Part shown: piece after piece, positions 1-64,000 of the stretch
Position numbering within the stretch: the first letter of the stretch is position 1
Layout: each line of letters opens with the position of its first letter
Assembly (NCBI GenBank): GCA_977017645.1
Contig: OZ360222.1
Location: 216,566,001-216,630,000 of the forward strand
Length of the DNA stretch: 64,000 nucleotides
Direction: 5' to 3'
Source of the DNA: Torpedo marmorata
Lineage: Eukaryota
Translations under genes and position numbers: made by a program
Notes under the pieces: generated by a model
Told to the model about the DNA's origin: nothing
The model's input: the letters and a program-made list of their open reading frames with translations, nothing else
Databases searched by the model: none

Positions 1-87
1 AAGAAGAACGAAAACCTACTACAGCACTGAGCCCCACAGGCTCACTCACAGAGAAGAAAGAAGGAAAAACGCGGGAAACGACTCAAA

Positions 88-963
88 ATGGCGGACAGCC
101 GTTTCGGAGAGTACAAAGACTCAGAAGACTGGTATGACTACATTGAAAGATTCAATATGTACTGTATTGCCCACAATGTAGTTGATACACCAGTAACCAA
201 GAGGAAACAAGCTCTGTTTCTAAGTGAAGTGGGAAGCAAAACTTTTAAACTTATGAAGACCCTTTTGGCACCTGAAAGACCAAGTGCTAAGACTTATGAT
301 GAACTATGCACGGTAATAGGAGAACACCTATTCCCCAGACCAGTAATAATTGCAGAACGTTATAAGTTTTATTCCAGAAAGCAAATGACAGGCGAGCCAA
401 TAAGCGATTATTTAGCTGAATTACGCAGGCTATCAGAACGTTGTGAGTTCGGAGAATTCTTAAATGATGCATTAAGAGACCGATTTGTCATGGGTTTGGC
501 TGACCGCAACACCCAACAACGATTAATAAGTAAACCTGATTTAGATATTAAGTCTGCTTATGCTACAGCGTTGAGTTTCGAAATGGCCAGCCAAAATATT
601 GATATTATACAAGGAGAACCCTCCACTGTAGGGTTGGTTACAAAACCTAACCGACAGCAATGTTTCCGCTGCAGGAAAAGCAACCACAGCCCTGACAACT
701 GTTATTTTAAAAAGGCCAAATGCCATTATTGTGACAAAGGGCATATTAAATCCAGATGTCCAAGCAGAAAATTGCTATACCAAAAAAGTAATAAACAAAA
801 GCAAAAATATAGCAAACAACCTTCCAAAGTAAAAAAAATTAGAGAGAAAGACGAAACCCCTAGCAGTGAGTCTACTAATGACTCAGAAGAGGAAAAAGCG
901 GTAGATATAACACAGGCGGTGGATGTAATGCATGTCCGCAGTGTGGGGGACAAGAAGTCTTAA
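88..963 (+). pseudogene. Gypsy gag, first part of a disrupted gag-pol
   Basis: W.DYIERF, AERYKFYSRKQ, LRDRFVMGL motifs; knuckles CFRC..SNHSPDNC and CHYCDKGHIKSRC. Confidence 0.9.
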
Positions 964-3900
964 ATTTATGTAGATGTTAAGATCAATGGCAAACCTATTC
1001 GAATGGAATTAGACACCGGAGCATCGGTAACTCTAATGCCAAAAAACATATTATTCGAATTGTTGCCCAACCTTACCATAAAACAATCCGACAGACTATT
1101 AAGAACAGTCACAAGGGAAAAAGTCAAAGTGATTGGTAAATGCAAAGTTAAGGTCGAATATAAGGGTAAGATCTCAAAAGACTTACCCAACGTCATTATT
1201 GACGCAAAGGGAAAAGCCTTGTTCGGAAGGAACTGGTTATCACACATCCAATTGGATTAGATGGAAATAGGGTCAGTACTGAAGATTCAGACGGAAAATG
1301 AACCAAAACTGACACAAGTGCTGAAGAAATATCAAACCTTATTTGGGAAAAGCCTGGGGAGAATCAAAGGAGCCGAAGCAAAATTACAATTGAAAACTGA
1401 AGCTGAATCAAAGTTCTATAAGCCAAGGACAGTGCCTTTTGCAATAAAAGGAAAAATTGAGGCGGAACTCAACAGATTAGAAAACGAGGGAATCATTGAA
1501 AAGCTGCAATATAGTGACTGGGCAGCTCCCATTGTGCCAGTCCAAAAACCGAATGGAGAAATCCGAATTTGCGGAGATTATAAAGTCACTGTGAATCAAG
1601 CTCTGCAAGTACCGGAACATCCCATGCCAAGAGCGGAGGAATTATTCCAATCCCTAAATGGCAGGAAAAAGTTCACTAAGCTGGATTTATCTCAAGCATA
1701 TCAACAAGTTAAATTGGATGAAACATCAAAGAAATATGTGGCGATCAATACCCATCGGGGATTATTCACGTATACGAGAATGCCATACGGAATATCAGCA
1801 GCTCCTGCAATATTTCAAGCAATCATGGACAAATTATTGCAAGGGATAAATGTAGGGTGCTACCTGGATGATATTATCACAGGGTGGGACGATGCAGAGC
1901 ACTTATCAAACTTAGAAAAAGTCTTAGACCGACTACAACAAGCGGATGTCCGCCTGCGCAAAGACAAATGTGTATTTATGGTACCCTCCGTAACGTATTT
2001 GGGATTTACAATTAACAGTGAAGGCGTACAAATGAATGCGGCAGGTACCGAAGCCGTCCGCAGAGCACCCTGCCCAACAAACAGAGCAGAACTACAATCG
2101 TTCTTAGGTTTAGTCAACCATTATCGGAAACACATCCCAGACATGTCCACCCTGTGCAACCCACTGAACCAGTTGCTAAGAAAAGACCAAAAATGGTGTT
2201 GGACTACCAAAACAAATGACACCTTTAACCGGTTAAAGAAACTATTAACCTCAAGCAATAATGTACTCGTCCACTTCGATCCGAACAAAGACGTGACCCT
2301 AGCGTGGATGCCTCACCAGTGGGTTTAGGAGCAGTGTTATCACAAATCACCGAAAAGGGAGAACAACCAGTGGCTTATGCATCTCGGTCCTTGACAGCCT
2401 GTGAACGCAATTATGCACAATTGGAAAAAGAAGGACTGGCCATAATATTCGGAATCAAAAGATTTCACCAGTACTTGTATGGAAGGAGATTCACCTTAGT
2501 AACTGACAACAAACCACTAAGTTTAATTTTAGGGCCTAAAAAGGGCATTAGCGGCAACAAGAATCCAAAGATGGGCCATAATGCTCGCTGCTTACGATTA
2601 TGAGTTGAAACATAAACCAGCAACACAAAACGGACATGCTGATGCTTTATCACGTTTACCACTACCAGAAACGAAACAAACAGAAGAGATAATCCATTGG
2701 ACAGCAGAGGCAACAGCGGTTAACCAAGAACAGCTTCGCCATCTGCCCATTACAGCCAAAATAATCAGCAAAGAAGTAAGAAACAAACCAACACTGGCCA
2801 AAGTCTTGTATTTTACATTAAATGGATGGCCAGAAGAGGACACTATTTCTCCAGACCTTAAGCCTTACTATACCCGACGTAATGAGATAACTATCGAAGA
2901 AGGTTGTTTATTGTGGGGTGCCAGAACGATTATTCCAAGAAAATGGCAGAAAGACATACTTGCAGAGGTTCATGACAATCATCCTGGAATGGTCCGAATG
3001 AAAGCGTTAGCACGAATGCATGTTTGGTGGCCATCAATGGACATAGATATCGAACAAACCGTACGAAAGTGTGGCACTTGTCAAGAAATGCAACCCAAAG
3101 CCCCACAAGCCGAAGCAAACCCATGGAAATGGCCCTCATGACCATGGCACAGAACTCATGTGGATTTTGCAGGTCCATTCATGGGGGAGAATTTCTTTAT
3201 TGTTGTCGACACACTCCAAATGGCCAGTGGTATCACATATGCGTACAACAACAACAATTCAAACAATTGAAAGATTACGAACTATGTTTGCATCATATGG
3301 ATTACCAATGGAATTAGTCTCAGACAATGGGCCTCAGTTTACATCAGATGCTTTTAGAATGTTCTTGCGTAACAACGGTATACGTCATGTGCTCTCAGCA
3401 CCGTACCACCCAAGCACTAATGGAGAAGCTGAGCGTTTTGTGCGAACATTTAAAAACGCCATGAAAGCTGGCAAATCGCTAAACTTTTCCTGGAATCACA
3501 AAATAGCGAATTTTCTCGCAGGATACAGAAATGCACCTCACTCAACAACTAAAAGAACACCAGCAGAATTGATGTTTGGACGCAGTTTACGAACACAACT
3601 CTCTGCTGTGCACCCAGACATCGGCCTTCGTATCGAACACGCCACTTCGCCAACTAAACCGACCAGATCACTGGAAGTGGGAGAAAGAGTGTTGGTACGA
3701 GATTACAGGGATAATAAAGAAACATGGGTAAGGAGCGTTATCATTAAGAAGTTAAGCCCTTGCTCGTATTCCATACAAGTAGAGACTAACATATGGAAAC
3801 GACACATCGACCAACTGAGAGCAGTAGAAGATCCAATAATGATATTACCAACAGATGAGCCCCAAGATTTTCCAGTTTGGGCCAACGACGACCCCCCAGT

Positions 3901-4118
3901 TATATCTCAAAATGATGTTGATCTAAAGAGACGGGAAAGCAGTCCAGCCCAAGGCCTAAATAATGCTCGCACTCCAGCCCAAGGCCTAAATAATACTCAT
4001 CGAAAACCAAGCTACCAATCCGAAGAGGAGGTCAGTCCCGAGAAAGCAATGAGTCCAGAAAAGGCAAAAAGTCCCGAGAAGGCAAAGAGTCCAGAAAAGG
4101 CAAAAAGTCCCGGTGGCT

Positions 4119-7100
4119 ACTGCTCTTAGCAACAAATATACTGTATTGGATGATGTTGGGGAAGATAACCTGCCAGAAGTTGGGCCAAGGGAGCCGGTGG
4201 TGCGGAAAGGAAGGAAGGGGAACAAGGTGGTCATTGGAGACTCCATCGTCAGGGGAACAGACAGAAGGTTCTGCGAACCTGACAAGTGTTCCCGCATGGT
4301 GTGTTGCCTCCCAGCAGCCAGGGTGCGAGATGTCTCGGATAGGGTTCAGAGTATCCTGGGAGGGGAAGGTGAACGGCCGGAAGTCTTGATACACGTGGGT
4401 ACAAATGACGTGGATAAGATGAAGGAGGAGATCCTGAAGAGGGACTACCGTGAGCTCGGAAGGAGGTTAAGAAGCAGGACCTCCAGGATTGTAATCTCGG
4501 GGCTGCTACCTGTGCTGTGCGTGGGTGGGGGCAAAAATAATAAAATCAGGAGGTTAAATGTGTGGCTGAAGGAATGGTGCAGAGTGCAGGGATTCAGGTT
4601 CATAGACCATTGGGATCTCTTCTGGGGGAGACAAGACCTCTACAGGAGGGATGGTTTACACCTGAAAACAAAGGGGGCCAATATACTGGCAGTTAGGTTT
4701 AATAATGCTGTTGGGTTTGATTTAAACTAATTTGTCAGGGGGAAGGGAACAGGACTGATAGGGAAACAGATAGGAGAGTGAATATAGGGGTGGTTCCGAT
4801 AGACGGTGAAACCATAAGGAAAAAGGGAACTAAAAGGGATAGGAGAGTAGGGGCAAGTGCATCAGGAACAAAGGTGGAGGGAGAAGGGAGATATGGTATC
4901 AAGGTATTGTATATGAATGCACGGAGTGTAAGGAATAAAATGGATGAGCTTGAGGTGCAAATGGCAATGGAAGGTTATGACATTATCGGAGTAACGGAGA
5001 CATGGCTGCGGGAGGGACAGGATTGGGAAATAAATGTTCCAGGGTACATGTCCTATAGAAAGGACAGAAAGTTAGGAAGAGGAGGTGGGGTAGCTCTGTT
5101 GGTAAGAAATGAAATTCAGGCGTTTGAAAGGAAAGACATTGAAACAGGTGGGGTAGAGTCTGTTTGGATAGAATTAAGAAATTGCAAAGGCATGAAGACC
5201 ATAATGGGGGTCATTTACAGGCCTCCGAAAAGTAGCTCAGATATAGGAAGTAGTATAAATCAGGAATTAAGATTGGCATGTCAAAGTGGTAGCAATACGG
5301 TAGTTATGGGGGACTTCAACATGAAGGTGGACTGGGAAAATCAGACGGGGGCAGGAAAACAAGAGAGTGAGTTTATAGAATGTCTATGAGATACATTCTT
5401 GGAGCAGCTAGTGGAGGAACCTACCAGGGGGAAGTCGATTCTGGACTTGGTGCTATGCAGCGACGCAGAGTTAATAAGTGACCTCGAAGTAGGGGTGCCA
5501 TTAGGGAATAGTGACCATGGTATGATTACTTTTGATCTGCAATTAGAAAGGGAAAAAGAAAGGAAGTCGGAATCATCTGTACTGCAGTTAAATAAAGGGG
5601 ATTATGCAGCTATGAGGGAGGAGCTAGCCAAAATAAAATGGAAAGATGCACTAGCTGGGAGGACAACTGGGGAAAAATGGCAGGTATTTTTGGACATTTT
5701 TCACAGGATTCAGGACAAATTCATTCCAAAGTGGAGGAAAGGCTCTAGGAGATGCAAATGGCAGCCGTGGCTAACTAATGAAATCAAGTGCAATATCAAG
5801 TCCAAAGGGAGTAAGTATAAGATAGCGAAGCAGAGTGGGAAGTTAAAGGATTGGGAAACCTTCAAAAAACATCAGAGGGTAACTAAGAAAGTCATACGAG
5901 AGGGGAAAATGAAGTACGAGAGGAAATTAGCAAATAATATAATAGAGGGTAGCAAAAGCTTTTTTAAATATGTGAAGAGGAAGAAATTGGTTCGGTCTAA
6001 AATTGGGCCATTAAGAATAGAAAAGGGTGGAATTATTACTGGAAACAAGGAAATGGCTGAGGAATTTAACAAATACTTTGCATCTGTCTTCACCAAGGAG
6101 GATATAGGTTATGGTCAGTTAGGGAGTAGTGGTCATGCAGTATCAAGAGACTTGGGGAACTTTCCTGGGGAAGTAGGGGATCTGATGGATATCCGGATCC
6201 AGAAGCAGGAGGCTGTGAGTAAATTGTTGTGACTGAGGGCTGATAAATCCCTAGGGCCTGATGGGCTGCATCCCAGGGTGCTTAAAGAGGTCGCTCTGGA
6301 AATTGTGGAGGTACTGGTCGACATTTTCCAAAGTTCCATAGATTCAGGGGAGGTCCCTGTGGATTGGAGAGTGGCTGATGTGGTGCCGCTTTTTAAGAAG
6401 GGAGGGAGGGAGAAAACGGGAAATTATAGACCGGTCAGCCTGACGTCAGTGGTGGGGAAGATATTGGAATCTATCATAAAAGGAGTAATAGCAGAACACT
6501 TAGGCAGAAATAATAGTATAAGGGCTAGTCAGCATGGATTCCTTAAGGGAAAGTCATGCTTGACTAACCTTCTGGAATTTTTCGAAGATGTGACAAAGAG
6601 GGTGGGCTTGGGAGAGCCAGTGGATGTGGTGTATTTGGACTTCCAGAAGGCTTTTGATAAGGTCCCGCACGGGAGGCTAGTGGGCAAGATCAGGGAGCAT
6701 GGTATTGGAGGTAAGGTGCTGACATGGATAGGAAATTGGTTAAGAAATAGGAAACAAAGGGTTGGGGTAAGGGGGTCTTTTTCAGGATGGCAGGATGTGA
6801 CGAGTGGAGTGCCGCAGGGATCGGTGTTGGGTCCTCAGTTGTTTGTCATTTATGTAAATGATTTGGATGATGGGATTATTAATAACATGAGCAAATTTGC
6901 AGACGACACTAAACTGGGTGGCGGTGTAAAGTGTGAGGAGGATGTCAGGAAAATGCAGAGGGACTTGGACAGGTTGGGGGAGTGGGCTGAAGAATGGAAG
7001 ATGAAGTTCAATGTGAGCAAATGTGAGGTTATCCATTTTGGGGGCAGTAATAGGAAAGCTGAGTATTATTTAAATGGAGACAAGCTAGGGAGTGGGGAAG

Positions 7101-7783
7101 TGCAAATGGATCTGGGTGTACTTGTAGACCGGTCACTGAAGGCAAATGGCATGTTGGCTTTCATAAAGAGGGGATTGAAGTATAGGAGCAGAGACGCTCT
7201 TCTGCAGTTGTACAGGGCCCTGGTGAGACCCCACCTGGAGTATTGCGTCCAGTTCTGGTCTCCAAATTTGAGGAAGGACATACTAGCTATAGAGGGTGTG
7301 CAGCGCAGATTTACAAGGTTAGTTCCAGGGATGGCAGGGTTGACATATGCTGAAAGGTTAGAAAAACTGGACTTATATCCGATGGAGTTTAGAAGGATGA
7401 GGGGGGACATGATTGAGGTATACAAGATTATCAAGGGGATAGACAGGGTGAAGTCGGATTACTTGTTCCCAATGATGGGAGAGACGAGGACTAGAGGGCA
7501 TAGTTTAAGAATACAGGGAAGGCCCTTTAGGACGGAGATGAGGAAAAATTTTTTTACCCAGAGAAGTGTGAATCTGTGGAATGCTCTGCCACAGAGGGTG
7601 GTAGAGGCAGATTCGCTGATTATGTTCAAAAGAGAGTTAGATAAGACTCTAGTGGGCAGAGGAGTTAAGGGTTATGGGGATAAGGCTGGAAAGGGGTACT
7701 GATAGTAGTGATCAGCCATGATCTGTAAAATGGCGGTGCTGGCTCGACGGGCCGAAGGGCCTACTCCAGCTCCTATTGTCTAT
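4119..7783 (+). mobile_element. CR1 LINE, 5'-truncated within ORF1 (SGNH/GDSL esterase domain), ORF2 endonuclease-RT with a few stops
   Basis: ORF1 motifs GDS, HVGTND, DGLHL; ORF2 MNARS, TETW, GDFN, GVPQGSVLGP, FADD; tail CTCCTATTGTCTAT; 5-bp TSD TGGCT at 4114-4118 and 7784-7788, whose removal restores the Gypsy reading frame. Confidence 0.95.
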
Positions 7784-8048
7784 TGGCTCCGATACCTCAG
7801 GGGCCCCGCCCCTAAGAAGATCACACCGGCAATGACGTCCTCCAGAACATCTGAGAGACTATGTACCATGAACGGGACACTTGACATGTTATGATTATTA
7901 TTATCACAGCGATATTTTGTAGTTGTAGTTCCTATTGTTACATAATATTTTGTAGTTGTAGTTCCCACAGTATCTCAGTAGTTATGGTAGTTTTACATAC
8001 TTGTTATCGGGGAATGTTTAATCATCTATATTCTGTGGGGGGGAAGAG

Positions 8049-8212
8049 TGTTGTGGATACACGCAGTCTTGGTACGCCGCGTATGACGTCATGACGTCAT
8101 ACGCACTATATAAAGCGTGGCGCAGGAAACCATTGTTAGATTCGTAATAATGGATGAATGAAGCACCACGTCTCCGTGTGCTTGTGTATATCTAAACCTA
8201 GAATACACTACA
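8049..8212 (+). repeat. 3' LTR of the Gypsy element (164 bp)
   Basis: Starts TGTTGTG directly after the polypurine tract, ends CACTACA (imperfect inverted termini). Confidence 0.8.
8079..8114 (+). promoter_or_regulatory. 26-bp perfect palindrome with two tandem CRE sites, followed by a TATA box, inside the LTR
   Basis: GCGTA-TGACGTCA-TGACGTCA-TACGC at 8079-8104; TATATAAA at 8107-8114. Motifs are seen directly; activity is not shown. Confidence 0.6.
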
Positions 8213-8829
8213 CATGTTTAATTAAAAAATATATATTTTGCCACTAGAATTACTTTTCTTCATGACATTTTTATATTGCTTTGTTTCTTGTTCTCAGCTC
8301 TTCCACAAGAATCCTCTTCATTAATCCTTCCTAATTCATCACTAAAATTGCTCCATTGTTTTCTCCTTTTACCGGTTACTGCTCTGTTTGTTAGCCTACT
8401 GTTCCTCTTCATATGAAACATCAGTGCCTAAGAAATAGTTCAGTGAAGTGAATTTTAGAAGCAAAGTTCAGAAAGCATGTTTAACCGTATCTTTTTTTTA
8501 GCATTACTTAGACTTTATTAAAAGTTCATACACTTTTAAATGAATTATAATTTTCAAATTTGCCTCTTTTTTCTTTCATGCTTGTTAGTTTTTCCTCTGA
8601 ATTTTGTAAGGGTTTTATGTTCATTAAAAAAAAAACACTTTGCCACAATTATGCTGGAAAACTGGGCTTGGAAAGGGTACGTAAACAATCAAAGTCAATA
8701 TGCTTCTGTAGTCTTGGGCTTCAAAATTGTATGAGAAAAACACAGATGCTGATCAGATATTTTAATTAAAAATTATTTAAAATGTCTTTTGTCGTATATG
8801 ATTCTGTGTGTTAGGCACCAGGTGTTGAA

Positions 8830-8908
8830 ATGGAAGGAGACCTCCCTTCAGGAGACTCAACCTTTATTAACCCCAGGAATACAGTAAATACAACAGGATC
8901 TTGTTCAG
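8830..8908 (+). CDS. ccdc62: Putative first coding exon of ccdc62 (MEGDLPSG...; splice acceptor at 8815)
   Basis: TTAG acceptor, in-frame ATG at 8830, CAG|GTACAA donor in phase 1 matching the next exon; no homology support. Confidence 0.55.
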
Positions 8909-9027
8909 GTACAATGCATGATAAATCTTTAATCAGAATTGACTTGCATACTTGTTTCTGCACCATTGAGTGAAATTTTCTAAACAATAATTCATCCAGG
9001 TATTAATCAATTGTGCTTTTATCCTAG

Positions 9028-9068
9028 AAAGTCACCTTGAACAGTGGCAAAGCACTCTGAAATCTAAA
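9028..9068 (+). CDS. ccdc62: Putative ccdc62 micro-exon (ESHLEQWQSTLKSK)
   Basis: Pyrimidine tract plus CTAG acceptor, AAA|GTAAGA donor, phase 1 to 0 bridging both neighbouring exons without stops. Confidence 0.6.
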
Positions 9069-10010
9069 GTAAGAAATATAATTAAAATAAACACCCAGTG
9101 TACTATTTGTCTATCACTTACATATTTATACTAGAGTGTTAGGCCTTTCATTTTTGTTAACTGATAAGAGCAGAAAGCCAATTCTTGTTACCTAAAATAG
9201 GTGAGGGCTCAAGGTTACTTTATCTGTACTTTTGATAGCCGTTTGTTTGCTTAGTATTCAATGACCTTGAATTTTTTTTTCTATCCCCTGACCTTTTTCC
9301 CCCTGACCTAATAAGAAAGGTGCCGAGAAGGGTAAAGACTAGTCTGAGTTATCTGAGGGCATGCCTCTGCAGATGTAGGCAGAGATTGAGTGCATGCCTC
9401 CTACTCCATTTTCGGAGTTTACAAGCCCCCACTGCCATTGACACCACCTATACAATTGTGGTATAATTTTCCTTTCCCAAACATTGTTCCTCTGCTTCAA
9501 GTGTTTCCTCAACTACTGCTGAGGTTCATTCCCAGGAGTGTCTGGCTGCATTACTCCTGGGAATGAAATTTGATAAGACAACAAAATTCTGTGTAAATGT
9601 TTACATCTTTCCTTGGAAATTTGCCAGGCTTCATGTCCCTGGACTCTGATTCCATGACACACTTCGGAATTTGCAAGCTCTGTGCCCTTCATTCATCTCA
9701 GTGTTGGTATCTGACGTCAATAACATAACTGGAATTGGGAGTTGTTGCTTCGAGACTTAAAATCTGGTTCTACATGCAATGAATCGTTTGTCTACATTTT
9801 TAATATTTCAAACAAGGTCAAAGTGAAGACCCATTTAGCGATGTTTTCCTTTGTTATAATTAATTAAAAAGAAAACGCTTAGTGCCCATTAAGCATTTTG
9901 GTGACTTCTGCCAAGGACAATAGTAAACAGAAAGATTTACCACCTCTTGTATTTTGCAACTTATATTTTAAACAATGTTTGTGCTCTAACATTTTTAATT
10001 TATTTCTCAG

Positions 10011-10169
10011 CCTTCATTAGAAAATGTTAGCTGTTCAAAATCTATTGGGGATTCAAAAATGAACATTGGGAAAATGCAAGACTTTGCATTAACAAATACA
10101 GCAAGATATAAAATTGGCCCTACAAAAGCCATTCATGCAGATCCAACACTGAATGGCTCTATGAAAAAT
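10011..10169 (+). CDS. ccdc62: Putative ccdc62 exon (PSLENVSC...GSMKN)
   Basis: TTTCTCAG acceptor, GTGAGT donor, 159 bp open in phase 0-0. Confidence 0.6.
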
Positions 10170-10234
10170 GTGAGTTAAAGTTTCCTCTTTTGTGCTTGAC
10201 TGCATTTCACCCCACAGAACATGCTTTAGATTGT

Positions 10235-10392
10235 GGCAGTCAATGTTTCGGGTCAAGACCTTGATACACGGTCTTGACTTGCGATGTTGACTATCTCTTT
10301 ACCACCACAGACACTGCCTGACCCACTGAATTCCTCCAGCTGTTTTTTTATTTTGCTCCAGATTCCAGCATCTGCAGTCTTTTGTGTCTCCA
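10235..10392 (+). repeat. Degenerate Penelope-type terminal remnant
   Basis: CTGCCTGACCCACTGAATTCCTCCAGC...CAGCATCTGCAG resembles the termini of the other Penelope copies; preceded by inverted GGTCAAGACC/GGTCTTGAC. Confidence 0.5.
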
Positions 10393-10429
10393 TGCCTTAG
10401 CTTGTTTTCTATATAAGGTTTTTTTTTTA

Positions 10430-11060
10430 TTTGGGCAGCTTGTGACCGTCTTGAATTGCAGCATTCTTTCCAGCGAAGGTCTCTCACAGTGCTGTTGGGC
10501 AAGGAGTTCTAATATTTGGATCCAGCAATAAATTTCCATGTTCGGTTGGTGTGCAACTTAGATGAGATCCTGCAGATGGTGCTCTTTCCATGCACCCGTT
10601 TCTCTGGTCCTTTCAGAAGTTGGAGGTTTGCAGATTTGGGAGATACTGTCTGGTGAATAACTGCAATGCATTTTGAAGATCATACTGCATGAATCTTTTG
10701 AGGAGGTTGATGGGTTAGAGAGGGTTACTTTACCATGGAATGTATGGAGCTTCGTGAGGATTGTTGGTGCTGCAAGTGGAGAGTTTTCCAGGCAAGTGGA
10801 GTGTATTCCTTCACAGTCCTGATTTGTACCTTGTAGATAAAGAATAGGCCTTGAGGGGTCAGGAACAGAGTCACTTTCCACAGGATATTAGCCTCTGACA
10901 TTCTTATAGCCACATCTGATCTATTTGAGTTTATGGTCAATGATGACCCCCAGAATCTTTATGGTGGGAAACCCATTGTTGGTGATATTGAATGTCAAAG
11001 GTGGCTGGTCAGATTCTCATAAGTTGGAGGTGGAGCTTGCCTGGCATCCATGTGAATTTT
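10430..11060 (-). mobile_element. Old non-LTR LINE 3' fragment (CR1/L2-like RT C-terminus)
   Basis: Remnant LTPQGLFFIYKVQIRTVKEYTPLAW resembles the conserved post-RT LINE segment; heavily decayed. Confidence 0.55.
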
Positions 11061-11105
11061 TCTTTCCACTTATCAGTCCTTCATTTAAGAGGGAAGTTGG
11101 AGAAT

Positions 11106-12300
11106 TAAAACACGAAAATCTGTAGACACCGTGGTTGAAGTAAAAACACACAATGCTGGAGAAACTCAGCAGGTCAAACAGTGTCTTTTACATAGCAAAG
11201 GTAAAAATACATAACCAACGTTTCGGGCTTGAGCCCTTCATCAAGGTATGGAAAAATGTCGGCAGGCGTCCGAGCAAAAGAGTAGGGGGGGGTGGGGGAG
11301 GTGATAGGTGGAGAAGGGAGGGAGGGGACAGCAGCAATCAAGGGGAGGAGGGATGGCTAGGTGAAGGGAGGGGGAAGGGAGGGAGGAGAACTGGAAAGGG
11401 GAAGGGGAGGGGGAAGAGGAGAGCAGGTTAGCAGAAACCGGAAAAGTCGATGTGAATGCCATCTGGCTGGAGAGTGCCCAGACGGAAAATCAGGTGTTGT
11501 TCCTCCAATTTGCGGGTGGTCTTGGTGGGATAGTACATGAGGCCATGGACAGACATGTGAGTATGGGAGTGTGACACAGAACTGAAATGGTTGTCTACTG
11601 GGAGGTCTCTGTCACTGTAGCAGACAGAGCGAAGGTGCTCAGCGAAGCGATCTCCCAATCTGCGCCCAGTCTCCGATGTAGAGAAGGCAACAAAGGGAGC
11701 ACCGGATGCAGTAAATCAGTCCTGCGAATACACGTGAAGTGTTGCTTCATTTGAAAAGCCTGTTTTGGGCCCTGGACTGTGGTGAGGGGGGAAGTGTGGG
11801 CGCAAGTGTTGCACCTCCTGCGGCCTCAGGGGAAGGTGCCGGGGGGTGGGGGGGGGGAGATTGGTGGGGAGGGATGAGTGCACGAAGGAGTCATTGTGGG
11901 AGCAGTCCCTACGGAAGGCAGAGAAGGGAGGAGAGGGGAAGATGTGTCTTGTAGTGGAATCCTGTTGTAAGTGTCGGAAATTCCAGAGGATAATGTGTTG
12001 GATGCGGAGGCTGGTGGGGTGGTAGGTGAGGATAAGGGGGACTCTGTGTTTGTTGCGTCTGGGGGCAGAGGGGGCCAGGGCAGATGAGCGGAAAATGCAG
12101 GAGATGCAGGTGAGGGCTGAGTTGATGGTGGTGGAGGGGAAGCCACGTTTGTGGAAGAAGGCAGACATTTCGGAAGATCTGGACTAGAAGACCTCATCTT
12201 GGGAACAGATGCAGCGGAGACGGGGAAATTGAGAGAAGGGGATAGAATCCTTGCAGGGGACAGGGTGTGAGGAAATGTAGTCCAGATAGTTGTGGGAGTT
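11106..12300 (-). mobile_element. Penelope-like element, 5'-truncated (RT thumb plus GIY-YIG endonuclease)
   Basis: RVPLILTYHP, IYCIRC..LYI, LGDRFAEH, RKLEEQHLIFRLGTL; 11-bp TSD AGTTGGAGAAT at 11095-11105 and 12301-12311. Confidence 0.9.
11205..11250 (-). ncRNA. Minimal hammerhead-like motif (U3 variant) in the Penelope terminus
   Basis: Minus strand TTGATGA-A-GGGCT-CA-AGCCC-GAAAC-GTTG-GTT. Confidence 0.5.
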
Positions 12301-12613
12301 AGTTGGAGAATGTTTGTTAGGATGATTCTGGGGATAAATGGGTGATCTTGTGAGGAAAGGTTCAGCAGGTTGAGCCTATACTCATTGGCTTAGAAGATTG
12401 AGGGGTGATGTTGTTGTAATGTGTAAGATTCCAAGAAGTTGTATTCCTGGAGGGAGAATTTAGAAGAAAGGGACATAGATTCAGATTAAGAGATTGCCCA
12501 TTTGATTGAAGATGCTGAGGAGTTTCTTCTTTCAGATCATTATGAATGTTTGGAATTCCCTTCCCCAAACAGCTGTAGTGGTTGAATCATTGAATATATA
12601 TGAGGCTTGGACA

Positions 12614-13458
12614 GATTCAAGATTCAAGATTCAATTTATTGTCATAGTAATAAGACAGTGTCATATTCCATGAAATTTCTTTTTGCCTGCTGCAAGGCAG
12701 ACAGATTCGCCACCGGCAGAAATTGCCTAAGTGCCTCTAACATTCCTTACAGTCAGAGAAAGAGAAGCAAAAGAGAGTCCCCCCAGAGTCACCGAGTGTC
12801 CGTAGATTCGCCTCCAGCGCTTCCGCAGCCACACAGAGTCCAGTCCAAACGATCGGCATCCCGAGCTCCAGATCCGAACCTCCAACACGGTCAGGTCTCC
12901 CTCGGCACCCCCTCGCATCCCGGTTCCGATACCTGGTACTCCTCCAGCCAGTTCGAGCCAGCCTCCAGCAGTCCGCAGCCCGGCGTGAGTCCCCCGACAG
13001 CAGTCTCCAGCAGCCCACAAACTCCGCGGGTTCCTCGCCTCGAGTCGCCAGCAGCCCGCCGCATGCATTTGTCCTTCAGCCTCAGAGCCCCTCACCGGTC
13101 CGCCGCTGTGGTCACCGTCCCGTGGGTCGCCTCCTCCGCTTCTCCTTCTCAGACGGGGGTGATCTTCCCGTCCTCCGGTGCCCTGCTCCAGTCCCCCGCT
13201 TCCCCGGAGTCTGCAGCCCCTCGTGGCTGCTGCCGATTAATAGGCGCTGCCATCTTGGGCGCAGACCCCGCGGTCGCGGGATCTCAAATAAAACCACCAT
13301 CGGCTCCTTTAACGGGCCGTTCAAAGCCCGTGCAGAACCGACGGCAGTCGACTGGGCGGCTGGACCCCGCGGGAGCGCTGTATCTCCGCTCCCTCACTCC
13401 CCGCGGGTCCGCACCAGCAGCAGCGCTGCCGCTACAGTGGCTCCGGCAGCGCCGCCAT
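12614..13458 (-). mobile_element. ~850-bp GC-rich non-autonomous retroposon, copy 1
   Basis: Highly similar to 18778-19615 and 53736-54584; element strand ends AATAAA(TTGAATC)n. Confidence 0.85.
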
Positions 13459-13629
13459 TTCATGATACTACATAAAAATTCTAATGATTTGGCACAATCC
13501 AGACTAAGGTAGTGCCAGAGAATTAGATTTTCTGGATTTTTGCTCCAACAGACTTTTAAGTTCTCATTCTTGAGATGTTGCATAATATAATAAAATTTCC
13601 AGTGAACCCGACAAATTTGAAGGGAGCAT

Positions 13630-13900
13630 CAGAACAGAGGCCCCAGTGAGTTTCAGGGGAGTGCAGGAAATGAGAACCCAGGTGAATTTCAGAGCAGTGT
13701 GGGAAGTGGATTCCTGGTGAGTTTCAGGTAAGAGCAGGAACTGGAGCCCCAGTGAGTTTTGGTGGAGTGCAGGAACTGAGAACCCTGTGAATTTTAGGGG
13801 ACTGCGGGAACAGGGGCCCCAATGAGTTTCAGGGGAGCGCGGTAATGGGACACTCGGTCAGCTTCAGAGGAACTGGGACTCCTTTGTACTTCAGGGTAGC
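13630..13900. repeat. Degenerate ~38-40-bp tandem repeat
   Basis: About 7 units of CCCAGTGAGTTTCAGGGGAGTGCAGGAA.. Confidence 0.75.
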
Positions 13901-14580
13901 ATGCAAAACATCATCTGTGTGCCAGGTGTTGAATGATCTGGAGTTCTGAATTTTGGGAAATGCAGTGGAAAGTGGAGTTGAAGCTAAATTTGAATGGTGG
14001 AGCAGGCTCAGAGGGCTGCATGTTCTAACTCTATTCCTATTCTTATGGATCTAAACCAGGGAAATGAAAATGAAGTGCATAGCAACCAAAGTGTAAATGT
14101 ACAATAGAATGGAGTCAAGAGTCTGAACATCTAACTCTCTAACATAAATGAGGTTGGAAGGATTAAAAATAGATGCCCATTTGGGGATCAGTTCATTGTG
14201 ATTCAGTTAGGGTGAAAACCTGTATGGTCAGTTGATCATTGAAATAATTTGAAAATTGATATCTTGTGACTTTTGAGTTATTTTACTTTCTTGTCTCTTC
14301 TACCAATTCACTGAGGTGTAAATCCAGAATAAAAACCAGACAAAATATTTGGATGCAAATTGCATCTCTATCTGAAAATTACTAGGTTGCCTAAAATATA
14401 TGTGCATGATTATGATAAATGAATTTGCAAATTTAGTTGATAGTTTAGGATTACAAGCTTATACCATGATTGTAATCAATGATATTCTGTTTTCTCTCAA
14501 GAAAATCTTAGAATACTTGTTGAAACACAAGAAAAAATATCATAACAATCTTTCTAATGACATTACCTTTTTATTTCCAG

Positions 14581-14773
14581 AATAGAAATGTAGATCTGGA
14601 GAATGCTACTATTCAGAAACAACGCAATGAATTACAGCTGCTTGTGGTAGAACTAAAAGATCGGGATAAAGAGTTAAATGAAATGGTGGCAGCGCATCAG
14701 AAGCAGCTCCTGGCGTGGGAGGAGGATCGCCTGCGTATACTCAGCCTAGAAGAGAGATGTGCCAAAATGGAGC
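14581..14773 (+). CDS. ccdc62: Coiled-coil domain-containing protein 62, exon
   Basis: TIQKQRNELQLLVVELKDRDKELNEMVAAHQKQLLAWEEDR closely matches CCDC62 as recalled (TIEKQRKELQLLIGELKDRDKELNDMV); AG/GT boundaries, phase 0 to 1. Confidence 0.93.
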
Positions 14774-15034
14774 GTTAGTACAGTTTTTAAAAGTTTAGAC
14801 CTCATCTCTTAATTAACCTTTGTGGATAAGTAAATGTCTTATCCACAAAAAATAATTATCCCAGTTCTGAAATTTGTTATTGCCTTGAAACAGGCAATAA
14901 GGCTTTTCTCTGGAGAACTTCCGAGATGATTCACATTGGTAGGAAAAGTAGAACTGGATTTTTAACTTGATAAAGATATGCTGTTAATGAATATGAAATT
15001 AGCATACAGATATTGCAAGCAGTAAGAAATACAC

Positions 15035-15584
15035 ATCAGAATCAGAATCAGAATTTATTGTCATGAACAAGTCATGAAATTCGGTGCTTTGCGGCAGCAT
15101 CATAGTGCAATTAACATTCATATTAACCATTCTAACGACATTACTATATAAAAAAAATTATAAACAATAGTGCACTAGTGTCTTTGGTTCATTGATTGTT
15201 CAGGAATCTGATGGCAGCGGGGAAGAAGCTGACCTTGTGCCGTTGAGTGCTCGTCTTTAGGCTCCTGTACCTTTTCCCCGATGGAAGCAGCGTGAAGAGG
15301 GCATGGCCTGGGTGGTGGGGGTCCTTGAGGATAGAGGCTGCTTTATTAAGACATCGCCTCATGTAGATGTCCTCGATGGAGTGAAGTTTGGTGCCCGTGA
15401 TGTCACAGGCTGAGTTAACAACCTTCTGGAGTTTGCTCTTGTCCTGGGAGTTGGCGCCACCATACCAGGCAGTGATGCAACCAGCTAGAATGCTCTCCAC
15501 GGTACACCTGTAGAAGTTCACGAGAGTCTTTGGCGACATACTGAATCTCCGCAATCGCCTCACAAAGTATAGCCGCTGACGAGC
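15035..15584 (-). mobile_element. Rex1/Babar LINE 3' fragment
   Basis: ARQRLYFVRRLRRF...YRCTVESILAGCITAWYG...HPGHALFTLLPSG; (TTCTGA)n tail; near-identical to 25480-26965. Confidence 0.9.
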
Positions 15585-15589
15585 ATGTG

Positions 15590-15990
15590 CCAATGCATCC
15601 ACAATTTCCATTTTTACTTTTGCAATTTAGCACTTTTTTATTGTTGCTTATTTCTTTGATCTCATTTACTTTGGCCTTGTAGTTTCCTCTATTTCTGGGA
15701 TGTTTCTGTCTTTTGTAACTTTAGGTAATATTTTACTTTTGCCATCTCTGTAAAAGTCCTTATGTTTTTTGCTAGATTTTTTTTATAATCTACTTTCGCT
15801 TTCTTTGATAATGCTTTGATTTCCCCTTGCTGAATTTTCAAATTTACCCAAACTTCAGGCTTACTGTTTTGTGCTGAAAGACAGAGGGAAGTAATGCAGA
15901 GACCAAACAAAAGTTAGAAAAGAGAAAATTAAGAGTGGAGTACAAAAAGTCAGATGCAAAAGATACAAATATGTTTTTCACATAGAACTT
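15590..15990 (-). mobile_element. Decayed CR1 ORF2 fragment
   Basis: KKAKVDYKKNLAKNI remnant resembling the CR1 endonuclease-RT linker. Confidence 0.45.
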
Positions 15991-16034
15991 CCATTTTTTT
16001 TCCGTTCTGAAGTGTCTCCATAACTTCCGGGAGT

Positions 16035-16310
16035 GGCCGTTCACACAGGAATGACCAAAACTCCAAATATCCGTATCACACCGCGAGTTTAGACAGAATA
16101 CTTGAAGTGCGGTATTTATGTCCTATTCATTAGCCCGTTGCTGCGGATCGCCTGCAGTTCAGTTTAGACTGCAGGCAATCCATAAAAATATCTAGGGGTC
16201 GAGGAGGTAAAATTTTGGAACGGGAATTCCCTTTACGATCTTTTTACACAGACTGCGTTCCGGAAAATTGGGAATAATTGCCTGGAACGCAGCGGCTGTG
16301 TAAAAAACAT
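16035..16310. mobile_element. Possible degenerate MITE
   Basis: TTCACACAG ... CTGTGTAAA imperfect inverted ends and internal TT(T/C)ACACAG subrepeats; TSD not resolved. Confidence 0.35.
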
Positions 16311-16319
16311 AATTGATTG

Positions 16320-19300
16320 CTAGATTCTAAAATGGCACTTTACCTGAATGCCCGTGGTATTCGATACAAGGTCAGTGAACTTGTGGCACAAATCAGTGCA
16401 AAAGGCATGATTTAGTGGCTATTACAGAAACATGGTTGCAGGGTGGAGATGAATGGGAATTAAATATCCAAGGATAGCAGGTAATTCAGAAGGATAGGCA
16501 GGAAGGTATGGGAGTTGTGAGAGCGCTCTTAATTAAGGATGACATCAGGGCGATAGAGACCTATAAGACTTAAGGAGCAGAATGTTGAATCCATCTGGGT
16601 AGAGATTAGAAATGATAAGGGGAAACAAATCAATGGAGGGAGTAATCTATAGGCAACCAAATAATAACATTACATTGGCATAGCCAATAAAACAAAAAAT
16701 ATCTGATGCATGTAAGATTGGAATAGCAGTTGTCATGGTGGACTTTAACTTGAACATAGATTGGGTAAATGAGATTGGTCGAGGCAGTCTTGAGTAGGAC
16801 TTCATAGAATGCATCTGTGATAACTTTCATAAACAGCATGTTATCGAACCGATGGGGAACATGCTATCTTAGGTCTAGTTCTGAGTAATGAGACAGGTAA
16901 AATTAATGATCTTGGAGCTAGGGATCCTGTTGGAAAGAGTGGTCAAAGAATGATTGAATTTCTCATACAAATGATGGTTGCAATAGTTTTATCTAAAATC
17001 GGTGTAGCGTATACTGGGAGCACAGGCTATATAGTGGGGCAATTGAGGAACAGTGAAAGATTTTCAAATAGATTTTTCACAGTGCTCAACAAAAGTATAT
17101 TCCAGTTACCTGAAAATGCAAGGACAGTATGGCTGGAGAGAGCCAGTCTTGGATAACTAAGGAAATAAAGAAAAGCATCAAAACTAAAAGCTTATGCAAA
17201 GAAAGTCGCCACGAGTTGTGGGAAACGAAAATTGGGAAAACTTTAAAATGCAACAAAGAGCCAACAAGCAACCAGTAAAGAAAGGGATGTTAGATTATGA
17301 AAGTAAACTGGCACAAAATATAAAACAATAAGTTTTTATAATTATATAAAGCGGAAAAGGGTGGTTCAGGTGAATGTAGGTCACTTGGAAGATGAAAAGG
17401 GGAATTAATATTGGATAATGCAGAAATGAACGAGGCCTTGAACGACTTCACACATCTAACATGCCAAAGAGATAGTAGGGATGTGATGGGATGTGATGTC
17501 CTCGATACAATCACAATAACTAAAGAAATAGTGCTCAGCAAACTAGTGGGTCAAAAGGTAGGTAAGTCCCCTGGTCCAAAAAATAGTGAAAGTTATAGTA
17601 GAGGCTTCATTCATAATTTACCAAAATTCTCTGGACTTGGGCAGGTCCCAGCGGATTGGAGGGTAGCAAATGTTATGCTTTGTTTAAAAAAGGATGCAGG
17701 TAAAAGATAGGTAACTATAGGCCAGTTAGCTTAAAGTCTGGAGTCAGGGAAATGCTTGAAGCCATCGAATAGCAAGACATCTGGATAGAAAATGTTCCAT
17801 CAAGTAGATGTATCATGGGTTAGGGTTAGGGAAGGTCCTGTTTGACAAATTTACTGGAGTTCTTTGAGGATATAATAAGCGCAGTGAATAGAGAACAGGT
17901 GGCTTTTGTATATTTGAATTTCCAAAAGACGTTTGATATGGTGCCGCAATTAAGAATTATGCACCACATAAGGATGCATATGTTTTAATGTTGATAGAGG
18001 ATTGGTTAACCAATAGAAGGCAGAGTTGAAATAAATGGGTGGTTCTCTGGAGCGGAGTGCCATGGGGGTCGTGATAGGCTCACAACTGTTCACAATATCC
18101 AATAATGATTTGGAAGAGAGGCCTGAGTGTAGTTTATCTAACTTTGCTGATGACACTAAATTGAGTGGAAAAGCAAATAGTTCAGAAGATGTGGAGAGTA
18201 TGCAGAGAGATATAGATGGGTGAAGGAGTACAATGTTGGTAAATGCAAGGTCCACTTTGAAAGGAAAAATAGAAGATCAGATTATTATTTAAATGGTGAA
18301 AGATTGCAGCATACTGTTGTGCAGAGGGACTTGTGAGTTCTTGTGTATGAATCACAAAAGGTTGGTTTGCAGGTGCAACAGGTAATCAGGAAGGCATGTG
18401 GAATGTTGGCCTTCATTGCTAGAGAGATTGAATTTAAGAGCAGCAAGATACTGTTGCAACTGTACAGGGCACTGGTGGGGCTGCACCTTGAGTACTGTGT
18501 ACAGTTCTGGTCTCTTTACTTGAGAAAGGATATATAGTGTACTAGCTTTGGAGGAATTGCAGAGTAGGCTCACCAGGTTAATCCCAGAGATGAGGGAGGT
18601 TAGCCCATGTGGAAAGATTGAGTTACCTGGGACTGTACTTGCCAGAATTCAGGTGAATGAGAAAGGGATACATAAGATAGAGGCAGGAAAGTTATTTCCA
18701 CTGATAGGTGAGACATAGCCTCATGATTCGGTGGAGCTAATTTAGGATGGAAATGAGGAGGAACTGCTTTTCCCAGAGATTCAAGATTCAATTTATTGTC
18801 ATAGTAATAAGTCAGTGTCATATTCTATGAAATTTCTTTTTGCCTGCTGCAAGGCAGACAGATTCGCCACCGGCAGAAATTGCCTAAGCGCCTCTAACAT
18901 TCCTTACATTCAGAGAAATAGAAGCAAAAGCGAGTCCCCCCAGAGTCATCGAGTGTCCGTAGATTAGCCTCCAGCGCTTCCGCAGCAACACAGAGTCCAG
19001 TCCAAACCATGGCAACCCGAGCTCCAGATCCCAAGCTCCAACAAGGTCAGGGTGCCCTCGGCACCCCCTCGCATCCTGGTTCCGATACCTGGTACTCCTC
19101 CAGCCAGTTCGAGGCAGCCTCCAGCAGTCCGCAGCCCGGCGTGAGTCCCCCGACAGCAATCTCCAGCAGCCCACAGCCTCCGCTGGTTCCTCGCCTCGAG
19201 TCACCAGCAGCCCGCCACATGAACTGGTCCTTCAGCCTCAGAGCCCCTCACTGGTCCGCCGCTGTGGTCACCGTCCCGTGGGTCGTCTCCTCCGCTTCTC

Positions 19301-19820
19301 CTTCTCAGACGGGGGGTGATCTTCCTGTCCTCTGGTGCCCTGCTCTAGTCCTCCGCTTCCCCGGAGTCTGCAGCCCCTCGTGGCTGCTGCCGGTTAAAAG
19401 GCGCTGCCATCTTGGGCGCAGACCTCGTGGTCGCGGGATCTTAAATAAAACCACCGTCGGCTCCCTCAGTGGGCCGTTCAAAGCCCGTGCAGAACCGTTG
19501 GCAGTCGACTGGGCGGCTGGACCCCGCGGGAGCACTGTATCTCCGCTCCCACGCTCCCTGCGGGTTCGCACCAGCGGCAACGCTGCCGCTACAGCGGCTC
19601 CGGCAGCGCCGCCGTTGTAGAAATCTGTGGAATTCTCTGCCCAAGGAAGCAGTAGAGGCTACCTCATTAAATATATTTAAGACACAGTTAGATAGATTTT
19701 TGCATAGTGTGGGGAAGTTACCGAAGGTGGAGCTAAGTCCAAATCTGCCATGATCTTAGTGAATGGCAGAGCAGGCTCCATGGGCCAGATGGCGTACACC
19801 TGCTCCTAGTTCTTATGTTT
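16320..19820 (+). mobile_element. Decayed CR1 ORF2 through 3' tail, interrupted by retroposon copy 2
   Basis: Endonuclease remnants, KSPGP, FADDTKLSG, LYRALVGLHLEYCVQFWS; tail CTCCTAGTTCTTATG. Confidence 0.88.
18778..19615 (-). mobile_element. ~840-bp GC-rich non-autonomous retroposon, copy 2
   Basis: Same sequence and tail as copy 1; splits a CR1 between TTCCCAGAG and AATCTGTGGAATTCTC. Confidence 0.85.
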
Positions 19821-20390
19821 TTTTTGGAAAATAATGCACCTTTTCCTTTGATCTAATATATTCTTTAACCTCACTTGACAGGCATTGCTAGACCACTTAT
19901 TCAGTTGAATTTTTTTGCCTTAATGTATATCTGTAAATTTTGTACTAATTCTTTGTACATTAGCCATTCATTGCTTAGTGTCATACTTTTTAATATATTT
20001 TTCTACCAAAACCAACTCATGCCTGTTCTTTTGCAGTTTGTTTTATTCTGATTTAAGACCCAAGTTTCAAATTGAACTCGATCACTTTCAGTTTTTAAAT
20101 AAAACTTGCTGTTCTCTAAATTATTCTCTTAAGCCCCCTTAATTGCCTACTCATCCTGTTTCTTTGAGCTTGAAAGTCTAAAACAAGGGGACATGGTCTC
20201 AGGACATGGAATTAATCAATAGGGTATTGAGTATGACTTATTCTTTGTAAAATACTTCCCAGAAAAAAAAACATGCTTATAGAATAAAAAAAAAACATTT
20301 TCCATAGGTCAGTAATGTGCCAAGGAGAAAAGCATGAATGTATGTTTTTTTCAATTACTTACACACCGGTAATAATACTGTGTTTAATAG

Positions 20391-20557
20391 ACGAACTGCG
20401 AAACAGGAACGAGATCATTAGAAGTTTAAGTGCACAGCACAAAAATTTGGAATCTCAACAAGCTGATTGTCTGAAAGCACTCAACTGCACCCAGCAAAAG
20501 CTGAAGGAAATGTCTGAAAAAGCAGCAGAGTCTGCTAGTAACTGTGAAGAACTAAAG
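20391..20557 (+). CDS. ccdc62: ccdc62 exon (ELRNRNEIIRSL...CEELK)
   Basis: TAG acceptor, AAG|GTAAAC donor, phase 1 to 0, similar to CCDC62 ELHKRTEIIRSL. Confidence 0.9.
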
Positions 20558-20646
20558 GTAAACTGCTATTGGAAACAAAAAATAAAATGTTTGTCCCGTA
20601 ATTGTCGATTTAAATGCAATTGATGGATTCTGCTTGCCTCAACCAG

Positions 20647-20748
20647 GACAGGAACAAAAGTTTGAATTCCTCTGTGATGGAGCTTTCTGCCCAGGTGGGA
20701 CAGTTACAAGCACGTGAACAAGAGCTCACTACAATGCTAGAATTAAAG
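20647..20748 (+). CDS. ccdc62: ccdc62 exon (DRNKSL...ELSAQVGQLQAREQELTTMLELK)
   Basis: ELSAQVGQLQAREQ motif as in CCDC62; follows an 89-bp intron; phase 0-0. Confidence 0.93.
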
Positions 20749-21249
20749 GTACTAAAAGTGATCAATGAAATGTACAGTAAATCTACTGTGTTGTCAACTT
20801 TAAGCAGATCTTGGAAGTTTACATTCATGATTTTTTTTAAAATTCCACTGTCAATGGAATAAATGAGGTGTTATTGTTAGACGTCATTGAAGCCAATGGG
20901 TTTTCAAAAATAAATTATTTCAATTTTGTGTTGCATCCCTCTCTCCCTTTCAAAAGGATCTTCAATCAGAAACATTAATTTTCTTTTTCCAAAGATGTTT
21001 CTGGCACTTTCTACTTTTATATCATTAAGTATTACAACTTATTTTGTTTGACATCAATATGTTAGACATTTGCCATAATTACAGTCTGAAAGAACAGAAG
21101 CTGCAGGCTTTCCACTATGCATAGTCGCACGTAGAAATCCTGAAGTTTCTATCAGGGAATCGACCCTCTTCCAAAGGCTGCATTCATTGTAGCCTCTCTA
21201 AGGCAGTCAATAAAAATCAATTAAATACTATAACTGAAAAACTATAAGC

Positions 21250-22050
21250 AAACAGTAAGAAGCTGGTGAGTTTTACCGGGTCAGACAGGATTCGTGGAGA
21301 GAAATGGACTATCAGTGATTCGAGTTCGGATCCTTTGTCAAGTCTAAGGTGGGAGGGGGAGAGAGCAAGCATAAAAAGGAGAGGGAAAGAGCTAGGGAGG
21401 GCCTAGAGGTAATGGAATAGTGGACAAATGTAGGCAGAAGAGCTGAGGCAGGCAGGGGAGAAGGGTTGGGGGGTAGAATTTTGAGGGAAAAACAGTACTG
21501 GAATGGAGTGGGAGAATGGGAACAGGCAAAGGAGATGGAAACAGTAGAATCGGATCGAGGTAGGAGTCAGCTGAAATTTGGAAAATTCAACGTTCATACC
21601 ATTTAGTTGTAGCTACTCAGACCGAACATGATAAGCTGTTCTTCATAACATTGAATTTTCCAACTTCAAGTAACGCCCACCGCAATCTACTGTTTCCATC
21701 TGACCTTCACCTGTTCCCATTGCCCCAGACTATTCTAGTACTGCTTTTTGCTCAAATGCCAACCCCCCCCCCATCCCAAAGATCTCTACCCCCACTCCCC
21801 TGCTGGTATTCCCACTCAACCTCTCCCAGATTTCTGACTAATAACCTATTATCTCTTGGCCCCTCCCTTGCCCTTCCCCATTACTTTTCATGCGTGCTCT
21901 CTTTCACTTCCCATCTTAGTCTTGAAAAGAGGACCCAACCCAAAAAAAACATTGACTGTCTATTTCTTTTCAAAGATGCTGCCTAACCATTGAGTCCCTC
22001 CAGCATCTCGTTATTTGCTAAGAGCATCTGCATTGTCCTGTGTCTCAAAA
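21250..22050. repeat. Two decayed Penelope 3' ends in inverted (fold-back) arrangement
   Basis: Purine-rich arm 21250-21650 like the minus-strand Penelope ends, then a pyrimidine-rich arm ending GATGCTGCCTAACCATTGAGTCCCTCCAGC. Confidence 0.55.
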
Positions 22051-22135
22051 AAGCTATAAGCCGTCTTCGAGAATGTTCCATATGTATTCTTGGATAAGTG
22101 CTGCAATAACCATGTTGTGAATGCATTTTGTCTAG

Positions 22136-22307
22136 GACAAAGATATGGTTGAAGCTACCAATCATATCATGGATCTTACATCTCGGTTTAAAACCTTGGA
22201 GGGTGCACTACGAGAAGCCAGGCTAAATGAAACAAATTCCAGGAAAGAAGTTCATGATAACAAGCAGCATTCAAAAAACCTACGACATGAAGTCTGCAAG
22301 CTTAAGG
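22136..22307 (+). CDS. ccdc62: ccdc62 exon (DKDMVEATNHI...EVCKLK)
   Basis: CTAG acceptor, G|GTAGGT donor, phase 0 to 1; similar to DKDIIEAVNHI. Confidence 0.9.
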
Positions 22308-24813
22308 GTAGGTTGTAAATGACTGTTTAGGAATTTATGTTAATAAATGTACAGAATAATAACACGTCATTTAAATATTCATTTAATGAAAACCCATTCA
22401 CACTGCAGTATCTAGTGATTATTTGTTGACTGGTATGTTTCATTGTTATATTACAGAGATTTATGCGCTAAACATTTCAGATGTTATTTTCTCTTTTCTT
22501 CCTTCCTCCCCTTTAATGGTTCTGATTCTAAATCGAAAAAGTGAATCAAGTTGCGGTGATACAATTACCCTTAAATCGGTAGAGAATTGGGAGAGAGAAA
22601 AGGGGAGAATGGCTTTGTTGAATGGGTGAGATACATGTAAACTGAGAAAATCTATTTCAGGGAAGGATTTGGATAAGAGAATGACAAGATTAAACTGTTG
22701 CTTACTGGAAAATTCTGGTAATTTTTAGAAGGAAAAAAAATATTCATATTGCAAATTTCATGATCTCAGGGCATCCCAAACAACTTTATAGCTAACAAAG
22801 TAACACCCTAAGCCTAATCTCTGAGATAATGTGGAAGCTGAGGTGCAAGGAAAACAACAGCTCATGTTCAGATTTTATTTTATTTTAAAGTTAATGTTAT
22901 TGGTTTTGGGATTTAATAGTTTAAGAGGGAGAAACTAAAATCAGAGGTGTCGTATACCAGTGGAATAAAGGGGACTACAGAGGTATGAGAGAGGAACTGG
23001 CAAAAGTTAATTGGAAAGGCACACAAGCAGGGAGGACGGTAGAGCAGCAATGGCTGGAGTTTCTGCGAGAAGTAAGGAAAGTGCAGGACAGATATAATCT
23101 AAAAAAGAAAAAATATTTGAATGGAAAAATGACTCAACTATGGCTGACAAGAGAAGTCAAAGCCAAAGTAAAGGCAAAAGAAAGAGCATACAAGTAAGTA
23201 AAAATTAGTGGGAAGATAGAGGACTGGGAAGCTTTTAAAAACATACAGAAGGCAACTAAAAAGGTCACGAAGAAGGAAAAGATGAACTTTAAAAGGAGGC
23301 TAGCAAATAATATAAAAAAGAATACTAAAAGCTTTTTCAAGTATATTAAGAGTAATAAAGAGGCAAGAGTAGATATAGGACCAATAGAAAATGACACTGG
23401 AGAAATTATAATGGGAGACAAGGAGATGGCAGAGGAACTGAATGAGTATTTTGCATCAGTCTTCACTATTGAAGACATTAGCGGTATACCGGACTTTCAA
23501 GGGTGTCAGGAAAGAGAGGTGAGTGCAATCACGATCACCAGAGAGAAGGTGCTTGGGAAGCTGAAAGGTCTAAGGGTAGGTAAATCTCCCGGACCAGATG
23601 GAATGCACCCTTGGGTTCTGAAAGAAGTAGCTATAGAGATTGTGGAGGCATTAGTAATGAGCTTCCAAGAATCAGTATATTCTCGCACGGTTCCGGAGGA
23701 TTGGAAAATTGCAAAGGTCACTCCGCTATTTAAAAACGGAGGGGGGGAGGGGGCAGCAGAAAGGAAATTATAGACCTATTAGCCTAACATCGGTGGTTGG
23801 GAAGTTGTTAGAGTCGATTGTCAAGGATGAAGTTACAGAGTACCTGGATGACAAGATAGGCCAAAGTCAGCATGGTTTCCTTAAGGGAAAATCTTGCCTG
23901 ACAAACCTACTGCAATTTTTTTAGGAAACCACAAATAGACTAGACAAAGCACATGCAGTGGATGTTGTATATTCGGACTTTCAAAAGGCCCTTGACAAGG
24001 TGCCGCAGATGAAGAAGAACAAAACAGTGCCTACTAGAATCCCTGAAAAGGCTGAGGACCCTGTGATATCTGTCTCTGAGGGCGACGTCAGAACATCATT
24101 CAAGAGGGTGAACCCTCGCAAGGCGTCAGGCCCTGACGGCGTACCTGGCAGGGTATTGAAAATCTGTGCCAACCAACTAGCCGGAGTGTTCACGGACATT
24201 TTCAACCTCTCATTGCGGCAGTCAGAGGTTCCCACCTGCTTCAAAAGGGCATCAATCATCCCGGTACCCAAGAAGAGTAGTGTGGGCTGCCTCAACGACT
24301 ACCTCCCAGTAGCACTAACTTCTACTGTGATGAAATGCTTTGAGAGGCTGGTCATGGCCAGAATTAACACATACCTAAGCAAAGATCTGGACCCACTGCA
24401 ATTCGCCTATCGCCACAATCGCTCCACAGCAGATGCAATATCGCTGGCTCTCCACTCAGCTCTGGATCACCTCGAAAACAGCAATTCATACATATGGCTG
24501 CTCTTCATCGACTACAGCTTGGCTTTCAATACCATTATTCCCTCAGTGCTGGTCAAGAAGCTACAAGCTCTAGGCCTCTGTACCCCCATCTGCAACTGGA
24601 TCCTTGACTTTCTCATCGGAAGACCACAGTCAGTACAAATTGGAAACAACGTCTCCTCCTCACTGATTATCAACACAGGCGCACCCCAAGGATGCGCGTG
24701 CTTAGTCCACTGCTCTACTCGTTATACACCCATGACTGTGTGGCCAGGCACAATTCCAATGCCATCTACAAGTTTGCTGATGACACCACAATTGTCGGCA
24801 GAATCACAAACGG

Positions 24814-25227
24814 AAAGAATAACATATAATATGAGGAATAAATATGGGGTATTTTTGCATTTATCCAATTATTAGGAATGAATATTTAAATGTGTTGCTC
24901 TACATCCTAGACCCTGCTGACTCTCTTAAATTTAAACTTAAAGAATGAACATTGTTGAATATCTTGCACCGAGCCGTGGACCCGTACAGATATTCTTTCT
25001 TCCTCTCTCTTTCTTTTCCTATTTTTAGTGAGGGGAGGGGATAAGGGATGGGCAGGGTGGAGGGTGGGTTGTTTTAGTAAGGGTGGGTTTAGATGGGGTT
25101 AGAATCACGGTAATACGAATTTTGTATGTATTGAATTCATTAATGTTTATTATGTACCTTGTACTATTTTGTATTATTGTGAAAAATTTGAAAATTTAAA
25201 ATAAAATATAAAAAAAAACCCAAAAAA
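24814..25227 (+). mobile_element. L1 3' end fragment with A-rich tail
   Basis: ERITYNMRNKY like the L1 C-terminus EKITYNL.NKY; G-rich 3'UTR, AATAAA and A tail; TSD ACAAACGG at 24806-24813 and 25228-25235. Confidence 0.85.
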
Positions 25228-25962
25228 ACAAACGGCAATGAGGAAGCGTACAGGAGGGAGATAGATCAGCTCGTTGAATGGTGTAATGGCAACAACCTTG
25301 AGCTCAACGTCAGCAAAACCAAGGAGATGATTGTGGATTTCAGGAGGAAGTCAGGGGAACACGACCCAGTCCTCATCGAGGGCTCAGTAGTGGAGAGGGT
25401 CAAGAACTTCAAATTCCTGGGTGTCAACATCTCCGAGGATCTGTCCTGGAGCACCCACGTTGATGAAATCACGAAGAAGGCTCGTCAGCGGCTATACTTT
25501 GTGAGGTGTCTGCGGAGATTCGGTATGTCATCAAAGACTCTCGTAAACTTCTACAGGTGTACCGTGGAGAGCATTCTGGCTGGTTGCATCACTGCCTGGT
25601 ATGGAGGCGCCAACTCTCAGGACAAGAGTAAACTCCAGAGGGTTGTTAACTCGGCCTGTGACATCACAGGCACCAAACTTCACTCCATCGAGGACATCTA
25701 CATGAGGCGGTGTCTTAAAAAAGCAGCCTCTATCCTCAAAGACCCCCACCACCCAGGCCATGCCCTCTTCACTCTGCTTCCATCGGGAAAAAGGTACAGG
25801 AGCCTAAAGATGAGCACTCAACGGCACAAGGACAGCTTCTTCCTCGCTGCCATCAGATTCCTGAATAATCAATGAACCAAAGACACTGCCTTACTTTTCG
25901 TGCACTATTGTTTATAATTTTTTGTAGTAATGTCGTTAGATGGTTAATATGAATGTTAATTG

Positions 25963-26885
25963 TGTTACAAAATCAAACCAGCAACGACAGAAGACGCAAT
26001 GCAAAAGGGGTAAAATTGAAATTTATATTTATTAAACACAATTAAACATATAATTTCACAACAATTAACCCCACTATAAACGTCTATAAACACTATTCTT
26101 ATCTAAAAGGTGTGTGTGTGTGTGTGTGTAAAGCCCAGACCATTACAGTCTGTGCCCAACCCTTATGTAAAAATGGAAAAACTTTCCCCAAAAAACCCCA
26201 GGTCAGTCATAAAAAACAAGTCAGTCAAAAAAAAGAATAATACAGTCCAAAAAATTCACTCTCTAAGTTCAGGCTTCAAATTCAGCTCTGTGTCTGGTAG
26301 AAGTACTTCTGAATGAACGTTGGAGAGAGACAATGACTGTTTATGCTTACAAATACTTGTTTTCTTCTCTGATGACATCCCCTTCTTGTGTGTTCATAAG
26401 GATTGCGAGTTCAGATCAGTATACCACTGATTCAGGCGTGTGCTTGGATCTCACAGCTAGTCTCGCTGATCTCACGCCTGTTCTCCACAGAAGTTGCTTT
26501 TCCTCAGAATTTCTCTGAGACAGGAGGCCATGTGCTATCCTGCCAGTCTTTTCTCTGACTTGCACAAGCCTGGATTTTGCTGTGTTCTCTAGCCTTTGCA
26601 ACTTACAACTGTCTGCTTTTTCTGCAGAGATCTGCACCTGCTTTTTGCAAAAGTGCAACAAATGTATCTTGTCCACAGACTCTCTCTCTCTGGTCTCTCT
26701 CTGTCTGGGTACACCAAAAGTGCAACAATGTATCTTTGTCCACAGCTTGTTTCTCTCTCTGTCTGGGTACACCAAGTCCTGGGGAAGTTAACTCTTTCAG
26801 TACCTGGCCCCAGTGTATACTCCAAAAGACTTCATCCTTCCTGCTGACCGTCCGCAGTCCAAATGGTCAGTCATGGTCCATAACA
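25963..26885. mobile_element. Solo LTR (923 bp)
   Basis: TGTTA...TAACA termini; 4-bp TSD ATTG; the uninterrupted site is visible in the other Rex copy at about 15100-15118. Confidence 0.85.
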
Positions 26886-28519
26886 ATTGCACTATGATGC
26901 TGCCGCAAAACACCGAATTTCATGACTTGTTCATGACAATAAATTCTGATTCTGATTCTGATTCATAAACTGAGAGCCCATGGAATTACAGGAAATATAC
27001 TAGCATGGTTAGAGCATTGGCTGATCGGCAGGAAACAGAAAGTGGGAATAAAGGGATCCTATTCTGGTTGGCTACCGGTTACCAGTGGTGTTCCGCAGGG
27101 GTCAGTGTTGGGGCCACTTCTTTTTACGTTGTATGTTAATGATTTGAATTGTGGAATAAATGGCTTTGTGGCTAAGTTTGCAGATGATTCAAAGAGAGGT
27201 GGAGGGGCAGGTAGTGAGGAGGAAATGGTGAAGCTGCAAATAAATTTAGATAGATTAAGAGAATGGGAAAAGAAGTGGCAAATGAAATACAATGTTGGAA
27301 AGTGTACAGTCATGCTTTTTGGTAAAAGGAATAAAAGGACAGAATATTATTTGGATGAGGAGAAAATTAAAAATTTGGAGGTGTAAAGGAACTTGCGAGT
27401 CCTTGTGCAGGATACCCTAAAGGTTAACCTTCAGATTGAGTCAGGGGTGAAGAAGGCAAATGCAATGTTGGCATTAATATCTAGAGGAGTAGGATACAAG
27501 AGCAGGGATATGACGTTGAGGTTTTATAAGGCACTGGTGAGGCGTCACTTACAGTACGGGGTATAGTTTTGGGTTCCTTATTTAAGAAAGGATGAACTGG
27601 CATTTGGAGAGGGTTCAGAGATGATTTACAAGAATGATTCCTGGAATGAAGGGATTAGCATATGAGGAACGTTTGATGGCTCTTGGACTGAACCCCTTGG
27701 AGTTCAGAAGAATGAGGGGGGACCTCATAGAAGCATTTTTAATGTTGAAAGGCCTGGACAGAGTAGATGTGGCAAAGTTATTTCCCATGGTAGGGGAGTC
27801 AAGGACAAGAGGGCAAAACTTCAGGATTGAACGGCGCCCATTAAAAACAGAGATGCGGAGGAATTTCCTTGATCAAAGAGTGGTGAACCACTGGAATTTT
27901 CTGCTATGGGCGGCTGTGGAGGCCAGGTCATTGAGTGTATTTAAGGCAGAGATTGATAGCTATCTGAATAGTCAGGGTATAAAAGGTTAAGGGGGGAAGG
28001 CAGGGTATTGGAGCTGCGTGGGAGAATGGATCAGCTCATGGTGGGATGGTCTTATGATCTTAATATGGTAGTTTGCTGTTGATTTTCTCCTGGAATCTTT
28101 TACATCAAAGTAGGAGAACAGATGAAGGATTATGTTTGTTGAACTGTATTTTTAACCTAGATTTTAGGATCAAATATTTGGGGAGAGACTCAAACCTATA
28201 GCCATTTGACTTTGAAACAAGAGAGTCATGGCTGTATTTAATTGAATATGGAGAATATAGAATAAATTTATCTGGCTAGTTTTGCTGTTATTGATTGACC
28301 TGGTTACCTGTGGGGAAGAGTACTGATGAGGATCAGATGAGGTTAGTATTTCCCAATGTTGGGAAAATAGAGTAAATCTGTGATAATCTGGCATTCTTAA
28401 GAGTTTAGAAGATCCAGACTAGCTGATTTTCCAGACTATTGGATGTTATTTCTGGTAATACCTCAACTGACCTTTCAAAGATGTTACACAGTATTATAAT
28501 ATTTTTTTTCAGTGAACCA

Positions 28520-28850
28520 GGTAGGTTTAAATAGAGTGTGTGAACCAGGGACATTGGCGAGTTTAAATAGAGAACAGGAATTGGGACTTGGTGAGTGGAA
28601 ATGGAAAGCGGCAACTGGCATCATGATGAGTTGATAGTGAGCATTGGAACTGGGGCCTCAGTGAGTGAGAAGAAGTATGGGAATCAGTGGCTGGAGAGTG
28701 GAAATGAAGTGCAAGAACCGGGCCCTGGCAAGTTGACTGAATGTATGGGAATCAGTTCCTGCAAGTTGAAAAGGTATGGGAAGTAGGGCCCCAGTGAGTG
28801 GAAGTGGAGCATGGCAAACATCACTTAGAGAACCAGGTGCCAAACCATTA
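28520..28850. repeat. Highly degenerate ~40-bp tandem repeat related to 13630-13900
   Basis: Recurrent GGGCCCCAGTGAGTG and GGGAA motifs. Confidence 0.4.
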
Positions 28851-29761
28851 GGATTTCCACATCATTGGATTGGGAATTTTTGGAGTTTTATTATAAATTC
28901 AAATGCCATATATATCTTATGAGTCAATGTTCCCTTTTATTAAGGGAGATATTTGTTGTTTCAAATTGTTCAAATAGTTGTCATGGTGTTGTCATCATGG
29001 TGTAGTTTCATGGAACAATCGTGCTGACAAAATGACTTTAGAGTTGACTTTCTTGTGAGTACGAAGGCAGAAAAGTTACTCCACTATTGAAATGCGCTTT
29101 AGCAAGCAATGTTGTTTCAATAAACCTCCATGGATGAATAAACCATTGCTGCACATGATACTTTGATCTGAGAAGCGTGTCCATTTTGATGCTTAGTCAG
29201 GACGTTCAGTGATTTCAGCTAGAGTCTGTCATGGTTTCCTCTGGGACCTGATGAGAAGAAAAATCATATTCCTGTATCTGAGTTACATACTGTATTTTCA
29301 GCTCATTTGTGAGGTGCAACAGCATAATTTGCATTTGTCATTCACTGCATTCACACATAGGAGGTTGCCGTCAGGATAGCCTCTTGGCTCATGGGATCAT
29401 AGCATCAAGGTGCAGTAATATCAGGAAAGATTAAACAAATTGGAAGGCATTGGTGGTAATTTATATCTGGAAAAAAAAAAGCTTTAAAGACAATGATCCT
29501 AATTCTAAAGCAAATAAATTCCAAAATTCAACTCTTAATTGGCAACCTCTCATGAATGCAAATTGAAATTGTAAATATGTTTATATCAATACTTATCCAG
29601 GATTGAGAGCGCTAATAATTTAATGGTCATTATAAACATCATAACTCTCATTATAAACATCAAACTTCAGCACTTTGAACTTATAACATTTTTCTGTCCA
29701 CTGTGCAGTATCTTTAACCAATCCAGCACTGACACTTTTTACCCTTTGTCTTTCATTTAAG

Positions 29762-29863
29762 ATGAGTTGGATGAAAAAACAGTGGAAAATAATGAGCAAA
29801 GGGAAGAAATTATTCGCCTTAAACAAGAAAGACAATATTTGGGAAATGAGTTCACTTTAGCTG
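29762..29863 (+). CDS. ccdc62: ccdc62 exon (DELDEKTVENNEQREEIIRLKQE...)
   Basis: ENNEQREEIIRLKQE motif; AAG acceptor, G|GTAAGT donor, phase 1-1. Confidence 0.92.
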
Positions 29864-30269
29864 GTAAGTGAATAATCTTAACGAAATAACCAGGGTGCTT
29901 CCACGTGTAGTACTTGTTGCATGGTATGTTGTGTCCCATTAGGGATTCCAGATTGGTCTATTGCTGATCTTAGTAGTAATTATTAGAAAAATGCATTGCT
30001 CCTGCACCTAGTTTCTTATTCAGTCATCAAATGGCCAAAGCATGATATTCCCTTTCCTTTGCATAATTAGCAAAAATGAAAGACGAGCTAAGAATTATGA
30101 GTTTCTTTCCAATGGGACTGCTCCACTGTGTGCCTTTGGTTTCAGGATCAGTTAAGATGAAAACAAAACTCTCTAGAATTCTTGCGTAATTATTTTGAAT
30201 CTGACTGTTTCAAAAATAAATGGACTTATTTTGCCAAGTCAGCTTCAAGCCACATCTCCTCACCAGAAA

Positions 30270-31064
30270 AATTGTCAGGAAGGTAAGTTATAAAGAGGAC
30301 ATGAGGCTGCAGAAATATACGGATAGGTTAAGTGAGTGGTTAAAGATCCAGAAAATGGAGATCAATGTGGGAAAAAGAGAAATTGTCCATTTTGGCAAGA
30401 AAAATGTAAAAAAAAGCATTTAATCCAAATAGAGATCTCAGAGCTCTGAGATACAGAGGGATCTGGGTGTCCTATGGATGATTTGTTAAAGGTGGGTAAA
30501 TTGTAACAGTAAGTAATTAGGTGGTTAACTGAAGGCTACCTTTTGTTGCTAGAGGAATTGAATATAGAAGTAGGGAGGTTATTTTTCAGTTAATTAGGGG
30601 ATCAGTGAGACCACATCTGGAGTAATGTGCACAGTTATTAGTCTTCTTGCTTTAAGAAATAGTTAATGCAATGTAAGCAGATCAAAGAAAGTTTGCGTGA
30701 CTAATACCTTGGATAGTTTCTTATGAGGGAAGGTCGGACAGGTTAGGCATGTATTTGCTAGCATTCAGAAGAAGGGACTTGAATACATAAGATTCTCAGA
30801 GATCTTGGTAGGATGGAAATAGAGATTTTCCTTAAGGCTGGAGCTAGAACTAGGAGATTACTGTTTAAAAATAAGGAGTTGCCCATTTAAAGCAGAGGTG
30901 AGGTGAAATATTTTCTGTGGGGGCTGTGTCTTTCGAACTTCAAAGGGTGGGTGAAGCAGCATTTTTGAGAATTTTTGAAGTTTGAGATAGATAGACTATT
31001 GATATGCAAGGAGGTGAAAGACTACTGCAGATAGGTCAGCCTGGTAATTTACTCCTATTTCTAA
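30270..31064 (+). mobile_element. Decayed CR1 3' fragment
   Basis: LQKYTDRLSEW, GTGAGACCACATCTGGAGTA, tail ACTCCTATTTCT. Confidence 0.75.
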
Positions 31065-31067
31065 TTA

Positions 31068-32246
31068 CACTGGACAACAAATTTTTTCAAAAGGTTTGCT
31101 TCCTGAAAGAAAATTGGGGATTATGATAGACAACTTCAAGTCGAACACAAAGATAATTTCAGATTTGCTGTATCATGTAGGAAGTTAGAGAAACATTAAA
31201 TTAACTTGTATTGAATTTAACATAATGATGCTGACACAAGCTCTCAGGTTGACTGCACATGTTGCACAATAAATGTGAGGAGCCCAGGGTTTGGTGTCTT
31301 GGTCACCAATTTTACAACCAAAGTAGAGCTCATAGGCTTTCTTAATAAGTGCAGCCATGCTGCGTATTTGAGCCTTAAGCGGATTCTTGTCACAATTGTA
31401 ACAGAACGTATCGCAGCTGTTGCGACATTGACGAGACATTTCTGCTCTATTGAATCTTCTTGAAGACAATAGCCCTTTTCACATTGGCTAACCGGTAAAT
31501 TGGCGGTTCAAAGAACCGATTCAAAATGCCGTTTTTGCCATTCACACTGGACCAATGTTAACCGGTTCTCTGCGCCCTTTCACACTTCACCACCCGGCAT
31601 CCCAGAGCAGAGGAGCGCCTATCCTCCACCGGTGACATCCTGAGTACCCCCCGTCCTTTCACACTGGGCTAACCGGTATGCCGATTCAAAACGAATCGGC
31701 AATGATACACCCTCCCTAGGCGGTTCATCCCCGGGGCAATCTGATGCCTGCGTGCCGATTCGCGAGCGTTCACACTGGCACGTTAACCGGTAGATTGGCG
31801 GTTAATTACTGGGTTAAAGTGCCAGTGTGAATGGGGCTAATAAATGCTATTGTTAAGTACATTCACTATGCTATTGCCTAAAGAACATGTGCATCAACAT
31901 GCATTCAATCTATAATCAATGTAATGCACAGCATCTGTATATGTTTGCTGCTTTTTATAGCCTGCCTGCATTGATCCTGACTGAGCATGCCCAGGCCTAA
32001 GACAACATTTGCATAGCACCTTCACTGAGTGCATGCCCAGGCATTCTTGGACTGTCCAAAACAGCTTGCTTTATGAGCAACATACTAGTAGACTTAAAAT
32101 ATGACAGGAAATCACAAAAATAGGTTATATTTTTTAAAAAAAGGTTCGTGATAGGAAAATCTTAAGGTGATTTTCGTGATCAGCAGCCCAAAATCCTTAA
32201 AATATACCCAAAGGTGTTCAGGAAGCAAAATCCTCGTTGTCCAGTG
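31068..32246 (-). mobile_element. Internally deleted Chapaev3-like (CMC) DNA transposon
   Basis: TIR CACTGGACAAC/GTTGTCCAGTG, 3-bp TSD TTA; transposase N-terminus CRNSCDTFCYNC...YFGCKIGDQDTKPWAPHIYC at 31185-31469. Confidence 0.8.
31471..31838. mobile_element. PIF/Harbinger-like MITE nested in the Chapaev element
   Basis: 18-bp imperfect TIR AGCCCTTTTCACATTGGC / GCCAGTGTGAATGGGGCT, TSD AAT, internal TTCACACTGG subrepeats. Confidence 0.8.
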
Positions 32247-32446
32247 TTACATGTTCGTATATGCTTTTTTGCACACATTTCTTTCTTGATTATCTTCTGC
32301 CCAGTCATACAAAATAACAATTTTAATGTGAAAACTGAAAAAGTTTATCTTTGTAAAATACAAAAAATACTTTAATATAGGTTGGTTATATTTAATTTTC
32401 CATAGCTTTAGTATCTGCATGACCTTGTTTTACAATTCTATTTTAG

Positions 32447-32535
32447 TTGAACGGGAGAAAAGAAAAGATCAGATTCTGGAACTGGCAAGATCCAAACAGG
32501 AGAGAGCTGACATTGAACTGCATGGTCTTCGGCAG
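32447..32535 (+). CDS. ccdc62: ccdc62 exon (VEREKRKDQILELARSKQERADIELHGLRQ)
   Basis: VEREKRKD and SKQER motifs; TTTTAG acceptor, CAG|GTAAGA donor, phase 1 to 0. Confidence 0.92.
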
Positions 32536-33488
32536 GTAAGACCAACTGGAATCTGTAAATTACATTAGTGATTCAATTTTGTATGACAAATTTGTATTGA
32601 TGTAGTCTGGTTAACACGAATTTTGTACTCAATTGTTACGTGTATGTGTAATTGATTTCCAAGTTCAGTAGAATATTCAGTACTTTGATTGATCATGTCA
32701 AATAAATGGATATTTAATGAAATCCTCAACAACTTAGTGAGCAACAGCAAGCTTGGGTGCTACTGCAATATATGAGTTCTTCTGGCCCTTGAGCCATTCC
32801 AACTTAAATCCATTGATCCACCTTCGATCTATTTTCTTTCACAGACTGCACAATTTGTTTTTTGGATTTTGGACCTTAGTGCAGAAGAAGTTCCTTGATT
32901 TCCAAAATAGCTAGTTCTATCGTTTTTTTTATTGAAGATTATGTGAAATTGATCACTCTTATTATTTTAAATTTTAAAACAATAATCATTGCAACTTGTC
33001 ATAATTTAAGCTTTTTATCCCTGGCATCTTTCTGATGATGTGAAACTGACAGGTTTGCATGTTCCTGATTCCTTCTTTCTTTCTAATAAATGGAGTGCCA
33101 TTTAGAGTTGAAAAATCTTGCCTGATCCTAAACAATATACAGTACAATTCCTGTTATCCGGAATTCAAGCAACCGGCAACCTCAAAATCGAGGAAAATAA
33201 ATAAATAAAACAAATAAGAATAAATAAAAATTTTAAATCGTAAAAGTAAACGTTCTCTGAAGTAACACATTAACCTTTGGTGAAGATGGGAGCAAATATT
33301 CAGCCAGTGGAGTGCCTTTGTCGTGCTTTGCTCGTAGCAGCTGTTTGAATAAAGTTTGAATAAAGTTGTGTTTGAATAAAATGGCAACACCCAGGATGAA
33401 GAGCTGGTTGATGCCGCTCGCCATTGGGGTGACTCTCTTAAAGTGTCTCCTTATCCCTGCTTAGTAAGAATGTATCTTTGTTAGTATA

Positions 33489-34286
33489 CTAGCAGGATAC
33501 CCGGCGTTGCCCGGGAAATAAAACACTCAGTTGTTGACTACATGGTTGAAACAAAATACCCAAAAAACTTCATGGTAATTCTGCATAAATATATTTTTTC
33601 AAACACAACATTTATATGCTTTGTAATAGAGATAGACGGTTCAAACAAAGTTGACTTCGCTGTCTCTTGCTTTCTCCTTTGTAAAGAGCTTCTGCCAATG
33701 TTGCTTCGCTTTTTGGGGTTTGGCCACTTGTTTTTATTCTGAATGTACATTGATGCACAGCACTGTAACTAATTGAGGTATCCCTGGTGCAAGTTCAAAA
33801 ATTATTATTTTTTGAACTTTTGAACTTCATATGACCTTAAAGGTTAAATTCAGTGTGGTCATGACATTCAGCATCAAATGTCACCACAATTATAGTAAAC
33901 ATTAATGCAAGTCAGTGCATAGTAAATACTTGTATAATAAACAGTAATGCAAGTCAATGAAAGCTGGTCAAAAAACACTTTTGAACTTCATATGACCTTA
34001 AAGGTTAAATTCAATGTGGTCATGAAATGTTACCCCTACTGAACCTCCTTGTGTGTGTGTTTGGGGGGGGGGGGTTGGGGTTAATTATGATGGCGGCACA
34101 GTTAGCGTAACTTACAGCTCCAGCAACCGGGGTTCGAATTTAATTTTAAATTTTGTAAGTTACGGGAATTAGCTGATTAAAGTGAACTTTACATAATTAA
34201 GGACTACAATACTGATTTTTTTTCAAATTACTTTATATTTTGCACTGTCTTTTGTCTTTTAAACTGTTTATTCTTAATGCTGGTGT
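33489..34286 (-). mobile_element. Non-autonomous Helitron 3' portion
   Basis: Minus strand ends CCCGG-GCAACG-CCGGG hairpin, short spacer, CTAG|T; internal ~47-bp direct repeat at ~33818 and ~33978; 5' end not found. Confidence 0.7.
34092..34140 (+). repeat. tRNA-derived SINE head fragment (V-SINE/HE1-like)
   Basis: GGCGGCACAGTTAGCG (A-box-like) ... GGGGTTCGAATT (B-box). Confidence 0.5.
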
Positions 34287-34820
34287 TGTAGCATGTTGCT
34301 ACGGTTATAGCTCTGCGCGTTGATTTGGCTATAGCTCTGGCGCTCGAGAGGAGATGTGCACTATTCGAGCGTTGAATCAGAACTGCTCTACTCGGCCGTC
34401 GGCTCTGAATTTTATAGGCGGACCGAGCTGGGCTGCCGCGTCACTGATGGGCTTGCAATGCGACGGATTGGTCGGGCCACGATCCGTCGTCGGGGATTGG
34501 CCTGTTTCCTCCCTGCCGTTGTGGCCTATGGAAACAGGCCGTTTGGATCACGTGCCGCCTGCGCGATCGCCGCGTTCGAATATCACTTCCTGTGTCGGCC
34601 TGCGGAGTCGGCCGTCGTCCGCTACACGACCCACCCCCAGAACCGGCGATCTGCGTGGCGGCTATAGTGACTTCAATCCAACAAATAGTCACTTGGAGGC
34701 TAGGTGAGATATTTGTTTTTGGTGCGTTTCAATTAATTTATTACCAAGTCCAATATGTTCAAAAAACTTTATTTACACACGTGTCTTGCAGCAATCTTCA
34801 ATGACTTAAATACCTTCTTT

Positions 34821-37800
34821 TTTTTTTTTTTCCTTGCCAACTTATTATAATATTTTATTTAAATTTTAAAATCACAAAATACATAGATCAAAAATAATAT
34901 ATCATTCCAAATACATGTGATATATTTCCTCCCTCCCTCCCACCCTCCCCTCCCCAACCCCCCCTACCACTATTCTAAAGAAAAAAAATATATAAAAAAA
35001 CAAAAGAGAAAAAAAAGAAAAAAGTTGAATAATAAAGAATTAAAGTGAGGAGAAAACAAACTACAAACTAATTCTATTTATATATTGGAGGTTAATTTCG
35101 CCAGCGGAGCCGACTTCCAGAGAATTAATTCATACCCATAGCTCTCATATATGGGCTCCAAATTTTCAAAAAGAAATGATATTTATTACATAGATTGTAC
35201 GTAATCTTTTCTAATGGTATACATGAACGTAATTCTGCATGCAATCTATCTAAATTCAAATCTAAATCTGATTTCCAAGTAATAGCAATACATTTTTTTG
35301 AAACCGCTAAAACAATTCGTAAAAATTCTATTTGATACATATTTAATCTATTTCTAATACTAAATTTTTTAATATCTCCAAATAAAAATAACATAGGATC
35401 CATTGGAAATATAATATTAAAAATTCTATCTAAAAATTTTTTAACTTTAGACCAAAAGTCCTTGATTTTAGGACATAACCATGTTGAATGAACAAAAGAA
35501 CCAATTTCATCCTTGCATCTAAAACACATATCTGATAATGCCGGATTGAATTTCTTTAATTTTTTAGGTGTTAAATATAGTTGATGAAAAAAATTATATT
35601 GTACTAATCTATACCTAACATTAATAATTTTAGTCATACTCAATTTACATAAATCTTTCCAATGTTTTTCATCTATATTAATATTTAAATCTGATTCCCA
35701 TTTTAATCTTGATTTATGGAATCCTACTTTAGGCATTTTTCTCTGAAGTAATTTATACATTTGTGATATAAATTTATTAACATTTCCATTAGTAATTAAT
35801 AATTCTAATCCATCCTGTCTTGGAGCTATTAATTGATTTCCCAGTTTCTCAACTAAAAATCCTTTAACCTGATAATAAGCTAAAATTGTATTATCTAATA
35901 TTCCAAATTTTTCTTTCAATCTAGAAAATGTAACAAATCTTCCAGCCTCAAAACAATCTTTAATCTTCTTAATTCCTTTTTGAAACCATATTTTTAAAAA
36001 TTGATTGTCAATAGAAAATGGTAAAAATAGATTTTGATACAGTGGCATATTTGGAGATAATGACCCTTTTCGTCCTATCTCATTATCTAATTGTGTCCAA
36101 ATTTCCAGCAAATGTTTAATAATCGGTGAATTTTTCTTTTTAACTAATAATAATTTAGAATTCCACTTATAAATAATATCTTCTTTATATCTCTCCCCTA
36201 TATTATTCAATTCTATATTAATCCAAGCGGTAGATTTAGTTAAATCAAAAAATTCATTAATAAACTTTAATTGAGCTGCCTTATAATAATATTGAAAATT
36301 GGGGAGTTGTAATCCACCCATCTCATAATTCCAAGTTAATTTATCCATACTTACTCTCGCTAACTTTCCCTTCCATAAAAATTTCCTAATAATAATTTTT
36401 AAATCTTTAAAAAATTTTTGAGGAATTCCAAAAGGAATAGATTGAAAAAGATATTGAATTCTTGGAAAAATATTCATTTTAATGCAATTCACTCTTCCCA
36501 TTAAAGTTATAGGTACATCTTTCCAATTCTCCAAATCTTTCTTTATTTTGTTAAATAAAGGTATATAATTTAATTTATATACATTTTCCAATTTTGTATC
36601 TACCTTAACTCCCAAATATTTAATTCCTTCTTTAGCCCATTTAAATCTTGTAACTTCTTTACATTTAGTATAATCTCCTTGAGATAAAGCCATTATCTCA
36701 CTTTTATCCGAGTTTATTTTATATCCAGATATCTCACCATACTCCATCAGTATTTTAGCTAATTGTTGAAGTGATACAATTGATTTCGTCATATATATTA
36801 ATACATCATCTGCAAATAAACTAATTTTATGCTCTTCTGTACCTACTTTAATCCCATTTATATTAATATCTTTCCTAATCATTTCAGCCAACGGTTCTAT
36901 TGCCAATACAAATAGAGCAGGTGATAAAGGACATCCTTGTCTTGTTGACCGCATCAAGGGAAATTTAGATGATATCTGACCGTTTGTAATTACTCTAGCT
37001 GTAGGTTCTTTATATATTGTTTTAATCCAATTTATAAAAGTATCTCCAAATCCAAATTTCTCTAAAACCTTAAATAAAAAATTCCATTCCAGTCTATCAA
37101 ATGCCTTTTCCGCATCTAATGATATCACCAATGGCAAATCTTGTTTCCTTTTTTGCAAATTGATTAAACTTATTAATCTTGCTATATTATCTTTCGAATA
37201 TCTATTTTTAATAAATCCTGCTTGATCTGAATGTATTAAAATCGGTAGATACTTAGCTAATCTATTTGTCAAAATTTTTGCCATTATTTTATAATCTACA
37301 TTCAACAATGATATAGGTCTATACGACTCAGTCTTTAATACATCTCTATCTTTCTTTGGTATAACTGTAATGATAGCATTCAAAAAAGTTTTGGGTAATA
37401 AATGGATTTCCTTAATTTGACTCAATACTTCCATATATATAGGTATCAATAAATCTTTAAATTCTTTATAAAACTCTATCGGAAATCCATCATCACCAGG
37501 GGATTTACCACTTTTCAATGTCGATAAAGCTTCAACTACTTCTCTCATTTTAATAGGTAGATCCAATATATCTCTATTAAAATTATTTAATCTAGGTAAT
37601 GTAATTTTAGATAAAAATCTATTAATTTTTGTATCATCATGATCAATCTGGGAGGTATATAAATTTTGATAATATTCTCTAAAGGATTCATTTATTTCCT
37701 GAGGTTTATAAGTTATTTCACCAGTACTTTTTTTTATAGCATTTATAGTTTTAGAAACTTGTTCTTTTTTTAATTGCCATGCTAAAACTTTATGAGCTCT

Positions 37801-38880
37801 TTCTCCTAATTCATAATATCTTTGTTTCGTTCTACCAATTAATTTTTCCATTTTGCGAGTTTGTAATAAATTATAATGCAATTTCCTCCTGATTAAACGA
37901 TGTCTCTTAAAGATTGTTTTATTTCTTTGAAAATCTTTCTCCATAAATTCAATCTCCCTTTCCAATTTTTCTTCTTCTTTCAAATAATCTTTTCTAATTT
38001 TTGCCGAAAAACTTATTATCAAACCTCTTAAGTAAGCTTTTAAGGATTCCCAAATTATAAATTTATCATTAATCGAATTATTATTTATTCTTAAAAATTC
38101 CTGGATTTCCTTTCTCATATATTCACAAAAATCTTTCCTTTTCAATAAAGAAGAATCAAATCTCCAATTATATATAGTTTTTTCTTTCTCTGGAATTATA
38201 CACGTCATCAATAAAGGTGAATGATCAGAAATTATTCTTGCTTTATAAGATATTTGAGTTACTCTATCTTGAATTTGTGAAGATATCAAAAACAAATCAA
38301 TCCTAGAAAATGAATTATGTCTAAAAGAGTAAAATGAATAATCTTTTTCTCTAGGATTTAGTTTCCTCCAGATATCCACCAAATTCAAATCTTCCATTAA
38401 ACCAATAATCCTTTTAACTATTTTAGGTCTAGCAAGTGTTCTAGAAGTCCTATCCATGCTCGCATTTAAACAACAATTAAAATCTCCACCGATTAAAATA
38501 TTTTCCTTAGCCTCAGATAAATGTAAAAAAACATCTTGAATAAATTGTTCATCATCCGGATTTAAAACATATAAATTCAAAAATGTCCATATTTCTGAAT
38601 AAATTTGACAATGTATTAAAACATATCTGCCAGCTACATCAATCACTACTGATTGTATTTTAAATGGTAATTTTTTATTAACTAAAATCGCTACGCCTCT
38701 CGCTTTAGAATTAAATGATGAAGCTACTACATGTCCCACCCAATCTCTTTTTAACTTTTGGTGTTCCTTATCAATCAAATGAGTTTCTTGTAAAAAAGCT
38801 ATATCTACTTTCAATTTCTTAATATATGCCAACGTTTTTTTCCTCTTAATTGGATTATTAAGCCCATTAACATTAATACT
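34821..38880 (-). mobile_element. L1 LINE, 5'-truncated at the start of ORF2, inserted in the BEL 3' LTR
   Basis: A tail at 34821; 15-bp TSD TTAAATACCTTCTTT at 34806-34820 and 38881-38895. Confidence 0.96.
35125..38880 (-). CDS. L1 ORF2 (APE endonuclease, RT, C-terminal Cys-rich domain); open frame, first codons missing
   Basis: NVNGL, LQETH, GGDFN, SDH, RQGCPLSP, FADD, CFRC...H..W.C; at least 1235 aa without a stop. Confidence 0.93.
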   Translation of the reverse strand, partial: SINVNGLNNPIKRKKTLAYIKKLKVDIAFLQETHLIDKEHQKLKRDWVGHVVASSFNSKARGVAILVNKKLPFKIQSVVIDVAGRYVLIHCQIYSEIWTFLNLYVLNPDDEQFIQDVFLHLSEAKENILIGGDFNCCLNASMDRTSRTLARPKIVKRIIGLMEDLNLVDIWRKLNPREKDYSFYSFRHNSFSRIDLFLISSQIQDRVTQISYKARIISDHSPLLMTCIIPEKEKTIYNWRFDSSLLKRKDFCEYMRKEIQEFLRINNNSINDKFIIWESLKAYLRGLIISFSAKIRKDYLKEEEKLEREIEFMEKDFQRNKTIFKRHRLIRRKLHYNLLQTRKMEKLIGRTKQRYYELGERAHKVLAWQLKKEQVSKTINAIKKSTGEITYKPQEINESFREYYQNLYTSQIDHDDTKINRFLSKITLPRLNNFNRDILDLPIKMREVVEALSTLKSGKSPGDDGFPIEFYKEFKDLLIPIYMEVLSQIKEIHLLPKTFLNAIITVIPKKDRDVLKTESYRPISLLNVDYKIMAKILTNRLAKYLPILIHSDQAGFIKNRYSKDNIARLISLINLQKRKQDLPLVISLDAEKAFDRLEWNFLFKVLEKFGFGDTFINWIKTIYKEPTARVITNGQISSKFPLMRSTRQGCPLSPALFVLAIEPLAEMIRKDININGIKVGTEEHKISLFADDVLIYMTKSIVSLQQLAKILMEYGEISGYKINSDKSEIMALSQGDYTKCKEVTRFKWAKEGIKYLGVKVDTKLENVYKLNYIPLFNKIKKDLENWKDVPITLMGRVNCIKMNIFPRIQYLFQSIPFGIPQKFFKDLKIIIRKFLWKGKLARVSMDKLTWNYEMGGLQLPNFQYYYKAAQLKFINEFFDLTKSTAWINIELNNIGERYKEDIIYKWNSKLLLVKKKNSPIIKHLLEIWTQLDNEIGRKGSLSPNMPLYQNLFLPFSIDNQFLKIWFQKGIKKIKDCFEAGRFVTFSRLKEKFGILDNTILAYYQVKGFLVEKLGNQLIAPRQDGLELLITNGNVNKFISQMYKLLQRKMPKVGFHKSRLKWESDLNINIDEKHWKDLCKLSMTKIINVRYRLVQYNFFHQLYLTPKKLKKFNPALSDMCFRCKDEIGSFVHSTWLCPKIKDFWSKVKKFLDRIFNIIFPMDPMLFLFGDIKKFSIRNRLNMYQIEFLRIVLAVSKKCIAITWKSDLDLNLDRLHAELRSCIPLEKITYNLCNKYHFFLKIWSPYMRAMGMN

Positions 38881-40249
38881 TTAAATACCTTCTTTAAACA
38901 AAACATAAATAATTCTTGATAACGGTGTCCAATAAATTCCTTTAAACAATTCCTTTGATTGTATTTAAATGTTCAATGAAATGACTTTAAAGACTTTAAA
39001 CCATCAATGAAACGTTCATAAAAGATATGGTGATCTCACTCACCCTCCTCTAAGCCGCCATCTTTTTCTATTCTTTTTCCCTATTTGCGCATGCTCAATG
39101 CGCATACTCCACCGCACATACTCCACCGCGCACACTCCACCGCGCACACTCCACCGCGCACACTCCACCGCGCATACTGCCATAACTTCCCAACTGCGCA
39201 TGCGCCCGTCGGCAATCTAGCGCATGCGCAGAGTACTAAATAGGCCTAGCACGGCCTAACAAACACTGTGACTCCTCCGTAACCCGCCGAGACCATGGGA
39301 GCGCCGAGACCATGGGAGCGCCGCGACCAAGGTAAGTAATTAAGCTTACAGCTCTTACACCGGCCCCTAATTATTATAATTAGACGCAATGTCTTAAATA
39401 ATAATTACACAATCAATTATAAATAACAATAACCATATAACATTCAATCAATATACAAATCTTCTTTCTTCTTTCTTCATAAGACCAGAGTTTACCATAA
39501 CTCTGAATCAACAAAAGTCTGTAACCTGTGAAGTATACAACAACAAATAAAGTCAGTTTGTATTCATCAAAGTTCCTCTGTCTCCAACAGAAGGCAGACC
39601 TTGTTAATAGGTCTATTTAGAAAGCCAGTCTTAGTTTTAATTTGAACTTGACGCACAAGTCTCCTTTTGTCCTGAATAGTCTCAATAATTTTTTCAAGTA
39701 ACCAGGAGTTTCTTGGAGTTGAATTATCCATAATAATTACAAAGTCTCCTCAAAGTTCTTTTATCTCCAGAATCTTTGAGTTAAAATGTCGACAAGTAAA
39801 CTTCAAATCTTCCTCAGACAAAATAGATACAGTTTTTCTTTTGAATTTAACACGAGGCACTTCTTCAGCATGTCATTTCACTTTATTTCTTTCTTTAGTA
39901 TTCCACTTCTCATGTGAAGAATTTAAACTCTTAGAACTAGAATTTGAATATTTATCTGATCCTCTCGATTTTAATAAACGAGTATCTTTATCCACTCTGG
40001 TTTCTATTGCCTTTTCCTGCAATTCCAAATCTAATTTTGCAACTTTCAATTCAGTCTCAGTTCCTTCCGAGAAATTAATAACTTGATCTGAAGTGAAAAT
40101 ATCATGTGATACATTGATATTTCTATTGTCAACCCTGCTGTGGTAAACTTGAAATTTTTAAATTTCTTCATCTTGCTTGTTACATTTCTGCAATGCAATA
40201 TCACTTTCTTTCTGCATTGTTAATAGCTGAACATTCAATTTACATTCTT

Positions 40250-43200
40250 TTTTTTTTTTTATTAATAATTTTATTTAATTTTTTAAAATCACAAAATACA
40301 TATATCAAAAAAATAGTATATTATTGAAAATACATGTGATATATTACCACCCCCCTTCCCACCCTCCCCTCCCCAACCCCCCCACGCTATCTAATAAAGT
40401 ATAAAAATGTTAATTAAAAGAAAAGAAAAAGATTGAATAATAAAGTTAAGAAAGTTAGTGTTAGTATGAGGAGAAAAACTATTTCAAGCTAACTCTACTT
40501 GTATATTGGAGGTTACTTTGTCAGCGGTACTAACTTCTAGAGAATTAATTCATACCCATAATTCTCATGTATGGGCTCCAAATTTTCAGAAAGAAATGAT
40601 ATTTGTCTCGTAAATTATACGTAATTTTTTCCAATGGTATACACGAGCGTAACTCTGCATGTAATCTATCCAAATTTAAATCTAAATCTGATTTCCAAGT
40701 AATAGCAATACATTTTTTTGAAATTGCTAACACAATTCGTAAAAATTCTATTTGGTACATATTCAATCTATTTCTAATACTAATTTTTTTAATATCTCCA
40801 AACAGAAATATCATAGGGTCCATTGGAATCGTAATATTAAGAATTCTATCTAAAAATTCCTTGACTTTAGACCAAAAATTTTTAATTTTCAAACACAACC
40901 ATGTACAATGTACAAAAGAACCTATTTCATCTTTACATCTAAAACACATATCTGACAATGCCGAATTGAATTTCTTTAATTTTTTAGGTGTTATATATAA
41001 TTGATGAAAAAAATTATATTGTACTAATCTATATCTAACATTAATAATCTTAGTCATACTCAGTTTACATAGTTCTTTCCAGTGTTGTTCATCTATACTA
41101 GTGTTTAGATCTGATTCCCAATTTAATCTAGATTTATGTAGTCCTACTTTAAACATTTTTTTCTGAAGTAATTTATACATTTGCGATATAAATTTGTTAA
41201 CATTTCCATTAGTAATTAATAACTCTAACCCATCTTGTCTAGGGGATATTAATTGATTCCCTAATTTCTCAACTAAAAATCCTTTAACTTGATAATAAGC
41301 CAAAACTGTATTATCCATTATTCCAAATTTTTCTTTCAATCTAGAAAAAGTAACAAATCTTCCTGCCTCAAAACAATCTTTAATCTTCTTAATTCCTTTT
41401 TGATACCATAATTTTAAAAATTGATTATCAATAGAAAATGGTAATAATAAATTCTGATATAATGGCATGTTTAAAGAAATTGATCCTTTTCGTCCTATTT
41501 CATTATCTAATTGATTCCAAATTTCCAATAGATGTTTAATAATCGGTGACTTTTTCTTTTTAATCAATAATAATTTAGAATTCCATTTATAAATAATATC
41601 TTCCTTATTTCTTTCTCCTATATTACTCAATTCTATATTAATCCAAGCCGTATTTTTAGTTAAATCAAATAGTTCATTTATAAATTTTAATTGTGCTGCC
41701 TTATAATAATATTGAAAATTAGGGAGTTGTAATCCACCCATTTCGTATTCCCAAGTTAATTTATCCATACTTACTCTTGCCAATTTTCCTTTCCATAAAA
41801 ACTTTCTAATAATAATTTTTAAATCTTTAAAAAATTTTTGAGGAATACCAAAAGGTATAGATTGAAAAAGATATTGAACTTTTGGAAAAATATTCATTTT
41901 AATACAATTCACTCTTCCCATTAAAGGTATGGGTAAATCTTTCCAATTATCCAAATCCTTCTTTATTTTCTGAAATAAAGGTATGTAATTTAATTTATAT
42001 AAATTTTCTAACTTTGTATCCACTTTAACTCCCAAATATTTAATAGCTTCTTTAGCCCATTTAAATTTTGTAACTTCTTTACATTTAGTATAGTCTCCTT
42101 GAGATAAAGCCATTATCTCACTTTTATCCGAATTAATTTTATATCCAGATATTTCACCATAATCCCTCAATATTTTATCTAATTGTTGAAGTGATTTAAT
42201 AGACTTTGTCATATATATTAATACATCATCTGCAAACAAACTAATTTTATGCTCTTCTACACCTACTTTTATCCCATTTATATTAATATCTTTCCTAATC
42301 ATTTCCGCTAACGGTTCTATTGCCAATACAAATAAAGCAGGTGACAATGGACATCCTTGTCTTGTTGACCGCGTCAAAGAGAATTTAGATGATATTTGAC
42401 CATTTGTAATTACTCTGGCTGTAGGTTCCTTATATATAGTCTTAATCCAGTTTATAAACGTATTTCCAAATCCATACTTCTCTAAAACCTTAAATAAAAA
42501 CTTCCATTCTACTCTATCAAATGCTTTTTCTGCATCAAATGCTATCACTAACGGCAAATCCTGTTTCTTTTTTTGTAAATTAATCAAACTTATTAATCTT
42601 GCTATATTATCCTTTGAATATCTATTTTTGATAAATCCTGCTTGATCTGGATGTATTAAAAATGGTAAAAACTTAGCTAGTCTATTTGTCAAGATTTTTG
42701 CCATTAATTTATAATCTACATTTAACAATGATATAGGCCTATACGATTCTGTTTTTAATACATCTCTATCTTTCTTTGGTATAACTGTAATAATAGCATT
42801 TAAAAATGTTTTCGGTAATGAATGAGTTTCCTTTATTTGAGTTAATACTTCCATATATATAGGTATCAATACATCTTTAAACTTCTTATAAAACTCTGCC
42901 GGAAATCCATCATCACCGGGAGATTGACCACTATTCAATGATGATAAAGCCTCACCTACTTCTCTCATTGTAATTGGTAAATCTAACAAATCTCTATTAA
43001 GACTATTTAGTTTGGGCAATGTAATTTTGGCTAAAAAATCATCAATTTTTACAACATCTTGATTCATTTGCGAAGTATATAAATTTTGATAATACTCTTT
43101 AAATGAATTATTTATTTCTTGAGGTTTATAAGTTATTTCTCCAGAACTTTTCTTTATAGCATTTATAGTTTTAGAAACTTGTTCTTTCTTTAATTGCCAT

Positions 43201-43526
43201 GCTAAAACTTTATGTGCTCTTTCTCCCAATTCATAATATCTTTGCTTTGTTCTACCAATTAATTTTTCTATTTTTCGAGTTTGTAATATATTATAATGTA
43301 ATTTTTTCCCAATTAAACGTTGTCTCTTAGAAATTGTTTTATTTCTTTGAAAATCTTTTTCCATAACTTCAATTTCTCCCTCCAGTTTTTCTTCTTCTTT
43401 CACATAATCTTTTCTGATTTTTGCCGAGAAGCTTATTATCAATCCTCTTAAATATGCTTTTAAAGATTCCCAAATTATAAACTTATCTTCAACTGAATTA
43501 TTATTAATTCTTAAAAATTCCTGAAT
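40250..43526 (-). mobile_element. L1 LINE, same family, truncated after the endonuclease; RT ORF open (40545-43442)
   Basis: A tail; 16-bp TSD TTCAATTTACATTCTT at 40234-40249 and 43527-43542; 965-aa frame collinear with the other L1. Confidence 0.96.
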
Positions 43527-46500
43527 TTCAATTTACATTCTTGATTGTTTTCTATAGTCAACTGTTTTGTGTTATTAACCAATAATTTGTTCTCTTTCAA
43601 AATATTATTCTCTTCCTACCACCTTTTACATTTTGATAATGCTGAATCTCTTTCCTCAGTAACTGTATTCATTTCTTCAGTAGTTATTCTTTTCTTCCGC
43701 TTTCTGACTTTGCGAATTTTACTTACAATTAAATCTTTCTGTTTACTGTTTTCATGATTATCTACTATTTCCAATTCCCCTTTCAACATTTTGTTTTCTG
43801 AATTCAATTGCATTAAATTATCATTCACATTCTTTTTTATTCCATCAGCACAATTTTCTGCGTTCTCCAGTTTTACATCACATTGCAATATTTCTTCATT
43901 GATTTTGTCTGTTGTAACCTCTGAACTACAAAATATACATTCAAATTTGTTCTCAGTCACTTGTTTTATTCCTGTATCTGATTCAATTACACATGAATAA
44001 TCAATAGTATTATTTGCAACATATTCTAATACTTCACTTTCATTCATTTCTGATGAAAATAATTCCTTCAATGTTGTTTTAAATACCTTTGATTTATTTT
44101 CACATTGATCTGTTTTCTTTTCTTCAAAAGTGATTTTCTTATTCACAGTCTTTTGCTCTTCCCTTAACTCATCAACTTTCACAACCGAAATCATATTAAT
44201 ATTTATCGCTAACTGTTCCTTAGCAATATCATTATTTCTTTCCAATGGTCCATTGATTGTCCAACCAAGCTTGGTTCTAATAGCGTAAGGTCCATTCCTT
44301 CTACTCTGTATTACTTCTAATGGTTCCAATATCTTTGGCACATCTGAATCAATCAGCATTTCTATCTCCGAGTTAATTTCAGGTAAATAAACCTTCCACA
44401 GATAAGACAAATGATGGATATCATTTTGATGAGGAATATTTCCTTCATGCACAGGCATAGTCTTCTGAGTATATAAACTTGGAAGATTACAAAATTTTTT
44501 GTCATCCAATCCAGCAACCTCTAAGCCTGAAACAATTCTGGTTTCAACGACCTTTTCTTGTCCCATGGTTTTCAACATAATTCTTGACCCTTGAATATTA
44601 AGTTTGTTCATTAGTCCTTCCGTGCAAAAAGATGCAGTGCTGCCTGGGTCTAGAAATGCATATGGATGTACTGATGCATCCCCTTTCTTGGTCTTGACTT
44701 GTACAGGCACTATTGAAAGTTTGCAGTTATCTACACCGGCCCCGGTAAGACCACTTGTCTGAACCGAGGTTATAACATTGTTTTCTGATGTTTCCTTTGT
44801 TTCTGTTTGCTCCTTTTCCAATTCCTTGTTTCTTTGATGGATATGCAACATTCTAGGATGTTTCAACTTACATATGTTACAATTAAGTCACTTCTTGCAG
44901 TTTTTACTGATGTGCCCTTTACACAGACTGCTAAAACATATTCCAATTTCCTTTAAGAAAGCGATCTTCTCCTTATGTTCCTTCTTTTCCAACCGTAAAC
45001 ACATTTCCAAAGTATATCCACCTTTACAGAACAAACAACTCTTTTCATCAGGCAAACTTTCCTTTTCCTTATTTACTTTGTCCTTTTCTTTATTTATAAC
45101 TGACACATAAGAAGCAAAAGTACTCCTTTTCAATTTTGGACTGGCCTGTGAGTTAGACCTCCTTACATCTTTGCCCATTGAATTTTCTCTGGTATTTACA
45201 TATATTGGATCTGTTTCAATGTACACCTGTCGTTCAAGAAATTTTACCAAGTCTTTTAAATTAGCTCTTCCACCGTAATTTTCTTGTATATCACAAGCCA
45301 AATTTCTCCATCTATTCCATAACTTGTAAGGTAATTTTTCTAAGATGATTCGCATATTACCAGGCACTTCAAGCTCACGAATATTATCGATATCTTCCAT
45401 GGCATTACAACATCTCTTAAAAATAGAGTATATTCTTGTAGAGCCTTTACATCATTCTGTTTTATTGATGTCCATTTAAGAGCTTTATCCATATAAGCTA
45501 AAGCAATTCGATGCTTGTTGCCAAAATGTTGTTCTAGTAAAGCCTTAGCTCTGTCTAATCCTCTTTCTGAGGGCATATGTTGACAACTCTTTACACGTTC
45601 TTTTGGATGTCCCTTTGTGAACATTTCCAAATAATAAAGACATTCATCGCGATCTTGGCATTTATTTTCAATATTGTGTTTGAAAGGTCTCATAAATGAT
45701 TGATACTGAAGTGGATCACCATCAAAAGTTTGTATCTCTTTCTTGGGTGAAGAAGAGAGAGACTGTAACTGAATCAATGATGCAGCAATTTCATTTTGTC
45801 TTCCTTTTGATGACAATGCATTGCTCTGTTCACCTTCTCTTGTTGCAGGTAATGTATCTGGAAACCTCATTGGTGTAGTTTCTTCCATATTTTTGATGCT
45901 TGACTCAAATAACAAGAGAGCTATATCGTTTGACCGAACCCAAGCCGCAGTTTATCTTCATATGTTACCACTGGTACATGTGACTCAATACCAATATGCT
46001 CTTGAAGGATTTGTCCTTGTATTTGCAAGTCTTGTACCTCTGGTTCTAAAATATCTACCCCTTTGGTTGGTTTATTTTCCTGTGACTCTTTATTAAAATA
46101 TGACCTTTTATTATCAGACACTTTAGATAATTTACTTCGAGCACCAGATACCATTGAGCCTTCTATTGCTTTCTTTTTTGCCTTAGCAATAGTAATGTTT
46201 GCTTCCAGCTCCTGCTGTTCTTTTCTCTGCCTTAGCTGCTCCTTCTCTTGCCTTATCTGCTCCTTTAGCTTCTCCTCCTTTTGTCTTATCTGCTCCTTTA
46301 GCTGCTCCTCATTTTGTCTTAGCTGCTCCTCCTTTTGTCTTATCTGCTCCTATAACTGCTGCTCATTTTGTCTTATCTGCTCCTTTAGCTGTTCCTCCTT
46401 CTGTCTTAGCTGCTCCTCCTTATGTTCTAAAATATGTTTATCCTTAAGCGTTTTTTGTCGTGCAAGAAGAGCGGCCAAGTTAACATCAATCTTTGTATGT

Positions 46501-46592
46501 GACGATGCTGAACTTGAAGTACGAGAAACTGGAGCTCAAACCAGAACTTCGTTTGCTTCTCCTGCTTTCAGCATTTGAGACACTGTCACTTG

Positions 46593-49500
46593 TGTGGTAA
46601 ACCACTGTTTTAGTATTGTGTGGTATAGGTATGTACTGCAGGCTGTCCCGATGTCTACTCCCCCCCTCCCTTGGGTGTCCAGGTAATCCCTCCCCCTTCC
46701 TCACCTGAATAAAGGCCACTGTGCCACAGTCCCTCCCTCAGTCCGGGATTAGATCTGCAGGAATACTGCTGCTGTGTTTTAAGGTAATAAAAGCCTATGG
46801 TTCGTTCACACTCATAGTCTTTGAGTATCATTGATAGGCCTATCAATTTTATTACCTTATAAAAATCTGATGGAAGGCGCTCTAAGACCGGACCGTCTGG
46901 ACATCGATCATCTAGCTCCTGATGCCGGTAACTCTTTTGAACACTGGCTACGCTGTCTCGAGTCCTTCATGATAACCATCAAAGCAGAAAGTGAGGAGCA
47001 GCAACTAAGGGTCCTCGTGTCCAGCGTAAGCCCTCGGTTATTCTCAACTGTGAGAGACTGTAAAACCTATACGGAGGTGATGGATGCGCTGAAGAGGATC
47101 TACGTGACGCCTGTCAACGCGGTCTACGCGAGGTACAGACTTTTTACGCGAAAGCAGCGGGCCGGGGAGTCCATCATGGAGTATGTCCGGGACATACAGT
47201 CGCTGGTACGAGCATGCGACTGTAAAGCCCTAACTGCTGAGGAGCACGTTGAATTGCTGGAGAGAGACACATTCATCATGGGGATCAGGTCGGTATACGT
47301 GCGCCAGAGGCTGCTGGAGCACGCCGACCTCCGTGCTGCGGTCTCAATGGTCCACACGCTGGAGTCCGGGCTGCGGAACTCCGACGCCATGCAGGCACGC
47401 GACCCCCAGCCCGCAGTGTGGTCAGCCCCATCCCCCAGCCCTGCCAGCGATCTGACTGCCGCCGCCGTTTGCCGCGACCCGATCGCTACCGCCGCTATCC
47501 TCACCGCCGCAGCCGTTAACCGCGAGCCCAAGAAGTGTTACTTCTGCGGGCTCGATAAGCACCAAAGGAAATGCTGCCCGGCCCGCGACGCGACTTGCTG
47601 CGGCAAGAAAGGCCATTATGCGAAGGCCTGCCGCTCTAAGTCGCACACGGGTCCGAGCAGCGCCGCGTGCGAGCTGCGGGAGCGGCCATCTTTGATGCTG
47701 GCACTTCCGGCGTCGACCTCGTGCGAAGAGTGGAGGCGGCCATCTTTGATGCTGGCACTTCCGGCGCCACCATCTTATAGGCCTACGTCGGTACTTCCGG
47801 CGCTACCACCGCCGCCATCTTGCAGCGCGAGCAGCAGCGACATGTGCGATCCACGGGAGCGGCTATCTTTAGTAACGGCGGATCAAGATGACTACATCCC
47901 AACCTTAGCATCAGTCACCCTCGACCAGACTGTTCCCCACCAGCTGTCGCGATCCATGATGGACATCCTGGTGGAGGGGCATAAAACCACCTGTCTCTTC
48001 GATACGGGCAGTACGGAGAGCTTCATCCACCCGGACACTGTCCAGCTCTGTGGCCTCACTACTATACCGGTAAGCCAGAGGGTGGCCATGGCGTCTGGGT
48101 CACACACAACAGACATCCGGGGGGCTTGTGTGGCAAATATCGTGGTACAGGGGACTGAGTATCGTCAATTCTCTCTGTTCATTATGAATCGTCTGTGTGC
48201 ACCGGTGTTATTGGGTCTTGATTTTCAGAGCCACTTACGGAGTGTCACGATGCGGTATGACGGTCCACACCCCGCGATCACTGTAGCGAACCACCAGTTC
48301 CTGAACGACACGTCCCAGACTACCTGTGGCCTCTCCACTCTTAAGATCTCGCCCCCGTCGCTATTCGCCAACCTGACCCCTGACTGTAAGCCTGTGGCAA
48401 CCAAGAGCAGGCGATACAGCGCAGGGGACAGGGCGTTTATCAAGACGGAGGTGCAGAGACTATTACAGGAGGGGATTATTGAGAGGAGTAATAGTCCCTG
48501 GAGAGCCCAGGTAGTCGTAGTAAAAGGGGCCAAGAGTAGGATGGTGGTGGACTACAGCCAAACCATCAACCAATTCACGCAGTTGGATGCATATCCGCTA
48601 CCACGAATAGCGGATATAGTAAATCAGATTGCCCAATATAGGGTCTTTTCAACCATAGACCTAAAATCGGCATATCACCAGCTCCCTATCTGAAGGGAGG
48701 ACCGTCCATACACTGCGTTTGAGGCGGATGGCAGGCTGTTCCATTTCCTGCGTGTCCCTTTCGGGGTCACTAATGGTGTATCGGTATTTCAGCGGGAGAT
48801 GGATAGGATTGTGGACCATTATAAACTCAAGGCCACTTTCCCATACCTGGATGACATTACTATCTGTGGTCTTGATCGTCAGGACCACGAAAACAACCTC
48901 CGGAGGTTCCTGCAGGCGGCCAAAGCACTAAACCTAACGTATAATAAAGAGAAATGCGTGTTCGGTACCACACGCCTCGCTATTTTGGGGTATGTGGTAG
49001 AGAACGGGGTTATTGGACCTGACCCCGACCGCATTAGGCCCCTGCTGGAACTTCCACTTCCATCCACACCCAAAGCACTTAAACGATGCCTCGGGTTCTT
49101 CTCATACTATGCACAGTGGGTTCCAAATTATGCTGATAAGGCCCGACTCCTGGTGAAATCCACCGCATTTCCCCTTGCTTCGGAGGCGCGTAAGGCGTTC
49201 GACCTTATAAAAGGGGACATTGCGCGAGCAACAATGCACGTGGTGGATGAAGAGACACCTTTTCAGGTAGAGAGCGACGCATCGGACTTCGCGCTGGCTG
49301 CTACCCTCAACCAGGCGGGAAGGCCGGTGGCGTTTTTCTCATGGACCCTCCAAGGCCCCAAAATTCGGCACTCCGCGGTGGAGAAGGAAGCCCAGGCCAT
49401 AGTGGAAGCCATCAGGCACTGGAGGCACTATCTCGCCGGCAAGCATTTTACCCTGCTGACCGACCAACGCTCTGTGGCATTTATGTTCAACAATCAGCAG

Positions 49501-51109
49501 CGGGGTAAGATCAAAAATAACAAGATCATGAGGTGGAGAATAGAACTCTCCACCTACAATTACGACATCCTTTACCGGCCCGGGAAGCTCAATGAGCCCT
49601 CCGACGCTCTATCCCGGGGATCATGCGCCAGCGCGCAGATCGACCGATTACATGCCCTACACGATGCCCTCTGCCACCCGGGAATTACCAGGCTCTTTCA
49701 CTTCGTGAAGTCACAGAACCTGCCATACTCCCTGGAAGAGGTCAAGACAATGATCAGCAGTTGCCGGGTTTGCGCGGAGTGCAAACCCCAGTTCTACCGC
49801 CCCGACAAGGCACGGCTGATCAAAGCCACCCGCCCTTTTGAACGTCTCAGTATTGACTTCAAGGGCCCCCTTCCCTCCACGAACCGCAACGTGTACTTCC
49901 TGAATATTATTGATGAGTACTCGCGGTTCCCCTTTGCCATCCCCTGCCCCGACACTTCGGCTACCTCAACCATAAAAGCTCTCCACCAGGTATTTACGCT
50001 GTTTGGCTTCCCAAACTATATACATAGCGACCGGGGAGCAGCTTTTATGAGTGAGGAGCTGCGACGGTACCTGCAGGCCCGAGGCATCGCCACTAGCAGG
50101 ACCACCGGGTACAACCCCCGGGGAAATGGACAGGTGGAAAGGGAGAACGCCACTGTCTGGAAGGCCGCGCTCCTGGCTCTCAAGTCCAGGGGACTGCCGG
50201 TCTCCCGTTGGCAGGACGTCCTCCCCGAAGCCATCCACTCTATCCGGTCCCTGCTGTGCACGTCCACTAACGCAACCCCTCATGAACGACTTTTCTCCTT
50301 CCCCAGGAAGTCGACCACCAGAACCGCCCTACCTGCCTGGCTGACGTCCCCGGGACCAGTGCTGCTCCGCAATCACCTTCGGAGCAGCAAATATGAGCCG
50401 ACGGTCCAGAGGGTGCAGTTGGCGCACGCAAATCCACAGTAAGCATACGTGGTCTTCCCTGATGGACGAGAGGACACTGTCTCGATTCGTGACCTGGCGC
50501 CCGCTGGGGCACCGGAAGAAAATCCCGACGGGCAAGACCACCTGCTGCAACCCCTCCCCAATTCCCCATCCAGCGCGCCAGACCCAGCACCCTCGCCGGG
50601 ACCACAGACACACCAAGAAGCCAGGCAGGAGGTGACTGCACAGACAATCCTACCATCTCCCCCATCACCACAACCCGCCCCGTCACAAGGACTACGCAGG
50701 TCACAGCGGCAAATTCGACCGCCGGATCGCCTTGATCTGTGAAAGTGCATGTATATATACGTTTCTGTATAATTGTCACTGTATATCTGCTTCTGTAATA
50801 TAGTTAGAGTGGTCACGTCACCCCGCTGGACTCTTTTTTTAAAAAGGAGGGGTGAATGTGGTAAACCACTGTTTTAGTATTGTGTGGTATAGGTATGTAC
50901 TGCAGGCTGTCCCGATGTCTACTCCCCCCCTCCCTTGGGTGTCCAGGTAATCCCTCCCCCTTCCTCACCTGAATAAAGGCCACTGTGCCACAGTCCCTCC
51001 CTAAGTCCGGGATTAGATCTGCAGGAATACTGCTGCTGTGTTTTAAGGTAATAAAAGCCTATGGTTCGTTCACACTCATAGTCTTTGAGTATCATTGATA
51101 GGCCTATCA
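46593..51109 (+). mobile_element. Young full-length Gypsy LTR retrotransposon
   Basis: 253-bp LTRs 46593-46845 and 50857-51109 (TG...CA, one difference seen), TSD ACTTG, polypurine tract AAAAAGGAGGGGTGAA. Confidence 0.97.
46870..50742 (+). pseudogene. Single-frame gag-pol with two in-frame stops (48691-48693, 50440-50442)
   Basis: The three ORF-track pieces share one frame; CCHC knuckle, LFDTGS, YLDD, ESDAS, H..LCHPG...CRVC, DDE core. Confidence 0.93.
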
Positions 51110-51953
51110 ACTTGCTTGTATTTCGTCCTGCAGGTCATATGTTGTCTTCATACTTACCTCTTTCACCACTTCGAATTGTACATCCTTTGCATCTTCAGCC
51201 TCTTCATTTTCTTCATCCTCTTCATTTGGTGACAAAATTTCAGCCATTTCCACGTTATCTTCTTGTTCATCTAACGAAGCTAATCTTGCGATGAGAACCT
51301 TTTTATTTCCACTTATATCTTGTTTCAGTCGCTTCAATTCTTTTTTAATATCCGCAACCTTCATGTCTTCAATACGTTGGTCCTTAACAGCAACATCAGC
51401 GGTTGCTGCGTCAGCTGCTAATACATCAGTGGCTTCTGCATCAGAGGCTGCTGCGGCCATTTTACTCATCTTGTTCCACTGTCCTTTGAGCATACACAAC
51501 ACTAGCCAAATCAACAGTCCCCAATGGACTAGCGGCAGCAAATCCAATCTGTGTTCTAACTTGCCAAAGATACACAGAAGGAGTCCACAGACTTATGCCT
51601 ACCACTTCAGATGACTGTAACGTGCTGCTATTCACAAACGAGTTTCAACCACAACATCTGTCAATAATATGGCTGATTTTCCAAAAGTGGTTTCTCCAAC
51701 GTATTTGTAGTACACTTTACTATAAGATTTGAAGCTTTAAATCCCTCTCTGGCTGTTACACATGGCAGATGGATGTGGATACAAACTGCCCCCAACTCGA
51801 GGCATCTCCAAGATGGCCACCATTTTATTTTAAATATCAGTCCAAAGCACAGAGAGCTTATTCTATCTTCTTTCCTTCAATTTTCTGTTCGAAACAACCT
51901 CTTTTATTGACTAATTATATAGTGACTTCAATCCAACAAATAGTCACTTGGAG

Positions 51954-53582
51954 TAAAAAACACAAATGCTGGAGAAACTCAGCAGGTCAAACAGCGTCTT
52001 TTATGTAGCAAAGGTAGAAATACATAACCGACGTTTTGTGCTTGAGCCCTTCATCAAAGTATGAGAAAATGCCGGCAGGCGTCCGAACAAAAGAGTGAGG
52101 GGGGAAGGGGGGTGGCAAAGGCAGGAGATGATAGGTGGAGATAGGAGGGAGGGGACAGCAGCAAAGAGGGGGAGGAGGGATGGCTGGGTAGGTGGAGAAA
52201 AGCAGGAAGGACAGGTGAGGGGGGAGGGGAAGGGAACGACAAGCAGAAAAGTCAATGTTAATGCCATCTGGCTGGAGAGTGCCGAGACGGAAAATGAGAT
52301 GTTATTCCTGCAATTTGCGGGTAGTCTGGGTAGGATAGTACATAAGGCCATGGACAGACATGTGAGTGTGGGAGTGTGACCCGGAATTGAATGGTTGGCT
52401 ACTGGGAGGTCGCTGTTGTTGCGGACGGAGAGGAGGTGCTCAGCAAAGCGGTCTCCCAATCTACGACCAGTCTCTCCGATGTAGAGAAAGCCACAAAGGG
52501 AGCACCGGATGCAGTAAATAAGTTCTCTAGATGTACAAGTGAAGTGTAGTTTCACTGGAAGGCCTGTTTGGGGCCCTGGACCGTGGTGAGGGGGGAGGTG
52601 TGGGCGCAGGTGTTGCACCTCCTGCGGGCACATGGGAAGGTTCCGGGGGTGCGATGGGTGGGGAGGGATGAGTGCACGAGTGAATCGCGGAGGGAAGGCC
52701 GAGAGGGGAGGAGAAGTAAAAATGTGTCTGGTGGTGGGATCCTGTAGTAAGTGCCGGAAATTCTGGCGGATAATGTGTTGGATGCGGAGGCTGGTGGGGT
52801 AGTAGGTGAGGATGAGGGGGATTCTATGTTTGTTGCGTCTGGGGGCAGAGGGGGCCAGAGCAGATGAGCAGGAAATTGATGAGATGCGGGTGAGGGCTGA
52901 GTTGATGGTGGTGGAGGGGAAGCCATGTTTGTGGAAAAAGGCAGACATTTCAGAAGATCTGGACTGGAACACCTCATCTTGGGAACAGATGCGGCGGAGA
53001 CGGAGAAATTGAGAGAAGGGGATGGCATCCTTGCAGGGGACAGGGTGTGAGGAAGTGTAGTCCAGATAGTTGTGGGAGTTGGAGGGTTTGTAGTAAATGT
53101 CGGTGGAAAGCTTGTCTCCTGACATGGAGACAGAGAGATCCAGGAAGGGGAGAGTGTTATCGGAGATGGACCAGGTGAGTTTGAGATCGTGGTGGAAGTT
53201 GGATGCGAAGTGGATGAAGTTGACAAGCTCATCGCGGGTGCATGAGGCAGCCCCGATGTAGTGCTCCACAAAGCCCACAAACAGGCAGGCGTAGCTGGGA
53301 CCTATGCGGGTACCCATGGCTAGTCCTTTGATTTGGAGGAAGTGGGATGAGTTGAAGGAGAAGTTATTGAGAGTGAGGACAAGTTCTGCCAGGCGGAGGA
53401 GGGTGGTGGTAGAGGGTCACTGGTCGGGTCTTTGGTCCAGGAAGAAGCGAAGTGCTTTCAGACCTGCTGTGTGGGGGATAGAGGTATAAAGGGATTGGAC
53501 ATCCATGGTGAAGATGATGCGGTCCGGTTCAGGGAATCTGAAGTCATTGAGGAGATGGAGGGCATGTGAGGTGTCGCGGATG
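51954..53582 (-). mobile_element. Penelope-like element inserted in the BEL 5' LTR
   Basis: AMGTRIGPSYACLFVG (RT), LPFLD, IYCIRC..YIGETGRRLGDRFAEH (GIY-YIG); 13-bp TSD TAGTCACTTGGAG at 51941-51953 and 53583-53595; empty site visible in the other LTR. Confidence 0.93.
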
Positions 53583-53735
53583 TAGTCACTTGGAGGCTAG
53601 GTGAGACACTTGTTCTTGACACGTTTCAATTAATTTACTACCAAGTCCAATATGTTCAAAAAACTTTATTTACACACGTGACTTGCAGCAATCTTCAATG
53701 ACTTAAATATCTTCTTTAAACGAAACATAAATAAT

Positions 53736-54584
53736 AGGCATGATGGCGGCGCTGCCGGAGCCGCTGTAGCGGCCGCGCTGCCGCTGGTGCGGACCCCGGG
53801 GAGCGTGGGAGCGGAGATACAGCGCTCCCGCGGGGTCCAGCCGCCCAGTCGACTGCCATCGGTTCCGCACGGGCTTTGAACGGCCCGTTAAAGGAGCCGA
53901 CGTTGGTTTTATTTGAGATCCCGCGACCGCGGGGTCTGCGCCCAAGATGGCAGCGCCTATTAATCTGCAGCAGCCATGAGGGGCTGCAGACTCCGGGGAA
54001 GCGGAGACCTGGAGCATGGCACCAGTGGACGGGAAGATCACCCCCGTCTGAGAAGGAGAAGCGGAGGAGACGACCTACGGATCGGTGAGCACAGCGGCGG
54101 ACCGGTGAGGGGCTCTGAGGCTGAAAGACCAGTGCATGCGGCGGGCTGCTGGCGACTCAAGGCGAGGAACCCGCGGAGGCTGTGGGCTGCTGGAGACTGC
54201 TGTCGGCGGACTCACGCCGGGCTGCGGACTGCTGGAGGTTGGCTCGAACTGGCTGGAGGAGTACCAGGTATCGGAACCGGGATGTGAGGGGGTGCCGAGG
54301 GCGACCTGACCATGTTGGAGGTTCGGATCTGGATCTCGGGATGACGATCGTTTGGACTGGACTCTGTGTGGCTGCGGAGGCTGCGGAAGCGCTGGAGGCG
54401 AATCTATGCACACTCGGTGACTCTGGGGAGACTCTCTTTTGCTTCTCTTTCTCTGACTGTAAGGAATGTTAGAGGCACTTAGGCAATTTCTGTCGGTGGC
54501 GAATCTGTCTGCCTTGCAGCAGGCAAAAAGAAATTTCGTGGTATATGACACTGTCTTATTGCTGTGACAATAAAATGAATCTTG
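53736..54584 (+). mobile_element. GC-rich non-autonomous retroposon, copy 3, in the BEL 5' LTR
   Basis: TSD AATAAT at 53730-53735 and 54585-54590; empty site at ~38905-38920; tail AATAAAATGAATCTTG. Confidence 0.9.
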
Positions 54585-57500
54585 AATAATTCTTGATAAC
54601 GATGTCCAATAAATTCCTTTCAACGATTCCTTTGACTGTATTTAAATGTTGAATGAAATGACTTTAAAGACTTTAAACCATCAATGAAACGTTCAATAAA
54701 AGATATGGCGATTTCACTCACCCTCCTCTAAGCCGCCATCTTTTTCTATTCTTTTTCCCGATTCGCGCATGCTCAATGCGCATACTCCACCGCGCATACT
54801 GCCGTAACTTCCCAACTGCGCAAGCGCCCGTCGGAACTCTAGCGCATGCACAGAGTACTAAATAGGCCTAGCACGGCCTAACAAACACCGCGACTCCTCC
54901 GTAACCTGCCGATACCATCGGAGCGCCGCGGCCAAGGTAAGTAATTAAATAATTACAGCGGCTTTGTTTTTGGGAGGCCGCCGCCTGTGACGTGGAATAG
55001 GATAGGTGACTGTTTGGCATGGGTCTAGGTGCGCTGGCTTGAGTCGGTCAACCGTGACCGTTTCCTCTCTGCCGCCAATATCTATGACACAGGTGGAGCC
55101 GTTGTGCTTGAGTACCCCGTACGGTCCTTCGTACAGTCATTGGAGTGGTGGCTGATGTGCTTCACGCCTTACAAACACGTGCTTGCAGTCCTTCAAGTTC
55201 CTTGGAACAAAAGTTTTGGGCTGGCCGTGTGCCCTGAGTTGTGCCGGGCCCAGCGTACCCAGTCGTTGCCGCAGACGAGTCAGTGTTACCGCTGGAGTCT
55301 CTTCCGTGTTCCCGGCGTCGGCCAGGAATTCACCCGGGATGACCAGTGGTGCGCCATAGACCATCTCCGCTGCAGACACGTCAAAATCCTCTTTGGGCGC
55401 AATGCGGATGCCCAGGAGGACCCAAGGAAGTTCGTCGGCCCAGTGAGGTCCTGTGAGCCAGGCCATGAGGGCTGCCTTGAGGTGCCTGTGGAGCCTCTCC
55501 ACCAACCCGTTGGCCTGAGGGTGTTATGCCGTGGTATGGTGGAGTTGCGTTCCCAGGGTGTTGGCCAAGGCCACTCAAAGGCTGGAGGTAAACTGGGCAC
55601 CTCTGTCTGATGCAAGGTGCTCAGGGACTCCAAACCGTGCCACCCAGGTGCTTAGCAGGGCTCTAGCACACGACTCTGTGGATGTTTCCACTAGTGGGAC
55701 TGCTTCCTGCCACCTGGTCAGACGATCCATCATCGTCAAGAGGTATCGGGCACCTCTTGATACCGACAGTGGGCCTACGATGTCTATATGCACATGGCTG
55801 AACCTCCGGGGAGGGGCTTTAATGTGCATCTGCACCTTTGATGCCTGACAATGCGTGCAGGTCCTGTCCCACTGACTGACCTCTTTACGGAGACCGTGCC
55901 ATACGTATCGGCTGGCCACCATCTTAACTGTGGTTCTGATAGCTGGGTGCGCCAGGTTGTGGACTGTGTTGAAAACCCGTTTCCTCCATGATGCGGGTAT
56001 GATGGGTCTAGGCGTACCGATGGAGGTGTCGCACAGAAGCGTCTGTTTTCCTGGGCCGATGCGTACGTCCTCTAGGCGGAGACCGGTTATCGCCGTCCGG
56101 TATGTCGGGGTCTGCTCGTTGTGCCTCAGCCAGGGCTGTGTAGTCGATACCTGGGGCGAGGGCGTGTATTGCCAGTATGGCTGGCCGTGATAGTGCGTCG
56201 GCCACCACATTCGACTTCCCGGCAATGTGTGTGATGTCCGTGGAGAACTCAGACACATAGGACAGGTGCCTTTGTTGCCTGGCTGACCATGGGTCTGACA
56301 CCTTGCCGAAAGCAAAGGTGAGCGGCTTGTGGTCCGTGAATATTTTGAACCTCCTGCCCTCCAGGAAGTATCGGAAATGCCGGACCGCCAGGTATAGAGC
56401 TAAAAGCTCCCGATCAAATGCACTGTACTTGAGCTCCAGTGGGCGGAGGTGCTTACTGGAAAAGGCTAGCGGCTGCCATTGTCCAGTGACCAGCTGCTCA
56501 AATACTCCCCCGACCGCTGTGTTGGAGGCGTCCACAGTGAGGGCTGTCGGGACGTCTGTCCTTGGATGCACCAAGAGGGTGGCATTTGCCAGGGCGTCTT
56601 TGGCTGTTTGGAAAGCCTCTGATGCTTCCTGCGTCCACTCGATCTCCCTCTTTGGGCCTGTCATGAGGGAGAATAAGGGCTGCATGATGTCAGCTGCTGT
56701 CGGTATGAAACGGTGATAAAAGTTAATCATACCGATGAACTCCTGCAGGTCCTTTACTGTTGCGGGCTTTATGAATGACCGGATGGCCTCCACCTTCTCG
56801 GGCAGCGGCCTGGCCCCATCCTTGTTAATACGATGCCCCAGGAAATCAATGGACTCTCGCCCGAACTGGCATTTGGCGGGGTTGATTATTAAACCGAAAT
56901 CCTTCAGACTGGTGCACACTTGTCTTATGTGGATGGCATGTTCAGCGCGGTTGCGGCTGGCTATCAATATGTCACCCAAATAGATGAAGGTGAATTTGAG
57001 ATCCCGCCCTACTGCGTTCATCAACCTCTGGAAAGTTTGAGCTGCAGGCCGAATGGCATTCGAAGAAACTCAAACAGACCAAAGGGGGTGATTATGTCTT
57101 CCGGTTGGACTGGGATCTGGTGATAGCCTTTGACGAGGTCCACCTTCAAGAATATCCGTGCCCCTTGTAGGTTGGCAGTGAAGTCCTGGATATGGGGCAC
57201 CGGATATCTGTCCGGCGTGGTGGCCTCGTTGAGACGGCAGTAATCCCCGCATGGCCTCCAGCCCCCTGCTGCCTTGGGCACCATGTGGAGTGGGGAGGCC
57301 CAGGGGCTGTTGGAACGCCGCACGATACCGAGCTCTTCCATTTTCCGAAACTCCTCCTTGGCGAGGTTGAGTTTCTCGGGGGGAAGGCGGCGCGCCCTGG
57401 CGTGAAGGGGAGGTCCCGTCGTCAGGATATGGTGCTTAACCCCGTGCCTAGGTTCTGCTGAGGAGATATGTGGCATTGCGATGGCAGGGAATTCAGTCAC

Positions 57501-60500
57501 AATCCGCGCCAACTCGTCGACGGCTGTTACCGAGTGCAAGCGGGGGGGGCAGTGAGCTCAGTTCCACCCAGGGAAAGAGTCTGAAAAGTTGTGGCGTGCA
57601 CCAGTCTCCGCCCCTTAATATCCACTAATAGGGAATTGGCCCTCAGGAAATCCGCACCCAGAAGCGGCTGCCGCACGGCCGCCAACATGAATTTCCAAGT
57701 GAAATGGTTGTCCTCAAAACGGAGGGGGATGGTGCGGGTGCCGAAGGTACGAATATCTGAATTATTGGCCGCTCTCAGGCCCTGTCCAACCCTGCTGCTG
57801 CGGACGTCGGAGCTGGAAAAGGGAAAACCGCTGCTTTCGGCCCCGGTGTCGACCAGGAACCGGCGGCCCGACAGGGAATCCTGTACATGGAGGAGGTTGT
57901 GATGTAGGCCGACCGTCGCAACCATCAACGACAGCCGGCTCTGGTGTTTCCCTGGAACGCACAGGGGGAACGGCATCGACGGGCCTCGGAACCCAACCGT
58001 TGGTGATAGAAACAGTACTCCTCACTGGTGGGCTCCGTCGGTCGGTGGGTCATCTGTTCGGAAAGCCACTAGGTTGTTCGCCGCGGACAAGGCGTGGTTA
58101 CCTGTGCCATCATTGCGCAGGCGTCCTTCTTCGCCGCCCAGAGCATGTCTGCTTGGGCAGCTACCTTCCTGGGGTCGCCGAAATCCTCCTTCATGAGGGC
58201 AGAAGGGGCCCTGTCCCCCAAACCGTCCATATGCAGCAATCAGGCCGCCCGCTCGCACCTCGAGAGCCCAAAAGTGCAGGTCAGCAGCTCCTTGATGGCC
58301 ACTTACCTCCCTTGCTCTGGAGGACGCCGCAGGAAGTCGATAATCCCAGCCGCCGTCTCCTGCTCAAGGGCGCTTACCACGTGTCATCGGAGATCCGTCG
58401 AAGGGTGAACTGTGCCTCGGCGTGTTCGAACCACACCAGTGGTTGCGATGTCCAGAAGCTCGGTAGCTTCAATGAAAGTGCATTGATTATAGGCTGTTCC
58501 ATCTTCAGGTCCAAATCGCCGTTTGGACCAGTCGGGGTCACCACTGTAGCACTGTACCACTGTAGCGCGTCGCTACGGTTATAGCTGTGCGCGTTGATTT
58601 GGCTATAGCTCTGGTGCTCGAGAGGAGATGTGCACCCTTTGAGCGTTGAGTCAGAACTGCTCTACTCGGCCGTCGGCTCTGCCTTTTATAGGCGGGCCGA
58701 GCCAGGCTGCCGCGTCACTGATGGACGTGGCTTGCGATGCGACGACCAGGATTGGTCGGGCCACGATCTGTCATTGGGGATTGGCCTGTTTCCCTCCTTG
58801 CTGTTGCGGCCTATGGAAACAGGCCGTTTGGATCACGTGCCGCCTGCGTGATCGCCGCATTCGAACATCACTTCCTGTGTCGGCCTGCGGAGTCGGCATT
58901 GTAAGAGTGAATCTCAAGCAACCAGAAAACTTGCTTATCCGGAATCTACCAATCCCTGTAGGTGCTGGATACCAGGAGTTTTACTGTAGTTCTTATTTTA
59001 AAAATAAGCACAGTAATATTTGTCATGCTAGTTTGTTACAGGCTTTGTTACAGACTAGGCCTTATTCCCTGGAATCATTACACATCAGAAAGTTCCACTT
59101 TTACACTAGATCTTTTGTACCACTGATTCCAGCTAATTTAAGAGTGATTTGAATAGAGAACTATAATATAATGTAATATAATAGCAAAATATTTGATGTT
59201 AGAGCCAGTTGTTGATTCAGTAGAAAGATGTATAAACATGGCCTCCTCAGCAGAGAAGCTTAATTTCTCCATGTATAGATGGGTGATTTGCATCACTCTC
59301 TTTGCCCTTGTTAAAGATGTGGAGACTTTCTATATCTCATTGTTACCATGCAACATTATTAAAAACTATTTTCCATCACTGCTGTTAGAGCAGATAATTA
59401 GCATGAATAAAGACTCAATGCACTGAAGTGTACAGTTCTTTTTTGGCGCACACCATTGGAGGACATTGCAGACCAGGGAGGTAACAGGAGCCTACTCTTA
59501 AGATCTGGAGAAATGCACGTAAATGGGTTGTGTTTAATTCACTTTTTTTTAACAATTGTCTGTGCCATTCTTGTCATCTACAATACCGTTAATGTGAGAA
59601 GGTAACAAGTTTCAGGTCACAAAGCAATGTTTCCACTTTAGAAGAGTGCCCTTCCACTCGTTAGACTAATTTCAGAAAATTCTTTAGATACAAGTAACAT
59701 TTTCTAACAATGTATCGTAATTGTAGCGCATATACTAAGTGGCAAACATGGAAAAATAGGTGACTGATTCTGTAATTTCCAAAACTATCTCCCATCAGTG
59801 TTGTGTTATTTTTGGGTCCATGGCAGGCTAATTGATAGATATTAATTAGTTAATAGATGCTACTTAGTTGGTAGAAAGTTAACTGGATGGCCTCTTGACT
59901 TGTTTCTCGCAATTGCTATGACTGTTTTTTGTTTTGACCATTTACGGGAAAGAATTGTTGTTGACTAATCCATCTTTTATTGCCATGCCTAATTACCTGC
60001 AAGAAGATGGTGGTGAGCTGGTTTCTTTGAATAGTAGCCAAGTTTATGCAGTATGCCATAATTTAACTCCTTCATCCCTGATATAATTCTGACATGCCAA
60101 ACTGATATATCTCTAGCTTGTTGAATACTCCCTCATTCTTATATTCTGTGTTATTTTAAGATGCAGATGGTGGAAAGGCTTTGCAATGAGTGTATTGGCG
60201 TTTCCACTGGATATTTCACTGTTTCAAATCACAATGGGGCTACTGGTTCCACAGTCAATGGATCATAAATGATAGTGCATTTCACACATCTACTCATCTG
60301 ACTACCTTTCCAAGAATGTATAGCAATTTCCGAACATGGCTTGATTATAGCTACCTTTCCTCCTCCTCGTTCCTACCAATGTTCTTTTGAATTCTCTCAG
60401 CATTTTTTTGTTGATCCACTTTTTAATTTTATTGACTTATTCCTTGTTTTATTTCATAAATGTTTCATTTTTTTAATCTTCTTTCATTGACTAGGGATGT

Positions 60501-61224
60501 AAATCATTGGTTATAGGTTGATGTTTCATCAACATGGTACAAATGTAAAATTTGAAAAGCTGAGCATAAAACCCCAAATAATATTTAAATCAAACATTCC
60601 AACACAGCAATTTCTCGAAGACCAATCTGGAATCAAAATGCCCTCTATGAGATTATGTGTGGGAAAACTTTGGTGAGTGTGTACAAAGCTTAGCGTGAAT
60701 TAAACTTGAGGCCCATGAGATGTGCATAAATGACTTTCCTCTATATATGTAATGGAAGAAGTTCCTAGGTTCATATATGATGCCTGCTGCTATGCTGACC
60801 AGTGGGCTTGTGACAACAGGGTGGAAGCTGCATTTGTGGAACTGCAATTGAATTCTTAGAAGGAGGAAGGATACAGGGCTGGATTTGTGTTATCCATGTC
60901 TGTCTCAGTCCTGCTCAAATACTGAAAGATTCCTTATTTTAAATAAGAGTACTGACTTATTATGATAACATAATCAATTGTTACTCATATCAGTGGTTCT
61001 TTTGGCACCAGGATGATGGTGATATTTCAACTGCATGGTTTTTTTTTCTGAGAAATCAGTGAACATTGAATCTTGATTGTTCAGTTTCTGCTATTTAGTC
61101 TCCTGCTGTGTCCATGTAGTCTCAAATCCTATATATTCCTTTAATATTCCCTTAGCTCCATGGGTATATTTCTAGCATTTGGAATATCCGCTGTGTGTTT
61201 GAGTACATGAAGACTCAGTTTATT

Positions 61225-61645
61225 AACATCGACTTCTCCGGTTTCTGCTATACCACTCCCTGTTCTCCCTCTCTTCCGTATCCCTCTGTCTCCTTTTCTT
61301 CAGCTCTCCATCCCCTTCCCTCTCCATTCACAGAGCTATCCCCCTTCCACCTGTTTTGTTTTGTGCCCTCCCTCCCTTATCCACCTATTACCTCTTGCCT
61401 GTGGGCCAGTGCTCCTCCCCCTGCCCCTCCCCCTTACCATTTTATTCATTTGACAGAATGAACTGAAATTTCCAAGACTCCAATCACCTATATTTTGCTC
61501 ATACCCTGATGACGGGCTCAAGCCCGAAACGTTGGTAATATATCTTTATATTTTCTACATAAAGTACGTTATTTAACCTGCTGAGTTTTTCCAGCATTGT
61601 GTTTTTACTTCAATCACGGCATCTGCAGACTTTCCTGTTTCACTC
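61225..61645 (+). mobile_element. Penelope-like 3' terminal fragment
   Basis: INIDFSGF end of ORF, pyrimidine-rich UTR and terminus matching 11106-11460. Confidence 0.85.
61500..61545 (+). ncRNA. Minimal hammerhead-ribozyme-like motif in the Penelope terminus
   Basis: CTGATGA-C-GGGCT-CA-AGCCC-GAAAC-GTTG-GTA; core boxes and stem II clear, stem I weak. Confidence 0.55.
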
Positions 61646-61826
61646 AGTTTATGATATCTATTACTTAAATTAACTTTTTCAAATAAAATATTGCAATTGT
61701 TCTTGGTTACAATCCATTGATATATGTGTTCATTTATCATGAAGAGTACAGAAACGACACTGTTAATGATACATGAACATACCAATGAAAGTGAAATTAA
61801 CGAAGGCTATTCTTTTTTGTGATCAG

Positions 61827-61927
61827 GTAAATGAAAAGCAACAACATGACTTACAGCTTCTTCATTTGAATCTTGAAAGTTCTCAGGAATTTATCCAAAA
61901 ACAGGAAGAGAAAATTCTTGAAATTAG
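61827..61927 (+). CDS. ccdc62: ccdc62 exon (VNEKQQHDLQLLHLNLESSQEFIQ...), after a 29.3-kb intron
   Basis: Similar to CCDC62 KQQSDLQFLNFNVENSQELIQ; CAG acceptor in phase 0, AG|GTAGGC donor. Confidence 0.88.
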
Positions 61928-62619
61928 GTAGGCATAAAAATTTGATTTTGTCATTTTATGTTTCACTCTAATTTCGTATACCAGCACCATTCCATGCTAT
62001 CCTCATTAACTCAATGGCTTATTGATTAGTGTATTAAAAGGACACATTATAATTGTGTCTTTTGTTGAAACTAGCACAAGCTAGCGAATATGCAGCTGTG
62101 TGCCACATATGTAACTATAATTTTATGAAATGTATGTGGACATGGAATTACAGTGGCCTTATTTATTAGAAAATAATTAACTAATGAATCTCATTGAGAT
62201 CTGCATTATAGGTGAAGTAAGGTGCAGGTAGTGTGATATTAGGTTTCTGTAATATGTCCATAGTAAAATGCTTGAGATTTACTGGTATATGACTGGTCTT
62301 GCTTGACTAATATAGGCATACCTTGTATAACACGGTTAATACATTCCAAACAAGTTCAGTGTTATGGAAAACCGCACTGTTCAAAGCATTATTACAATGT
62401 ACTTTAATGTAATACGCTCCAATCCTATAATTATTTATTCTTTTACCTAGAACTCTTATGCAAACATGTGGATAAAATATTTAAAAGAGATATATAAAAC
62501 TGAAAAATGACAAAGATCTTTATTGGCAATAAGTGAAAATTGTTTATTTAAGAAAATATTTGTCTAATGTAGTTTGCACTTCTTTAGTTCCAGCTCCCCC
62601 TGCCTGTCTCCGGCAAACT

Positions 62620-63872
62620 CAGTGATTGCCCACCCGGGATGGTGACTGCCCGGGACGGTGACTGCCTGCTTGGGACGTTGACTGCCCACTCGTGACTGTG
62701 ACTGCCCACCCGGGATGGTGACTGACCGCTCGGCATGGTGACTGCCCGGGACGGGGACCGACCGCTCCGGACGGTGACTGCCTGGGACATTGACTGCCCG
62801 CTCATGACCGTGACTGCCCGCCCGGGACCGTGACTGCCTGCCCGGGATGGTGACTGACCGCTTGGGATGGTGACTGACCACTCGGCATGGTGACTGCCCG
62901 GGACGGGGACCGACCGCTCCGGACGGTGACTTCCTGGACGGTGACTGCCTGGGACATTGACTGCCCGCTCACGACCGTGACTGCCCGCCCGGGACCGTGA
63001 CTGCCCGCCAGGGACGGGGACTGCCCGCTTGGGACGGGGACCGACAGCCCAGGACGGGGATGGTGACTGCTTGCCCGGGACGGTGACTGCCTGCTTGGGA
63101 CGTTGACTGCCCACTCGCGACCGTGACTGCCCGCCCGGGACGGTGACTGCCCGGGACGGTGACTGCCCGGGACGGTGACTGCCCACTCGGGACGCAGACC
63201 GACAGCTCAGAATGGTGACTGCCCGGGACGGTGACTGCCCGCTCGGGACGGAGACCGACCGCTCAGGACGGTGACTGCCCGCTTGGGACGTAGTCTGCCT
63301 GGGACGGTGACTGCCCAGGACGGTGACTACCCACTCAGGACGGAGACCGACCGCTCAGGATGGTGACTGCCCAGGACGGTGACTGCCCGCTCGGGACGGG
63401 GACCGACAGCCCAGGACGGGGACCGACAGCCCGGGATGGTGACTGCTTGCCTGGGACGGTGACTGCCTGCTTGGGACGTTGACTGCCCACTCGCGACCGT
63501 GACTGCCCGCACGGGACGGTGACTGCCCGGGACGGTGACTGCCCACTCGGGACGCAGACCGACAGCTCAGAATGGTGACTGCCCGGGACGGTGACTGCCC
63601 GCTCGGGACGGAGACCGACCGCTCAGGACGGTGACTGCCCGCTTGGGACGTAGTCTGCCTGGGACGGTGACTGCCCAGGACGGTGACTGCCCACTCAGGA
63701 CGGAGACCGACCGCTCAGGATGGTGACTACCCAGGACAGTGACTGCCCGCTCGGGACGGAGACCGACCGCTCAGGACAGTGACTGCCCGGGACGGGGACC
63801 GACCGCTCGGGACGGTGACTGCCCGGGACGGGGACCGACCGCTCGTGACGGGGACCGACCGCTCGGGTCGGG
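62620..63872. repeat. GC-rich minisatellite (GGGACGGTGACTGCCC(GCTC) variants) with a 360-bp higher-order duplication
   Basis: 16-20-bp units; sequence at 63181-63320 recurs at 63541-63680. Confidence 0.95.
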
Positions 63873-64000
63873 GATTTACACATTTTCCTTGAAAATAAGT
63901 AAATCATTGACCATGTTGTCATTTTGAATTGACTGTAAATTACATGCTGAAAGAATGGCTAACCAACCTGAAATCATACCAAAATAGGCACAAGGTCAAT

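Follow-up and report, generated by a model that had tools for sequence, protein, structure and literature searches.

The window (the whole stretch of Torpedo marmorata DNA analysed here, 64,000 nucleotides long) contains a BEL/Pao-type retrotransposon on the minus strand at 34663-54957, a derivative without pol in which about 5.9 kb of the element's own sequence is interrupted by five nested insertions and several frame breaks. The element is flanked by a 5-bp target duplication (54958-54962 and 34658-34662), is collinear at 82-93% with an uninterrupted copy elsewhere in the genome (L038), and itself sits within an older Gypsy element. Its 5' LTR (51918-54957) is split by an 845-bp repeat (53743-54587) and a Penelope-like element (about 51950-53582), and its 3' LTR (34663-39358) by the second of two LINEs (34821-38895). 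The nested stack as a whole occupies 34287-58900, the BEL element lying just before the 3' LTR of the older Gypsy and holding, in turn, the two LINEs (88% alike), a young Gypsy, the Penelope-like element and the 845-bp repeat, which recurs at 12620-13459 and 18777-19616. A GC-rich minisatellite with units of 16 and 20 bp fills 62600-64000.

Reading inward from the 5' LTR, again on the minus strand, the first features are eroded remains of the 5'UTR of a host gene, SLTM (51461-51492; 38 nt in the host, L110:4943-4980), an SLTM-derived start codon with an alanine-rich leader (51374-51460), which internal repeats have lengthened in the window's subfamily, and a SAP core from SLTM exon 1 (51281-51373) that over 99 nt is 66% identical in DNA to the host exon and 48% to SAFB. 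The start codon common to the family is at 51460, aligned with that of host SLTM, whereas the family has no common ATG at 51469, where L032 reads ACG. An acidic linker that does not come from SLTM follows (51110-51280); the window copy lacks 24 nt at the linker's start, just past the second SAP helix and including most of the exon-2-derived sequence, which are present in L032 and sister copies. Gag is then interrupted by a later Gypsy-type insertion on the plus strand (46593-51109; Gag-PR-RT-RH-IN, 253-bp TG..CA LTRs 99% alike, 5-bp duplication at 46588-46592 / 51110-51114), beyond which lies the rest of Gag and the protease region (44240-46592), with a serine-rich motif, a coiled coil, and DUF1759, zinc-knuckle and protease regions broken by frameshifts and stops. 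DUF1759 scores 24.6 bits in the window, just below the 25.4 cut-off, and 25.7 bits in L032, in which Peptidase_A17 is found at E 2.8e-43.

Some SAP-bearing copies have sequence for the PR-RT-RH-IN regions, which is absent from the window copy. In its pol-less form the family instead carries a coiled-coil piece and a spliced Elongin A mRNA where RT, RNase H and integrase stood. The window has the coiled-coil cargo at 43533-44239 and about 40000-40245, separated by a 5'-truncated, RT-bearing LINE (40246-43532, minus strand), and eroded remains of the Elongin A mRNA at 39772-39993, all likewise on the minus strand (two host exons are matched by these remains, at 81% over 158 bp and at 87% over 61 bp). 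The arrangement is clearest in L240, where five host Elongin A exons, spread over about 30 kb in the host, lie back to back at 91-98%; the product matches Pfam Elongin_A (E 2.9e-8) and PDB 8oev_M at residues 577-635. Of 150 candidates scored with an Elongin A query, 136 matched, including four host exons; the loci include element copies L213, L237 and L240 and host exons L249-L252, and a second Elongin A paralogue is located at C25:175.3 Mb. The coiled-coil cargo, which precedes the Elongin A piece (one 594-residue frame in L237, L237:4319-6100), presumably resembles vertebrate MIPOL1. No host exon for it was among the 30 loci fetched out of 40 matches, all of which were element copies.

A preliminary description of this DNA had placed a SAP-like motif at 51373-51281, in the first open reading frame past the 5' LTR, and had proposed that removal of the Gypsy insertion would join it in frame to Gag. 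The position is as described, and the SAP-bearing frame is the first long one after the LTR end at 51918. In 49 of 49 other copies examined (L002-L050), the two Gypsy flanks abut without a gap around a single copy of the 5-bp duplication and the SAP runs directly into Gag, as proposed. Copy L032 holds SAP, DUF1759 and the protease region within one 1080-residue frame, with RT and Peptidase_A17 pieces beyond. The match to Pfam SAP (PF02037) covers model positions 2-35 of 37 at E 7.7e-8 and 32.2 bits, well above the 23.9-bit cut-off, which excludes a chance motif; sister copies L032 and L031 score 30.7 and 24.7 bits. Structure models also agree with the assignment, as the predicted fold is a helix-loop-helix (pLDDT 82 and 79) for which SAP domains are ranked first (Foldseek probability 1.0 with all E-values above 0.001; best VIA Z 7.2), the model for the window SAP leaning on an alignment of better-conserved relatives. 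Foldseek places first the SAP domain of ERI1, an exonuclease that acts on the histone-mRNA stem-loop. In the ESM Atlas a SAFB-family cluster came up at 0.87, which is no more than a lead, and among the matches listed from BFVD were SAP proteins from phages and large DNA viruses, none of them named as a retroelement Gag. A SAP search with a single sequence found 0 of 1002 candidates.

The family is abundant. With the SAP segment as query, the 6.2 Gb genome returned 37,439 first-look candidates, of which 150 were scored, 149 besides the window matching at 88-94%; capsid queries returned about 38,800. These figures are first-look candidates rather than copy numbers, and suggest tens of thousands of loci for the BEL family. 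Of 20 copies read over 10 kb, 15 are pol-less like the window, two have RT, and in three an interruption comes too early for either form to be recognized. The two LTRs of 12 full pairs are 88-98% alike, and the script found a 5-bp target duplication in 11 of 21 two-LTR copies, in addition to the window. In the window's subfamily the LTR terminus is ..ATA instead of ..CA (8 of 8 copies with a duplication found; 51918 and 34663 in the window), while older copies end in ..ACA (3 of 3). Equal-scoring copies of the SAP segment also lie on many small contigs (G000 C1210:126317 and about 50 more), as do copies of lineage B, which suggests elements inside a large repeated unit. The leader-SAP-Gag stretch is represented in all of its 30 bins among contigs of organisms B, C and D, with no listed piece spanning the whole, and relatives thus appear to have the SAP-bearing family as well; from runs X6-X9, only scattered pieces matched a basal copy.

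In a quick capsid-protease tree (51 rows, midpoint-rooted and with no Gypsy outgroup, so that superfamily is not assigned by it; 8 of 41 loci dropped for low coverage), a single branch (SH-aLRT 90) sets the 21 SAP-family rows apart from the rest, and they are nested among teleost-type relatives. The copies with the most SLTM-like SAP branch first. The row labelled L126 is a second, younger copy in the same locus.

To what host gene is this Gag N-terminus related? Twenty-nine of the top 30 loci in a Pfam SAP scan of the genome are this same Gag segment, in several diverged subfamilies, and one is a host exon. A profile of 28 element SAPs found eight proteins among 7,993 scored; the best six are SLTM (five so named), headed by Callorhinchus SLTM at E 3e-13. 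We located the host SLTM, whose exons are 77% identical to Callorhinchus SLTM, versus 50-65% for lizard, bird and teleost, which points to a cartilaginous-fish host. Its exon 1 ends past the second helix of the SAP, and exon 2 begins about 1.18 kb later. In ten element copies, about 189 bp align at 78-89% with exon 1 of SLTM and the 38 nt of 5'UTR before it. Of 11 SLTM-like copies, 10 skip the intron and read on into exon 2, of which they have the first 15-16 nt (a match of 21-23 nt at 95-100%, 6 nt of which are common to the acceptor and the end of exon 1). An 80-bp DNA query with exon 2 matches nothing but the host gene, and exons 3-5 have no DNA match in the elements. The SLTM-derived piece is truncated, has no poly(A), and has element sequence on both sides.

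Identity of the SAP core to SLTM drops stepwise across subfamilies, from 96% to 55%. Over the 99-nt core it is 0.93 in basal copies (up to 0.96), then 0.84, 0.75, 0.74 and 0.69 in the series leading to the window's subfamily, and 0.59-0.67 in lineage B, with SAFB further away than SLTM in every group. At sites coding for the same residue, basal copies use the same codon as SLTM at 0.91 and as SAFB at 0.30, and the window's subfamily still does so at 0.53 and 0.19. A quick DNA tree places all 22 element SAPs with host SLTM (SH-aLRT 96), apart from SAFB. Given the UTR and exon 1 match, the reading into exon 2 without the intron, the codon and identity ladder, and the DNA tree, the segment was captured, in frame and at the front of Gag, from a spliced SLTM mRNA. 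The preliminary description had left the choice between a captured and an element-evolved module; the former stands, with a named donor, and the latter does not.

Other sources fail on the same evidence. SAFB is rejected since its exon 1 has no DNA match among the element SAPs and both identities and codons favor SLTM, and identities and codons also exclude an hnRNP-U-like gene. MKL1, the only PDB sequence match under E 0.001, gives way to host SLTM DNA matching at up to 96%. Capture from genomic DNA is excluded by the absent intron, and an L1-type processed pseudogene by a 5' end that is present, a 3' end cut within exon 2, and an exon 2 query that leads to the host gene only. The other host loci recorded in the searches are an hnRNP-U-like SAP exon (L053), SAFB exon 1 (L116) and a SAFB-family RRM locus (G000 C54:17.15 Mb).

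The acidic linker noted after the SAP is present, but it lies outside the captured segment: the host-derived part stops after 16 nt of exon 2, exons 3-5 contribute nothing detectable as DNA, and the linker bears a weak likeness to that of a relative, P0001. We considered what stood at the Gag N-terminus before. The 120 outside relatives (those named are teleost) share the capsid-protease at 40-65% identity, and these teleost-type BEL/Pao elements have the same serine-rich motif, DUF1759 and Peptidase_A17. None of the 120 scores as SAP (best E 0.1), in keeping with the earlier remark that such a domain is not standard for vertebrate BEL elements. Instead, in 66 of the 120 the same serine-rich motif is preceded by a helical N-terminal domain about 110 residues long, many of the others being N-terminally short gene models. 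This conserved domain (about residues 10-120 in P0001, P0002 and 64 more teleost-type relatives) is unnamed; five relatives tested gave no Pfam match over cut-off for it, and its ESM Atlas clusters are likewise unnamed. The simplest reading is that the SAP replaced this older domain in a single event.

The steps of the exchange can be proposed in outline. The 5' end of a spliced SLTM mRNA (38 nt of UTR, exon 1 and 16 nt of exon 2) would have been taken up, likely once, by template switching of reverse transcriptase, and two such switches during reverse transcription are the probable route, following the model for LTR-mediated retrocopies (PMC5131818). The switch points are unreadable because no pre-capture parent or helical-domain sister was found in the genome, either among 25 candidates from one query or upstream of 57 capsid-picked loci. 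The captured segment would then likely have taken the place of the helical Gag domain. Once there, many SAPs arrayed on assembled Gag, each with a micromolar affinity for double-stranded DNA, may have acted together as an avid tether by which the particle or integration complex stays on chromatin. The tether role is suggested by analogy with the SAP of SAFB2, which binds dsDNA and not ssDNA at micromolar affinity and shows a minor dimer fraction (PMC9958909). It is reasonable to put at a little over one half (about 0.55) the probability of the reading as a whole, namely in-frame capture of SLTM by a BEL/Pao element and likely use of the SAP as a weak, multivalent dsDNA tether that holds Gag or the integration complex on chromatin. 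The chromatin-binding parts of some retroviral Gag proteins tether in a similar way.

The strongest competitor, which we consider unlikely but worth taking seriously, is that the SLTM piece is a passenger, valued as a good 5'UTR, start codon and soluble N-terminus or simply hitch-hiking, so that the SAP is only a loosely kept folded spacer. The selection data bear on this directly. Net dN/dS between host and window's subfamily is 0.20 (95% interval 0-0.53), and 0.21 (0-0.64) in a repeat with copies picked by capsid; between basal copies and the window's subfamily it is 0.23, with 0.31 for capsid-protease. Ratios are higher for the last steps to the window's subfamily (0.62-0.67) and for capsid-picked lineage B (0.45-0.49), with intervals spanning 1 in both, which suits a passenger. 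Ratios within the groups of the host or basal versus window comparison are 0.64-0.69, and 0.36 in 20 capsid-picked copies of the window's subfamily; across subfamilies they range over 0.3-1.1, mostly 0.5-0.7, and therefore the neutral baseline is below 1. All SAP ratios come from only 33 codons. The SAP dS of about 1.1 is twice that of capsid-protease (0.5), and its dN is also the higher (0.25 and 0.15); the high dS probably reflects GC-rich host DNA drifting to element composition, which lowers the ratio. Overall, dN/dS is about 0.2 between host or basal copies and the window's subfamily and 0.45-0.67, with wide intervals, elsewhere, and the data give moderate support to purifying selection on the SAP.

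The distribution of changes is less easily accommodated by a passenger. In each of the two long-lived lineages the SAP has stayed in frame while capsid-protease accumulated 0.3-0.6 net dS. When lineage B was picked by capsid rather than by SAP, 21 of 27 distinct copies had the SAP and six were interrupted; in the 20 ungapped cores (three duplicate upstream regions and one gapped core, L197, were dropped), changes fall at 2 of the 13 positions shared by three host SAPs versus 15 of the 20 others (p 0.0013). Groups G2-G7, in contrast, were chosen on their Pfam SAP score, which biases them toward conservation. In SAFB2, K53 together with S54 is decisive for dsDNA binding, and R45A unfolds the domain (PMC9958909). 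Residues are numbered here by matching V35, R45, K53 and S54 to the host SAFB exon. On that numbering, 47 of 49 copies of the window's subfamily and all 20 capsid-picked lineage-B copies retain K53, a surface residue, again against a passenger. R45 and L47 point the other way in the window's very abundant subfamily, where R45 is Leu or Met in 49 of 49 copies (R kept in none) and L47 is replaced in 46 of 49 (Gln or Lys in 44, L kept in three). They are retained in the other groups, picked by SAP likeness (R45 40/40, L47 39/40), and largely in capsid-picked lineage B (15/20 and 20/20). Position 31 is mostly Glu in all derived groups, and the net charge of the SAP has risen to +5 in the window's subfamily. 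The SAP of this subfamily may have been weakened or remodelled.

A subfamily without the SAP also favors a passenger. An in-frame loss of 147 bp removes the SAP core from 11 of 30 copies picked by basal capsid (L145, L146, L148, L159, L161, L163, L164, L165, L167, L169 and L170, six of which were aligned); eight others have the SAP and 11 are interrupted upstream. L219 groups with the deleted copies only because its match starts at the breakpoint. This subfamily spread while retaining the SLTM UTR, start codon and alanine run; some of its copies are pol-bearing and others share a further internal deletion. Its net divergence from SAP-bearing copies is about zero, and thus replication in cis and in trans cannot be told apart; the deleted copies may have been moved by SAP-bearing helpers. 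With no measurable stem, the subfamily founded no diverged lineage in our sample, which counts against a passenger. Family-wide presence of the SAP therefore holds for the window's subfamily (49/49) and the two long-lived lineages, but not for this one. Two further observations suit a passenger: insertion flanks show no AT-rich bias (59.4% AT at 11 sites versus 59.7% background, from a small sample and a rough background), and the uptake of Elongin A mRNA by the same family suggests that captures are frequent here.

It is also conceivable, if improbable, that the SAP serves the element's own RNA or cDNA instead of host chromatin, through RNA packaging or by binding structured RNA or nascent double-stranded cDNA in the particle. 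Its place on Gag rather than beside integrase, as in CopiaMBD, would suit this role, as would ERI1 as first fold match, the lack of insertion bias, and retention of the SAP in pol-less copies (15/20) that encode only Gag-protease and cargo. The closest studied SAP, that of SAFB2, nevertheless bound dsDNA only among the DNA forms tested, Gag retains a zinc-knuckle region of its own, and fold rank is silent on ligand. Least probable is counter-defence, in which Gag bearing the N-terminus of a host transposon repressor would act as a decoy that competes or pairs with SLTM and SAFB and eases repression of element RNA: L1 RNA is indeed bound and repressed by SAFB1, SAFB2 and SLTM, and mouse cells that have lost these proteins show higher LTR/ERV expression (PMC10901741), and the minor dimer fraction of the SAFB2 SAP would permit pairing, but the SAP was taken alone, with no RRM or ER-rich region, its dimerisation is weak, and element SAPs diverged fast from the host sequence, which a mimic should avoid.

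Returning to the preferred reading of a captured chromatin tether, a broader form of it can be stated, at somewhat less than even odds: a vertebrate retrotransposon may have swapped its own Gag N-terminal domain for the DNA-binding domain of the repressor SLTM, may use it as a chromatin tether, and may thereby have founded a radiation of tens of thousands of copies, of which this genome would retain the full series of stages, beginning with a capture still 96% identical and ending with remodelled and deleted forms. Because one genome preserves the donor gene together with the splice joint, the two boundaries of the capture and a graded series of descendants, the birth of a Gag domain from a host mRNA and its later remodelling become traceable. 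The helical domain of fish BEL Gag is marked as apparently exchangeable, and since the donor family represses transposon RNA in mammals, the counter-defence reading is open to experiment.

Comparison with known systems places the element between two precedents, resembling CopiaMBD in its suggested function and LTR-mediated retrocopies, including maize Bs1, in its origin; the origin can be read from the copies themselves, and the likeness in function is proposed. Accessory chromatin-reading domains of retrotransposons (chromodomain, PHD) are described as mostly too old to trace (PMC6673714). The element SAP resembles those of host SLTM and SAFB1/2 in sequence, predicted fold and K53, but it comes without RRM or ER-rich region, with position 31 changed in the derived groups and R45 and L47 in the window's subfamily. 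The word SAP does not occur in the accessible text of a review of BEL/Pao elements (PMC3118150), and open-access PMC and bioRxiv text gave no report of a SAP on BEL/Pao or LTR Gag; the 7,993 candidates scored argue weakly against independent SAP-Gag fusions in other taxa. SAP is an accessory domain of other transposable elements, the Zisupton DNA transposons and a Chlamys Penelope-like element, although these are not LTR elements, do not have it on Gag, and have no donor gene named in the parts of that report available to us (PMC8557442). CopiaMBD of a centipede and spiders (de Mendoza et al. 2019, PMC6673714) is likewise an LTR retrotransposon whose coding frame includes a DNA-reading domain of host origin. 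Its MBD lies beside integrase, has a Ka/Ks below 0.1, shows both binding and an insertion bias, and is proposed to steer integration, whereas the SLTM SAP is at the Gag N-terminus and appears to be under weaker selection, its donor mRNA, intron loss and intermediates still legible in the genome. In LTR-mediated retroposition, as described by Tan et al. 2016 (PMC5131818), spliced and truncated host mRNA without poly(A) is likewise found within LTR elements, as in Bs1, and metazoan cases include one in a mosquito flanked by a BEL element. Those retrocopies interrupt the element, with Bs1 present in 1-5 copies, whereas the SLTM piece has become the N-terminus of Gag, is present in pol-bearing copies, and marks a whole radiation.
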